Shown one piece after another: positions 1 through 64,000 of a stretch of DNA of 64,000 nucleotides. The position numbers and the translations under genes are program-made. The notes beneath the pieces are model-generated. The model did no database searches, was not told where the DNA came from, and saw only the letters and a list, made by a program, of their open reading frames with translations. The stretch lies in NCBI GenBank assembly GCA_043228905.1, contig JBHGNT010000011.1:1922001-1986000 (forward strand), in the 5' to 3' direction. Position 1 is the first letter of the stretch. Each line of letters begins with the position of its first letter. Source of the stretch: Azolla caroliniana (Eukaryota; Plantae; Polypodiophyta).

Positions 1-2558
1 TTCGCACCAGATATGGGCACTTCGAGTATACGGTCATGCCGTTCGGACTCACTAATGCGCCGGCAGTCTTCCAGCACATGGCGAATGATATATTTCGAGA
101 TCTCTTGGATGATTTTTTGATCATCTATTTGGATGATCTACTGGTTTATTCAAAGACCCAAGAAGAACATGATTCTCATGTACTATTAGTACTAAAACGA
201 CTTCGAGAACATGGTCTGTATGCAAAGTTAGAGAAATGTAGTTTCGGGTGCAACCAAGTGGAGTTTCTCGGCTATGTCATCTCCTCAGAAGGCATATCTA
301 TGGACCCAGCCAAGGTCAAAACGGTGATAGAATGGCACACTCCGCGTTCGGTGCGGGATGTGCAATGCTTCCTAGGCTTTGCAAATTTTTACCGGAAGTT
401 CATACAAAATTACTCAAAAATTGTGCTGCCTCTCACACAGCTCACCAGGAAGGGACAATCATTCATCTGGTCTAAAGAGACGGACATGGCTTTCGAGAGT
501 CTTAAGAAGGCGTTTACATCAGCTCCAATTTTAGGTCATGTGGATCCGGAAAAACCATTCATTATCGAAGCTGACGCATCGGATTTCGCATTGGGGAGCA
601 TTCTGTCACAACAAGGTAACGACGAGAAGCTACATCCTGTGGCTTTCCACTCCCGTAAGTTTGACGCCGCCGAAATCAACTACAAAATTCATGATAAAGA
701 GCTATTAGCAATAGTTGATTCTTTTATGCAATGGAGGCATTTCCTGGAGGGATCTCCTCATCAGGTCACTGTATTCAGTGACCACAAGAACCTTGCCTAC
801 TTTCAAGATGCTCGTGTACTGAATCGACGTCAAGCTCGGTGGGCCCACTTCCTCACACGCTTCGACTTCAAAATTACATATCGTCCGGGGAAGCACCAAG
901 GGAAGGCAGATGCATTATCACGGCGTTCGTATCTAACACCACGTCCCGGTGAGCCAGCTTTCGATAACCAGAAGCAAGTAATCTTGGGTCCAGCACGACT
1001 GCAAGCAGCACAGGTCTTTGACATGCCCGTGGATTCCGACATTACCAATACTATACGTGAGGACTTGAAGACTGACGCTTTCGCCCAAGCTATACTAGCA
1101 CAAATTGACCCCTCTCGAGCGTCATGTTCACAATCACAATCACCAGGTACGGATTATCGGCAATTCAAATACTGTGATGGATTACTCTTCTTTAAAGAAC
1201 TTTTGTATGTTCCTAATGGTTCTTGCCGCCTTCGAGTAGTACAAAACTGCCATGACACATATACAGCAGGACATTTTGGTAGTACTAAAACATTAGATTT
1301 AGTACAACGATCATTCTGGTGGCCCCGTATGCGACAATTTGTCGAAGATTTTGTTCGGACTTGCGATACATGCTGCAGAGCGAAAATGCCAAGACATCAT
1401 CCATATGGTTTATTAGAACCATTACCAATTCCAAGCAAGCCATGGCAATCCATTGCTCTTGACTTCATTACAGATCTTCCAGTCTCTAAGGGATTCAGTG
1501 CGATTCTCACAGTAGTGGATCGATATACGAAGATGGCTCATTTCTTACCATGTACTAAAGAAATATCTAGTGAAGACACCGCCGAAATTGTCATGCGGGA
1601 AGTATGTCGGCATCATGGACTCCCTGATAATATCATCAGCGATCGTGGACCCCAGTTTGTGTCAAAATTCTGGAAGCACCTTTTTAAAATGCTGAAGGTC
1701 ACTTGTAACCTCTCCTCCGGCTACCACCCACAAACCGACGGTCAAGCCGAACGAACAAATCAAACACTGGAGCAGTATCTGCGGTGCTTTCTCAACTATC
1801 ATCAGAATGACTGGGCAGATATTCTTCAGTTCGCCGAATTTGCCTATAATAACGCTATCCACGCATCGACTAAAGTCACGCCATTCTACGCTTATACAGG
1901 ATATCATCCCCGGTGGTGTGTCCTTGAAACCCCAGAAGTGTCCACAAATCCTTGCGCGGAGGATCGTTTGGAGCGGTTACGCAAGATACAAGCGGATTTA
2001 TCTACTCAACTCCAGCAAGCTCAACAATCACACAAGGACTACGCAGATCGTCATCGACTTCCATCCAGTTTTAACATTGGAGATCGGGTGTGGCTGCTAC
2101 GACGACACATCAAGACTACTCGCCCATGTGAGAAGTTGGATTATCGGCGATTAGGTCCTTTCCATATTATCGGGAAGATTAATGATGTCGCTTTTCGTCT
2201 CGAGCTACCTCCGCAACTTCGGATACATCCGGTGTTTCATAGTTCTCTCCTCGAACCCTATCACGAGAGCACTATCCCAGGACGTACTATACAACCACCA
2301 CCTCCTATCGAGCTCGAAGATGGACCTGAGTATGAGGTCGCTGCCATCCTCGATTCCAAGATTGTTCGCAACAAGCTCTACTATCTAGTCGATTGGCTAG
2401 GATATAGTCCCAGCGAGCGTACTTGGGAACCGATCGAGAATGTGACCAATGCTCGTGCTCTTCTAGAAGACTTCCATCGACGATATCCCGAGAAACCGGG
2501 TCCTCAATCCAAAACGACTCGTGGAACTCGTCGTTTTAAAGGGGGGATAGTGTCATAA
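1..2558 (+). CDS. pol: Gypsy pol, partial: RT (YLDD), RNase H (EADASD), integrase (HHCC, D-D35-E, GPF), C-terminal chromodomain
   Basis: Uninterrupted 840-aa ORF 36-2558, open upstream; motifs IIYLDDLL, CHDTYTAGHFG, IISDRGPQF, YEVAAILDSK..YYLVDWLGY..RTWEP. Confidence 0.95.
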   Translation, partial: RTRYGHFEYTVMPFGLTNAPAVFQHMANDIFRDLLDDFLIIYLDDLLVYSKTQEEHDSHVLLVLKRLREHGLYAKLEKCSFGCNQVEFLGYVISSEGISMDPAKVKTVIEWHTPRSVRDVQCFLGFANFYRKFIQNYSKIVLPLTQLTRKGQSFIWSKETDMAFESLKKAFTSAPILGHVDPEKPFIIEADASDFALGSILSQQGNDEKLHPVAFHSRKFDAAEINYKIHDKELLAIVDSFMQWRHFLEGSPHQVTVFSDHKNLAYFQDARVLNRRQARWAHFLTRFDFKITYRPGKHQGKADALSRRSYLTPRPGEPAFDNQKQVILGPARLQAAQVFDMPVDSDITNTIREDLKTDAFAQAILAQIDPSRASCSQSQSPGTDYRQFKYCDGLLFFKELLYVPNGSCRLRVVQNCHDTYTAGHFGSTKTLDLVQRSFWWPRMRQFVEDFVRTCDTCCRAKMPRHHPYGLLEPLPIPSKPWQSIALDFITDLPVSKGFSAILTVVDRYTKMAHFLPCTKEISSEDTAEIVMREVCRHHGLPDNIISDRGPQFVSKFWKHLFKMLKVTCNLSSGYHPQTDGQAERTNQTLEQYLRCFLNYHQNDWADILQFAEFAYNNAIHASTKVTPFYAYTGYHPRWCVLETPEVSTNPCAEDRLERLRKIQADLSTQLQQAQQSHKDYADRHRLPSSFNIGDRVWLLRRHIKTTRPCEKLDYRRLGPFHIIGKINDVAFRLELPPQLRIHPVFHSSLLEPYHESTIPGRTIQPPPPIELEDGPEYEVAAILDSKIVRNKLYYLVDWLGYSPSERTWEPIENVTNARALLEDFHRRYPEKPGPQSKTTRGTRRFKGGIVS

Positions 2559-2840
2559 CTAGACTCGAACCCATAACCTTTTGTTACACGGGTCGAGACT
2601 TTACCATTAGGTTATGAATTGTAATTTGAAGGATATTATTTTCATTTAGGTTTTATTAGGAAATTGATGTATATTCCAGATTTCTCTGGAACATTCTAGA
2701 AACTTCAGGAGTATTCCTGAAGACACTATAAAAGGAGGCGCAAGGCATTAGTTCGAACCAAATCGGTTCAACGCCAGTCTTAAGCCTTCTAACCACTGTT
2801 GTATATCTTCCTTCATATAATACATATATCTTTCGCATCA

Positions 2841-2891
<51 letters not shown>

Positions 2892-3017
2892 CCTTCTCTC
2901 AAAGTTCGACACCTCTCATAGTACTAATCCTTCTCTGTCTTAGTACTATTCCCCGACAATAGTACTAATCCTTCTTTTAGTACTAATTCCTTCTCTGCCT
3001 TAATAGAGTTCCTGACA
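2551..3017 (+). repeat. 3' LTR of the chromovirus
   Basis: Follows the PPT; TGTCA/TGACA termini; TATA (CTATAAAAG); (CT)n tract about 2845-2888; related to the element B LTRs. Confidence 0.9.
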
Positions 3018-4320
3018 GTCATAAAGATGACGTCGATCCAAACCGTGTTGAGCATCACGGCCAACATGGACCTCAGTCGAACAACTGAACGTTAAGACTG
3101 CCTTCCTTTATGGAGATTTGGAGGAAGAGATATACATGCACCAGCCGGAAGGATTCATGGAGAAAGGTAAAGAAAATATGGTATGCCGATTGAGGAAGAG
3201 CTTGTACAAGTTGAAGCAAGATCCTTCGCAATGGTACCAAAAATTCGAATCCTTCATGATCGACAATGGGTACCACAAAACGCAGGCCGATCACTACGTA
3301 TTTGTGAAGAAATTCGACGGAGGAGATTTCCTCATCCTCCTGTTGTACGTGGACGACATGTTAATTCTCGGACGGGACCATACAAAGATCCAAGTGCTGA
3401 AGAAAGCCTTGAGCAGATCGTTCTCGATGAAGGATATGGGTCCGACAAAGCAAATCTTGGGAATGCACATTGTTTGGGATCGAATAAAGAAATTGTTGTG
3501 GCTGTCACAAGAAAAATACATGACAAAGGTGCTCCAGAGATTCGGCATGGAAAGCACGAAACTGATCGGCTTGACACTACCAACGAACTACAAGCTAAGC
3601 AAAGAACAATGTCTGAAATCGAAAACCGAGAAGGCCAAAATGTCAGAAGTTCCTTATTCCTTGGCATTTGGAAGTCTGATGTATGCGATGGTATGTACCA
3701 GGCCGAACATAGGATACGCAGTCGGCGTGGTTAGCCGATACATGAGAAACCCTGGAAGAAAGCATTGGGCTGCCACGAAGTGGATACTTCGGTACCTAAA
3801 AGGAACCTCGAACGTGTGTCTTCATTTCGGTTCAGGTAACCCCACACTAGAAGGTTATACTGACTCAGACATGTTGGCCGATGTGGATACCACATGATCC
3901 ACGTCCGGGTATGTAATGACTTATGTAGGGGGAGCCGTTTCGTGGCAGTCAAGGCTGCAGAAGGCCGTGGCGCTGTCGAGCACGGAAGCCGAATATATGG
4001 CCGTAGTGGAAGTCGGCAAGGAAATCATATGGATGAAGGAGTTTATCGCTCAATAGGGAATTCGGCAGGAGGAATTCCAACTCCATTGCGATAACCAGAG
4101 TGCCATCCACCTTGCGAAAAATGCCGCCTACCACTCACAGACCAAACACATCCAGAGAAGATATCATTGGCTCCGAGAGTGAGTAGAAGAAAAGGAGTTT
4201 GCTCTAGTCAAGATCCACATGGCTAAAAATGGATCAGATATGTTGAGAAGGTGTTGTCAGTCGAAAAGCTAAACGCGTGCTGATAGAGAGTCAGTTTGGT
4301 GAAGTACCCCATGCCGGAGT
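3018..4320 (+). pseudogene. pol: Ty1/Copia RT-RNase H, degenerate (same family as element C)
   Basis: LLLYVDDML, YAMVCTRPNI, GYTDSD, LSSTEAEY, HCDNQSAIHL motifs with in-frame stops; same 3' end CCCATGCCGGAGTGAAGGGGGAG as element C. Confidence 0.9.
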
Positions 4321-4332
4321 GAAGGGGGAGTT

Positions 4333-4821
4333 TATTGGGAAACATGTCCCTCCAGATGGGAAATCGAAATCGAAATAAAAAACTGAAATTATTTCAGAAG
4401 ACTAATTGTAAATAGTCTAAAATGCCCCTTGTGGGCTATACTTGTAAATAGCCAAAAAGTTGCTTTTGTTTATAAGCAACTAGGGAAAACTTTATTAAGG
4501 TGTAGTTGATCATTATTGAAAAGTTAGAACGAGGTAGTTTCCTGTGTAACCATGAGTGAGAGAGTGAGAGTGTAACTTTGTAGCCGTTTGTCAGACGAAG
4601 GAGAACTCGAGGTCATTGCCTCCGAGTTCTGTATCTATACTTCCTCTCTACTATAGTGATCCGTTTTCTCGAGTTTTGTGGACCCCCGTGGTTTTTTCCC
4701 ATTTTGGGTTTTCCATGTAAAATATCGGTGTCTCTGTATCTTCACGTTTTTGTCTGTGTACTAGTGCTTGGCTTTTGCACATGAACACGAACGTGTAACC
4801 GTTTGTGGCTGGTTAATTCCG
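4333..4821 (+). repeat. Copia 3' LTR, terminal TG mutated and 3' end apparently truncated
   Basis: Follows PPT GAAGGGGGAG 4321-4330; shares GTGGTTTTTCCC..GGGTTTTCCA and GTTTGTGGC..ATTCCG motifs with C-family LTRs; no CA terminus seen. Confidence 0.6.
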
Positions 4822-5536
4822 AATAAAAGGGGGAGGCAAAGCTTGGAAGACCAAGACATGGACATGGTCCGTGTCGTGTAGGTCTTAAGATTGAGGACGA
4901 ATTGGAGAAAGCCAATTTGGATGAGTGCTAGAATGAATCGGAATCACCTGATTCGGACGCGGTGCTTGATTCGGAGGAGCCGAATCAATTGAAGGATAAA
5001 CGGACAAGGAGGCAGCGGAAGTCGAGACCGACACGAAGGAACCGACGGGTCGAGATGCGCTTGAGTCGTAACAACAAAGGAGTTGAGATGGGCCTTTTGA
5101 GGAAACAAGCCGACCGAGAGGGTCAAGGTGTGCGGGACCGTACGGGTCAAGGAAAGCCGAACCAAACCGGACGAGGAATGCGAGCTAGGCGGGATGATGC
5201 TAGGTGGAGCCGGAGGAGAGGACTAGCTACCACAGACATAGACACTGCGATCTAACCTCAAGTTGAGCTTGAGGGGGAGTGTTGAGCGGACAAGCTCAAC
5301 CAGATCCAGTTCGGATGAATAAGCCAGAGCCGGATCGGTGTCCGGATGGTATCCAGAACCAGGAGCCGGATTGGATTGGAACCTGTAGGCCGTTAGAGGC
5401 CTACAAATCTAGCCTAGTACATAGGTAGATTCCTTGGAGTCAGTGTTAGTCGCTCGTATGAGCATTGAAGTACTTGTCAGTACTTCGGTCAGTCCTTTTA
5501 AGAACTTGTATAAAAGGGCTCATTGAGCACATTGTA

Positions 5537-5999
5537 TGTTACTTAGACAAAGGGTCAGACAGACATAGTGGGGAAGCGTCGGAGTCGGAGGTTCGGAGTC
5601 GAAGTCATCATTTTGCCAAATAATAGTTAATACCAAAAATTATAGTTAGTTACAAGTTTTGTAGTTCTTGCCGATAGGGAAATATGTATTTCTTGATGAG
5701 GAAGTCCTTCAAGTTGCCTATAAAACGGAACCGAAGGCATTTTAAAATCGATCGTTTTACTTTTAGTAATATAAGTTTAGTTGTAGGAATTATAGGTGTG
5801 CAACTGTTTCTTTTCTGTTAATCTATCCTACTATGATTGTATTACGTAAGTAACGATCTCGATGTATGTGTAACATCGATAAGATTACAGTAACTTAGTA
5901 TCTATTCGCACAACCACAATTCTTTGATAGAGTATTTAGTACGAAACGTTTGAACTCCGCTATGTGTCGGCAACAGAGTCGGTGGTCGGCCGAACAACA
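5537..5999 (+). repeat. Element A 5' LTR
   Basis: Aligns by eye with 37132-37600. Confidence 0.9.
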
Positions 6000-6010
6000 T
6001 AGTATAATTT

Positions 6011-6023
6011 TGGCACGCCAGGT
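6011..6023 (+). promoter_or_regulatory. Element A primer-binding site, tRNA-Arg type
   Basis: TGGCACGCCAGGT resembles the complement of a plant tRNA-Arg 3' end (recalled sequence, about one mismatch); 11 nt from the LTR. Confidence 0.65.
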
Positions 6024-6057
6024 TACATTTGCAATTAGCAGAGAACAAGTGGAATGG

Positions 6058-8811
6058 ATGTCGTCGTCTGGTCCAGATACACCAATTGATCGTAAACGTT
6101 CTCATACATGTTCAGTTACAAAGAGTGTCCAAGAGGATTCTGCTACACTGGTACAACAAGAAACAAGTCGGAGGTGGTCTTTAGTTCCCGACTTAATTGA
6201 CAACCAGTCAGATGGAGATCAATCGGAAGAGGTATCATTTGACGATATCTGGAGTGAAGACAAGATGCCTTACCCTTACTCGAAGTTTCGAGAAGGCGCT
6301 AATTTAGAAGCGCATATTATGGATTTCTTAACAACATGGGAAATAAACCATGGAGCTCAACGACTATCGGCCGTAGCCGAGGATAAGTCTAAAATAGTTG
6401 GGTTTGTTTTGTCATTAGATGGTCAATCGACAAATTGGTTTGCTCAGAATGGTTTCTGAGCGTTCGAAACATTCAAACAATTAACCAAAAATTTCTTCAA
6501 TTGTTTCATCGACAGATTCCTCAGAAGGATTTGATAGCTCAATTTTATGCATTGTATCAAGAACCCAATGAAACGGTATCACAATTTGTCATTCGATTTC
6601 AGAATTTACACCTACAAATTTCCAGGCCAATTCCGGATTACGAACTAAAGGATATCTTTCTAGAGGCAATTCGGGAACCATTACGAACAACACTAGCGGT
6701 GTTCGATTTCCGAAATCAGTCAATTGAGCAAGCGATTGATAAGGCCATTGCTATGGGTCGAAATCCAAAAAATGAAAGAAGTATGGATATGTCGACATCA
6801 CATCATACTTGGCCAACTATGGAAGAGTTACAATTTCGCCAAGCAGTACAATGTACTACTTGTTTGAATACTGGGCATTCGACAATCGAGTGTAGTTTAC
6901 GTACACATTGCACAATCTGTCACTCTAAGGCCCATTCAGTAGAACAATGTGAATATAATTCTCTTAACAAAGCAACAGCGCCGGTACGGCAAATTTTTCC
7001 GGAAAATGGTTACCAAGATAACCGTAATAGGTTCAATAATCGGTATCAGGAGGATGACCAGTATGATAATCAGAATTATTTGGAAAGGAGACTGAATAAT
7101 GATTGGAATGAATATAGGAGAAATGATAATCAAGGTCCAACACAAGAGGATGCCTGACAATATGATTATCGACAGAATCGAGATCAAGATTTTTCAACAC
7201 CGTAGGATAACAGTCGTCAATAGCAACAAGGAGGTCGTTATTAGAATAAATAGAATCGACCCAACAACAACAAAAAATTCTATAAGGCAAAAGCGTTACG
7301 ACAATTTCAACATGATTCTTAGAGATAAAATCCGGATGGATGTCCCCAATATGAACAGGGTGAAGGCAGTGGATCATTCATTCCTAACTGCTATATTTGT
7401 AGGAAAGATGGACATTATGCAAATCAATGTCCGTCTAAAACCAAAGGAAAAGCACCTGCCGTTAATATGGTGATACCGGAAATTCAGCAGGTCACCTACT
7501 AGAAGTAAAGGTAAACAATCAGAATGGGAAATCTAGGAAGCTGTTAGAAAAGCAACCAAGGAATGGGTGGAAGAAGCAAATAAAAATAATGTGTTAAGGA
7601 TGTTGCAGGACAATGAGATAAACCAAGTTAACGAACTACTCGGAGCAATGAAAGTACAGGAACATGAGGAATCTTGGAAAATCTTGGCTGATTACCAAGT
7701 GTCATTACCCTTGACGGGATTGCTGAAATTGGTTCCACGGTTTACGGAGAAAGTGGCAACTTTGATTGCTCAGAAAGGGATAGAACAGGTAGCAGTTAAT
7801 TATAGTCAGCCAAGTAATAGTCCGACAATTATGGATGAGCAAAATCCATCACTAAGAGTGATAATCCATGGCCAAGAAATAGATGGCGCTATTGTAGATG
7901 GTGGATCAGAAGTAAATGTAATTAATAAAACTACTTGTGACAAGCTTGGTATCACTAAATGGGAAGCATGTCCATTTTGGTTAAGAATGGTCGATACCAG
8001 TACGGTGTGACCGATCGGATTAATTAGGAAATTAGATGTCGTTTTAGGTGGTCACACTTTTCAAATATCAGCAGTAGTGCTTCATTTGGAGGCTCCTGGA
8101 GCATATCCTTTGCTATTAGGGAGGCCATGGTTAAACATTGCCAATATTAAGCAAATTTGGAATCAGAATTTATTAACATTCCGAAAAGGAAAAAATAAAA
8201 TTAGGGTATCCACCTAAAATAAGATTACTACAAGTAGGCAATGTCTGCCGGTTCATGCAGAGGCAATCAATATGATGGAAGGATTGGATGAAGTGGAGGA
8301 GAATAATTATTTTAATGATGACCCAAAAAATATCCCCTTGTTAGAGGTGGACCTATTACAAGCTCTTACATCATATGTTGATCCATAGGATGACTTACCA
8401 CTTGATGATCAAACAATGAAAGAAATCCGCCTTCAGTAGGAGGCTACCGAAAAAGACATGAAAGTATCTCAACAAGTTCAAGCTTCGGCATTAGAGGAGA
8501 TAAATTTAGCTGGGGAAGATAAAACACTTGAACCAAAAGCAATACTGATCGCAAAGGACATGTTGTTAGCTGACAAGCAACAATTAATTGGCTTACTCAA
8601 ATAGTATAAGGATGTGTTCGCTTGGTCCTTCGAAGACATGTAAGGGTTGGATCTAGCTTTCTGTCAACACCAAATTAATATGCATAAAGATGCGAAGCTG
8701 GTTCAACAACGCATGTATCATCTGAATCCTAATTATGCAATTAAGGTCAAAGAAGAAATAGATAAACTACTTAAGGTAGGGTTTATTCATCCTGTGAAAA
8801 AAGCTACATGG
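6058..8811 (+). pseudogene. gag: Element A gag (three CCHC knuckles), protease and RT N-terminus, degenerate
   Basis: Retrotrans-gag core (QEPNETVSQFVIRF); CTTCLNTGHSTIEC, CTICHSKAHSVEQC and CYICRKDGHYANQC (about 7389); protease AIVDGGSEVN; LLLGRPWL; stops and frameshifts. Confidence 0.85.
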
Positions 8812-9246
8812 TGTCAGGAATAGTACTAAAGCAGAGATAGAATTAGTACTAAGAAGAGTAGTACTATTAGTACTAAGAGGACGAGACTGTGTAATATTCC
8901 CGAGAGAGAGGAAGTGAGAAGAGGAGAGAGAGAGATAAGATGATGACAACATCTCTTATATTATATGAAAGATAAGTACAAATCGGCTAAGAGGCTTAAG
9001 ACTGGTGTTGAACCAATTTGGTTCAACATAATGCCTAGTGCCCTCTTTTATAGTGTTCTCAGGAATAATCCTGAAGCTTCTAGAATGTTCGAGAGAGATC
9101 TGGAATATACATCAATTTTCTATGATAAAGCATAAATGAAAATAATATCCTACGTATTACAATTCATAGTCTAATGGTAAGAGCTCGACCCATGTAGCAT
9201 AAGGTCATGGGGTCGAGTCTTGCCATATCATGACACTATCTCCCCC

Positions 9247-12200
9247 TTAAAGACGACGAGTGGAACGAGTCGGCGCTGATTGCGAACTGGGTTTGTCCGA
9301 ATACTTTCGGTGGAAATCAGCAAGAAGATCCTGAGCATTGGCAACATGCTCGACGGGTTCCCAAGTACGTTCGCTTGGACTATAACCGAGCCAATCGACC
9401 AAGTAATAAAGTTTGTTGCGAACAAGTTTGGAATCGAGGATGGCAGCAACTTCATACTTCGGGCCGGCGTCCAACTCCAGCGGGGGCGGCGATGGTGTTG
9501 GCTTTATAAGGTTCAAGAAGAGAACAATGGAAAACCGGATGTATCTGAAGCGGCGGAGGGAGATCAAGGCGGAAGGTGACATCATTAATCTTACCCATAA
9601 TACGGAAGGGACTGAGTCGTCGATAATCCAACTTGTCGCACGGTCGAGTAGTCTTGATGTGACGACGTAAGAGCCATACTCGATCTCCGATGGCAAAAGA
9701 GGAGGGAATCCGATGACAATCCTCATAAGTCTTCAGTGTGTGTTGAGCATGACGAAGGTGAGTAGAGAGATCCATCTGGATCTTGCATAGCCTCTCCAAA
9801 TGATGCTCGGCACGAGGGTTGGTAGGTAGCTCCGGAGTGTCGATCACCGACCAGCGAGGATGGAAACCGGTATAAGCGAAAAATGGGGAGACCTGAGTCG
9901 AGGAGTGAATAGCATTATTATACGCAAACTCCGCAAAGTGGAGAATCTCGGCCCAATCGTCCTGTTGATAACTCAGGAAACACCGGAGATATTGCTCTAG
10001 CGTTTGGTTTGTTCGTTCCGCCTGCCCGTGGGTTTGAGGATGGTAGCCGGAGGAGAGGTTGCAGGAGACCTTGAGCATCTTGAAGAGATGCTGCCAAAAT
10101 TTGGAGACAAATTGCGGGCCTCGGTCACTGATAATACTGTCTGGGAGGCCATGATGCCGAAATACCTCACGCATAACAAGAGCGGCGGTTTCCTCGCTAG
10201 TGATGGCTTTAGTACATGGCACAAAATGTGCCATCTTCGTATATCGATCGACAACGGTTAGGATAGTATCGAACCCCTTCGAGACCGGCAGATCTGTGAT
10301 AAAATCAAGACAAATAGACTGCCACGGTTTACTTGGAATCGGTAAGGCTTCCAACAAGCCATATGGATGGTGTTGTGGCATCTTTGCTCGGCAGCAAGCA
10401 TCACAGGTCCGAACGTAGTCGTCGACAAAACGGCGCATGTGGGGCCACCAAAAAGATCGTTGCACTAGCTCCAACGTCTTAGTACTACTGAAATGTCCCG
10501 CCGTATGGGTGTCATGACAATGTTGGACGATTTGAAGGCGACAGGAGCAATCGGGGACATATACGCGCTTTTTAAAGAATAACAAGCCATCATGATATTC
10601 GAATTGTCGGTAGTCAATACCTGGTTGTTGAGACTGAGAACAGGATGCCCGAGAAGTATCAATGTGCGCCAGGATGTCTTGAGCAAAACTATTCGTCTTC
10701 AAGGTTGCACGTATGTCATCGGTAATCCGTGAATCTATCGGGGTGTGAAAAATCCGCGTCGTGTGCAATTGTGTTGGTCCCAAGATTACTTGCTTTTGAT
10801 TATCAAATGTTGCGTCACCAGGACAAGGTGCAAGATATGAACGCCGTGATAGTGCATCTGCTTTTCCTTGCTGCTTCCCTGGTCGATATGTGATTTTGAA
10901 GTCGAAACGCGTGAGGAATTGCGCCCACTGAGCTTGCCGTCGATTTAGTACGCGAGCGTTCTGAAAATAAGCAAGATTTTTATGATCGCTAAAGACAATG
11001 ACCTGATGTGGAGAGCCCTCTAAGAAATGCCGCCATTGTACAAATGAATCCACGATGGCTAATAACTCCTTGTCATGTATTTCGTAGTTGATTTCTGCGA
11101 CATCGAATTTGCGCGAATGGAAAGCCACTAGATGCAACTCTTCTTTATCGCCTTGTTGAGAAAGGATGCTACCGAGGGCGAAATCTGATGCGTCGGCCTC
11201 CATGATGAATGGTTTGCTTGTATCCACATGAGCTAGAATCGGTACTGATGTAAAGGCTTTCTTAAGATGCTGAAAAGCCATATCTACTTCTATGGACCAA
11301 AGAAATGCTTGGCCCTTCTTCGTAAGTTGTGTGAGAGGTAAAATAATCTTCGAGTAATCCTGTATAAACTTACGGTAGAAGTTAGCAAAACCTAGAAAAC
11401 ATTGTACATCTCGTACCAACCGTGGAATTTGCCACTCTAGTACAGTTTGGATTTTAGCTGGATCCATGGCGATGCCCTTTGAGGAGATGACGTAGCCTAG
11501 AAATTCCACTTGCTTGCAGTCAAAGCTACATTTTTCTAGCTTGGCATAAAGACCATTCTCGCGGAGTAGCTTTAGTACTAATAATACATGAGAATCGTGC
11601 TCTTCCTGGGTCTTCGAATAAATCAATAGATCATCCAGATAAATGATCAAACAGATATCCAAGAGGTCTCTGAATATATCATTTGCCATGTGTTGGAAGA
11701 CTGCGGGTGCATTGGTTAGGCCAAACGGCATAACAGTATACTCGAAATGCCCATACCGTGTGCGAAAGGCGGTCTTCCACTCATCTCCCGGTCGGATCCG
11801 CACGAGGTTATACGCTCCTCGTAGGTCGATTTTAGTAAAAAACTTGGCACCATTAACTCACTCTAAAAGACTTGATATAAGAGGAAGTGCATACCTATTC
11901 CGGATGGTGACTTTATTCAATCCGCGGTAATCAACGACAAGACGAAGTGAGCCATCTTTCTTCTTGACAAAGAAGATGGGTGCACCAGCCGGAGATTTCG
12001 AATGGCGGATGAACCCGCTTGCCAAGTTCTCCTCTATGTAGGCTCAAAGGACTTCTAACTCGGTGGGTGACAAGTTGTAAATTGGTCCCCATGGTGGCTC
12101 GGTTCCTGGTTGTAAATCGATGGGACAGTCATAGGGACGGTGATGAGGAAGGGTATCGGCTTTTACCTTGTCAAATACATCGGCATAAGGATGATATTTT

Positions 12201-12796
12201 GCTGGAAGTTGTACTGAGGAGTCCTTAATAGTGCTGGAAGGATGTACTGATATTGCAAATAGGAACATTGCCTCCTTGGGTCCTTCTTCGCGTAGTTGAT
12301 GGAGTGAAATGGTCGAAACTTGGTGAGTTGATTCTTGGGGTGGTTGATATCGGACTTCTCTTGTTCTCCAATCTATGGCTGGATTATGTAATTCAAACCA
12401 AGGTAATCCTAGGACAATGGGATGCTCTGGACTACTAATTATATTAAATGATATTACACACACAAAACTACCTAGGACAACTTGAATGGGTTATGATTCT
12501 TCTACAATATTCCCGGAAGCAATGGGACGACCATCAATGACTACTACAGATGCGGGACAAGGAAGTTTTCTTAAGGATATCTGAGAAGCTTGGGCAAAAT
12601 TTCGATCCATGAAATAGGAATTAGCTCCGGAATCTAAAAGTGCTAGGACGGGTACTGGGGGAGTACTTTTAGTACTAACAATGACTTGGGCTAGGAACAC
12701 ATTGCTAACTTGCTTGGAAGGAATGGAACCACTAATGGGCTGTACAGATCTAGGGCTGTTGTCCAACCAAAAGACTCCTATTTTGGCTGGACTCAA
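9247..12796 (-). pseudogene. pol: Element B pol: PR (LLDSGA), RT, RH, INT, chromodomain
   Basis: ORFs 12491-12796, 12044-12463, 9452-11803 and 9247-9726; a few stops; a linker deletion shifts the chromodomain out of frame. Confidence 0.9.
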
Positions 12797-13951
12797 TCGT
12801 TTAACTCTTCATCTAATTGACTAAGGATTTCAAATTTATTTGAGATACTTGGGCTATTAGTACTATGAATACTATGAAACACTCTATTAGTACTATTAAT
12901 ACTATCAGACACTCCTAAGGGAAGAATTGACTCGGGTTTAGTACAGGCTACAATTTGATTTACCTGTCTTCTTGGCCTATGGGGACAATTGATTGCGATA
13001 TGCCTTGGTCCACCGCAATAAAGACATAATCGATTTGCACGTCGTCGTTGCTTTTCTTCTTCCGATAACGGGCCGCGTCGACGCATGGTATCGATCTCCA
13101 TCGGTGTCGAAGTATTTGCTTGAGGTATGTCTCGTGCAAACGGTCTAGCCGCGACTGCGGTGTAAGTGGGCTCCGGCCTAGCATGTGGTATCTGTAATTG
13201 ACGTTCCGAACGCCGTTCGAAGAGGCGGTTGTCACATTGGACCGCTCGACTGATTGCCTCCGTAAGAGACTTTGGTTCTTCGGGGAAGGTTAGAAGTAGA
13301 TCTTTGACATCATTTCACAGGCCATAGCGAAACTGCTCCATTAGTGCTTGATCATCCCAGGGTATGTCAGAAGCGAGTAGGCGGAACTCCGCCGCGTAGG
13401 CAGAGGCTGGACGATCGCCTTGACGCAATCGCCGGATCTTGTTGATCGCTGTCCTGATGCTGTCGGTGTCTCCAAAGCAGGCTTTGAACTCACTAATAAA
13501 ATCTTCAAAGTTATTAAGCAAGGGCGATTGTTTTTCTAGAAGCGGAGCGAACCATGCTAAGGCTGAGCCGCTAAGCAACATGCCTATTAAGTCGACTCGG
13601 GATGCATCAGTGGGGTATCGGGAAGGATGCATTTGGAGGACTAATCGTACCTGATTAAGGAATCCCCTGAATTGTGATCGCGTTCCATCAAATTTCACAG
13701 GAAGTCCAATCTTCGGCTCTTTATGAAATCCTTGGGGACTTGATCCTTGTTGTTGCAATGCAGCTTCGAGTTGTTGCACCCGTAACGCTAACTCCCCATG
13801 CTGGTGTTGCGTTTGTTGCTTTTCTAGAGCAATTTGTTGCAGATCCCCTATCAACCATTGGTTTTCTTGTTCCAGGGCAACAAACTTTTCTTTTAGGCAC
13901 TGTAACTCGGAGAAAACGGATTGATATTCTTGGGCGCTAACAGTAGCCATA
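12793..13951 (-). pseudogene. gag: Element B gag (coiled coil, PEG10/sushi-like capsid, CCHC)
   Basis: KFDGTRSQFRGFL, LSGSALAW, CLYCGGPRHIAINC; internal stop and frameshift. Confidence 0.9.
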
Positions 13952-14453
13952 GTAGAGGGAAAAGAGTAGGAGGATGAGGGAGAACGACAAGTAGGCTGGA
14001 GGAAAGAGGAAAATTGGTTCAAACTGTCAGGAATAGTACTAAAGCAGAGATGGAATTAGTACTAAGAAGAGTAGTACTATTAGTACTAAGAGGACGGGAC
14101 TGCGTAATATTCCCGAGAGAGAGGAAGTGAGAAGAGGAGAGAGAGAGATAAGATGATGACAACGGCTCTTATATTATATGAAAGATAAGTACAAATCGGC
14201 TAAGAGGCTTAAGACTGGTGTTGAACCAATTTGGTTCAACATAATGCCTAGTGCCCTCTTTTATAGTGTTCTCAGGAATAATCCTTAAGCTTCTAGAATG
14301 TTCCAAAGAGATCTGGAATATACATCAATTTTCTATGATAAAGCATAAATGAAAATAATATCCTACGTATTACAATTCATAGTCTAATGGTAAGAGCTCG
14401 ACCCATGTAGCATAAGGTCATGGGTTCGAGTCTTGCCATATCATGACACATGG

Positions 14454-14708
14454 TTGAGCCCGATTGTAGACGTACCGAAAAAGAATGGAAAGATTCGGGT
14501 ATGTGTCAACTATTGGGAACTTAATGTCGCAATAGTAACAGATGCATTTCCATTACTGTTTAAGGATGGTGTATTGGATGTAGTGGCTAGTCACGAAATG
14601 TACAGTTTTCTAGATGGCTTTAGTGGGTATAATCAGGTAAGAATGCATCTGGATGATCAAGAAAAGACAACCTTTGTCATTGAATGGGGGGTATTTGTGG
14701 CGGTCGTA
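14454..14708 (+). pseudogene. pol: Element A RT fragment between B and C
   Basis: LSPIVDVPKKNGKIRVCVNY..YSFLDGFSGYNQV, an Athila/Tat-like RT. Confidence 0.9.
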
Positions 14709-15360
14709 TGTTAGGATTTCGGTCCTTCCGAATGGGATATGAGTACCCGACAATGGAAGACCTGGTGAGAATTGGATGATGAGTACCAGACAACGGAAGA
14801 CCCGGTGAGAACCGGATGATGCAGGCCTAGTGAGAACCTCTCATCAAATGAAGGGACATATATGTAAATATGTTCCAAAGAGCCCACTGGGGCTATATTT
14901 GTAAATTTCCGGAAAGTCATATTAGTATAAATATGACCTAGGGCAAACTCTTGAGTGAGTGTGTATCATTGTGTAGTCATTATTTTGCATAGAGTTATTG
15001 GTGTAACAGTTGTACAAAGCATAACAGAAGAAAAGAGAGAGAGAGAGAGAGAGACAGAGCGAGTCTCTGTTGTAACCGCCGCCAGGCGAAGATTGAGAAC
15101 AAGAGGTCGTGGCCTATGTGTTCATCTGTTGTATTCCTCTCTACATAGTGATAGTTGGAGTTTGGGAACTTCCATGGTTTTTCCTGTTTAGGGTTTTCCA
15201 CGTTAACATACTGTGCATTCTCTTCTGTCTGTGTACCTACTTCCATTTCTTATCTTTCTATGTTTGATTATCATCGAAGTGATCTAAGTTTCGGTTGTGG
15301 CCGAAGATTATTCCGCATAGTTCCTGTCAATCTGGTATCAGAGCGAAACGACACAGAAAA

Positions 15361-16979
15361 ATGGAAGATTCGTTGGGAGGCATGTTCAAGGTCACCGGCT
15401 CCAACTACTCAGTGTGGAAGTCGAAGATGAGGGACATGCTCGTGGTTAAAGATCTTTGGTTGCCGGTTCAGTTCGGGGACAAGAGACCGGACAATATCGA
15501 TGCCACGATATGGGAAGTGATGCACATGAAGACAATGACGTACATACGGTGCTTCATCGACATGAGCCTGTACAACAACTTTAATGAGGAGACTAAGGCT
15601 CATGAGCTCTGGGGGAAGATCGACATTATGTTCCAGAACAAAAATGTTGTTAATCAGGTTTTGGTATTCCTGAAGCTAGTGCGGCTCTGATACCTAGATG
15701 GCTCCAGCATGGCGGAGCACATGAATGCCTTCCAGGGGCTGATTCACCAGGTGACATCGTTGGAAGTACCTCTCGCCAATGAGGTACTAGCATTACTCCT
15801 GCTCGGTTCCCTCCCCGATAGCTGGGAGACGTTAATTGTCACGTTGGGCAATGCCGAGCCGGAAGGAAAACAACTATCCCTAGCAAGAGTCAAGTCGAGC
15901 TTGCTAGATGAGGTGGCACGTCGGAAAGACAAGGATACGAGCTATGACTCGAAAGCGCTCCTTACCGAATCGGAACATGGAAGACAAAGGAAGTGGAGTC
16001 CCCAGAACCGGGAAAAAGTCAGGGACACGGTCAAAGTCAAGGGGAAGGCCCACTTGCTTCTACTGTGGGAAGCTGGGGCACTTCCAGAAGAATTGTCGGC
16101 ATTTCTGGAAAGACAAGGAAACCGATAGTACCGATTCGAAGTGGTCACAAGACCGGAACAGTAAAGAACGGACCAGAAGGGAACCGACTCCCTGGCTGGT
16201 AAGCAAAACCGGAACTCCTTCCGCTCAAGGACACCGATGAGACGTAATGCACCACTGGAGTTGGTGCATACCGATCTGTGTCAAGTGGACACGAAGTCAC
16301 ATGCCGGATCGCAGTACTTCGTGACGTTCATAGAAGACCACAATCAGAAGCTATGGGCCAGGGTTTAGTTTGAGGAGTACTGCCGCTCGAAGGGAATCCG
16401 ATTCGAATTTACCGTGCCGAAGACGCCGGAACTCAATGGGCTGGCCGAGAGGATGAACCGGACCATAATGGAGAGGGTCCAGAGTATGCTAGCACATGCA
16501 ATGTTACCCAAGACGTTTTGGGTTGAGGCGCTGGCAACAACGACGTACGTGATAAACAGATCACCCTCAGTGCCCTTTCGCAGAGAGTGTGGACCGGTAA
16601 GGAAGTGTCTTACCGGCATCTGAAGGTGTTTGGGAGTCTCGCTTATGTGTGTGTTGCAAAGGACCGGAGAGAAAAGTTGGATCCAAAGTCCTGACCTTGC
16701 ATATTCCTCGGATACGGCGATGATGAGTTCGGCTACCGAGTGTGAGATCCGGTCGACAAGAAGGTTTTCCAGAGTCGAGATATTATCTTCATGGAGGACA
16801 AGACCCTTGCCAACTAGGAGTCGGAGAAGAAGATAATGAACTCTGAGTCGACCAGTAAGGATTGGTTCGATGAGATGCAAACCCAACCGGCAAAGAGCCG
16901 GTTAACACTCGAAGAACCGGTCGGTTACAGAGAGGACACCGAACCGGCAGAAGAGGAAGAGGAAGCAGGAACCGGAAGT
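15361..16979 (+). pseudogene. Element C gag and integrase remnants (protease region deleted)
   Basis: NYSVWKSKM, LLLGSLPDSW, CFYCGKLGHFQKNC, LELVHTDL, PELNGLAERMNRT. Confidence 0.85.
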
Positions 16980-17900
16980 GTGCCTAGTAGAAACACACCA
17001 AAGCCCAAATAGGGGACTCCCACGAGTCGAAGGATTTCGTTGGGAGTCGGCTTTTAGACAAACCTCACGTCGATGCACTACCAGGGGATCTGGAGGTGTC
17101 ACAATATTGTTTCGGAGGGAGCTACATAATAGGATAGAAATACTGAGCACAGACCCAGAAGCTCGTTTTATGTGGGTGAAAGTCTCCACAAGCAAGGACA
17201 AGGAAATATTTTTTTGCCATTTGTTACTTCCCCCCGAAAGGCTCTCGTTATAATCTGGCTGGCGAGGCGAGATTAGTTGATGAAGGAGTGCCACATGGTC
17301 CTTCCCCATATGAACCTCTATCGGATGACATAATCCGATATTCTTCCCAAGGAGAAGTATTCCTTGTAGGAAACTTTAATGCGAGAACGCAATCCCGACA
17401 ATGCACAATATTTCAAATGAATAGAAACCTAGAAATGGTAAATGTCGATCCTTTAGACATACACACCACACGTAGATCAAAGGATCAAGGTTTAGCACCA
17501 GATGGTCATATATAATGGTTTAGCCAAGTGGCCAGGTTCGGAAGAGCTCACATGTTTCCCACATGGAGGAGGGGAAAGAAAAATTGATTATCTAATAGGA
17601 TGCCCTAAAGCAACCCACATGATTAACTCCTTCCGAGTGGCCCCATGTCCTATTGGCACGGATCATAGTTTCTTATACTTCGAGCTAAAATGCAGATATC
17701 TTTAACGTCACCAACTCTAGTCAACCACGCCATGACATCACAATATATTTCACACATGAGCTCTCTGACATGTTCAAGCCCATCTCTCCTCCCTTGATCC
17801 CTCCCTACCTTTAGAGAGCCTTAGTACGAAACTCACACACATCCTTCACTCTGCAGCAGTTAGCAGTTTCCCATACATGAAACACTCCAATCAAGGTAAA
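16980..17900 (+). mobile_element. Non-LTR retrotransposon (LINE) apurinic-endonuclease fragment inside Copia C
   Basis: APE motifs in order: CLVETH, RGSGGVTILFR, VFLVGNFNART, IYNG..LTC, KIDYLI, TDH; frameshifted. Confidence 0.75.
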
Positions 17901-18113
17901 GTAGGATATATGCCTCTGACTTGGGTGGAAATGAGATTAGGCTTAATGCAAAGTTTTGTACACTACTAGAACTCTCTTAGCTTAAGCTATTTTCTTTTAT
18001 TTTAGTTTTGATGATTGGATAAACACTCATTTTTGGTTTAAACCAATTGTCTCATGGGCCAAATTTGGCCTTAGAAGATGTTAATATATCTTTCTTTCTT
18101 TCTTTCTTTCTTA

Positions 18114-19130
18114 GGGAGAGAAGGCCCCCCCGGAGATTTCCGGATCCAGAGCATGTACGGCTAACCGATGAGGGGGAGCCGGAAAGCTTCGAAGAAGCTA
18201 AGAGAGACACCCACAACTGCAAGTGGTTGAGTGCCATGCAGGACAAGATGGATTCCATGCATGAGAACCACACAAGTGGGTGTCCAAGTTTAAAGGAAAG
18301 AGGGCATGTTGCCGAAAGGAAAGAGGGCACTCCGAAACAAGTGGGTGTCCAAGTTGAAACCGGGAGATGCCGGCAACCCCCCAAGATACAAAGCCAGGAT
18401 CGTGGTGAAGGGGTTCCAGCAAAAGAAGGGAGTGAACTTCGATGAGATATTTTCCCCGGTACTAAAGATGACTTCCATCCGGGATAGTATTGAGCATAGT
18501 GGCAAGCATGGAACTCGAGGTAGAGCAGTTAGACGTGAAGACGACGTTCCTCCACGACGACCTCGAAGAGGAGATCTACATGCAACAACCAGAAGGATTT
18601 GCGAAGAAGGGGAAGGAGCACCTGGTTTTCCAGTTGAAGAAGTGCCTCTACGGTTTGAAGCAGGCTCCCCGACAATGGTACCGGAAGTTCAACTCCTTCA
18701 TGATGGATCAGGATACCACAAGACGCAGGCTAATCACTGCGGGGTTTGTGATGAAGTTTGAAGGTGGAGACTTCTTGATACTCCTCTTGTACATGGATGA
18801 CATGTCGATCGTCAGACGAGACCAAGTTAAGATACGGATGCTAGAGAAGGCTCTGAACAAGACCTTCTCAATAAAAGACTTGGGTCCAGCAAGACAGATA
18901 TTGGGGATGCACATAATCCGGAACTGGTCAAAGAAGCAATTGTGGCTGTCACAGGAGAAGTATGTGACAAAGGTGCTTCAACAGTTCAACATGTCAGTTG
19001 CGAAACCGGTCGGATCGACACTCCCTGCAAACTGCAAGTTATCCGGTAAGCAAAGCCTTAAGATGAAGGCAGAGAAGGCGGATATTCTGAAGATACCATA
19101 TGCCTCTGCCGTTGGGAGCTTAATGTACAC
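18114..19130 (+). pseudogene. pol: Element C RT, degenerate; RT end and RNase H continue at 26323-26920
   Basis: EPESFEEA, YKARIVVKGF, QLDVKTTFL, LYGLKQAPRQW, LLYMDDM; the frame LMYA|MVCT rejoins across element D. Confidence 0.9.
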
Positions 19131-19934
19131 TGTCGTGAAGATTCTGGGCCATAGGTGGAAACAATGTGAAACACGCAAGGACACTGGTGTGCACGAGTGC
19201 ACACCCCTAGTGAATTAAATAGTGTAAGTACTAGGCATAAGGAGAAAGAGGTGTACTAAGTAGTTAAGGCATTAATAGGGGTTCAAACATCGCATACGGA
19301 GGGAGAGTTACGCGGAGAACGAATCAGGGGGGAGAATCTAGGAAGGGAAAGCGACAGGTCATGAATGCTGTGTAATGGTCGCTCCTTGTGCTATAAAAGG
19401 GGCGACCTTTGACTGGTTTAAGAGAGCCATCTAGAGAGGAGAAAAGGGAGGAGAGAGGAAGGAAGACGAGGAGTCCTACAACGGAACACCGGAAGGCGCT
19501 TCCCCTGCTCGCGTCAAACGCCCGAGTGCTCCCGGCCAGGGGATCGACCTTCTTTGTGCCTATGCAACTTTGTATCTAACTACTGTAGAGACTACGCTTG
19601 ATCACCGACACTGATCCGGTTGTAATCACCCACAGCGCTACGTGCATAATTTTGATTAATAGAAACTTATGTACCTAACGCAAGTTGTTCTTAGCATCTT
19701 TGTCTACGCCTACGTCTACACACAATCCGCTTACACTATCTCTCTCATTTCGCTAACCTTCCCTGTTTAAACCGCGGTCTCAGGGCTCACATAAACCACA
19801 AACTCTTCCTCCTCACTTCTTGATTCCTTGGTTCAAGACCCCCGTGGTCCTGCTCAACTTCTACGCATCCGCGAGGATTTCCTCTACATCTTTGGTGAAC
19901 CCGACATGAAGAGGGGCGGCAAAGGAATCTGAAA

Positions 19935-22051
19935 ATGAGAGGAAGTGAACTTGCAGAAGCAATGGCGGTGGCGGTAGACCGCCTGGCTAGCGCTCGCGAG
20001 GGTGCGAGTGCCCTCGACAGGGCCATAGAAGCAACGGTCGACAAGATAGGCCGGTTCAGTGGAAAAGACACCACGAGTTACTTAGAGACCTACAAATCTG
20101 AAATGCAGATGAGGAATATATCCGAGGATAGACAGTTGACAGGGTTTCCCCAGGTCGTGACACCACACATCCATACGGAGATGGCTGAAATACAAGCAGG
20201 TTGTGGCGATTGGGCGGAATTCGCGGAGGAAGTTCTCGAAAGGTACAACTACGACGATTTGCTCTGGCTATCGAGAAAGGACTTTATGGATTGGGTCAGT
20301 AGCCCCGACAAGGGTCAGAATGCTTCGGCACTCCTCCAGAAGTTCGAGTCATGGTTCACGCGGCTCTCTAGATTGGACTGAACCGTGCTCGAAACGAGCA
20401 AAGTCCTATTTTTCATTACGTCGTTCGACTTGCGCGTCCGAGAAAGCGTGGGTCTTCTTCTTGAAACCAATCGTGGTCTCACATTTGACTAGGCCACCGT
20501 CAAAGAAGTATGCGGTAGGATTGACAAACGCCGAGATTGGAAAGAAAGGGGGTCCTCGCCGGCCGGACCGGCTGTCGAAGTCAGAGCCGAGCCGACGCCA
20601 AGCCGAATGGAAGAAATGAGGAGGTGGCTCGAGCTAGGCCCACCCCCAGCAAACATAGTCGCAGGACCTGCAGACGGCGCAGTACTCAAAGAACTAACAA
20701 GGATGGTGCACGACCGCCAGATTGCCCATTCCCAACTCAGCGACGAGGGTCAGCCGCACGACCGGCGACCATCGGCCAATCAGAGGTGCATATGGAGAGA
20801 CGTCACCAGACATGCCCGGAGAGATTGCGCTGGCCTCGATGAAGCGATCAGAAGTAATGTAGTTTATCTTTAGAATGGCAGGATACATGCGAGTGACACA
20901 TGAAGATTGCTTGACGCGAATTTTGGACGAGGTGGCATGAAGAGGCTAATGGAAGAGGCCGTAGCACGGCATGTCGAAGCCGTCCACTACTTAGCTTCAC
21001 TCGGCATCCGCGTAGGCGAAAAGGCAGCCAAACCTGGGTTTTGGCCGGTTATTCTCGAGACCTTGTCCGGAGAAAGGCTGCAGAAGGGAGAAGCGGAGCG
21101 TGCGGAGGAGCGTGTGCGCGAAGTTACCGGCTGGGGTGACCCCATTGAGGAGAGCACCGACTTTGTGGAGGCCGTATGCAAGAACTACGAGGCCCTGATC
21201 GACGAAAGGCGAGCGGGGAAAACCGGGGGATGGGCCCTTCGGGGAGGTATGACACCCGAAGCGCGCCGAAAAGGCACGATGCCACTCCGACCGGGTCCCA
21301 GGAGAAGGAGAAGGGCAAGATTCTGAGTTTCCATTTAAGCTCGGAAATCAAGAAAACAACGAACCTATAGAAGGTTCTAGAGGAGCGAGTTCTCGACAGT
21401 CGCATAGAACTCACGCTTAGGGAAGTGCTTGGCATAGAGAGACGGGAATTCCACGATTGCATCGTGGACCTCGTGAAGAGACAGTGTCTCACGATGGAAC
21501 CGGAGCTCGAGAAGCCGGTTGAGGTAAGGGCGGCACTCCTCGACGAGATGGCCGCGGAAGATGAGCTTGCGGAGAGCCACTACGCTAGACCGCACTAGGC
21601 AAGAGAGACTATAGAAACCCCCGTTCATATCGGGGACGTGAAGGAACCGGTGGTGGCATTAATTGACCACGGGTCGGAGATCAATCTGATGTCCATGGAC
21701 TTCTACAAAAAGAGGAATTGGCCGATCAACACCAAACATGGGTGGAAGATACGTGCGGATACAAGAGCCACGGAAGAACTACATGGGGTTTTCCCAAACG
21801 TCAGGGTGAGCGTCAGAGATGTCGATATAAACCATCACTTTTTCGTGCAAGAGACGTCCTCCCACCCGGTCATCCTCGGTGAACCATACATCACAACGGC
21901 TAGAATGGACACGAAAGTGCTGGACAATGGTTCAGCCTATGCGAGGGTAAAAAGTTAGGACGGCCATCATTCCGTCCAATTTTTTACCGTTCGGAAAAAT
22001 CACGAGTGGAACAGGGACACCCTCGGAAATAACGACAAGGAGGATTTCTAG
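19935..22051 (+). pseudogene. gag: Element D ORF1: gag plus protease (ALIDHGSEINL)
   Basis: Homologous to the open ORF 52070-54196 of element I; multiple stops. Confidence 0.85.
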
Positions 22052-25000
22052 AAAGGGCTATCAAGGCGTGGGGCTGCGATAGTCCGGATAGCCGGAAAAT
22101 TCCCCACATGTGTAAAATAGGAAGGAAATTTTTGTTCTCCGACAATGGGGGATGTACCATAGCCAGCATCAGTGGCCGAGAAAGAAAACGGGCCGAGATA
22201 CGCCTAAAGGGGGGCGGAGCCTTGAGTCATGACAAAGGGATCAGGGAAGCTATGGAGGTAGTCTCATTCGATGACACCCTTGGAGAAATCGGGAAGGTAG
22301 TCGAAGGAGGCCTAAGCGAAGACCGAGTCATACCAGTCAACTCGGTCGACATGTATGAAGTCATTGCGGACTTCAAAAGAAAAACCAGGGCGCATCGGAT
22401 CGCCTGAGTAGACACCAAGTACAAGACTGTGGACTGGAAGTTGAAGCCCGTCGCGGCTCCCTTACCAGAGGGCAGCTGGGAACGAATAAAGGGGGTTGCT
22501 ACCGACCCGAGCTTGTGAGATCCGGCCGGCATAGGACACCGTTTCACCGACAAAACGCTACGAGAGCTCAAGATCGGTGGGGGTGGCTTCCTACTGCCGG
22601 TGGAAGAGGACCGATTCAAAAGGATGCTGGAGAGGCACGAGAAAGCCTTCGCATTCTCGCCGGGAGAGATCGGGTGCGTTGAGCCGACCATTGTCGAACC
22701 AATGGTGATCTTTACCGTGCCGCATGTGCCATGGAGTCTCTAACCGATTCAAGTACCGAGAGCTCACATGTCGATGTTGATGGAGCTTCTTAAGCAGAAG
22801 GTGGATCTGGGCATCCTCGAACCATCGAGTGCCCCTTACTCCAACCAGTGGTTTACGGTGCCAAAGAAGAACAGTATGTTGCGCTTCATCCAAGACTTAC
22901 AACCGGTCAATAAGGTGACCATCCGCAACATGGGGGTTGGACCGACGATCGATGATTTCGCAGAAGCCTTCGCCGGAAGGTGCATATACTCGATCAGAGA
23001 CCTTTACTTAGGGTACAACCAGTTCCAGTTCATCGTGGAAAGCAAGGACATCAGAACAATGTGAACCCCTCTCGGCCTAGTTCGAATGTGTACCCTACCA
23101 CAAGGAGGGACCAACTCGGTGGCGCACATGGTGAATGCAATGAATAGAGTTTTGCGGGACTGCATTCTGAACATCACCATGCCTTCCCTGGATGACATCC
23201 CTGTCAAGGGGTGTCCGGAGGACCCCAAGGATGAGTCGATCGACGCAGACGGGTGCCGAAGGTTTTCACCGACCATATCTCCGACTGCGAGAAGATACTA
23301 CAGAGGTTTGAAGACGCGTGGCTTACCTTCTCGGGAGAGAAGTCAGCCTTCGGACAACCAAAGATCTTAGTGGTGGGCCATCTATGTGGGTCGTATGGCC
23401 GGAAGACATCGCCGACCAAGGCAGAGTCCATCGCGGCAATGAAGGAGGAGTGCGGATCCATCATAGAGGTCCGGCGATTCTTAGGAGCATGCGCCTTCTA
23501 CCACATATGGATCCCTCATTACGCGCACATCACCAAACCACTCTATGGCTTGCTAAAGAAGAGCAGGAAATTCGAATGGACAAAGGAACATACCGAGGCG
23601 GTTTGGAGGCTAAAACGAACACTCACCGTGGCACCGGCTTTGCGCAAAGCGGAATACGCACTGGGAACTCCGGTCTACATCATGGTGGACACCAGCCTGA
23701 CCGGGATCGGATGCGTCGTAAATCAAGAGAACGAAGACGGCACACGTTTCCCTATCCGGTTTGGTGTGAAGGTACTGAGTGAGCGACAACGAGGATACGC
23801 CCAAGTCAAGCGCAAGCTATGGGGTATCATTTCGGCGGTTAAGGTCGACAAAGACTACCTAATCGGGACAAAAGTGATTATAGAAACGGATTGCCTGCCG
23901 ATTCTCGGTATGGTCTCCGGATGCGCAACTCCCGACCTGGCCATGCTCAGGTGGATTGCGTACATCAAATCCCTGAACCCAGAGATACGACACATCTCGG
24001 GTAAAGACAACGCCATGGCCGATATGCTTTCCAGAGCAAAGTTCGAGGATGAGGACGGCATGGTATCAGAGAACGAAGAAGTTGGCGCGAACATCTTCGA
24101 AACAACAAGGATGAGGATAAAAAAGTGAAGTGCTCTACCCCTAAACAAGTTCGACGAAGATAACTACGATGGGGAGTGGCTTCTAATCGGAAGATTTCTA
24201 AAAACAATGACGGCGGACGTCTCGATGACTAGGGAGGAAGCGGGACAGCTCCGAAAAAGGGCATACCGATACTTCCTACGAAATGGGAAAATCTAGAGGG
24301 TCCCAAAAAGGCGAAACGATGCGCCGCTCTGAGTAATAGGACGGGCAGATGATCAAGAGAAGCTAATATTGGAGTTCCACAAAAGCCCTTGGTCTGGACA
24401 CCGGGGTACATGGGTCACGTTCGAGAAGTTAAAGGAGAAATACTGGTGGCTGGGTATATATAAGAGCATGCACGACTTCGTGACCACATGCGAAAGCTGC
24501 CAAATGCACTCAGTGGTTTGTCACCGCGACGAGCTGCACCCAACATACCCCGCAACCGTGCACTTCAAATGGATGGTCGACTTAGTAACGATGTCGATGG
24601 GAGAGGGTCAGAAGCGATACCTGGTGCTGGCTAGAGAAGACCTAATGAACCGGGTAGAGGGCCGGGCACTAACAAACAAGACCACCGCGGCAATATGTAA
24701 GTTTCTAATCGAAGATGTCATATGCCGATATGGGTGCGTGGGAAAAATCATGGCTGACCGAGGCGAGCTGGACATGGAAGAGGCCGAGGAACTGTTTGAT
24801 TGATTAGGCGTAAAACTGTCCCTCATGACGGCGTACAACCCGGAGTCAAATGGAAAAATTGAGTGGGGCCACGGTCCGATCGTAAAGGCCATTGTACGCG
24901 CGTGCGAAGGATGAGTCAGCGACTGGCCAAGGGTGCTCCCTTACATGCTATGGGCAGACTGGACTACCCACAGTTTGGTAACAGGGTACATGCCGGCAGA

Positions 25001-25490
25001 ACTAATGTTCGGACAGAAACCCATCATGCTAGTGGAGCGGACGATCGCCTCGTGGACGACGATCGATTGGGCCAACGAAATGAGCTGAGAAGAACTTCTA
25101 GCAGCCCGAATCCGGCAACTCGAGCGAAGGCCGGAAGATGTGGAGCAGGCCACAATGAGGGTGAAAGAAGCGAGGATTTGGAACAAGGCCCGGTTCAACC
25201 AAACACACCGGCTCCGGCCAAGGAAGATCGAGGAAGGTGATTGGGTGTTAGTCTACGACAACAGCCTCGACAACCAACATAGGTCTATGCGTAAGTTCGC
25301 GAAGCGATGGTTCAGGCCATAGGTGAAAATTAGCTTCAATGATAACGGGACATATCATCTCACGGAGCTCGATGGGACCCGAATGACGACTCTGGTGGCC
25401 GGGAAAAGGATAAAGGCCTTCAAGAGGCGGAGCGAGGCGGAACTGGACCCGGGGTTCGAAAGCACCAGTTCAGAAGGAGAGGATGAGTAG
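22048..25490 (+). pseudogene. pol: Element D ORF2: RT-RH-INT in the -1 frame
   Basis: PQGGTNSVAH, (F/S)LDD, VDTS, ETDCLP, HKSPWSGHRG..C..C, ADRGE. Confidence 0.85.
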
Positions 25491-27526
25491 TAGAGGGCCT
25501 GGAATCCCTCATTAAATTCGCTACCTGGCATATATCAGAGTATGTGCGGTTTACTGGGGGTGGATGTTGTGAAAATTCTGGGCCATAGGTGGAAATAATG
25601 TGAAATGCGCAGGGACACTGGTGTGCACGAGTGCACACCCCTAGTGAATTAAATAGTGTAAGTACTAGGCATAGGAAGAAAGAGGTGTACTAAGTAGTTA
25701 AGGCATTAATAGGGGTTCAGACATCGTGTAAGGAGGGAGAGTTACGAGGAGAACGAATCAGGGGGGAGAATCTAGGAAGGGAAAGCGACAGGTCATGAAT
25801 GTTGTGTAACGGTCGCTCCTTGTGCTATAAAAGGGGCGACCTTTGACTAGTTTAAGAGAGCCATCTAGAGAGGAGAAAAGGGAGGAGAGAGGAAGGAAGA
25901 CGAGGAGTCCTACAATGGAACACCGGAAGGGGCTTCCCCTGCTCGTGTCAAACGCCCGAGTGCTCCCGGCCAGGGGATCGACCTTCTTTGTGCCTACGCA
26001 ACTTTGTATCTAACTACTGTAGAGCCTACGCTCGATCACCAACACTGATCCAGTTGTAATCACCCACAGCGCTACGTGCATAATTTTGATTAATAGAAAC
26101 TTATGTACCTAATGCAAGTTGTTCTTAGCATCTTTGTCTGTGCCTGTGTCTACACACAATCCTCTTACACTATCTCTCTCATTTCGCTAACCTTCCCTGT
26201 TTAAACCGCGATCTCAGGGCTCACGTAAACCACAGACTCTTCCTTCTCACTTCTTGATTCCTTGGTTCAACACCCCCATGGTCCTACCCAACTTCTACGC
26301 ATCCGCGAGGATTTCCTCGACAACGCAATGGTGTGTACCCGACTGGATATCGATACGCAGTCGGAGTGGTGAGCCGGTTTATGAGCAATCCCGACAAAGA
26401 GCACTAGAATGCGGTAAAATGGATACTCCGATACTTGAAAGGCGCCTCAAGTATGTGCCTCAGATTCGGCTCCGGTAAACCCCAACTTGATGGTTTCACC
26501 AATTCGGATATCTGATGCGGATACCAGCCGGTCAACATCGGGATATGTTATGACATATGCAGGGGGAGCTGTTTTGTGGCAGTCAAGGCTGTAGAAGATG
26601 GTTGTGTTGTCAACCACAGAGGCGGAGTACATGGCAGTTGCGGAAGCCGGCAAGGAAATACTATTAAAAACGTCGCGTTCTTCGCAAGGTGGATGGCACT
26701 TTGACTGTCGCAATAGAGCCGGTATTCCTCCTCCTAGATAAAGCTCATCCAACGGAGGTACCATTGGATTCGGGAGCAAGTGGAAGATCGAGAGTTCGTG
26801 CTGACGAAGATCCACACGGAGGAGAACAGGTCGGATATGTTGACCAAAGTGCTGACACCCGACAAGCTGGATGCATGCAGGAAGAGGATCAGATTGACGA
26901 GACATCCCATGCCGGAGTGAAGGGGGAGTTTTTTAGGATTTTGGTCCCTTCATATGGGATATGAGTACCCGACAACGGAAGACCCGGTGAGAACCGGATG
27001 ATGAGTACCCGGCAAGGAAGACCCGGTGAGAACCTCTCACCAGATGAAGGGACATATATGTAAATATGTTCTAGAGAGCCCACTGGGGCTATATTTGTAA
27101 ATTGCCCGAAAGTCATATTAGTATAAATATGACCTAGGGAAAATTCTTGAGTGAGTGTGTATCATTGTGTCGTCATTATTTTGCATAGAGTTATTGGTGT
27201 AATAGCTGTACAAAGCGTAGCAGAAGAAAAGAGAGAGAGACAGAGACAGAGTGAGTCTCTGTTGTAACCGCCGCCAGGCGAAGATTGAGAGCAAGAGGTC
27301 GTGGCCCCTATGTTCATCTATTGTATTCCTCTCTACATAGTGATAGTTGGAGTTTGGGGACTCTCGTGGTTTTTCCCGTTTAGGGTTTTCCACGTTAACA
27401 TCCTGTGCATTCTCTTCTGTTTGTGTACCTACTTCCATATCTTATATTTTTGTGTTTGATTATCATCGAAGTGATCTATGTCTCGGTTGTGGCCGAAGAT
27501 TATTCCGCATTGTTCCTGTCATCGTA

Positions 27527-29377
27527 ATGATGTTCGTGCTAAAAAACAACCCCAACCACATTTCAAAGAGTCATACAGGAAATTTTTGCTGAGTACATTC
27601 CAACATTCATGCAAGTTTTCTTGGATGATTTTGCTGTCTACAATCGGAAGTTAAAACATTTCGAACATTTGCAATTATTTTTGGAACGATGTCGGAAAGT
27701 TCCGCTTAGCCTGAATCCGGCTAAATGCGCGTTCGGGGTTACCAGTGGAGCATTATTAGGGCACATTGTCAGCCAAGAAGGAATTGCAGTTGACCCAGAC
27801 AAGGTCAAGGAGATATTAGATGCACTGACACCAACCAATGCTAAGAGCCTTAGTCGATGTTTAGGGAAAATAAGATGGCATAGTCGTAGGATAAGATATC
27901 TGCTGATGTTTCCATTCCACTGCATACAACAATACATAGAACGCCTTTCCAATGGATGATTGCGGAGCAAGATGCATACAAATGTGTAAAGAAAATGCTC
28001 TCTAGAGTTCCGGTTGTCCAACCGCCTGATTGGAACAAACCATTTCATGTGTTTGTCGATGCATCCGATGTAGCAGTTGGAAGCGCACTAATGCAGTTAT
28101 CCGAACCAAGTTGGTATAGACTAGTTTACTACACTAGTCGGAAACTATCAACAACAGAAATGAATTATTCAACAACTGAAAGGGAAGCTTTGGGAATGAT
28201 TTACAGTATCAACAAATTTCGACACTACCTTCTGGGGAAGAAATATACATTCCATGTGGCTCACTCTGCTTTACTATATTTGGTATCCAAACAAGAATTA
28301 ACTGGCAAACTGGCACGCTCGACGCTATTACTTCAAGAATTTGAATTCGACATTCTGCATAGGCCTAGGAGTGCAACATGCCATCACAGATTACCTTGGC
28401 CGATTAGAGTTGGGAGAAGAGGGCACAAGAGTTAAAGATGATTTTCCGGATGGCCAACTCTTTCGAGTAGACACGGTACGAGTGCAGGAAATAAATGAGG
28501 AGATCTAGGATGCTTGGATTACAGAAATGAAAAATTTTCTTACGACAGGGTTACCACCCGAGCATCTATTAGCAGACGAAAGAAAACGGTTAGCAGTTTG
28601 CAGCCGGAATTTCTGTCTTTTAAATGACACCATGTATCATAAAGGAGTTGATGGAATTTGGCGACGAGCAGTACGACAATTTGAGAAAGAGATAATTCTT
28701 CGAGAATCTCACTGTGGTATCGTGGGAGGGCACTAGGCCGGCGAAACTACTGCTCGGAAAATTTGGAACAGTGGGTTATGGTGGTCGACAATTATGAAGG
28801 ATGTAGTCGAATATTGTCGGAAATGCGATTTATGTCAGGGAATGGGTCAACCTACCGAAAAAGACAGGATGCCATTTCAACCCATCTTGCCTTTGGAACC
28901 ATTCAAGAAATGGGGATAAGACTTTTTTGGCCCATTTAAACCAACAACGATTCGAACAGGGAATCAATACATCATAGTAGCCACTGATTACTGCACTAAG
29001 TGGGTAGCGGCTAAACCCTTACGGGATAACACGACAACGTTGACAACAAAATTTCTATACGAAAGTATATGGTGTTGGTATGGGTGTCCAATTGAATTGG
29101 TAAGTGACCAAGGTACACATTTTATTAATAAAATTGTACATGAATTATGTACATATTATGCAGTGGTTCATAAGAAAAGTACTCTTTATTACCCTCAAGC
29201 AAATGGGTTAGCGGAGTCGACAAATAAAACGCTGCAAATGGTACTCAAGAAAATAATCAATGAAAATTGTATAGATTGGGATCAGAAACTAAATAGTGCC
29301 TTATGGGCATATAGGACTTCATATAAGACTTCTATCAAATCGACTCCTTTTCGCATGGCATTCGGTTTAGAAGCCGT
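27527..29377 (+). pseudogene. pol: Element A RT-RH-INT, degenerate; INT C-terminus continues at 34260-34670
   Basis: VFLDDF, FVDASD, YSTTEREAL, SHCGIVGGH, LVSDQGTHF, YPQANGLAE. Confidence 0.9.
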
Positions 29378-29527
29378 TGTCATGAAGATTTTCGGCAATG
29401 GTGTGAAAATCGCATAAAACATACAAAATCAAGTATGAATCATATAAAACGATAATAGTGAAAATACTATTTTAAATAAGTTTAATATCTTAGTACAAAA
29501 AGATGGAGGTTTTCAAGAGCTTTCGAA

Positions 29528-29909
29528 TGCACTTTACTACATAAGAAACGAACATCTAAGTCTCAAGTTATGTAGGTAGGAAGTTTGCAAAGGAAAAGAG
29601 AAAGATAAAACTGTGAGATATCCCACATAGACAGAACAAATAAGGATCTCACCATATATAACGCAGAGCAAAAGCTATTATCTTTGTGTTTACGTGTGGA
29701 GCATAGAGAGTTCAAGGTGCACTTTACTACATAAGAAACGAACATCTAAGTCTCAAGTTATGTAGGTAGGAAGTTTGCAAAGGAAAAGAGAAAGATAAAA
29801 CTGTGAGATATCCCACATAGACAGAACAAATAAGGATCTCACCATATATAACGCAGAGCAAAAGCTATTATCTTTGTGTTTACGTGTGGAGCATAGAGAG
29901 TTCAAGGTG
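29528..29909. repeat. 190-bp tandem duplication inside solo LTR E
   Basis: TGCACTTTACTACATAAG... starts at 29528 and again at 29718; the copies look identical. Confidence 0.9.
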
Positions 29910-30128
29910 GCTAGAACTAAGCTAATTGGATGAGTGGGTTGGGTGTGGCCTAGCTACTTGTAAGAGCTTTTTGGGCAACCAAAACCGGCGGCATCCGGCG
30001 GCCGGTGACTAGCGATCAGCAAGCAGCAACCGGCCGATGACTGGCAATTGGATCAGGATGTGGACTGGGCCGGACCAAACGGATGCAAATCAGATGGATC
30101 GGTCGGGTCGGTTAATCGCGGTGCATGG

Positions 30129-33100
30129 TAGGGATCGGCAACGGTTCGGTTTAGGCTTAGCCGGTTTGGCCTTATCCAAGCCAAACCGGCTAAGCCTAAA
30201 CCGTTTAGGGGTTTTCAAACCTGAACCGAACCAAACCAAACCGATCCTTAAACCGGTTTGGGATAAACCGGCTTGGTAAACGGCTTGTAAACTGGTTTGT
30301 GAACTTCATTACACAACTCTATTACAATTTATCATTGAACTTCATAACACAATTTATAATTGAACAATCTCCCTCCAATATGTTCCAAATGCAGAATGGT
30401 TACAAGGCTTAGAGGAAAACAACAAGAAAACATAAAATGTGAAATGCAAGGCAAATTTAACTAATAGATAATTAAAGAAAAACAACGAGAAAAAATTGAC
30501 TATTCCAAAAATGTTAACTATTCCAATAATTGTCCCAAGTCATAATATTCCAAAAAAAATCACTTGTCCAAGTATAAGTATTCAATAACATCATCCTCGG
30601 CAATAATCTCTTCTAAATTGATATCTAAAGTATCATATGCATCATTAATATCTTCAGGAATTGGAATATTAACACTATCAAGTAGATCTATCCAAGATCG
30701 TATGCACATCTCGGCCTTGAAAGTGCACGAATGCAACCGTTGCCTATCGTCGAAGTTATCACGAGCTTCAGAGTTAGCTTCCTCTAAAGGCACTGATGAA
30801 GCTGGAATAGCCAAATAATCGCATGCCATTTTATACATCCTTGGAAAAATGGATCTGTTTCAAATCATAAAAAAAGATACTATCAAAATGTGTTCATTAA
30901 TTACCAACAATAACAAATTTGTTTAATACAACATGATGCAATATAGCTTGAAACCTGTTGGTAGACCACCAATGTAGAGGGTCTACGGAACTCTTCACTC
31001 GTGGAACCTTCAAGAAACCTTCAATTTTTGTCCGAGCTGATGATTCATGAGATTTGTCATTGTTCATATCCCAAATATCCAAAAAATCAAATGGAGATCC
31101 TTCACATGCATCTTCAGATAGAGAATCTTCGACATTAGGATCATGATATTGGGTTGTCAAGAAACTTTGCACCAATTCTATATCGCGGTCTCTCTCAATT
31201 GGATTAGGTGGTTTTGGAATTCTACACTCAAACAAAAGACACTATTAGTAAGAAAGAAAGATTAAAAAGGGGGAATTTTCAGTTAAAAACATTAGTACCT
31301 CGGGTCAACAAACATTGCGATTCGAGATGGAATAGATTTCAGGGATTCTTGGTACTTGATTAGATATTGTAAGCATTTGTTACCAGCCTGTTGTTGCACT
31401 TGAAGAGTAATCTTCTCGGAGGATGAATCAACCGAGTTCATATCCATAGAAATATATTTATTACAATGTGCTAATAAGTTGTTGAATGCAAGTGCGGCTA
31501 TTGAGAGGGTCAGATACTTTGACCCACTCAAGTAATTACAAATTTTAGCAAGCACAAGCAACCATTGTTCCATACTTTGTATATGACTCCAATCTTCTAT
31601 GGAGAGTGTATGGTCCACAAACTCATTAGCAATGACATTGTCACTTGTGGTACAAATCAAGACATCTCTTAATTTTAGGGATTGTTGATACATTATTAGG
31701 GTTGAATTCCATCTAGTAATGCAATCTACACATGGTGGTTCATGTTCTCCATTCTCATGCATGGTTTTTGAATATTTTTTAAATATAACTCTACTCACTT
31801 TACTTGTGCATATAGAATGTAATGTCTTCCTTAACTTCATAGTAGACAGAGTAATAACTTCTAATGCAGACTTTACACCTAGTTGATATGTATGCACCAT
31901 GCATCTTAACATATGTGATGATTGTAAAATGTCTTGTCCATGATGACAAAGTAATAACCTAGCTAATTCTTTTGATGCAACTAGAGATTCACTAGCACCG
32001 TCAGAAGTTGTAGATAGAAGACGTGAAGCGATATTAAATGATTTTAAACGAGAGAATAAAGCTTTTCTGACACGTTTTCCTACCCCATCTCCCGGAAAGA
32101 CATCTAGGAAATCTAAAAGCACACTAGCCGGCTTAGTAGACTCGAAACAAACAAAATGTAAAGTCACGGGATAAAATCCTTTCAAACTGTTGTTTGTCCA
32201 CCCATCAAATGTTATAGCATATCTAAAATTTTGTGAGGACAAATAAGTAATAACTAAATGGCGAAGAACAACATACATTCGTAACACTAATCTCTTAAGT
32301 GTACGAGATGATTTAAGTTGATAAGTGGGCAAGACTTCATGCATTAATCTCTTAAAACTAGAAGACTCAATATGTGCATGAGGTAGCATTGATGTGACTA
32401 TGTATCTAACAACAGTACTATCAAACTTCTTCTCTAGAGTACGAGATATAGTTAATGTAGATGAAGTAGCATCTATGTTACTTTGGACAAGAACATTGCT
32501 AGAAGTTTGTGGTTGTGATGTGCTATTAATATTATGCTTATCTAATAAATGCTTGGCGATAGAACTTGTAGATGTAGAGCTTGCCCACATCAAGTGACAA
32601 TAGGCACATCGACACTTATATGCATCTCCGTCCTTAATGGAGATCATGTGTTGCTCGGTCCATGAAGTTCTTTTTCTTGCCTTTGTTTTGCCTCTAGGGG
32701 CTAATGTTGATGTTACCTCTTCCATATCAATGTATGTTATTGTACCTATAAAATTTTGGTTATAAAAGATAATGAATTCTTTTGAAATGTCCTACTCTAA
32801 TCATGAGTTATTACATTGTGCCACATTATGGCTCAATTTGACTATATCATTATTCATATATGTGTATAATTATATTGTGAATCTTACTTCATATATGACT
32901 ACATTGTAGACTGTAGTGACAAATTACAATGATTGTGGGTATTACTTAATATGAGCCTTGAGGTAAAGTAATTTTAAATTGACTATAGTCTGTAATATCA
33001 TTATTCATATATGTGCATAATTATATTGTGAAATTATGTGAATCTTACTTGTAGGCTTTGTAAAATAGATGGAATAAAGCACTTTGTAGGCTTGGAAGTT

Positions 33101-33647
33101 GGGAGTCGGGGCTGCACCATGCACGTAGGCGGCAACAACAGGTCGTCGTCTTCCACTTTCTAGTATCTACTATGCAGCAGACCTCTCTCTCTCTCTCTCT
33201 CTCGCGCGCGAGCGCGGGCGCGGGTGTCTGTGTCGATGGATTGGTCACTATCTGTGTCGAGAGTCCTATTACCTAAGTCCGAGTCGTCTGTCTGTGTTGA
33301 GCAATGAGACTCGAGAGGCTAAAGTCTTATTACCTAATTAGTAATACCTAAGTCATCACTTTGGAGTCTGTGTGTACACAGTACACTCAACACTGTAGAC
33401 AATAGACTCATGACTCGTGACCACTGACTACTAGTTAGAACTTAGACTCTTGACTAATTAGAAGTTAGAACATAGACTTTAGCAATAAACTATAGTTACT
33501 AGTAATTACTAATTAAATCACTTAAACGGCTTGAGCCGGTTTGGCGAGGCTCAAGCCAAGCCGAGCCGAGCCCCTAAGCCGCTAAGTCGTTTTCAAGCCG
33601 GCTAAGCCAAACGGTTTAGGCTTGAGCCGAGCCGTTGTCGATCCCTA
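30129..33647 (-). mobile_element. hAT DNA transposon, structurally complete
   Basis: TIRs TAGGGATCG(G/A)CAACGG(T/C)TCGG; perfect 8-bp TSD GTGCATGG (30121-30128 / 33648-33655); subterminal AAACCG/AAGCCG repeats at both ends. Confidence 0.95.
30560..32725 (-). CDS. hAT transposase, 3 exons (32725-31299, 31221-30955, 30854-30560), 662 aa
   Basis: BED finger (CAYC..HLLDKH), ITFDGWT, TTSDGAS, LRCMVH, TRWNST, DPR, PLHWW, DYLAIPASSVPLE. Two GT-AG phase-2 introns join into a 1989-nt open frame. Confidence 0.88.
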
Positions 33648-35109
33648 GTGCATGGTGTCTTAAAGATATTTGGTCCAAAAGCCTAATAGTATTTTGTGCA
33701 TAAAAGAAAAAGATGTAAGCAAGACTCAATCTTTGCACCTCCAAGATAAGAAGCAATAGGCTTACCATTAAGCCAAACCATTTCTTTGGGGATTGTATTT
33801 TTATCATTATAGCTTTACATGTAAATTCTCATATTAGAGCTTGATTGAGTTACATGTGATGCATGAGCGCCAAATAGCAAACATGCATCACATGCATCCC
33901 ATGCATTGTATGCATGTCTTGTACCCTTACATGCATCATATGCATGGGAGCATCTATAAAAGGGTGGATGAAAAAGATCAAGGGGGGCTTGGTACTTTAT
34001 ATCAAAATTAATATTAAGAAGAAAATTTGTTATCCAATTGATGTATTAATCTTGTTCTTCAAATCTAAAGTCAAGAGTTCAATCTTAATCTCTCTCTCAA
34101 TCTAAAGTCAAGCGTTTTATCTTATCCCAATCCCTCTCTTTCAATCTATCTTAAATCCGTTCTCGCTAAAGCTAGTGCAAACTTCGAGTCCTTCTGGTCT
34201 AGAACCTCGGTGGTTCCGCCTCACGATCCGCACTTAGTGACGGATCTTCACGACACCGTAATGCCAATAGAGTTTCAAGTTCCGACACTCCGAATTCAAG
34301 CAACAGGAAGGTTAGATGAGCTACGGTCAGAACAAATTCAGAAAGAAGGATTACTGCTATTAGAGGAAAGTCGGATATAGGCTATGATACATTTAGAGTG
34401 GAAGCAAAGACAAACGAAAGCATTTGTGGATCGTCACGGTCGACATGTAGAGAAACAGTTCGCAATCGAAAAACCGGTGTCAGTGTTTCAAACAAAAATG
34501 GGGTCTATGCCTAGGAAGCTTTGATTTCGATGGACGGAACCATTCTAGATTATTAATAGCAAAAATGGTACGTACCAGGTTAGAACCTTGTTCGGTGACA
34601 TTCTACCGAAATGGGTAAATGGTTTTCGACTTAAACCCTATCATGGGTCAATACCGAATAACCCCTTTTAGGCTACATCCTCCACAACGTGACATGGTAG
34701 ACATCACACACACACACACACATAAAATTAAAATAAAATAAAAAGTCAAATAAAAATAGTAACTAACTAATTATTATCTTGGCAAAAAGTAACTATCAGA
34801 AAAGGGAATCTTGGGGAAGTCTGTGTCACACTATAAGTAAACTAGTGGTAATAATGCATGCACACATTACAAGAGTAGTGGAGCCATTATTACTATTTCT
34901 AGACTATTACTTACATTAATAGTAGCTTTCTCTATTCCCTAGGCATCATGCAACAATTCATTTCCTTAAAACCTATTTCTTCATCTTCTGTGTCACCACA
35001 GAGACAAAAGCGTATTCGTTCTGAAAAGTTTTCTGCTCTTCCTTGCCATAGCCTAAAGCTTTCTTCGTTTTCACCACAGAACTCCGACCTTTCTCTTTAA
35101 GACGAAATA

Positions 35110-37081
35110 ATGTCAATCCCTGTTTCCGATAACCTGCGCTAGTGACTTGTGAACAAGAATCTGCAAGGTTTCATCAAGGTTGCAGATGCAGAGCCCCACC
35201 CTCGTGCAACAAATTGATGTCTCCAAAATTATGAACAAACAGGAAGGCTTTCATGATGTCTAGAAAATGGAAAAAGACATCCTTAGGTCGTATTTCGGAG
35301 AATATTCTCCCTCGGCCAAAGCTTTTCAAACACGGGGAGGGGAGGACAAATTTTTTCATGAAGTGGCCAAATTTTTGTTAGAAGTGGGATTTGTTAGTCC
35401 CCGATTTTACTGCATGCCCAAAAAGAGAGTTGGCTTCATAATCGCCACGTACGAGGGCAAATTTTTTGACTGGGGGTTGTTGTCAGCAGAAGCTCTGCGG
35501 GAGCAGCTATATGGGGTGCAAAAAGGGAAACCAATGAATCCGATCTTTGCTCGCTGGTTGTCGGTGCTTTTTCCGACCTAGAGATTGGAAAACCGACAAG
35601 AAGAATAGAGGCCGCCATGACCACAACTAGTTTCCCGACCCTGACGACAGGTACAACGTGAGGAGTGGCAGGAAGTAGAATCGACGTAGGTCGATGCCAC
35701 TTAATCGGAACCCAAACAACAGTAATCGACAACCTCACCAGTTCCGGAGTTGACACAAAATCCCCCACCCAACTCAGTACCTATCCCACAACCACCCCAA
35801 CCTAATCAAGAATCGGCACTTGTTGAACCTGACCAACCGATGCAACGACAACGTCGGGTAAAGCGAAGGGCTCAACGCTTTCCGTAGGCTTAGGAAGAGG
35901 AACTTGCACAGAAAAAGCAGAGAACAGAGGAGCAAGCCATGTAGCCCACACAAGTACCTCGTGTCAATCCAAACGACACAACCAGAATCCAGAAAGGGCA
36001 GTCATCTGTAACAACAGTGCGGGAAGCAACTGCATTCTCCGACATCCCTCCAGCAGCACATGAACTTGCTGCCATTCTACAACTTGTTACTTCTTATGAA
36101 TTAGTAGAATGGTTGGCCCATAGATTAGAGGAGTTGTCGGAGAGAATGGCACAGGAGCATCAGGATAATATAATGATTCAAAAATCCTTAAGTGGAGCTG
36201 TCGAGCCGGAAGAACAACAGGAGGTTGAAAGGATAGGTTGACAGCGAAATGCCAAAAATAAGGGGGAAGCGATACAAATTCCTCCCTTGCATGAGGCATT
36301 GGTTGAAGTGCATAGGGAATATGAACAAGCAAGCAGAGCAATCAAAGATATGGCTGATTTATACAAAAAAGCAATAGCAGTGTTAGAAGTTTTGAATGAG
36401 AAATATACAAGAATGCAAGCTGAAAAAGAAGAACTGTCAGAGAAATGCCGACAGACTGAAGAAAAACTAAGGAAAGTCGAAGAAGAATGATTAACACGCC
36501 AACAACCAAACAAGCTTTCCAACTTTGAGTAGGAACTGAAACAAAGATTGCAGGAAGCAAAAGCATCTACTCTATCTGCAACAACACGACCAGAACAAGC
36601 CGACGCAAGGGCCAAAAAGATACAAGAGAGGCTACTTTGGCTAAAACAGGTAGCCGAACTTCAATTTCTACGAGTCGACAGGGACAACCAGAAGGCACAA
36701 GGAAAAGGCTTCTTCAAAATGACGAAAGAAGCAATATCAACTATTCAAGAAGATATTGCTAAAGATTTGTACAACATGGCAGCTTGTCACCGCGAAGAAG
36801 TTAGTCGACTCATGCAGGAATTCGATGAACATGAGATCGACACAATTGTTCAGTTGGACACCTTTGAAGCCGAAAGACAAAGCCAAATTCCAAGGCTCGA
36901 CACACTAGAGCCAGTTGCACCACCACCACCATGACCATCGATCGAGGATACATAACCACCTGCAGATTTAGACGATGACGACAAGGAGAGCCAACAACAC
37001 GAACCTTCCTTGTTTGATATTTTGCAGGACGACGCTGAAGATGAATTGGATGAGGACCTTCCTCCCATCCAGCCGGCATAG
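35110..37081 (+). pseudogene. Element A 3' extra ORF (sense): globular N-terminus, Pro/Gln linker, coiled coil, acidic tail
   Basis: Collinear fragments 35267-35581, 36017-36241, 36287-36490 and 36548-36934 broken by stops; lies between pol and the 3' LTR. Confidence 0.7.
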
Positions 37082-37131
37082 AAGGTATCGTGGGTTGGCC
37101 GGGCAAGGCCTTGGCCCACGGGCGTGCCAAG

Positions 37132-37600
37132 TGTTACATGGACAAAGGGCCAAACGGACATAGTGGGGAAGCATCAGAGTTGGAAACATCAGAGTTGGAG
37201 GTTCGGAGTCGAAGTCGAAGTCGGATTGAGGAAGAAGATCGATGAGTTAGTTACAAGTTTTGTAGTTCTTGCCAATAGGGCAATATGTATTTCTCGATGA
37301 GGAAGTCCTTCAGGTTGCCTATAAAAAGGAACCGATGGCATTGTAAAATCGATCATTTTATTTTTAGTACTATAAGTTTAGTTGTAGGAAATATCGGTGT
37401 GTAACTGTTTGTTTTCTGTTAATCTATCCTACTATAACTGTATTACATAAGTAACGATCTCGATGTCTGTGTAACATCGATAAGATTACAGTAACTTAGT
37501 ATCTATTCACACAACCACAATTCTTTGATAGAACATTCAGTACAAAACGTTCGAACTCCGCTGTGTGTCGGCAACAGAGTCAATGGTCGGCCGAACAACA
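37132..37600 (+). repeat. Element A 3' LTR
   Basis: Matches 5537-5999; followed by TSD TTGTA. Confidence 0.9.
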
Positions 37601-37769
37601 TTGTATGTACAGAGCATTATTATTTTGAAATTGAGTTTATGTTGTTTTGCTCTCTCTGTCTCTCCCACTCTCTGTTCTGTGAGTCAAGCTTCCATTAAAC
37701 CTTGTCTCTGTTTTCTGTTGCTATCTGGATAAACCGGTTTGTCAAAGCTTTAGTATATTAACTTTTACA

Positions 37770-39468
37770 ATGACGGAGGCCCAACCGGCTCATTGGGGAA
37801 GGTGAAGATCTCGAGCTTCTTGCTGAGCTCGGAGATAGAGAGGATAGAGGATCTGTAGAAGGTCCTAGAAGAGCGGATCCTCGACAACAAGGTGGAGCTC
37901 TTATTACGAGAGGTTTTGGGGATCGCTAAGAAAGAATTCCATGATTCCATCATGGACTTGGTAAAAAGGAAGTGGCTCTCGTCGGAGTCGGAACTGGAGA
38001 AGCCCGTGGAGGTAAAGGAGGCCCACATCGAAGAGGTGGCGATGGAGGAGGAGGCCTCAGATAGTCACTTCTTGAAGCTGCATTGGGCAAGGGCGATGAC
38101 AGAGACCCTAGTCCGGATCGGGGATGTGAAGGAGCCAATGGTAGCACTGATCGACCACTGGTCGGTGATAAACCTGATGTCGATGGACTTCTATAAGAAG
38201 GGTAAGTGGCTGATCAATACAAAGTACGGGTGGAAGATACATGCAGAGACCCGTGCTACAGAGGAGCTACACGGTGCATGCCCGAATGTCGGAGTAAAGG
38301 TTGGGGATGTTGAGATCGACCAACACTTCTTCGTGTAAGAGACACCCTCCCATCTGGTCATTCTCGGCGAACCCTACATCATGGCAACCCAGATGGAAAC
38401 CAAGGTGTTGGACAATGGTTCAGCCTACATGAGGGTGAAGAGTCAGGATGACCGGCACTCCATCCAATTCTTGACAGTTTGGCCGAACCACGAGTGGAAT
38501 CGGGATTCTCTCGGTGGCGAAGGCCGAGAGGATTTTTAGAGAGGGCTATCAAGGTGTGGGGCCGCGATAGTCCAAACATCATGAAGAAACCCCACACCTA
38601 TATGTACACTATTAGGTAGGAAGATTTGGCCCTCTATTAACGGAGGTTGTACCATAACTGGCATCGGTGGCCGAGAAAGGAAACGGGTCGAAGGGCGGTT
38701 GAAGGCATGCAGAGCCTTGGGCCCGGACGAAGAGATTGGTGTTGGGAATCGACGCTTCGATTCAACCTTCACCACTCGGCCACAACCGAGGAAGCGCGAA
38801 TCAATGCAGCAGAAAATCGGAAACACAGAGAAAGACACGAATACACAGGGATTAACGTGGAAAAACCCTAGACGGGAAAAAACCACGGGAGTGCAAGACT
38901 CCAACTATCACTATACGCTGGGAAATATACAATGGCGAGCTGCAAGGCGACGACCTTGAGCTCGCTATCCTCGCCACAGGCGGCGGTATTACACAGAGGC
39001 GTCGACCTCTTCCTTCTCTCTCTCGCGGCTGCTCTCACTTCGCTCCCTCTAGAGTGGAAAACAGAAAAATGAGCAACAACATTAAAACTGTTTGCCCTAA
39101 GTCATATTTATACACATATGACTTTCGGGCTATTTACAACTATAGCCTCAAGGGCCCTTGGCAAACATATTCACAAATATGTCCCCGCATCCGGATCTCT
39201 CTCCGGGTACATTCGTCATCCGGCTCCGAAGCCGGGATCTTCATCATCCGGTTCCGAAACCGCAACCGGGCTTGTCGTCATTCATCTCCGACATCCGACC
39301 ATCCCATCCGAAGGGACCGAAATCCCAACAATTGGTGGCCCCGTGGATGCGGTTTCATTCTAGGACACCCTCAGGGAGATCAAGAGGGTAGTCAAGGAGG
39401 ATCTAAGCGAAGACTGGATGATTCCGGTCAAATTGGTCAAGATGTACGAAGTCATCACAGACTTCGAG
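37770..39468 (+). pseudogene. Phygy-like gag-PR / pol-start fragment (outermost host of the left nest)
   Basis: VLEERILDNKVELLLREVLG, ALIDHWSVINL, GGATTTTTAG junction, MYEVITDF; interrupted by solo LTR G; truncated at about 39468. Confidence 0.85.
38740..39330 (-). repeat. Solo LTR G (Copia, related to the C family)
   Basis: TGTTGGGA...TCCCAACA; TSD ATTGG (38735-38739 / 39331-39335); host frame EEIG|GPVDAVSF rejoins. Confidence 0.92.
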
Positions 39469-41977
39469 ATATATATGCATATGTGGTCACGTGTATACGT
39501 ATTTAATCGTATATATGTGATAATATGCACATGTGCATATAAGTTATTACGTGATTTCAATATCGAATGTTTTCCTTTTTGGGGAAAGGATCTTGGTGGC
39601 CGTCCTCACATTTTTGTGAGAATGGTGTTTTCACCATCCCTTTTTCAACAAATTTTTATTGTTGACATCCCCGTTGGTGACTTCAATTTCGTTACGTAAT
39701 GAAACAATCTTAGGCACAATGGTGTTGAGAACGTAGGGCTTGACCCACTTGATGTGAGGTCGCTCTTATGACACACATATCCAACATCCCTCCCTTATTA
39801 CATGGATACGATGACACCATGATATCATTCTTACGAAAGGCATTCGTAATGACATAACCATGTGATGGGCCACGTGGGCCTACTACGAAAAGAGGGCTCA
39901 TTGGGCTTGACCATTAGGTTGCACTTTGACGTATGCCATCGTAATTACGAGACTTAAGGTTAGGTAACATACCAACAAAGTTTGTGGTAAATGAGGGGGA
40001 AATAAGGACTCTTGACATATATGTTTCTTTTAAAAAAACATATATGGGCAAATGCCATATCACTTTAAACATTCAAGAAGAGCAACCTACTTGGTTGGCT
40101 CAAGTGTTTAATGCATTTGTTCTCGAGGTCTTGAGTTCAAATATGACCAAGACCATACAACATCGTTGATACATATGACTATAACACGTGTTTAGACTTG
40201 ATGTCTAAGTGCACTTCGGGGTCCTCGTAATAGGACTTAAAGAGCCGAAACCACATATGTGGGCACCGAAACATAGTTTATTGTTAACATTTTTTTCGTG
40301 TATAAACTATTCATGACGCGAACATACATGGTTGAGCCTCATGGAGCCTCCATGAAAAATCCGATTTAGAGAGTAGGGAAAGACATTAATTTGTCACCCC
40401 CATGGTTTTTAAAACACCTTTGTGTTACCATAGTAACCTAATCTTGAACATCATCTCATACATCTAGAGGGGTATTGACATGAGATCCTGATATCGATTA
40501 ATGTTTGCCCATGATATGTTTACATCAAGACATGATGTTATGACTATTTGTCTTACCTTATCCAATTTCTTTGCCAGAAATAATCATTCAATGGCTCAAA
40601 ATAATGACCCGATGTTGTCCGCTCAAGTGGAAGGAACTCAAGGAAATCCTCTTGGACAAATGTCCATTGAGATGTATTTTTCACAAATAAGCCAATACCT
40701 TAGTTTCACCGCTCAACAAATGACCGAACTTCGGCAATCTCAAAGTGCTCTTGAGGCATGTGTCATTAGTTTACAACGTGAGACTAATAGACCTAATGAG
40801 CGACAGGGTGAACCATCGTTTGTCGTTAAGCCATTTACGGGAGAAAAAAATGAAAGAACCGAAGAAGCAATCTGCACTTGGCTAGGCCGATGCTCATTTT
40901 GAGCTCTATCCCACGCCAGATAGTATGAATATTGCATATGTCGGCCGAGAACTAGGGGGTAAGGTCGCCGCTTGGTGGCATGGGCTCCAAACTTTGGGGA
41001 AATTGCCTGATACCTGGACAGATTTTGTCATAGTTTTTAAGGGCCAATTTCTGCAACCTCCCTCTCCAACCGAGGCAACACAAGCTTTAATGAACCTCTC
41101 TAGTAGGAGGTTTTCCTCGCTAGAAGACTATGTTCACCATGCTAGAACCCAAATCCAAAAATCGGGTCTAGAAGGGGACAACTAGTTAATAGCTTGTTTT
41201 GTCAATGGCATCCCCAATTCGAACTATCACTGGATAGTGCACGATAAGGATCCAAAATCCTTCGAAGAGACCGTTGAAATAGTTCTTCACTATCAACGCA
41301 CTTCGAAGAAGGACCACAACAAACCCAACGAAGCGCCTGGGACTAAGCAATCGCAATTCCCTGGGAAACGCAAGACACCCAACGAATTCATGGATCGCGA
41401 TTGTAAGCGACAACATCATTTTTACGTATTTTGCAAAAACAAGGGTCATACAAAAGAGCAATGTTGAAAGCTCTAACGGAAAGAGCACGACAGCAAAGCT
41501 AAAGCTGCAGACATAAAGGTCAGATTCCTAATGTCCTTCAGGTCTATACACATCATTTAAGTAATTGTCAATGTTCTTTCCCTCACTTTGTATTGGGTCC
41601 CAATGATTTACTACGTGCAAATGGGTATATCAATGGATCTCCCATACAATTTTTGTTTGATTTGAGAAGCTCACACAACTTTGTGAATGGTCGTTTGGTT
41701 CAGATATGGGGAATCCAACCTATTGTAATTGATCACACCTATACGGTGTCGCAAAAATACGACGAGGATACGCGAACTTGAGGCAGGACCCCGGGGCCTC
41801 CGACCGAAGGATAATCACATGTGTGCGTTTATATTTTTAACAATTAACAGAAAGAAGAAATTTAATAATTTTCATTAACAAAGGAAAAAGAAATTACAAT
41901 ATGTCCCAAGATTGGGATTTAGAAGTTTTAGGTTTACTAAGATTAATAGAAAAGAAAAATTAGGGGTTTTGGTAGAT

Positions 41978-42190
41978 ATGGCTTCCGTAGGGAAGATTAG
42001 GATTAGGTTATATGAGTATTATGGCTTCCGTAGGGAAGATTAGGGTTTTTTTGAGTGTTATGGTTTCCGTAGGGAATTTTAGGGTTTTTGAGTGTTATCA
42101 CTTCCGTAGGGAATTTTAGGATTAGGTTATATGAGTATTATGGCTTCCGTAGGGAATTTTTAGGGTTTTCGAGAGTTATGGCTTCCCTAA
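41978..42190. repeat. Tandem repeat with core TGGCTTCCGTAGGGAA..TTAGG (about 40-bp period, 5-6 units)
   Basis: Visible reiteration. Confidence 0.85.
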
Positions 42191-42494
42191 GATAAGGGAG
42201 TTGAGAAGAAAAAAATAATAATATGGAGAGTCTATCCTAGTGTAGGAAAAAAAATGGAATAAAAATGGAGTTCTCCCTTGATCATAACTTTTTCACTTTT
42301 TGTTGCATGGCCTCTACTTTTAGTTGCCTAGCTTTTTCTTTTGGTTGCATGTGACTGTCCACATGACCTTTACTTTTTCCATGCACTCCCTTCTTTAGTT
42401 GCTTGCATCCACATGGCCTTTACTTTAGTTCTCTTCACTTTACTTTAGTTTGTTGCATGATCCAATCTTTCATCCATCCGCGTCCAAGATCGTC

Positions 42495-42845
42495 CGGTAG
42501 CCGATTCCATTTTGCTTGCCGGTCGGTTCCGGTTCCGATTTTGCTTGCCGGCCGGTTCCGGTTCCGCTTTTGCTTGCCGGCCGGTTCCAGTTCCGGTTTT
42601 GCTTGCCGGCCGGTACCGGTTTGCTTGCCGGTTCGGGTTCCAGTTCCGGTTTTGCTTACAGGCCGGTTTCCGGCTTTGCTTGCCGACCGGTTTCCGGTTT
42701 GCATACCCGTTCCAGTTCCGGTTTGCTTGCCGGCCAGTTCCGGTTTTGCATACCAGCCAGTTTCCGGATTGCATACCGGCCCGTTTCCGGATTTGCTTAC
42801 CGGGCCCGTTTCCAGATTTGCTTATCGGCCAGTTTTCGGTTTTAG
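42495..42845. repeat. GC-rich minisatellite (CCGGTT/TTGCTTG units)
   Basis: Visible reiteration; produces repetitive ORFs on both strands. Confidence 0.9.
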
Positions 42846-44602
42846 GGAATTTGGCCACCATCATCCATCAAGACAAAGTGGCCAAAGTGCTCTTAGCACA
42901 AATGAAAAATGAGGGAGCTCAAGGTGTTTATATAGCCAGGGCCTTAACTTTCCTATCTATGTGGGATAGTTCTAATTTCTCTATCTAATCAAACTTCATT
43001 TTCTCATAACTTGATATGTATTTCTCCATTTTGTATATAGTAAAATACATTTTGAAGCTCTTGAGTATATCCATCTTTCTATAGTAAGCTACTAATCTAA
43101 TCTATAATAATTATTTCATTATTTTTTTACATAGTGTGTGAAGATTCACACGACATTGTGCACTTGGCTGATGGAGGAGTACAATATATCAACGGGGCGA
43201 TTCATTCATTAAGAATTTCTATTGATACTTATATAGAGGAAGTAGACTTCCATGTAATGAATCTTTGTACCACTGATGAAATATTATGTTATCCTTGGTT
43301 CTATAATAAAAACTCTTCTTTATCTATTGATTGGGTTCATCATTCAATAACTTTTGTACTGAACGATTGTACTCATTTTATTCAATGTGTAAAAAACAAT
43401 TCCTCTTGATTGTTTCCTCTCCATCAATATCCAAGTTGTCTTGTTCTACTCTATTTTATTGTGTACTTAATTCTTTACAATATCGATAATGTCTCGGTTC
43501 AATTAACATATTTTGAACAACAACAACTTGATGAAATCTTAAATGATTTTCGTGATGTTTTTCCAAGTGAACTACCAGATGGGCTACCTCTTAAACGTAA
43601 TATAGACCATCATATAGATATTGTACTTGGCGTTGCACCAATAATAATACCTCCTTATTGCTTAAGTCAATCCGAAGAGGATGAGGTATCTAAGCAACTC
43701 AAGGACTATTTACGAATGGGTTATATACGTTATAGTAAATCTCGTACGTGTTATGACCATTATGAGTTTTTGGTTATGCCTTTTCGTTTGACCAATGCTC
43801 TGGCTACATTTCAACAAGAAATGAGTCACATTTTCCGAGAACAACTTGGAAAATTTGTCGTTATTTTCTTGGATGATATTTTAGTTTATAGTCGTACATT
43901 ACAAGAACATGCTAAACATGTCCACTTTGTTTTACAAACATTGCATGACAAACAGTTTTATGCGAAGATCTTAAAATGTGAGTTCTTCAAGAAATCAATT
44001 ACTTATCTTGGACATCTCATAACCAAACGAGGAGTTGAAATTGATCCTTCTCACATCGAGAAAATCAAGCTTTGGCCCACTCTTCGGAATATTCGAGTAG
44101 TTCGATCATTCCTTGGTTTTGTCGGGTTTTTGTGAAAATTGCTTCGTAATTACTCCTAATTGACGACGCCGTTTATTGATCTTCTAAAAGGTCAAACACA
44201 TAAGTCTACAAAACCTATTGTGTGGAATGCTGCACTAGACCTCACCTTTAAGGAACTCAAGGACCTGGTGTGCAAGGCTCCTTCACTTATTTTATCCGAT
44301 CCTTGAAAACCTTTTGAGGTTGAAACCGATGAAAGCGATTATGCTATAGGTGTTGTCTTATATCAAGATGGTAAACCAATAACATTCGAGAGTAAGAAAC
44401 ATGATTCTGCTCAATGTCGGTATACCGTTCAAGAAAAGGAATTATTTGTAGTTATACATGCACTCAAAACATGACATCATTATCTTTATGGAAATCGATT
44501 TGTGGTAACTACGGACCACGAGTCCTTGAAATATTTTTGTGACCAACAAGACTTGAAAGGTCGTAAGGCACGATGGGCGGATCTCATCCAGGACTTTGAT
44601 TT

Positions 44603-45501
44603 TGACAAGAATGCACACTCCCTTTCCACAACGCTCGGCCACAACCAAGTCTAAAATCGAACACAGAAAACGGATAATGAACGCACGACACAAAGGAGAG
44701 AAGGGTACACAGGATGTTTAACGTGGAAAACCCTGAGAGGGAAAAACCACAGGAGTCCACAGACTCCAAACTATCACTATATCACAATGATTACAACAGT
44801 GAGCTCACGGAGGCAACGACCTCGTGCTCACGATCTTCGCCACAGGCGGCGGTTACAACAGAGGCAACGACCTCTTCCTCTCTCTCTCTCTCTCTGTACA
44901 CTGTTACGCACTCTCTAGTCTTGCACTAACAAGAATGACAACATACAATACAAAGTTTGCCCTAAGTCATATTTATACTAATATGACTTTTCGGCTATTT
45001 ACAAATATAGCCCAGATGGACTCTCAGAAACATATTTACGAATATGTCCCTTCATCCAATGAGCACTCCTCACCGGGCCTGCATCATCCGGCGCTTGCCG
45101 GGCACACGTCATCCAGTTCTCACCAGGTCTTCCGTTGCCGGGTACTCCACATCTGGTTCTCACCGGGTCTTCACCATCCGGCTCATGCCGAGTACTCCAC
45201 ATCCGGTTCTCACTGGGTCTTGACCATCCGGCTCTTGCCGGGTACTCCACATTCGGTTCTCACCGGGTCTTCACCATCCGGCTCTTGCCGGGTACTCCAC
45301 ATCCGGTTCTCATGGGGTCTTCACCATCCGGCTCTTGCCAGGTACTCGTCATCCGGTTCTCACCAGGTCTTCACCATCCGGCTCTTGCCGGGTACTCGTC
45401 ATCCGGTTCTCACCGGGTCTTCCGTTGCCGGGTACTCCACATCCGGTTTCCCATCCGTACTATTCTTCTCACTTCCCTCCGGAGGAACTTGTTTCCTAAC
45501 A
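44603..45501 (-). repeat. Solo LTR N (C-family Copia) with an expanded 40/50-bp tandem array at about 45075-45450
   Basis: TGACA...CCTAACA termini; TSD GATTT (44598-44602 / 45502-45506). Confidence 0.92.
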
Positions 45502-47219
45502 GATTTTTCCATATGATATTGTAAAGGTTCCATGAACAGTGTCGCTGATGCACTACGTCACATCTGTGAAGTTAACATGCTTAGCTTCACTGAAATAACA
45601 TCAGATCTTTATGATCACCTTTGAGGAAAGTATTCTGATGACAGTTGAGTCTGGAACAGACACCATCACATCCTCAAAGGAATACTTCCACATTGCTAAC
45701 GATCTGCTCTACCGTAATGGGAAGGTTTGTGTTCCAGATTTGCCTGAGGTCAAAAAGAGAATTCTTTTTGAATGCCATGATGCACCCTCAACAGGGCACC
45801 TTGGAATACATCATACACTCGTTCTCATCTCCACTCAATTCTATTGGCCTAAGATGCGTACTGACATACATAGCTATGTGACTAAATGTCACCAATGTCA
45901 AGTTAACAAAGCCGAGGGACTTAAAGCCGCAATACTTTTACATCGCTTGGACATTCCCAATAATAAGTGGGAAAGTATATCCATGGAGTTTATTGTTAGC
46001 TTTCCTCGCACCCAAAAAGGCCATGATGCCATTTGGGTTGTGGTAACTGATAGGCTAACTAAAATGGCCAGATTTATTGCTACGAAAACCACGGTGACAG
46101 CTCCTGAATTGGCTTACCAATTCATTGACGAGTTATTTCGTTTTTATGGGTTACTGATGGATTTCGAGTTGCGAAGTATGCAAAACTTTATTCGGGATAT
46201 GCAAGATATGTTGCATATTGCACGAGATAATATAAAAACAGCTCAAGATAGAGCTCGTTTTTATGCGGATCATCATAGGCAACCTCGTGTATTCAACCCT
46301 GCACAGAAGGTATTTCTACGTGTACCTCAAAATTCTAAGACATTGTCTAAGGGTAAGTTCGCTAAGTTAGCCCCACAGTTTTGTGAACCTTTTACAGTCC
46401 TCAAACGCATTGGGTCATCAGCCTATTGTCTCGCTCTTCCCGATGGTGTTGAAATTCATCCAGTTTTTCATGTGAGTCGTCTAAAAGAACTTCTAGGTTC
46501 TGGTGACAGTAGAATTACAATGGAAACTCTGGTTACTTATAAAGAATTATCTTCTAAACCACATGTACTAGAAAGAATTCTCGATGTTAAAACAAAACAA
46601 TTACGTACTAAAGAAATCTGAGAATTTAAAATAAAATGGATGGATAAATCAATAAAAGATGTCACATGTGAACGTGAAAATACTCTCAGAACTAACTTCC
46701 CTAACTTTCCATTGCAAGAGTGCAATGATTTAAAGAGGGGGAGTATGTTATGGGCATGACCATATAATATCCCGTGGTGAGAATTTACCATAGTATTCTA
46801 TACACGTGGATAAGTGTGAGGGTTAAACGAGAGTGTAAAGAAGGGGAGGATTAGTTTTAATCCTTAGGATTGAGACAACCCATTAGGCCAAGTGTGAACT
46901 TGCCTGGGGGCCTTGGGTATCGCTATAAATAAGAGGCCTAGCTACCCTCATTTCGTCATCTTTTGACTACGTCGAGACTCTGTTTAGTGGTGGTTCAACT
47001 CTTGTAGTAAGCGCGCCAGCACTAGGTACAACTGGATGCCACGGCGGTGGTATGGGACACTGATTGAGGCTCAAGTCTGTCTCGATCCCTTTGCTCGGGG
47101 GTGGTCGGGTGGATCAACAACCTTCTTTCTCTCTCTGCTTTCTATCTATCTATCTATCATTCTTTTGTCCTTATCATACGCTTACATTAGATCATATCTC
47201 TAATACCTATGTTATTACA

Positions 47220-47318
47220 TGTTTCACACGCAAAGGCCAAACTTTGTACAATCTGTGTAGACACCCATTCCTGCACATCTCGCTCCGTTTCCCTCTATGG
47301 CTGGAATCCTTCACGACA
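47220..47318 (-). repeat. Terminal fragment of another Phygy-like LTR (M)
   Basis: Reverse complement TGTCGTGAAGGATTCCAGCCATAGAGGGAAAC resembles the start of the D and J LTRs. Confidence 0.6.
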
Positions 47319-48688
47319 GCGTTGTCGAGGATGTCCTCGTGGATGCGTAGAAGTCGGGTAGGACCATAGGGGTCTCGAACCAAGGAAAAAGGAAAGCGAG
47401 GAGGGAGGAGTTTGGGGATCATGTAGGTCTTGAGAACACGTAGGTCTTGAGAACCAAGGAAACAGGGAAGCGAGTAAGTCTAGCGAATGAGAGAGAGTAA
47501 GAGAGTCACGCGTAGACACAGACACGAACAAAGACACTGAGAACAAAGTATGTTAGGTAGCAAGAGTTCTATTAAAACACAGGTGCACGGTGTTATGAGC
47601 GGTTACAGCCAGGTCAGAGCCGGTGATGGAGCGTGGAGCTTTGGCAAACAGCCAGGTACAAAGAGACGTCGGTGCGCAGAAGGTCGATCCCCGGGTCGGG
47701 AGCACTTGGGCGTCTAACACGAGGAGGGGAAGCGCCTTCTTCCTCGGTCAGTCCTCGGCCGTTCTTTCTGTATCCTTTTCTCTAGATGGCCCCCTGAAGA
47801 CAGTCAAAGGTCGCCCTTTTTATAGCACAAGGAGCGACCGTTACAAGCATTCATGACCCATCACTTTTTCGTCCTAGATTCTCTCCTCATAACTCTCCCT
47901 ACTTATGCGATGTCTATACCTTCTTTAATGCTTAGTAGTTATCCTATTTAATTCCCCTCGAGGCGTGCACTCGCGTTGTCGAGGTTTTCCTCGCGGATGC
48001 ATGGAATGAGGCGGGACCTCAGGGGTCCTGTACCGAAGAGCAAGAGAGAAAGGACAAGAGACCCACTACGTGCGAGCGTAGATTCACAGGGACACGGCCC
48101 TTCGACACAAAGATGCGAGTGGGACAGCGACACAGAGAAACACGAATGTATGTATGTATTAACAAAGACAACAACAAGAACACGGGAGCAACAAAAACAT
48201 GAAGTCGGTTACAACCGAACAGGCCGGCGAACAGATGTTGATGCCTGTTCGTAAACGCACAGAAAGACAGGAGCAGGTTGGAGGTGCTGCCGGAAGCACT
48301 CGGGCATTCCTCAGAGCAGCGCGAGCCTCCCGAAACCTGCACAGAAGGAAGCTATGGAGTTTGCGAACCAGAGAGAGAGAGAGAGAGAGAGAGAAGCCTT
48401 CGCACACAAACCGACAGCACTTCGTCCTCGGCTCTCCGCGATCCCATCCCCCTTCTCGTCTCCCTCCTTTTATAGGCAAGGAAGGAGCCGTTTCCCCCTT
48501 TCTTCCTACCCACTAAATCTACCTGCCTAGGATCTTCTATGGACAACATTCGAGAAGAGCCGGTTCCTACGCTCATGTGCACCGATTCCGCTTGTGGACG
48601 GTTTTCTTCACGACATCCGCCCCCACCTAACCGCGCATCCACCGGCATGCGCCAAATTGAGTTGGGACGGAGAAAACCGGTCCAGCCT

Positions 48689-51600
48689 TCATTCCCCGCC
48701 CGTCGGTTCTTCCTCGGTTTCGGATCGTTCGTCGTCGCGGTCCAAGCCAACCGGATCCGGCTCGTCATCGTGACGCTTCTTGAACGCTTTGATCCGCTTC
48801 CCCGCTACCGGTATCGCCATTCTCGTACCGTCGAGTTCCGCCAGATGGTACGTCCCGTTGTCGTTGGCACTTTGTACCACGTAAGGCCCGAACCACCTTC
48901 TTGCGAACTTCCGTGTCGCTCGGTGCTGGTTGTCAAGGCTGTTGTCGTAGACTAGCACCCAGTCGCCTTCCTCGATCTTCTTCGGTCGGAGCCGGTGCGT
49001 TCGGTCGAACCGGGCTTTGTTCCTCATCCTTGCTTCCCGAAGCTTTTCCGCAGCCTGCTCCATGTCCTCCGGTCTTCGCTCGAGCTGTCGTATACGCGCC
49101 GCCAGCAGTTCCTCCCCGCTCATCTCGTCTCTCCAGTCCACGGTTGCCAACGAGGAGATCGTACGTTCCATCGGCATGACCGGCTTCTGCCCAAACATGA
49201 GTTCTGCCGGCATGAATCCGGTTACCGAACTGTGCGTAGTTCGGTCCACCCACAACGTGTAAGGCAGCAGTCGCGGCCAGTTCCCGACTTGACCTCCGCA
49301 TGCCCGAACTAACGCCTTGACGATCGGTCCGTGTCCGCGCTCCACCTTTCCATTCGCCTCCAGATTGTACGCAGTGGTAAGCGAGAGCTTGACTCCTAGC
49401 CGGTCGAACAGCTCCTCGGCCTCTTCGGCGTCCAACTACTCGTGGTCAGCCACGATCTTCCCGACACACCCGTACCGGCATATCACGTCCTCAATCAGGA
49501 ACCAACATACGACCGCGGTCGTTTTGTTCTGAAGGGCCCGGCCTTCTACCTGGTTCGTCAGATCTTCCCGAGCCAGGACCAGATACCGCATCTGTCCTAC
49601 TCCCATCAGCATCGTCACCAGGTCTACCATCCATTTGAAGTGGATGGTCGGAGGGTACGTAAGGTGAAGCTCGTCCCCATGTCGGACTACGGAGTGCATC
49701 TGATAGCTCTCGCAAGTCGTCACGAACCGATGCACATCCCAGTACAGTCCCGGCCACCAGTACTTCCCCTTTATCTTCTCGAACGTGGCCCACGTTCCAC
49801 GGTGTCCAGCCCAAGGGCTGTCGTGGTAGGCCGTCAGCAGCTCCTCCTCTTCTTCGGGTGCTTCCATAAGTATCCGCCCCGGAGAAAGAATCAGTAAGCT
49901 TTCTTCCGGATCCGGTTGGCCTCGTCCTTCGTCCATGACGCATCCGGCGTCATTGTCCTCAAAAATCCAGCGATCTAGAGCCACTCGCCATCGTACCTGC
50001 TCTTGTCAAAGTCGTTAAGTGCCGGAGTGCTCGTCCCATCGGTCGTTACGTACGCCGACTCGAAGAAGTCCACGCCGACTTCTTCGTCCTCCGAAACCAT
50101 GCCGCCCTCGTCATCAAACCTCGCCCTCGAAAGCATGTCGTCCATGGCGTTGTCCTTTCCGGAAATGTGTCATATTTCCGGGTCCAGGGACTTGATGTAC
50201 GCTATCCACCGGAGCATTGCCAGGTCCGGTGTCGCGCATCCGGAAACCATGCCGAGAATCGGCAGGCAATCCGTCTCGATAACCACTTCTGTCCCGATCA
50301 GGTAGTCTTTGTCGGCCTTTACTGCCGAAACGATACCCCAGAGTTCGCGTTTAACTTGGGCGTACCCTCGTTGTCGTTCACTGAGGACCTTCGCGCCGAA
50401 TCGGATCGGGAACCGAATGCCGTTCTTGTCCTCTTGGTTGACGACCCATCCGATCCCGGTCGGACTCGTATCCACTGTTATGTATACCGTGGTACCCTTC
50501 CCGTAGACAGCCTTCCGGAGCGCCGGTGCTGCCGCAAGAGCTTCCTTCAGCTTCCGGACCGACTCCGTGTGCTCGTCTCGCCACTCGAATTTTCGCCTTT
50601 TTTTCAGCAACCCGTATAGCGGCTCCGCAACGTGGGCGTAATGCGGGATCCATATGTGGTAGAATGCGCATGCCCCCAAGAACCTCCGAACTTCCGTGAC
50701 CGAGCTACAAACGGCTTCCGGCCATATGGTCCACATAGGTGTCCGACCACCAGGATTTCCGATTGCCCGAAGGCCGATTTCTCCCCGGAGAAGGTGAGCC
50801 TCGCATCCTCTAGCCTTTGTAGCACCTTCTCGCAGTCATCGATGTGTGTTGCCATGAATCGCCGGCATCCGTCCGGTCCGAGTGTTGCGTCCCTCTCTTC
50901 TATCGGGCACCCCTTGATCGGAATGTCGTCTAGAAATGGCATGGTGATGTCCGGGATGCAATCCCTCAGTACCTTGTTCATTTCATTCACCATGTGGGCC
51001 ACCAAGTTGGTTCCTCCTTGTGGCAGGGTACACATTCGCACTAGGCCGAGGGGAGTTCGCATCATCGTAATGTCTCTGCTCTCCACGGCTAGCTGGAACT
51101 GGTCGTACCCCGAGTATAGATCACCGACCGAGTAAATCGACCTTCCGGCGAAGGCCTCCGCGAACTCGTCTATGGTCGGTCCGATTCCTGCGTTCCGAAT
51201 GGTCACTCTGTTGACCGGCTGCAGGTCCTGAATGAAGCGCAATGTTCCGTTTTTCTTTGGTACGGTAAACCATCGGTTCAAGTATGGCGCGCTCGACGGT
51301 TCGAGAATACCCATATCGACTTTCTGCCTCAGTAGCTCCATCAACTCCGGGATGTGAGCTCTTGGTACCGGAATCGGCTTGAGATTCCACGGCACATGCG
51401 GTACCGTGAATATCACCATCGGCTCCACGATTGTCGGGTCTACGCACCCGATCTCTTCCGGCGAGAATGCGACGGCTTTCCCGTGCCTTCCGAGCATTCT
51501 CCGAAACCGGTCATCCTCCGCCGGCAGTAGGAACCCGCCCCCACCGATCTTGAGCTCCCGGAGCGTCCCGTCGGTGAAGGTGTGTCCTATGCAGGCCGGA

Positions 51601-52072
51601 TCTCGTAAACTGGGGTCCGACGCCACCCCTCTGATTCGGAACTCGCTGCCCTCCGGCAAGGGTGCCGCGACTGGCCTTACCTTCCAGTCCACAGTCTTGT
51701 ACTTCGTGCTAACTCGGGCCGTCCGATCCAACCCGAGCCCCCGACTGAAGTTCGCGATGACTTCATACATCTCTTCGGAACATACCGGTATCGTCCGGTC
51801 TTCGTTAAGGTCTTCTCCGGCTACCTTCCTCAGCATTCCCAAGGTGTCGTCGAAGGAGACTGCCTCCATGGCTCCGCTGATTTCCTCGTCCGGGCCGAGA
51901 ACTCCGCACGCTCGAAGTGGCACTTCCGCCCTTGTCTTTTCTCGGCCGACGATGCCGACTATCATACACCCTCCGTTGTTGGAGAAGCAAAATTTCCTAC
52001 CTACCGTACAGTCGTGGGGTCCTTTCCGAGTGTCCGGGCTATCTCGGCCCCACGCCTTGGCAGCCCTCTCTA
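48689..52072 (-). pseudogene. pol: Element I ORF2: RT-RH-INT (-1 frame), with stops and small deletions
   Basis: PFLDDIP, VDTSP, YHDSPWAGHRG, WFGPY. Confidence 0.9.
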
Positions 52073-54196
52073 AAAATCCTCCCGGTTCTCGCCACCGAGG
52101 GATTCACGGTTTCTCTCGTGGTTCGGCCGCACCGTCAGAAATTGCACCGAATGGCGCCCGTCCTGGCTTTTGACCCTCGCGTAGGCCGAACTGTTCTCCA
52201 GCACCTTGGTCTCCATTCTCGCCGCCGTGATGTATGGTTCCCCTAATATGACTGGATGCGAGGACGTCTCCTGTACGAAGAAGTGTTGGTCAATCTCGAT
52301 GTCGCCGATCTTTACTCGCACATTCGGGCAGGCCCCGTGCAGTTCCTCGGTGGCGCGCGTCGCCGCCCGTATCTTCCACCCGTGCCTGGTGTTGATCGGC
52401 CACTTTCCCCTCTTATAGAAGTCCATGGACATTAGGTTTATTTCCGAACCGTGGTCCACCAACGCCACCACCGGTTCCTGAACATCTCCGATCTTTACCG
52501 GGGTCTCCGTGGTCGCTCGTGCCCAGTGTGGCCTCGAATAGTGGCTCTCCGCCCACTCATCTGCCAGCGCCGAGTCGTCGATGTGCGTCGTCCGCACCTC
52601 CACCAGTCTTTCCGGTTCCGTCTCCGTCGACAGCCTCTTCCGTTTCACCAAGTCTACAATGGAGTCATGGAACTCCTTCTTGGCGATCCCTAGCACCTCC
52701 CGCAATGACAGCTCCACTTTGCTGTCGAGGATCCGTTCTTCTAGGACCTTTCGTAGGTCCGTAGTCCTTTCTATTTCCGTCCCCAGTCGGTATCCGCCCT
52801 TCCTGGGGTTATCTTGCGAGCTGGACCCACCGGCATCGTTCCGTCGCTGCCCGAATCGGGTCTCGTACCGTTGTGAGGGCCCGGCCGCTCCGGCTTTCCC
52901 CACTCGTTTGTCTTCTACCAGAGCCTTGTAGTTCCGGCAGGCGGCTTCTACGAAGCTCGTCTTCTCCTCGACCGGGTCGCTCCACCCGGTTACTTCCCGG
53001 ACCCGTCTCTCAGCGCGGTCCGTTTCATCTTTGCTCAGTCGTGCGCCGGCGAGGCCTTCCAGCATTGCTGACCAGAAACCGTCTTTGCTCTCCTTTCGGG
53101 CCTCGCTGCCCCCGACCCGAATACCGGCCGACGCCGAGTAGTGGATGGCCTCCACATGTCGGGCCGCTGCCTCTTCCATCAGTCTCTTCATACCTCCTCG
53201 CCCGTCGTTTCGGTTCAGGGCCCTCCTGGTGTCGTCGGCGTGCACCCGGCCTTCCCACAGGTACACCACCCGGTTTCTCAACGCCTCTGCGAAATCGCCG
53301 CAGTCCTTCCGAATGTGGCCGATCTCGTCGCACCACATGCACCTGTTCCCCGCTGCCGGCCGTCGGTCACGAGCCGGTTCGCCGTCTTCCCTTCGAGTCT
53401 GGGTGATCTGGAGATCCTTTATCGCCCGCGTCAACTCCTCCAGCACTGCCCCTCCGGACGAGCCATTGACCATGCCGGTCGAAGCCGGACCCGTTTCGAG
53501 CCATTCCCGGGTTTCTTCCCTTCGCACTTGCGGTGCCGGTTCAAGCCTCCTTGCTGTGACAGAGCCCGCACCGGCTGCCCCGTTGTCAGCCCATTCTCGC
53601 CGTTTGTCGAAACGGCCACAGACTCTCTTAACCGCAGCCCAGTCGGTTGTCAGCCTGTCTTCGGTTTCCAGCAAGGAGCCGACTTGATCCCTGTCCCGCT
53701 CATCCACCGACTTGACGAACAATAGGACCCGGCTCGTATCCAGAACGGTTCGGTCAAGCGCCGAAAGGCGCGCAAAGCGTTCTTCGAACTCCCGGAGGAG
53801 TGCCGACGCGTTTCTTCCCTTGCCAGGGGACTCCACCCATTCCATGAAGTCCCGTTTCGAAAGCCGGAGCGCGTCGTCCAGCCCGTATTTTTCCAGGAGT
53901 CGGCCTTCGAACTCCTCCCAGGTACAGCTCTTCGCCCGCACCTCGAGCACCTCCGCATGGATGCTCAGCATCGCCACTCGAGGAAACCCGGCAAGACGCC
54001 TCTCTTCCGGAATGTCCCGCATCAGCATTTCTGCCCCGTAGGATGCCAAATACTTCGTGGCATCCTTTCCGCTGAACCGGCCGATCGTACTGACGACCGC
54101 CTGAATGGCTCTGTCGAGGGCGTCGGTGCCCTCGCGTGCACTCAATATCCGATCCACGGCCGAAGCCATGGCCTCCGCAAGATCCGACCCTTTCAT
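52070..54196 (-). CDS. gag: Element I ORF1: gag (CCHC) plus aspartic protease with a DHG triad, open frame
   Basis: ATG at 54196 just after the PBS; CMWCDEIGHIRKDC; ALVDHGSEINLM; VILGEPYI. Confidence 0.88.
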   Translation of the reverse strand: MKGSDLAEAMASAVDRILSAREGTDALDRAIQAVVSTIGRFSGKDATKYLASYGAEMLMRDIPEERRLAGFPRVAMLSIHAEVLEVRAKSCTWEEFEGRLLEKYGLDDALRLSKRDFMEWVESPGKGRNASALLREFEERFARLSALDRTVLDTSRVLLFVKSVDERDRDQVGSLLETEDRLTTDWAAVKRVCGRFDKRREWADNGAAGAGSVTARRLEPAPQVRREETREWLETGPASTGMVNGSSGGAVLEELTRAIKDLQITQTRREDGEPARDRRPAAGNRCMWCDEIGHIRKDCGDFAEALRNRVVYLWEGRVHADDTRRALNRNDGRGGMKRLMEEAAARHVEAIHYSASAGIRVGGSEARKESKDGFWSAMLEGLAGARLSKDETDRAERRVREVTGWSDPVEEKTSFVEAACRNYKALVEDKRVGKAGAAGPSQRYETRFGQRRNDAGGSSSQDNPRKGGYRLGTEIERTTDLRKVLEERILDSKVELSLREVLGIAKKEFHDSIVDLVKRKRLSTETEPERLVEVRTTHIDDSALADEWAESHYSRPHWARATTETPVKIGDVQEPVVALVDHGSEINLMSMDFYKRGKWPINTRHGWKIRAATRATEELHGACPNVRVKIGDIEIDQHFFVQETSSHPVILGEPYITAARMETKVLENSSAYARVKSQDGRHSVQFLTVRPNHERNRESLGGENREDF

Positions 54197-54218
54197 CTTC
54201 TGCTCTTCTGCCGCCTCC

Positions 54219-54236
54219 TTCACGTCGGGTTCACCA
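54219..54236 (-). promoter_or_regulatory. PBS complementary to tRNA-Trp
   Basis: The plus strand TTCACGTCGGGTTCACCA equals the 3' 18 nt of plant cytosolic tRNA-Trp as recalled; 4 nt from the LTR. Confidence 0.8.
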
Positions 54237-55015
54237 AAGATGTCGAGGTTTTCCTCGCGGATGCGTGGAATGAGGCGGGACCTCAGGGGTCCTGTACCGA
54301 AGAGCAAGAGAGAAAGGACAAGAGACCCACTACGTGCGAGCGTAGATTCACAGGGACACGGCCCTTCGACACAAAGACGCGAGTGGGACAGCGACACAGA
54401 GAGACACGAATGTATGTATGTATAAACAAAGACAACAACAAGAACACGGGAGCAACAAAAACACGAAGTCGGTTACAACCGAACAGGCCGGCGAACAGAT
54501 GCCGATGCCTGATCGTAAACGCACAGAAAGACAGGAGCAGGTTGGAGGTGCTGCCGGAAGCACTCGGGCATTCCTCAAAGCAGCGCGAGCCTCCCGAAAC
54601 CTGCACAGAAGGAAGCTATGGAGTTTGCGAACCAGAGAGAGAGAGAGAGAGAGAGAAGCCTTCGCACACAAACCGACAGCACTTCGTCCTCGGCTCTCTG
54701 CGATCCCATCCCCCTTCTCGTCTCCCTCCTTTTATAGGCAAGTAAGGAGCCGTTTCCCCCTTTCTTCCTACCCACTAAATCTACCTGCCTAGGATCTTCT
54801 ATGGACAACATTCGAGAAGAGCCGGTTCCTACGCTCCTGTGCACCAATTCCGCTTGTGGACGGTTTTCTTCACGACAGTGTATACCGATATTCCTGCGCG
54901 TTTCACCTTGTTTCCGCTTATGGCCTGGACTCTTCACGACATCCACCCCCACTAAACCCCACATCCTCCGGTATGTGCCTGATTGCGAATTTAGTGAGGG
55001 ATTCCGGGCCATCGG

Positions 55016-58000
55016 TTACTCGTTATTCTCTTTTGAACTGGAGCTTTCGGCTCCCGGGTTGGGTTCTGCTTCATTCCGTCTCTTGAAGGCTTTTATCCGC
55101 TTTCCAGCCACTGGAGTTGCTACTCGCGTCCCGTCAAGCTTTGCGAGATGATACGTCGCGTTGTCGTTGACGTTATTTACCATGTACGGTCCGAACCAAC
55201 GCTTCGCAAACTTACATGTGGACCTATGCTGGTTGTCGACGCTGCTGTCATAGACTAACACCCAATCACCTTTCTCGATCTTCCCTGGCCGGAGTCGGTG
55301 TGTTTAGTCGAACCGGGCTTTGTTTCGGATCCGCGCCTCTTTCACCCTCGCCGTGGCTCGTTCCACGTCTTCCGGTCTTCGCTCAAGTTGTCGGATTCGT
55401 GCCGCTAGTAGCTCTTCTCTGCTCATTTCGTTAGACCAATCGATTGCCGTCCACGAGGCGATCGTTCTCTCAAAGGGCATGATGGGTTTCTGTCCGTACA
55501 TTAGTTCCGCCGGCATGTACCCTGTCACCGAACTGTGGGTGGTTCGGTCCGCCCCTAACACGTATGGGAGCATCCTCGGCCAGCTGTCGACTCGACCTCC
55601 GCACGCGCGTACAATGGCTTTTACGATCGGACCATGGCTCCATTCAATCTTTCCGTTTGCGTTCGGGTTGTACGCCGTTGTGAGGGATAGTTTCACGCCT
55701 AACCGATCGAACAGTTCCTTGGCCTCTTCCACGTCTTGCTCTCCTTGGTCAGCCACGATTTTTCCCACGCACCCGTATCGGCATATGACATCCTTGATCA
55801 GAAACTTACATATTGACGCGGTGGTCTTGTTCGTTAGTGCTCGTCCCTCTACCTGGTTGGTTAGGTCCTCTCTAGCTAGCACTAGGTATCGCTTCTGCCC
55901 TTCGCCCATCGGCATCGTCACTAAGTCCACCATCCACTTGAAGTGCACGGTCGGGGAATAAGTCGGGTGTAGTTCGTCGCTATGCCGAACCACCGAGTGC
56001 ATCTGGCAGCTTTTGCACGTAGACACGAAGTCGTGCATGCTCTTGTACATGCCTGTCCACTAGTATTTTTCCTTTAACTTCTCGAATGTAGCCCACGTAC
56101 CCCGGTGTCTAGACCAAGGGCTCTCGTGGAACTCCAACATTAGCTTCTGTTGGTCATCCGCCCGCGTTATTACCCGGAGCGGCACGTCGTTTCGCCTTTT
56201 GGGGACCCTCCAGATTTTCCCGTTCCGTAGGAAATATCGGTATGCCCTCTTCCGGAGTTGTCCGACCTCCTTAGTCATCGTGGCGTCCGTCGTCATTTTC
56301 TTCAGAAATCTCCCGATTAGGAGCCACTCCCCGTTGTAGCCGTCTTTGTCGAACTCATTCACGGGTGGGATGCTTTGCTCTTTTATCCTCATCCTTGCCG
56401 ATTTGAAGAAGTCTGCGCCAACTTCTTCGTTCTCTGATACCATGCCATCCTCGTCCTCGAATCTTGCTCTGGAAAGCATGTCGGCCATTGCGTTGTCTTT
56501 ACCCGAGATGTGTCGTATCTCCGGGTTCAGGGACTTGATGTACACAATCCACCTAAGCATGGCCAGGTCGAGAGTCGCGCATCCAGAGACCATACCAAGA
56601 ATTGGCAGGCAATCCGTTTCTATAATTACTTCCACCCCGATTAAGTAGTCTTTGTGGACCTTAACCGCCGAAACGATACCCCACAGTTCGCACTTGACTT
56701 GGGCATATCCTCGCCGTCATTCACTTAGTACATTCGCACCGAACCGGATAGGGAAGCGCGTGCCGTCTTCATCCTCTTGATTTAAGACCCATCCGATCCC
56801 AGTCAGGCTGGTGTCCAATGTGATGTAGACTGGAGTACTCGGTGCGTATTCCGCTTTGCGTAAAGTTGGTGCCACAGCAAGCGCCCGCTTTAGCTTCCGT
56901 ACCGCCTCCGTATGTTCCTTCGTCCATGCTCTTCTTCTGCTCTTCTTTAGCAGGTCGTAGAGTGGTTCTGCGACGTGTGCGCAATGAGGGATCCATATCT
57001 GGTAGAAGGCGCATGCTCCTAAGAATTGCCGGACCTCAGTGACGGATCCGCACTCGTCCTTCATTGCCGATATGGCCTCTACCTTGGTCGGCGATGGCTT
57101 CCAGCCGTACAACCCACATAGGTGGCCAACCACTAATATCTCTTGTTGCCCGAAGGCCGACTTCTCTCCCGAAAAGGTAAGCCGCTCGCCTTCGAGCCTC
57201 TGTAGTATCTTTTCGTAGTCGACAATGTGGTCCGTGACAAACCTTCGGCACCCGTCCGCGCCGATCGACTCATCCTTGGTGTCCTCCGGACACCCCTTGA
57301 TAGGGATGTCGTCCAAGAAAGGCATGGTGATGTCCAGAATGCAGTCCCTCAGAACTCTGTTCATACCATTCACCATGTGTGCAACCGAGTTGGTTCCTCC
57401 TTGTGGTAAGGTGCACATCCGAACTAGACCAAGAGGGGTTCACATTGTCGTGATGTCCATGCTTTCCACGGCCAACTGGAATTGGTCGTATCCTAAGTAA
57501 AGGTCTCCGACCGAGTATATGGACCTTCCAGCGAAGGCTTCCGCAAACTCATCGATCAATGGTCGCTTTGTTGACCGGTTGTAAGTCCTGGATGAACCGC
57601 AGCGTACCGTTCTTCTTCGGTACCGTAAACCACCGGTTAGAATAGGGGGCACTCGATGGTTCGAGGATGCCCAACTCTACTTTCTATATAAGGAGCTCCA
57701 TCAGCATCGGCATGTGAGCCCTCGGTACTTGGATGGGCCTGAGGCTCCATTGTACGTACAACACCGTAAAGATTACCATTGGCTCGACGATGGTTGGGTC
57801 GATGCACCCGATTTCTCCTCGTGAGAATGCGAAGGCCTTCCCGTGCCTTTTGAGCATCCTTCTGAACCGCTCCTCTTCCGCCGGCAGTAAGAAGCCACCC
57901 CCACTAATCTTCAGCTCTCGTAGCATTTTGTCAGTGAAGCGGTGCCCTATGCGGGTCAGATCCCGCAAGCTGGGGTCGGTAACGACCCCCTTTATTCGTT

Positions 58001-60356
58001 CCCAGCTGCCCTCCGGCAAGGGAGCCGTGACGGGCTTCACCTTCCGGTCCACAATCTTGTATATCATGTCTACTCGGACGATCTGATGTGCCCGGGTTCC
58101 TCTTTTACAGTCCGCAATGACTTCATACATGTCGATCGAGTTGACCGGTCTGACTCGGTCTTCGTTTAGACCTCCTTCGACTACCTTCCCGATTTCACCC
58201 AAGGTGTCATCGAACGAGACCGCCTCCACGGCTTCCCCAATTCCTTCATCGCGGCTCAAGGCTCCGCACGTCTTTAAGCGTATCTCAACCCGTTTTCTTT
58301 CTCGGCCACCGATGCTGACTATGGTACATCCTCCGTTGTTGGAGAACAAAACTTTCCTATCTATTTTACAGGTGTGGGGAGCTTTCCGGTAATTCGGACT
58401 ATTGCGGCCCCACACCTTGATAGCCCTTTTTAAAAATCCGGCTTGTTATCATTTCCGAGGGTGCCCCGATTTCGTTTGTGGTTCTTTTGAACGGTCAAAA
58501 ATTGCACGGAGTGACGGCCGTCCTGACTTTTTACCCTCGCGTAGGCTGAACCATTGTCCAACACTTTCGTTTCCATTCTAGCCGCCGTGATGTATGGTTC
58601 CCCAAGGATGACCGGGTGAGAGGATGTCTCTTGCACAAAAAAGTGTTGGTTTATGTCGACATCCCCGACGCTCACCCTGACGTTCGGGCAAGCCCCGTGT
58701 AACTCTTCCGTGGCTCTTGTAGCCACGCGTATCTTCCACCCATGTTTGGTATTGATCGGCCAATTCCCCTTTTTGTAGAAGTCCATGGACATCAGGTTAA
58801 TTTCCGACCCGTGGTTGATTAACGCCACCACCGGCTCCTTGACATTCCCGATACGAACCGGGGTTTCTGTAGTAGCTCTTGCCCAGTGTGGTTTGGCGTA
58901 GTGGCTCTCCACGAGCTCGTCATCCACGGCTATCTCATCGAGGAATGCCGCCCTTACCTCCACCGGCTTTTTGGGTTCTGGTTCCGTTGCGAGACACTTC
59001 CTCTTCATGAGGTCCATGATGTTGTCGTGGAACTCCCTTCTTGCTATGCCGAGCACTTCTCTAAGCGTGAGTTCTATGCGATTGTCGAGAACTCGCTCCT
59101 CTAGAACCTTTTGTAGGTTCGTTGTTTTCTCTATCTCTGAGCTTAAGCGGGAGCTTGGAATCCTGCCCTGCTCCTTCTCCTGGGATCCGGTCAGAGTGGC
59201 ATCGTGCTTTTTGGTTGCGCTTCGTGTGTCCTGCCTCCCCGATGGGCCCGCTCCCCGAAATTTTCCCGCTAGCCTTTCGTCGATCAGGGCTTCGTAGTTT
59301 CTGCACGCGGCCTCCACAAAGCCCGTGCTTTCTTCAACGGGGTCGCTCCACCTAGTAACTTTGCAAACACGTTCTTCTGTGTGTTCCGCTTCCTCCTTCT
59401 ACAGCCTTCCTTCGGACAAGGTTTCAAGAACGACCGGCCAGAACCCAGATTTGGAATCGGGTTTGGTCGTCTTCTCCCCTACACGTATGCCGGCCGAAGG
59501 CGAATAGTGGATGGCTTCGACGTGCCGGGCCGCAACTTCTTCCATTAGCCTCTTCATGCCACCTCGTCCGAAATTCGTGTCGAGCAATCTTCACGTGTCG
59601 CTCGCATGTACCATGCCGTTCGAAAGGTAGACTACATTACTCCTGAGCGCTTCTCCGAAGTCAGCGCATTCTCTCTGAGCATGTTCGGTTGCATCGCACC
59701 ATACGCACCTCTGATTGGCCAGTGGTCGCCGGTCGCGCGGCTGACCTTCGTCGCTTCGTTGGGCCTGCGCGATCTGGAGGTCACGCACCATCCTTGTTAG
59801 TTCTTCTAGTCTGGCGCCACCTGCAGGTCCCGCAACTATGTTCGTCGGGGGTGGGCCTAGCTCGAGCCACCTCCTCGTTTCTTTCATTCAGGTCGGCGTT
59901 GGTTTGGCCCTGATTTCGACAGCCGGTCCGACCGACGAGGACCCCTTTTCTTTCCAGTCCCGGCGTTTGTCAATCCTGCTGCATACTTCCTTGATGGTCG
60001 CCCAGTCAGTCGTGAGGCCTCGGTTGGTTTCCAGAAGAAGACCCACGCTTTCCCGAATGCGTGAGTCAAACGAAGTGACAAAAAATAGAACCTTGCTCGT
60101 TTTGAGCACGGTTCGGTCCAACCTGGAGAGTTGTGCGAACCGTGACTCGAACTCCTGGAGGAGCGCAGAAGCGTTCTGACCCTTGTTGGGGCTGTTGACC
60201 CAGTCCATAAAATCCCTTCTCGATAGCCGGAGTGAATCATCATAGTTGTACCTCTCAAGAACTTCCTCTGCGAACTCCGCCCAATCGTGACAACCTGCTT
60301 GTATCTCGACCATCTCTGTATGGATGTGTGGTGTTACGATCCGGGGAAACCCCGCT
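55016..60356 (-). pseudogene. Element J gag-PR and pol, degenerate
   Basis: Collinear with D and I; many premature stops. Confidence 0.88.
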
Positions 60357-63300
60357 TGTTGGAGAGAAAGGTCGTCAGTGCGGAAGATCAAATAGCATTC
60401 GATTGGGGTTGATACCTGCGTATGACAGTTTCTGAGATCGTGCAGAGAGAGAGAGAGAGAGAGAGACACAAAGGAGTCTTTCTATTCAATAGAAACAATA
60501 ATACAACCAACAATACAAACAACCCCCTCAAAGAGGTTACAATGTCACTTTATATAGTGACCGACTTAGGGCAACTACCATTTATGTTAATTGCACAAAT
60601 GGCCCAAACTTAAGCTATACAAAGGGATAGTGTGAATACGTCCATTATACACTTGTATTCGACACTCCCCCGTAATGGGCGTATACATGGGTTATCTAAG
60701 ATTACAGGTATAAACCTAGGTTCTCGGACATATCAGTTTTTGTTCGAGTCGGCAGGGTCCAAAGGCAGAAGACCGAACTGGTCGGGTCGGAAGAGTTGAA
60801 GCCGATCATTAAGGAACTGATGTCGGTTGTCCGAAACCATCCTGCGCTGTGTCCGGCTCTAACCGGACTGGTTTGTCGTTACGCCCATCTGATGCCGAAG
60901 GGACCGAAAGCGGTCTGCCGAAAGACACTTGGTCATTCCATCTGCAACATTGTCGGTTGTAGATATTTTCTCTAGACCGATTTCCCCTGAAATGACGCAG
61001 TCCCGAACGAAGTGATATCGAACGTCGATATGTTTGGAGGCGTTGTGGTGAACCGGATTTTTCGACAAGGCAACAGCACCTTGACTGTCGCTATAGACAA
61101 CTGGGGCCGAGTCATGGTCGACTTGTCGAAACGTGTGCGCCAGTCGACCGAGCCACAAAGCTTCTTTTGCAGCGTCGGACGCAGCTACATATTCTGCTTC
61201 GGTCATTGAGGTCGCTGTGCACTCCTGAAGTTTCGACTTCCACGAAATTGCTCCATTGCCGAATTTGAAGCAGTATCCAGTTGTTGATTTCCGACTGTCT
61301 ATACAGCCGGCGAAGTCCGAGTCGGTGTAACCGACTACGCCTGAGGTTGAGTTCGGACCGAAGAGAATGCCGTGGTCTTTTGTGCCAGCCAGATATTTGA
61401 ACACATGCTTGACTGCGTTCCAATGCGATCGGCCAAGATTGTGCATAAATCTGCTAACGACTCCTACGGCATGAGAAATATCAGGCCGTGTCGCGACCAT
61501 CAGGTACATGAGGGAGCCGACTACCGGTGCATACGGTACCGACTTCATATCTTCCCCCTCCGGACCGGATGTCGGGCAGTCTCGCTGAGAGAGCCGAAGA
61601 TTCATGGGGAGCGGGGTTGAAGCAGATTTGGCTGATTGCATGTTGAAGCGTTCCAAGACACGTCCGATATAGTCGGTCTGAGACAAAAAAAGATGTCGTT
61701 TATCGCGACGCCGACTAATCTTCATGCCGAGTATGTGTCGTGCCGGACCGAGGTCCTTCATGGCAAACTTCAATCGCAATTGCCGAATGAGATCGGCAAG
61801 TTCGCCCGCGTGGCGTCCAGAAATTAGCATGTCGTCCACGTAAATGATGAGGAAGATGGGTGATCCATCTTGAGCTGTGTTGGTAAAAAGACAATGGTCC
61901 TCATCGCTTTTTGAGAAGCCGATCGATTGGATGAAGTCGTCGAACTTCTTGTACCATTGTCGCGGTGCCTGTTTGAGGCCGTATAGACTCTTCCTGAGTC
62001 GGCAGACTAGATGTTCTTGGCCAGTTGCCACGAAGCCTTTTGGCTGCTCCATATAAATTTCCTCTTCAAGATCACCATGGAGGAAGGCTGTTTTGACATC
62101 TAGCTGAATCAGCTCCAAGTTGTCGGCTGCCACTACGCCGAGTAGAAAACGAAGGGTTGTCATTTTCACCACTGGTGAAAAAATCTCGTCGAAGTCGACG
62201 CCATATTCTTGTCGGAAGCCCTTCGCAAATAATCTGGCCTTGTACTTTGGGGTGGTCGAATCAGACGTCTCTTTTAGTCGATAGACCCACTTGCAAGGAA
62301 GAGCACGTCGATTCTTAGGTAATTCGACCAGATCCCAAGTCTTGTTTGCCCGAATGGAGTGCATTTCCGACTCCATCGCCAGATGCCAGGTGGCTGAATC
62401 GACAGATGTCGATGCTTCTTCGTAAGACGTCGGTTCGCCGGCGTCGGTGAAGAAAATTCCAGGAGAATACCTCTCCGGAGGTTGCGACAGTCTTTCGGAT
62501 CGTCGAGGTATGATTGGACTGGTCGTATCGGGTATCGAGGTCGGATGGTCCGAAAGCGAATTATTCTGCTGTGCCGAGTCAGAGTTATCCGAGTCGGTGG
62601 TGTAAGGTTCAACTACCCGTGAAGCTGACCGTGTGTTAAGAGCGGGGCCTTCTTGAAGGGTCGGCACATCGGAAAATGTTACCCTTCGGACTTCGATCGG
62701 TTTTTCGACTGATGGATTCATAGCCGACTCGTTGAACACAACGTCCGAACTTCGAACGATTTGTCTGCGTTCGGGGTCCCAGAGTCGGTATCCCATTTCG
62801 TCGTCTGATCCATATCCAAGGAAAATGCATTTCCTGGACCGAGGTGCAAGTTTTCGGCGATCATCTTTCGGAATAAGGGCGTATGCCTCGCATCCGAAGA
62901 TCCTCAGCTTGTCGTAATTCGGCTTACTGCCGATCCATAGTTCCTGAGGAATTTGAAGTCCTAGAGGTCTGCTTGGCGACATATTGATTATGTGTACTGC
63001 CGTGAGTAGAGCCTCTGCCCAGAAGCCATCCGACAGTCCGGAGTGTTGGAGCATCGAAACTATCCGTTCTTGGATTGTCCAATTCATGCGTTCTGCAATC
63101 CCGTTTTGCTCCGGACTGTGTGGTGCCGTAAATTCACGTCGGATGCCGCGTTGTCGGCAGAATTTGACGAATTCTTCTGATTTGAACTCTCCCCCATTGT
63201 CGGTCCGAAAGCATTTCAGTTTTCGGTCAGTTTGATTTTCTACCATAGCGAGCCAATCGGAGAAGATCGAGAAGACACGATCTTTGGTGCGAATTGGATA

Positions 63301-64000
63301 AGCCCACACCTTTCGAGTCGAATCGTCAATAAAACTGACGAAGTAAGAGGCACCACCGAGAGACTGATGCGGCATTGGGCCACAGACGTCCGAGAAGACT
63401 AAATCGAGAGGTCTCGTTTCTCTTGGTGCTGATGTCGGGTGTGATGCGGCTGCTTGTTTGCCATACTGGCAATGTTCGCAGAATTGATGGTCCGAGAAGG
63501 AGAGTTTAGGGATGTATCCGGCTCTAGATAGGTGCGTAATGCCGGCCTTGCTGAGGTGTCCTAATCTTCTGTGCCATAGTGATGACACAGGAATGTCCAC
63601 CAAAAACAGGTTACCCTCTCTGAGCGTAACATGTAACGGATACATTGAGTGTATCTTTGGTCCTCTAGCAAGCAGGAGGTTCCCCCTGTGGAGTGTCCAC
63701 CCTCCCGAAGAGAAACCGGCACGAATGCCGTCTTCATCTAGTTGTCCGACTGAGATCAATGGCCTTGAGAGCTCGGGTACATGTCGGACATTGTGAAGTA
63801 CAAGTGTAGAGCCACCTGCAAGGTTGAGCTCTACTGTGCCGATTCCAATGATGTCACAGTGTTGCGAGTTGCCAACTCGAACTGAGTCGGAGTGACGGAT
63901 CGTATATTGCCGAAATTGGGATCGATGAGGAGTCACGTGAAATGACGCGCCCGAATCTAAGAGCCATGTGCTCGATTCTTCAGTCGTGAGCAGAACTTCT
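60357..64000 (-). mobile_element. Element L: Ty1/Copia, 3' part; 3' LTR 60357-60664
   Basis: TGTTGG...TCGACA 308-bp LTR; PPT (plus strand CTCCCCCG, 60665-60672); interrupts J gag. Confidence 0.9.
60859..64000 (-). CDS. pol: Copia polyprotein PR-INT-RT-RH, open to the window edge
   Basis: WLLDSGAS, WHRRLGH..CEHC, SDVCGP, TDNGGEF, IYVDDML, YTDSD, KHIDVRYH; more than 1025 aa without a stop. Confidence 0.95.
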   Translation of the reverse strand, partial: EVLLTTEESSTWLLDSGASFHVTPHRSQFRQYTIRHSDSVRVGNSQHCDIIGIGTVELNLAGGSTLVLHNVRHVPELSRPLISVGQLDEDGIRAGFSSGGWTLHRGNLLLARGPKIHSMYPLHVTLREGNLFLVDIPVSSLWHRRLGHLSKAGITHLSRAGYIPKLSFSDHQFCEHCQYGKQAAASHPTSAPRETRPLDLVFSDVCGPMPHQSLGGASYFVSFIDDSTRKVWAYPIRTKDRVFSIFSDWLAMVENQTDRKLKCFRTDNGGEFKSEEFVKFCRQRGIRREFTAPHSPEQNGIAERMNWTIQERIVSMLQHSGLSDGFWAEALLTAVHIINMSPSRPLGLQIPQELWIGSKPNYDKLRIFGCEAYALIPKDDRRKLAPRSRKCIFLGYGSDDEMGYRLWDPERRQIVRSSDVVFNESAMNPSVEKPIEVRRVTFSDVPTLQEGPALNTRSASRVVEPYTTDSDNSDSAQQNNSLSDHPTSIPDTTSPIIPRRSERLSQPPERYSPGIFFTDAGEPTSYEEASTSVDSATWHLAMESEMHSIRANKTWDLVELPKNRRALPCKWVYRLKETSDSTTPKYKARLFAKGFRQEYGVDFDEIFSPVVKMTTLRFLLGVVAADNLELIQLDVKTAFLHGDLEEEIYMEQPKGFVATGQEHLVCRLRKSLYGLKQAPRQWYKKFDDFIQSIGFSKSDEDHCLFTNTAQDGSPIFLIIYVDDMLISGRHAGELADLIRQLRLKFAMKDLGPARHILGMKISRRRDKRHLFLSQTDYIGRVLERFNMQSAKSASTPLPMNLRLSQRDCPTSGPEGEDMKSVPYAPVVGSLMYLMVATRPDISHAVGVVSRFMHNLGRSHWNAVKHVFKYLAGTKDHGILFGPNSTSGVVGYTDSDFAGCIDSRKSTTGYCFKFGNGAISWKSKLQECTATSMTEAEYVAASDAAKEALWLGRLAHTFRQVDHDSAPVVYSDSQGAVALSKNPVHHNASKHIDVRYHFVRDCVISGEIGLEKISTTDNVADGMTKCLSADRFRSLRHQMGVTTNQSG

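Follow-up and report, generated by a model that had tools for sequence, protein, structure and literature searches.

The window analysed here, a 64,000-nucleotide stretch of Azolla caroliniana DNA, contains element A, a decayed Ty3/gypsy LTR element on the plus strand that measures about 8.7 kb once three nested insertions are removed. Comparison of its direct LTRs, which begin with TG and end with CA, places the 5′ LTR (TGTTAC...AACA) at 5537-5999, with loose contig ends at 5999, and the 3′ LTR at 37132-37600; the pair is 89% identical in an ungapped alignment. A target site duplication (TSD), TTGTA, flanks the LTRs on both sides, at 5532-5536 and 37601-37605. The 5′ LTR is followed by an 11-nt spacer (6000-6010), which is kept in relatives, and by a primer binding site (PBS) at 6011-6023 complementary to the 3′ end of host tRNA-Arg(UCU), over 9 nt in the window copy and over 13 nt with the majority C at 6020. 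The initial annotation of this DNA had recognised the PBS, which lies not next to the LTR but 11 nt from its end. This distance is shared within the family of element A (L011:1815-1826), and is 5, 4 or 2 nt among other loci (L004, L041, L023, L010); an overhang of 11 nt would be long for an integrase to trim.

The coding part follows the Ty3/gypsy order of gag, then reverse transcriptase (RT), RNase H and integrase, for which the close relative P0002 was likewise examined. A broken gag (6058-7470) gives a Retrotrans_gag match just below the curated cut-off, and the protease is represented by a D-G-G-S motif near 7900 only, which has no Pfam match. RT and RNase H (8731-28345) survive in pieces at 8731-8811, 14445-14708, 27543-27920 and 27902-28345, split by nested elements at 8812-14449 and 14711-27521, and the integrase (28509-34670) is in two pieces around an insertion at 29379-34255. 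Between the integrase and the 3′ LTR lies a broken extra ORF, also forward, with approximate ends at 34950 and 37080 and no Pfam family at cut-off.

Other elements in the window have features of their own. The nested one at 8812-14449, on the minus strand, is a gypsy element with 98% identical LTRs and no TGG-type PBS; it clusters with algal chromoviruses in the tree described below and may be self-priming. The insertion at 29379-34255 is bounded by TG...CA and contains both a tandem duplication of 190 nt (29528-29909) and, on the minus strand, an ORF of 499 aa (31295-32791) without a Pfam match. Three related LTR elements, at 19131-26322, 47977-54877 and 55000-60350, show an apparent 4-bp TSD and a PBS that we take to resemble tRNA-Trp; their RT-RNase H shares 24-26% identity with that of the relative of element A and sits on a very long branch, and one of their ORFs has a DUF4100 match.

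In the longest relatives, the extra ORF encodes 1,050-1,180 aa and lies forward between the integrase and the module described below (L004:1381-4890, L067:104-3640, L019:71-3397). It matches no Pfam family at cut-off, giving weak coiled-coil-type matches only, and has no Atlas match; its seven homologues are unnamed. A quick tree of 74 RT-RNase H rows, with SH-aLRT as its only support measure, unites element A and L073, which carries the module, in a clade of 9 rows (SH-aLRT 100), which is nested in a 14-row clade made up of unnamed sequences (99). In this tree, built without REXdb references, the 14-row clade lies among fern and liverwort rows, apart from a 16-row flowering-plant clade, and the nearest named proteins are from a fern, liverworts and a moss. 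Archaeal-type RNase H gave no Pfam match in P0002, P0007, the ORFs of element A or five extra ORFs, and because it is absent the lineage is not Tat.

A tRNA-derived module beside the 3′ LTR

LTR retrotransposons and retroviruses are regarded as starting the plus strand almost without exception from a polypurine tract (PPT), a feature for which annotation tools search. A canonical Ty3/gypsy element has it directly before the 3′ LTR, where element A, as the initial annotation stated, has none: the last 25 nt before the LTR contain no run of purines longer than 3. The four other elements tested, B, C, D and E, have G-rich tracts at this position, again as first described, yet D and E reach at most 5 consecutive purines. 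Element A instead has GGCGTGCCAA (37121-37130), which is, letter for letter as first reported, the exact reverse complement of TTGGCACGCC (6010-6019) and is followed by AG-TGTTAC. Exact copies of TGGCACGCC in the 64 kb number two, one at the PBS and one inverted 2 nt before the 3′ LTR. When the 30 nt after the 5′ LTR were compared with the 30 nt before the 3′ LTR, the longest inverted match was 10 nt in element A and 4 nt in each of B, C, D and E; a 10-nt match was reached in 4 of 20,000 random pairs.

The initial annotation had also drawn a hairpin upstream of this sequence. The hairpin is present, but the GGCC/GGCC stem given for it rests on a private G at 37097, where relatives mostly have C, and the family stem is GGGC/GCCC around AAG. 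Taken alone, the hairpin of the window copy is not unusual (z = -1.47, with 16 of 200 shuffles equally good).

No tRNA genes or Rfam matches were found in the window. At the metagenome locus L014, a 76-nt tRNA-Arg(TCT) with an encoded CCA lies antisense (L014:2079-2154, minus strand), separated by a 5-nt spacer from the right end of a module-bearing LTR, and a second, decayed copy is found near 2800 in the same contig. This tRNA, joined to the LTR through the spacer of the family, is likely a primer that was copied whole into DNA. It differs from the module and the PBS at two positions, presumably through later mutations.

The initial annotation had pointed to the tRNA-Arg set, and the module does match a real tRNA-Arg(UCU), that of L014. 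Its 5′ part (37090-37098) is a sense copy of tRNA positions 49-57, with G for C at 37097 in the window copy. There follows an inserted hairpin of 16 nt (37099-37114) in place of positions 58-60, made of 2 bp, a bulged T, 4 bp and a 3-nt loop, which covaries between families. The 3′ part (37115-37129) is a sense copy of positions 61-76 without C66; it ends in CCA and resembles a PBS when read on the minus strand. A 2-nt spacer, AG (37130-37131), leads to the LTR and is replaced by TG, GG or 4 nt in other families. The module lies outside the 3′ LTR and is absent before the 5′ LTR.

Recurrence of the module across families

Contigs from four sequencing runs (three studies, two organism labels) were aligned to 36900-37300 at 80% likeness. 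Summed contig depth, which is not copy number, was 3,657-17,731 over 37096-37137, compared with 50-2,749 in bins outside 37082-37151, and many contigs end loosely on either side of 37096-37137. The depth peak and the loose ends together indicate a core of about 45 nt common to elements with different flanks. Four of the 32 contigs listed, from a total of 1,065, span the module with at least 31 letters on each side.

A metagenome collection was scanned with a degenerate pattern of the split tRNA end in 52 of its 64 parts, yielding 123 stretches at 121 loci, of which 88 fit a single 40-42-nt module architecture. The 33 that do not fit were dropped before any counts; they have a mean GC content of 66%, versus 48%, and no match to pol or to the extra ORF. 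TG follows CCA after exactly 2 nt in 76 of the 88 module loci, compared with 5 of the 33 others. Matches to the extra ORF of element A occur in 36 of the 88 (29-71% amino acid identity over the best stretch) and matches to pol in 6. Depending on two cut-offs, the 88 loci form 29 or 23 clusters by upstream flank, between which the likeness score is 0.83 for the module and 0.36-0.40 for the flanks. They belong to one accession series, which may be one campaign. Since they were chosen by motif, relatives with a PPT could not appear among them, and only the aligned-contig result is free of this bias; the pattern also fixed most tRNA-matching letters, whose invariance is thus partly built in. Viral contigs gave no match to the exact motif and no confirmed relative of P0002; one match with 69% GC does not fit the module.

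The letters of the inserted hairpin were left free by the pattern. Among 53 distinct 40-nt modules, it is 95.6% paired, with four of its six pairs changing on both sides, and RNAalifold independently recovers the 4-bp stem. Over the whole named structure, 57 cells show two-sided change, compared with 18 in shuffles, a contrast that is not a probability, since the structure was derived from these same rows, which are related to one another. The match to the tRNA ends at G57. Position 58 varies between A, T and C, with a base other than A in 20 of 88, and tracks its hairpin partner; in the tRNA, A58 is expected to be methylated and unable to pair. C66 is missing in all 88 modules.

The initial annotation had considered that most relatives might carry a normal PPT. 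This result did not appear: the motif is kept across many families, the metagenome loci among them being motif-selected, and it matches a real tRNA-Arg(UCU). A one-off rearrangement was rejected, as the module recurs both in the aligned contigs and in the metagenome loci. From these sequence comparisons, the replacement of the PPT in this Ty3/gypsy lineage is real, conserved and structured, and not an accident of one copy.

L010, L022, L026 and L049 hold tandem units of about 2.2-2.5 kb (LTR, PBS, internal part and module) with shared LTRs. These short units are non-autonomous derivatives that retain the module.

Priming of the two strands

For the minus strand, the evidence points to host tRNA-Arg(UCU), and not the module, as the primer. 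The tRNA copy at L014 bears on this, as does the PBS, which matches the tRNA better: in L004, L041 and the majority of the relatives of element A, it pairs over 13 nt with the tRNA and over 11 nt with the module, because it keeps the partner of C66.

For the plus strand, the initial annotation had offered three options, namely priming by a second tRNA-Arg, mimicry of a tRNA by the element's own RNA, and pairing of the 5′ and 3′ sites. The dual-tRNA option fits best. Here, the split tRNA site on minus-strand cDNA would bind a second host tRNA-Arg, which primes the plus strand, a reading whose probability we regard as evenly poised. Extended to the whole clade, autonomous and non-autonomous, it would have both strands primed with host tRNA-Arg(UCU), the captured piece of the primer serving as a split, RNase H-resistant site in place of the PPT; this wider statement is likewise in even balance.

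The minus strand would start from host tRNA-Arg at the 5′ PBS and, once RNase H had cleared the RNA, the cDNA would expose LTR-NN-TGGCACGCCC-GTGGG-[hairpin]-CGAACCCAC. A second tRNA, aided by the Gag zinc knuckle, would pair through its positions 61-76, with C66 bulged, and 49-57, while the DNA hairpin would be looped out opposite positions 58-60 as a three-way junction. RT would then extend the tRNA CCA through the spacer into U3, after which RNase H would remove the primer and integrase would trim the spacer. The bulge and the hairpin would split the hybrid into short pieces and could, speculatively, shield the primer from RNase H. For minus-strand priming in Ty1 and Ty3, split sites at which the T-arm of the primer is opened have been described (PMC5371799).

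The pattern of base changes, counted at positions left free by the search pattern, favours a tRNA site on the cDNA. Among the 88 modules, 26 have T55>C and 13 have G67>A. G51>A is combined with an unchanged C63 in 7 and with C63>T in 2; C63>T alone occurs in none. T55>C, G51>A and G67>A are predicted to be wobble-tolerated between minus-strand DNA and the tRNA, whereas G51>A with C63 kept is expected to place an A-C mismatch in the stem of the plus-sense RNA, which would tolerate C63>T alone. The changes seen are thus mostly those that minus-strand DNA paired with the tRNA should tolerate. When the minus-strand module was cofolded with the L014 tRNA copy, using RNA parameters as a proxy and no modified bases, the tRNA CCA end lay on the site in 12 of 12 cases; by inspection, the 49-57 segment was also paired in 9 of the 12, the exceptions being L004, L116 and the window copy. 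The LTR-NN-TGG geometry mirrors that of a PBS, and the complete CCA-ended copy behind an LTR at L014 indicates that this same tRNA is the one used by the lineage. The RNase H catalytic residues D-E-D-D are intact in P0002 and L073, and loss of RNase H was rejected as a reason for the loss of the PPT.

Several observations stand against dual-tRNA priming or do not bear on it. The loci examined showed no tRNA copy at the left end of an LTR; the G51>A asymmetry comes from about two lineages only; and T72>C, also wobble-tolerated, occurs in none of the 88. The universal loss of C66 counts against a perfect tRNA site, which would keep this base. Moreover, RNA primers other than a PPT are generally poor substrates for extension on DNA by RTs, which tend to cut them. 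Of the two folds, the plus-RNA hairpin has the greater stability, with folding energies of -17.6 to -26.3 kcal/mol compared with -5.7 to -12.9 kcal/mol for the DNA hairpin. The inner hairpin assigns no strand because both G-T and A-C appositions occur in it, and the pyrimidines at -1 and -2 (84 and 74 of 88) are compatible with either strand.

The stability of the plus-sense RNA hairpin predicted by folding is one of the points in favour of the module RNA itself as plus-strand primer, a tentative reading that we consider rather unlikely. The hairpin would refold and escape RNase H, its 3′ 10-12 nt would stay on the cDNA, and RT would extend from a cut at or just after CCA. The module sits exactly at the position of the PPT, and no second tRNA would be needed. 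The outer stem could be extended by U-G or C-G pairs at -1 and -2 in 47 and 43 of 53 rows, in the L013 family G67>A creates a U-A pair with -1, the outer stem is lengthened by the absence of C66, and G-U outnumbers A-C at one inner pair by 8 to 2. Such a primer, however, need not keep the host tRNA sequence, yet the module is alike between clusters (0.83) where the flanks (0.36-0.40) and the extra ORF (29-71%) have diverged. Further, the 5′ strand of the acceptor stem is not kept, with pairing in only 23 of 53 rows at position -3 and 19 at -4; in 7 loci an A-C mismatch interrupts the stem; and no more than 47 of 88 modules retain both T-loop bases, T55 and A58. This last count weakens the mimicry of tRNA shape proposed in the initial annotation, although the RNA may still act as an RNase H-resistant primer.

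Direct pairing of the module with its own PBS over 10-12 bp, which would form an RNA circle or dimer or self-prime the minus strand while the plus strand is primed otherwise, appears improbable. In its favour, the third of the original options has one family-level coincidence: the L013-type family combines A at position 67 of the module with T, its complement, in the PBS (L023, L027, L078, and L032 with one further change), while the related L010-type has G and C. One tandem unit in L022 also carries a matching CpG change at both sites, a single case. The L013-type changes fit direct pairing and a tRNA variant alike, as a host tRNA gene with A67 would equally explain them. The longer match of the PBS to the tRNA speaks against module-PBS pairing, as does the intact host tRNA joined to an LTR end via the family's spacer at L014, and such pairing leaves the missing PPT and the fixed distance to the LTR unexplained. 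Highly improbable, in our judgement, is that the captured tRNA piece has some other job, as a packaging signal, a cleavage mark or a Pol III B box, while the plus strand is primed by random RNase H fragments or by a purine run that is short or lies upstream. Capture would be easy, as L014 indicates that the lineage's RT is able to copy an entire tRNA, and in some families, that of element A included, the letters immediately 5′ of the module are rich in purines. Over the 15 nt preceding the module, purines nonetheless average 48% and reach at least 80% in only 3 of 88, and the left ends of the LTRs are sharply defined, with TG at +3/+4 in 76 of 88, unlike those expected of random priming. An upstream PPT was rejected, no purine tract being kept there, and so was a Pol III B box, whose canonical form is found in none of the 88 modules.

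Comparison with known elements

In a full-text literature search, which used exact-word matching and covered few subscription journals and no Repbase entries, we found no description of a tRNA site or tRNA-like piece in the place of the PPT. That a tRNA-derived module is kept at this position while the LTRs and the extra ORF diverge far suggests that the step starting the plus strand can be rewired. Should either leading model be true, whether a second host tRNA or the element's own structured RNA, the start signal would be of a type not found in print. The system also brings a general question within reach of experiment, namely how an RNA primer on DNA can evade RNase H yet be extended by RT. 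Finders relying on a PPT may overlook such elements or put them in the wrong place.

Element A resembles canonical Ty3/gypsy elements, of which Ty3 of S. cerevisiae is an example, in the order gag-(protease)-RT-RNase H-integrase, in its TG...CA LTRs and in its tRNA PBS, and split primer sites pairing with both the acceptor stem and the T-arm have a precedent in Ty1 and Ty3 (PMC5371799). It differs in having no PPT and, at the position of the PPT, a tRNA-like piece that is sense in the RNA.

Among plant lineages, the absence of a chromodomain, the 5-bp TSD, the length of about 8.7 kb after removal of the inserts and the extra ORF 3′ of pol are shared with the non-chromoviruses of REXdb (Athila, Tat, comprising TatI-III, Ogre and Retand, Phygy and Selgy), as presented in the part of PMC6317226 available to us. 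The same text gives a tRNA-Arg PBS, as in element A, for TatIII, Ogre and some Retand; the lineage of element A differs from Tat in having no archaeal-type RNase H. The dominant PBS of Athila is for tRNA-Asp, tRNA-Asn or tRNA-Ala, in contrast to tRNA-Arg(UCU) here, and Phygy and Selgy have a 4-bp TSD, a PBS for tRNA-Trp (Phygy) or tRNA-Ala (Selgy) and no extra ORF, where element A has a 5-bp TSD, a tRNA-Arg PBS and an extra ORF (PMC6317226, same part). The three primer types set out there all concern the PBS, and replacement of the PPT is not among them.

Pieces derived from small RNAs are also found in the TRIM elements Helenus, Ajax and Cassandra, being tRNA-like in Helenus; in these LTR elements, which have a PPT, the piece is part of the LTR itself and, according to the author, the tRNA-like piece has no complementarity to the PBS (PMC10886601). 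In the lineage of element A, by contrast, the piece is outside the LTR, complementary to the PBS and in place of the PPT, and it is carried by autonomous elements. The self-priming elements Tf1, Tcn1 and TAR likewise have a part of their own RNA that is complementary to the PBS, but there the minus strand is started by a self-primer derived from the 5′ LTR portion of the transcript (PMC6317226). The complement in element A is internal, lies at the 3′ end and derives from a tRNA, and L014 preserves the record of a host tRNA primer.
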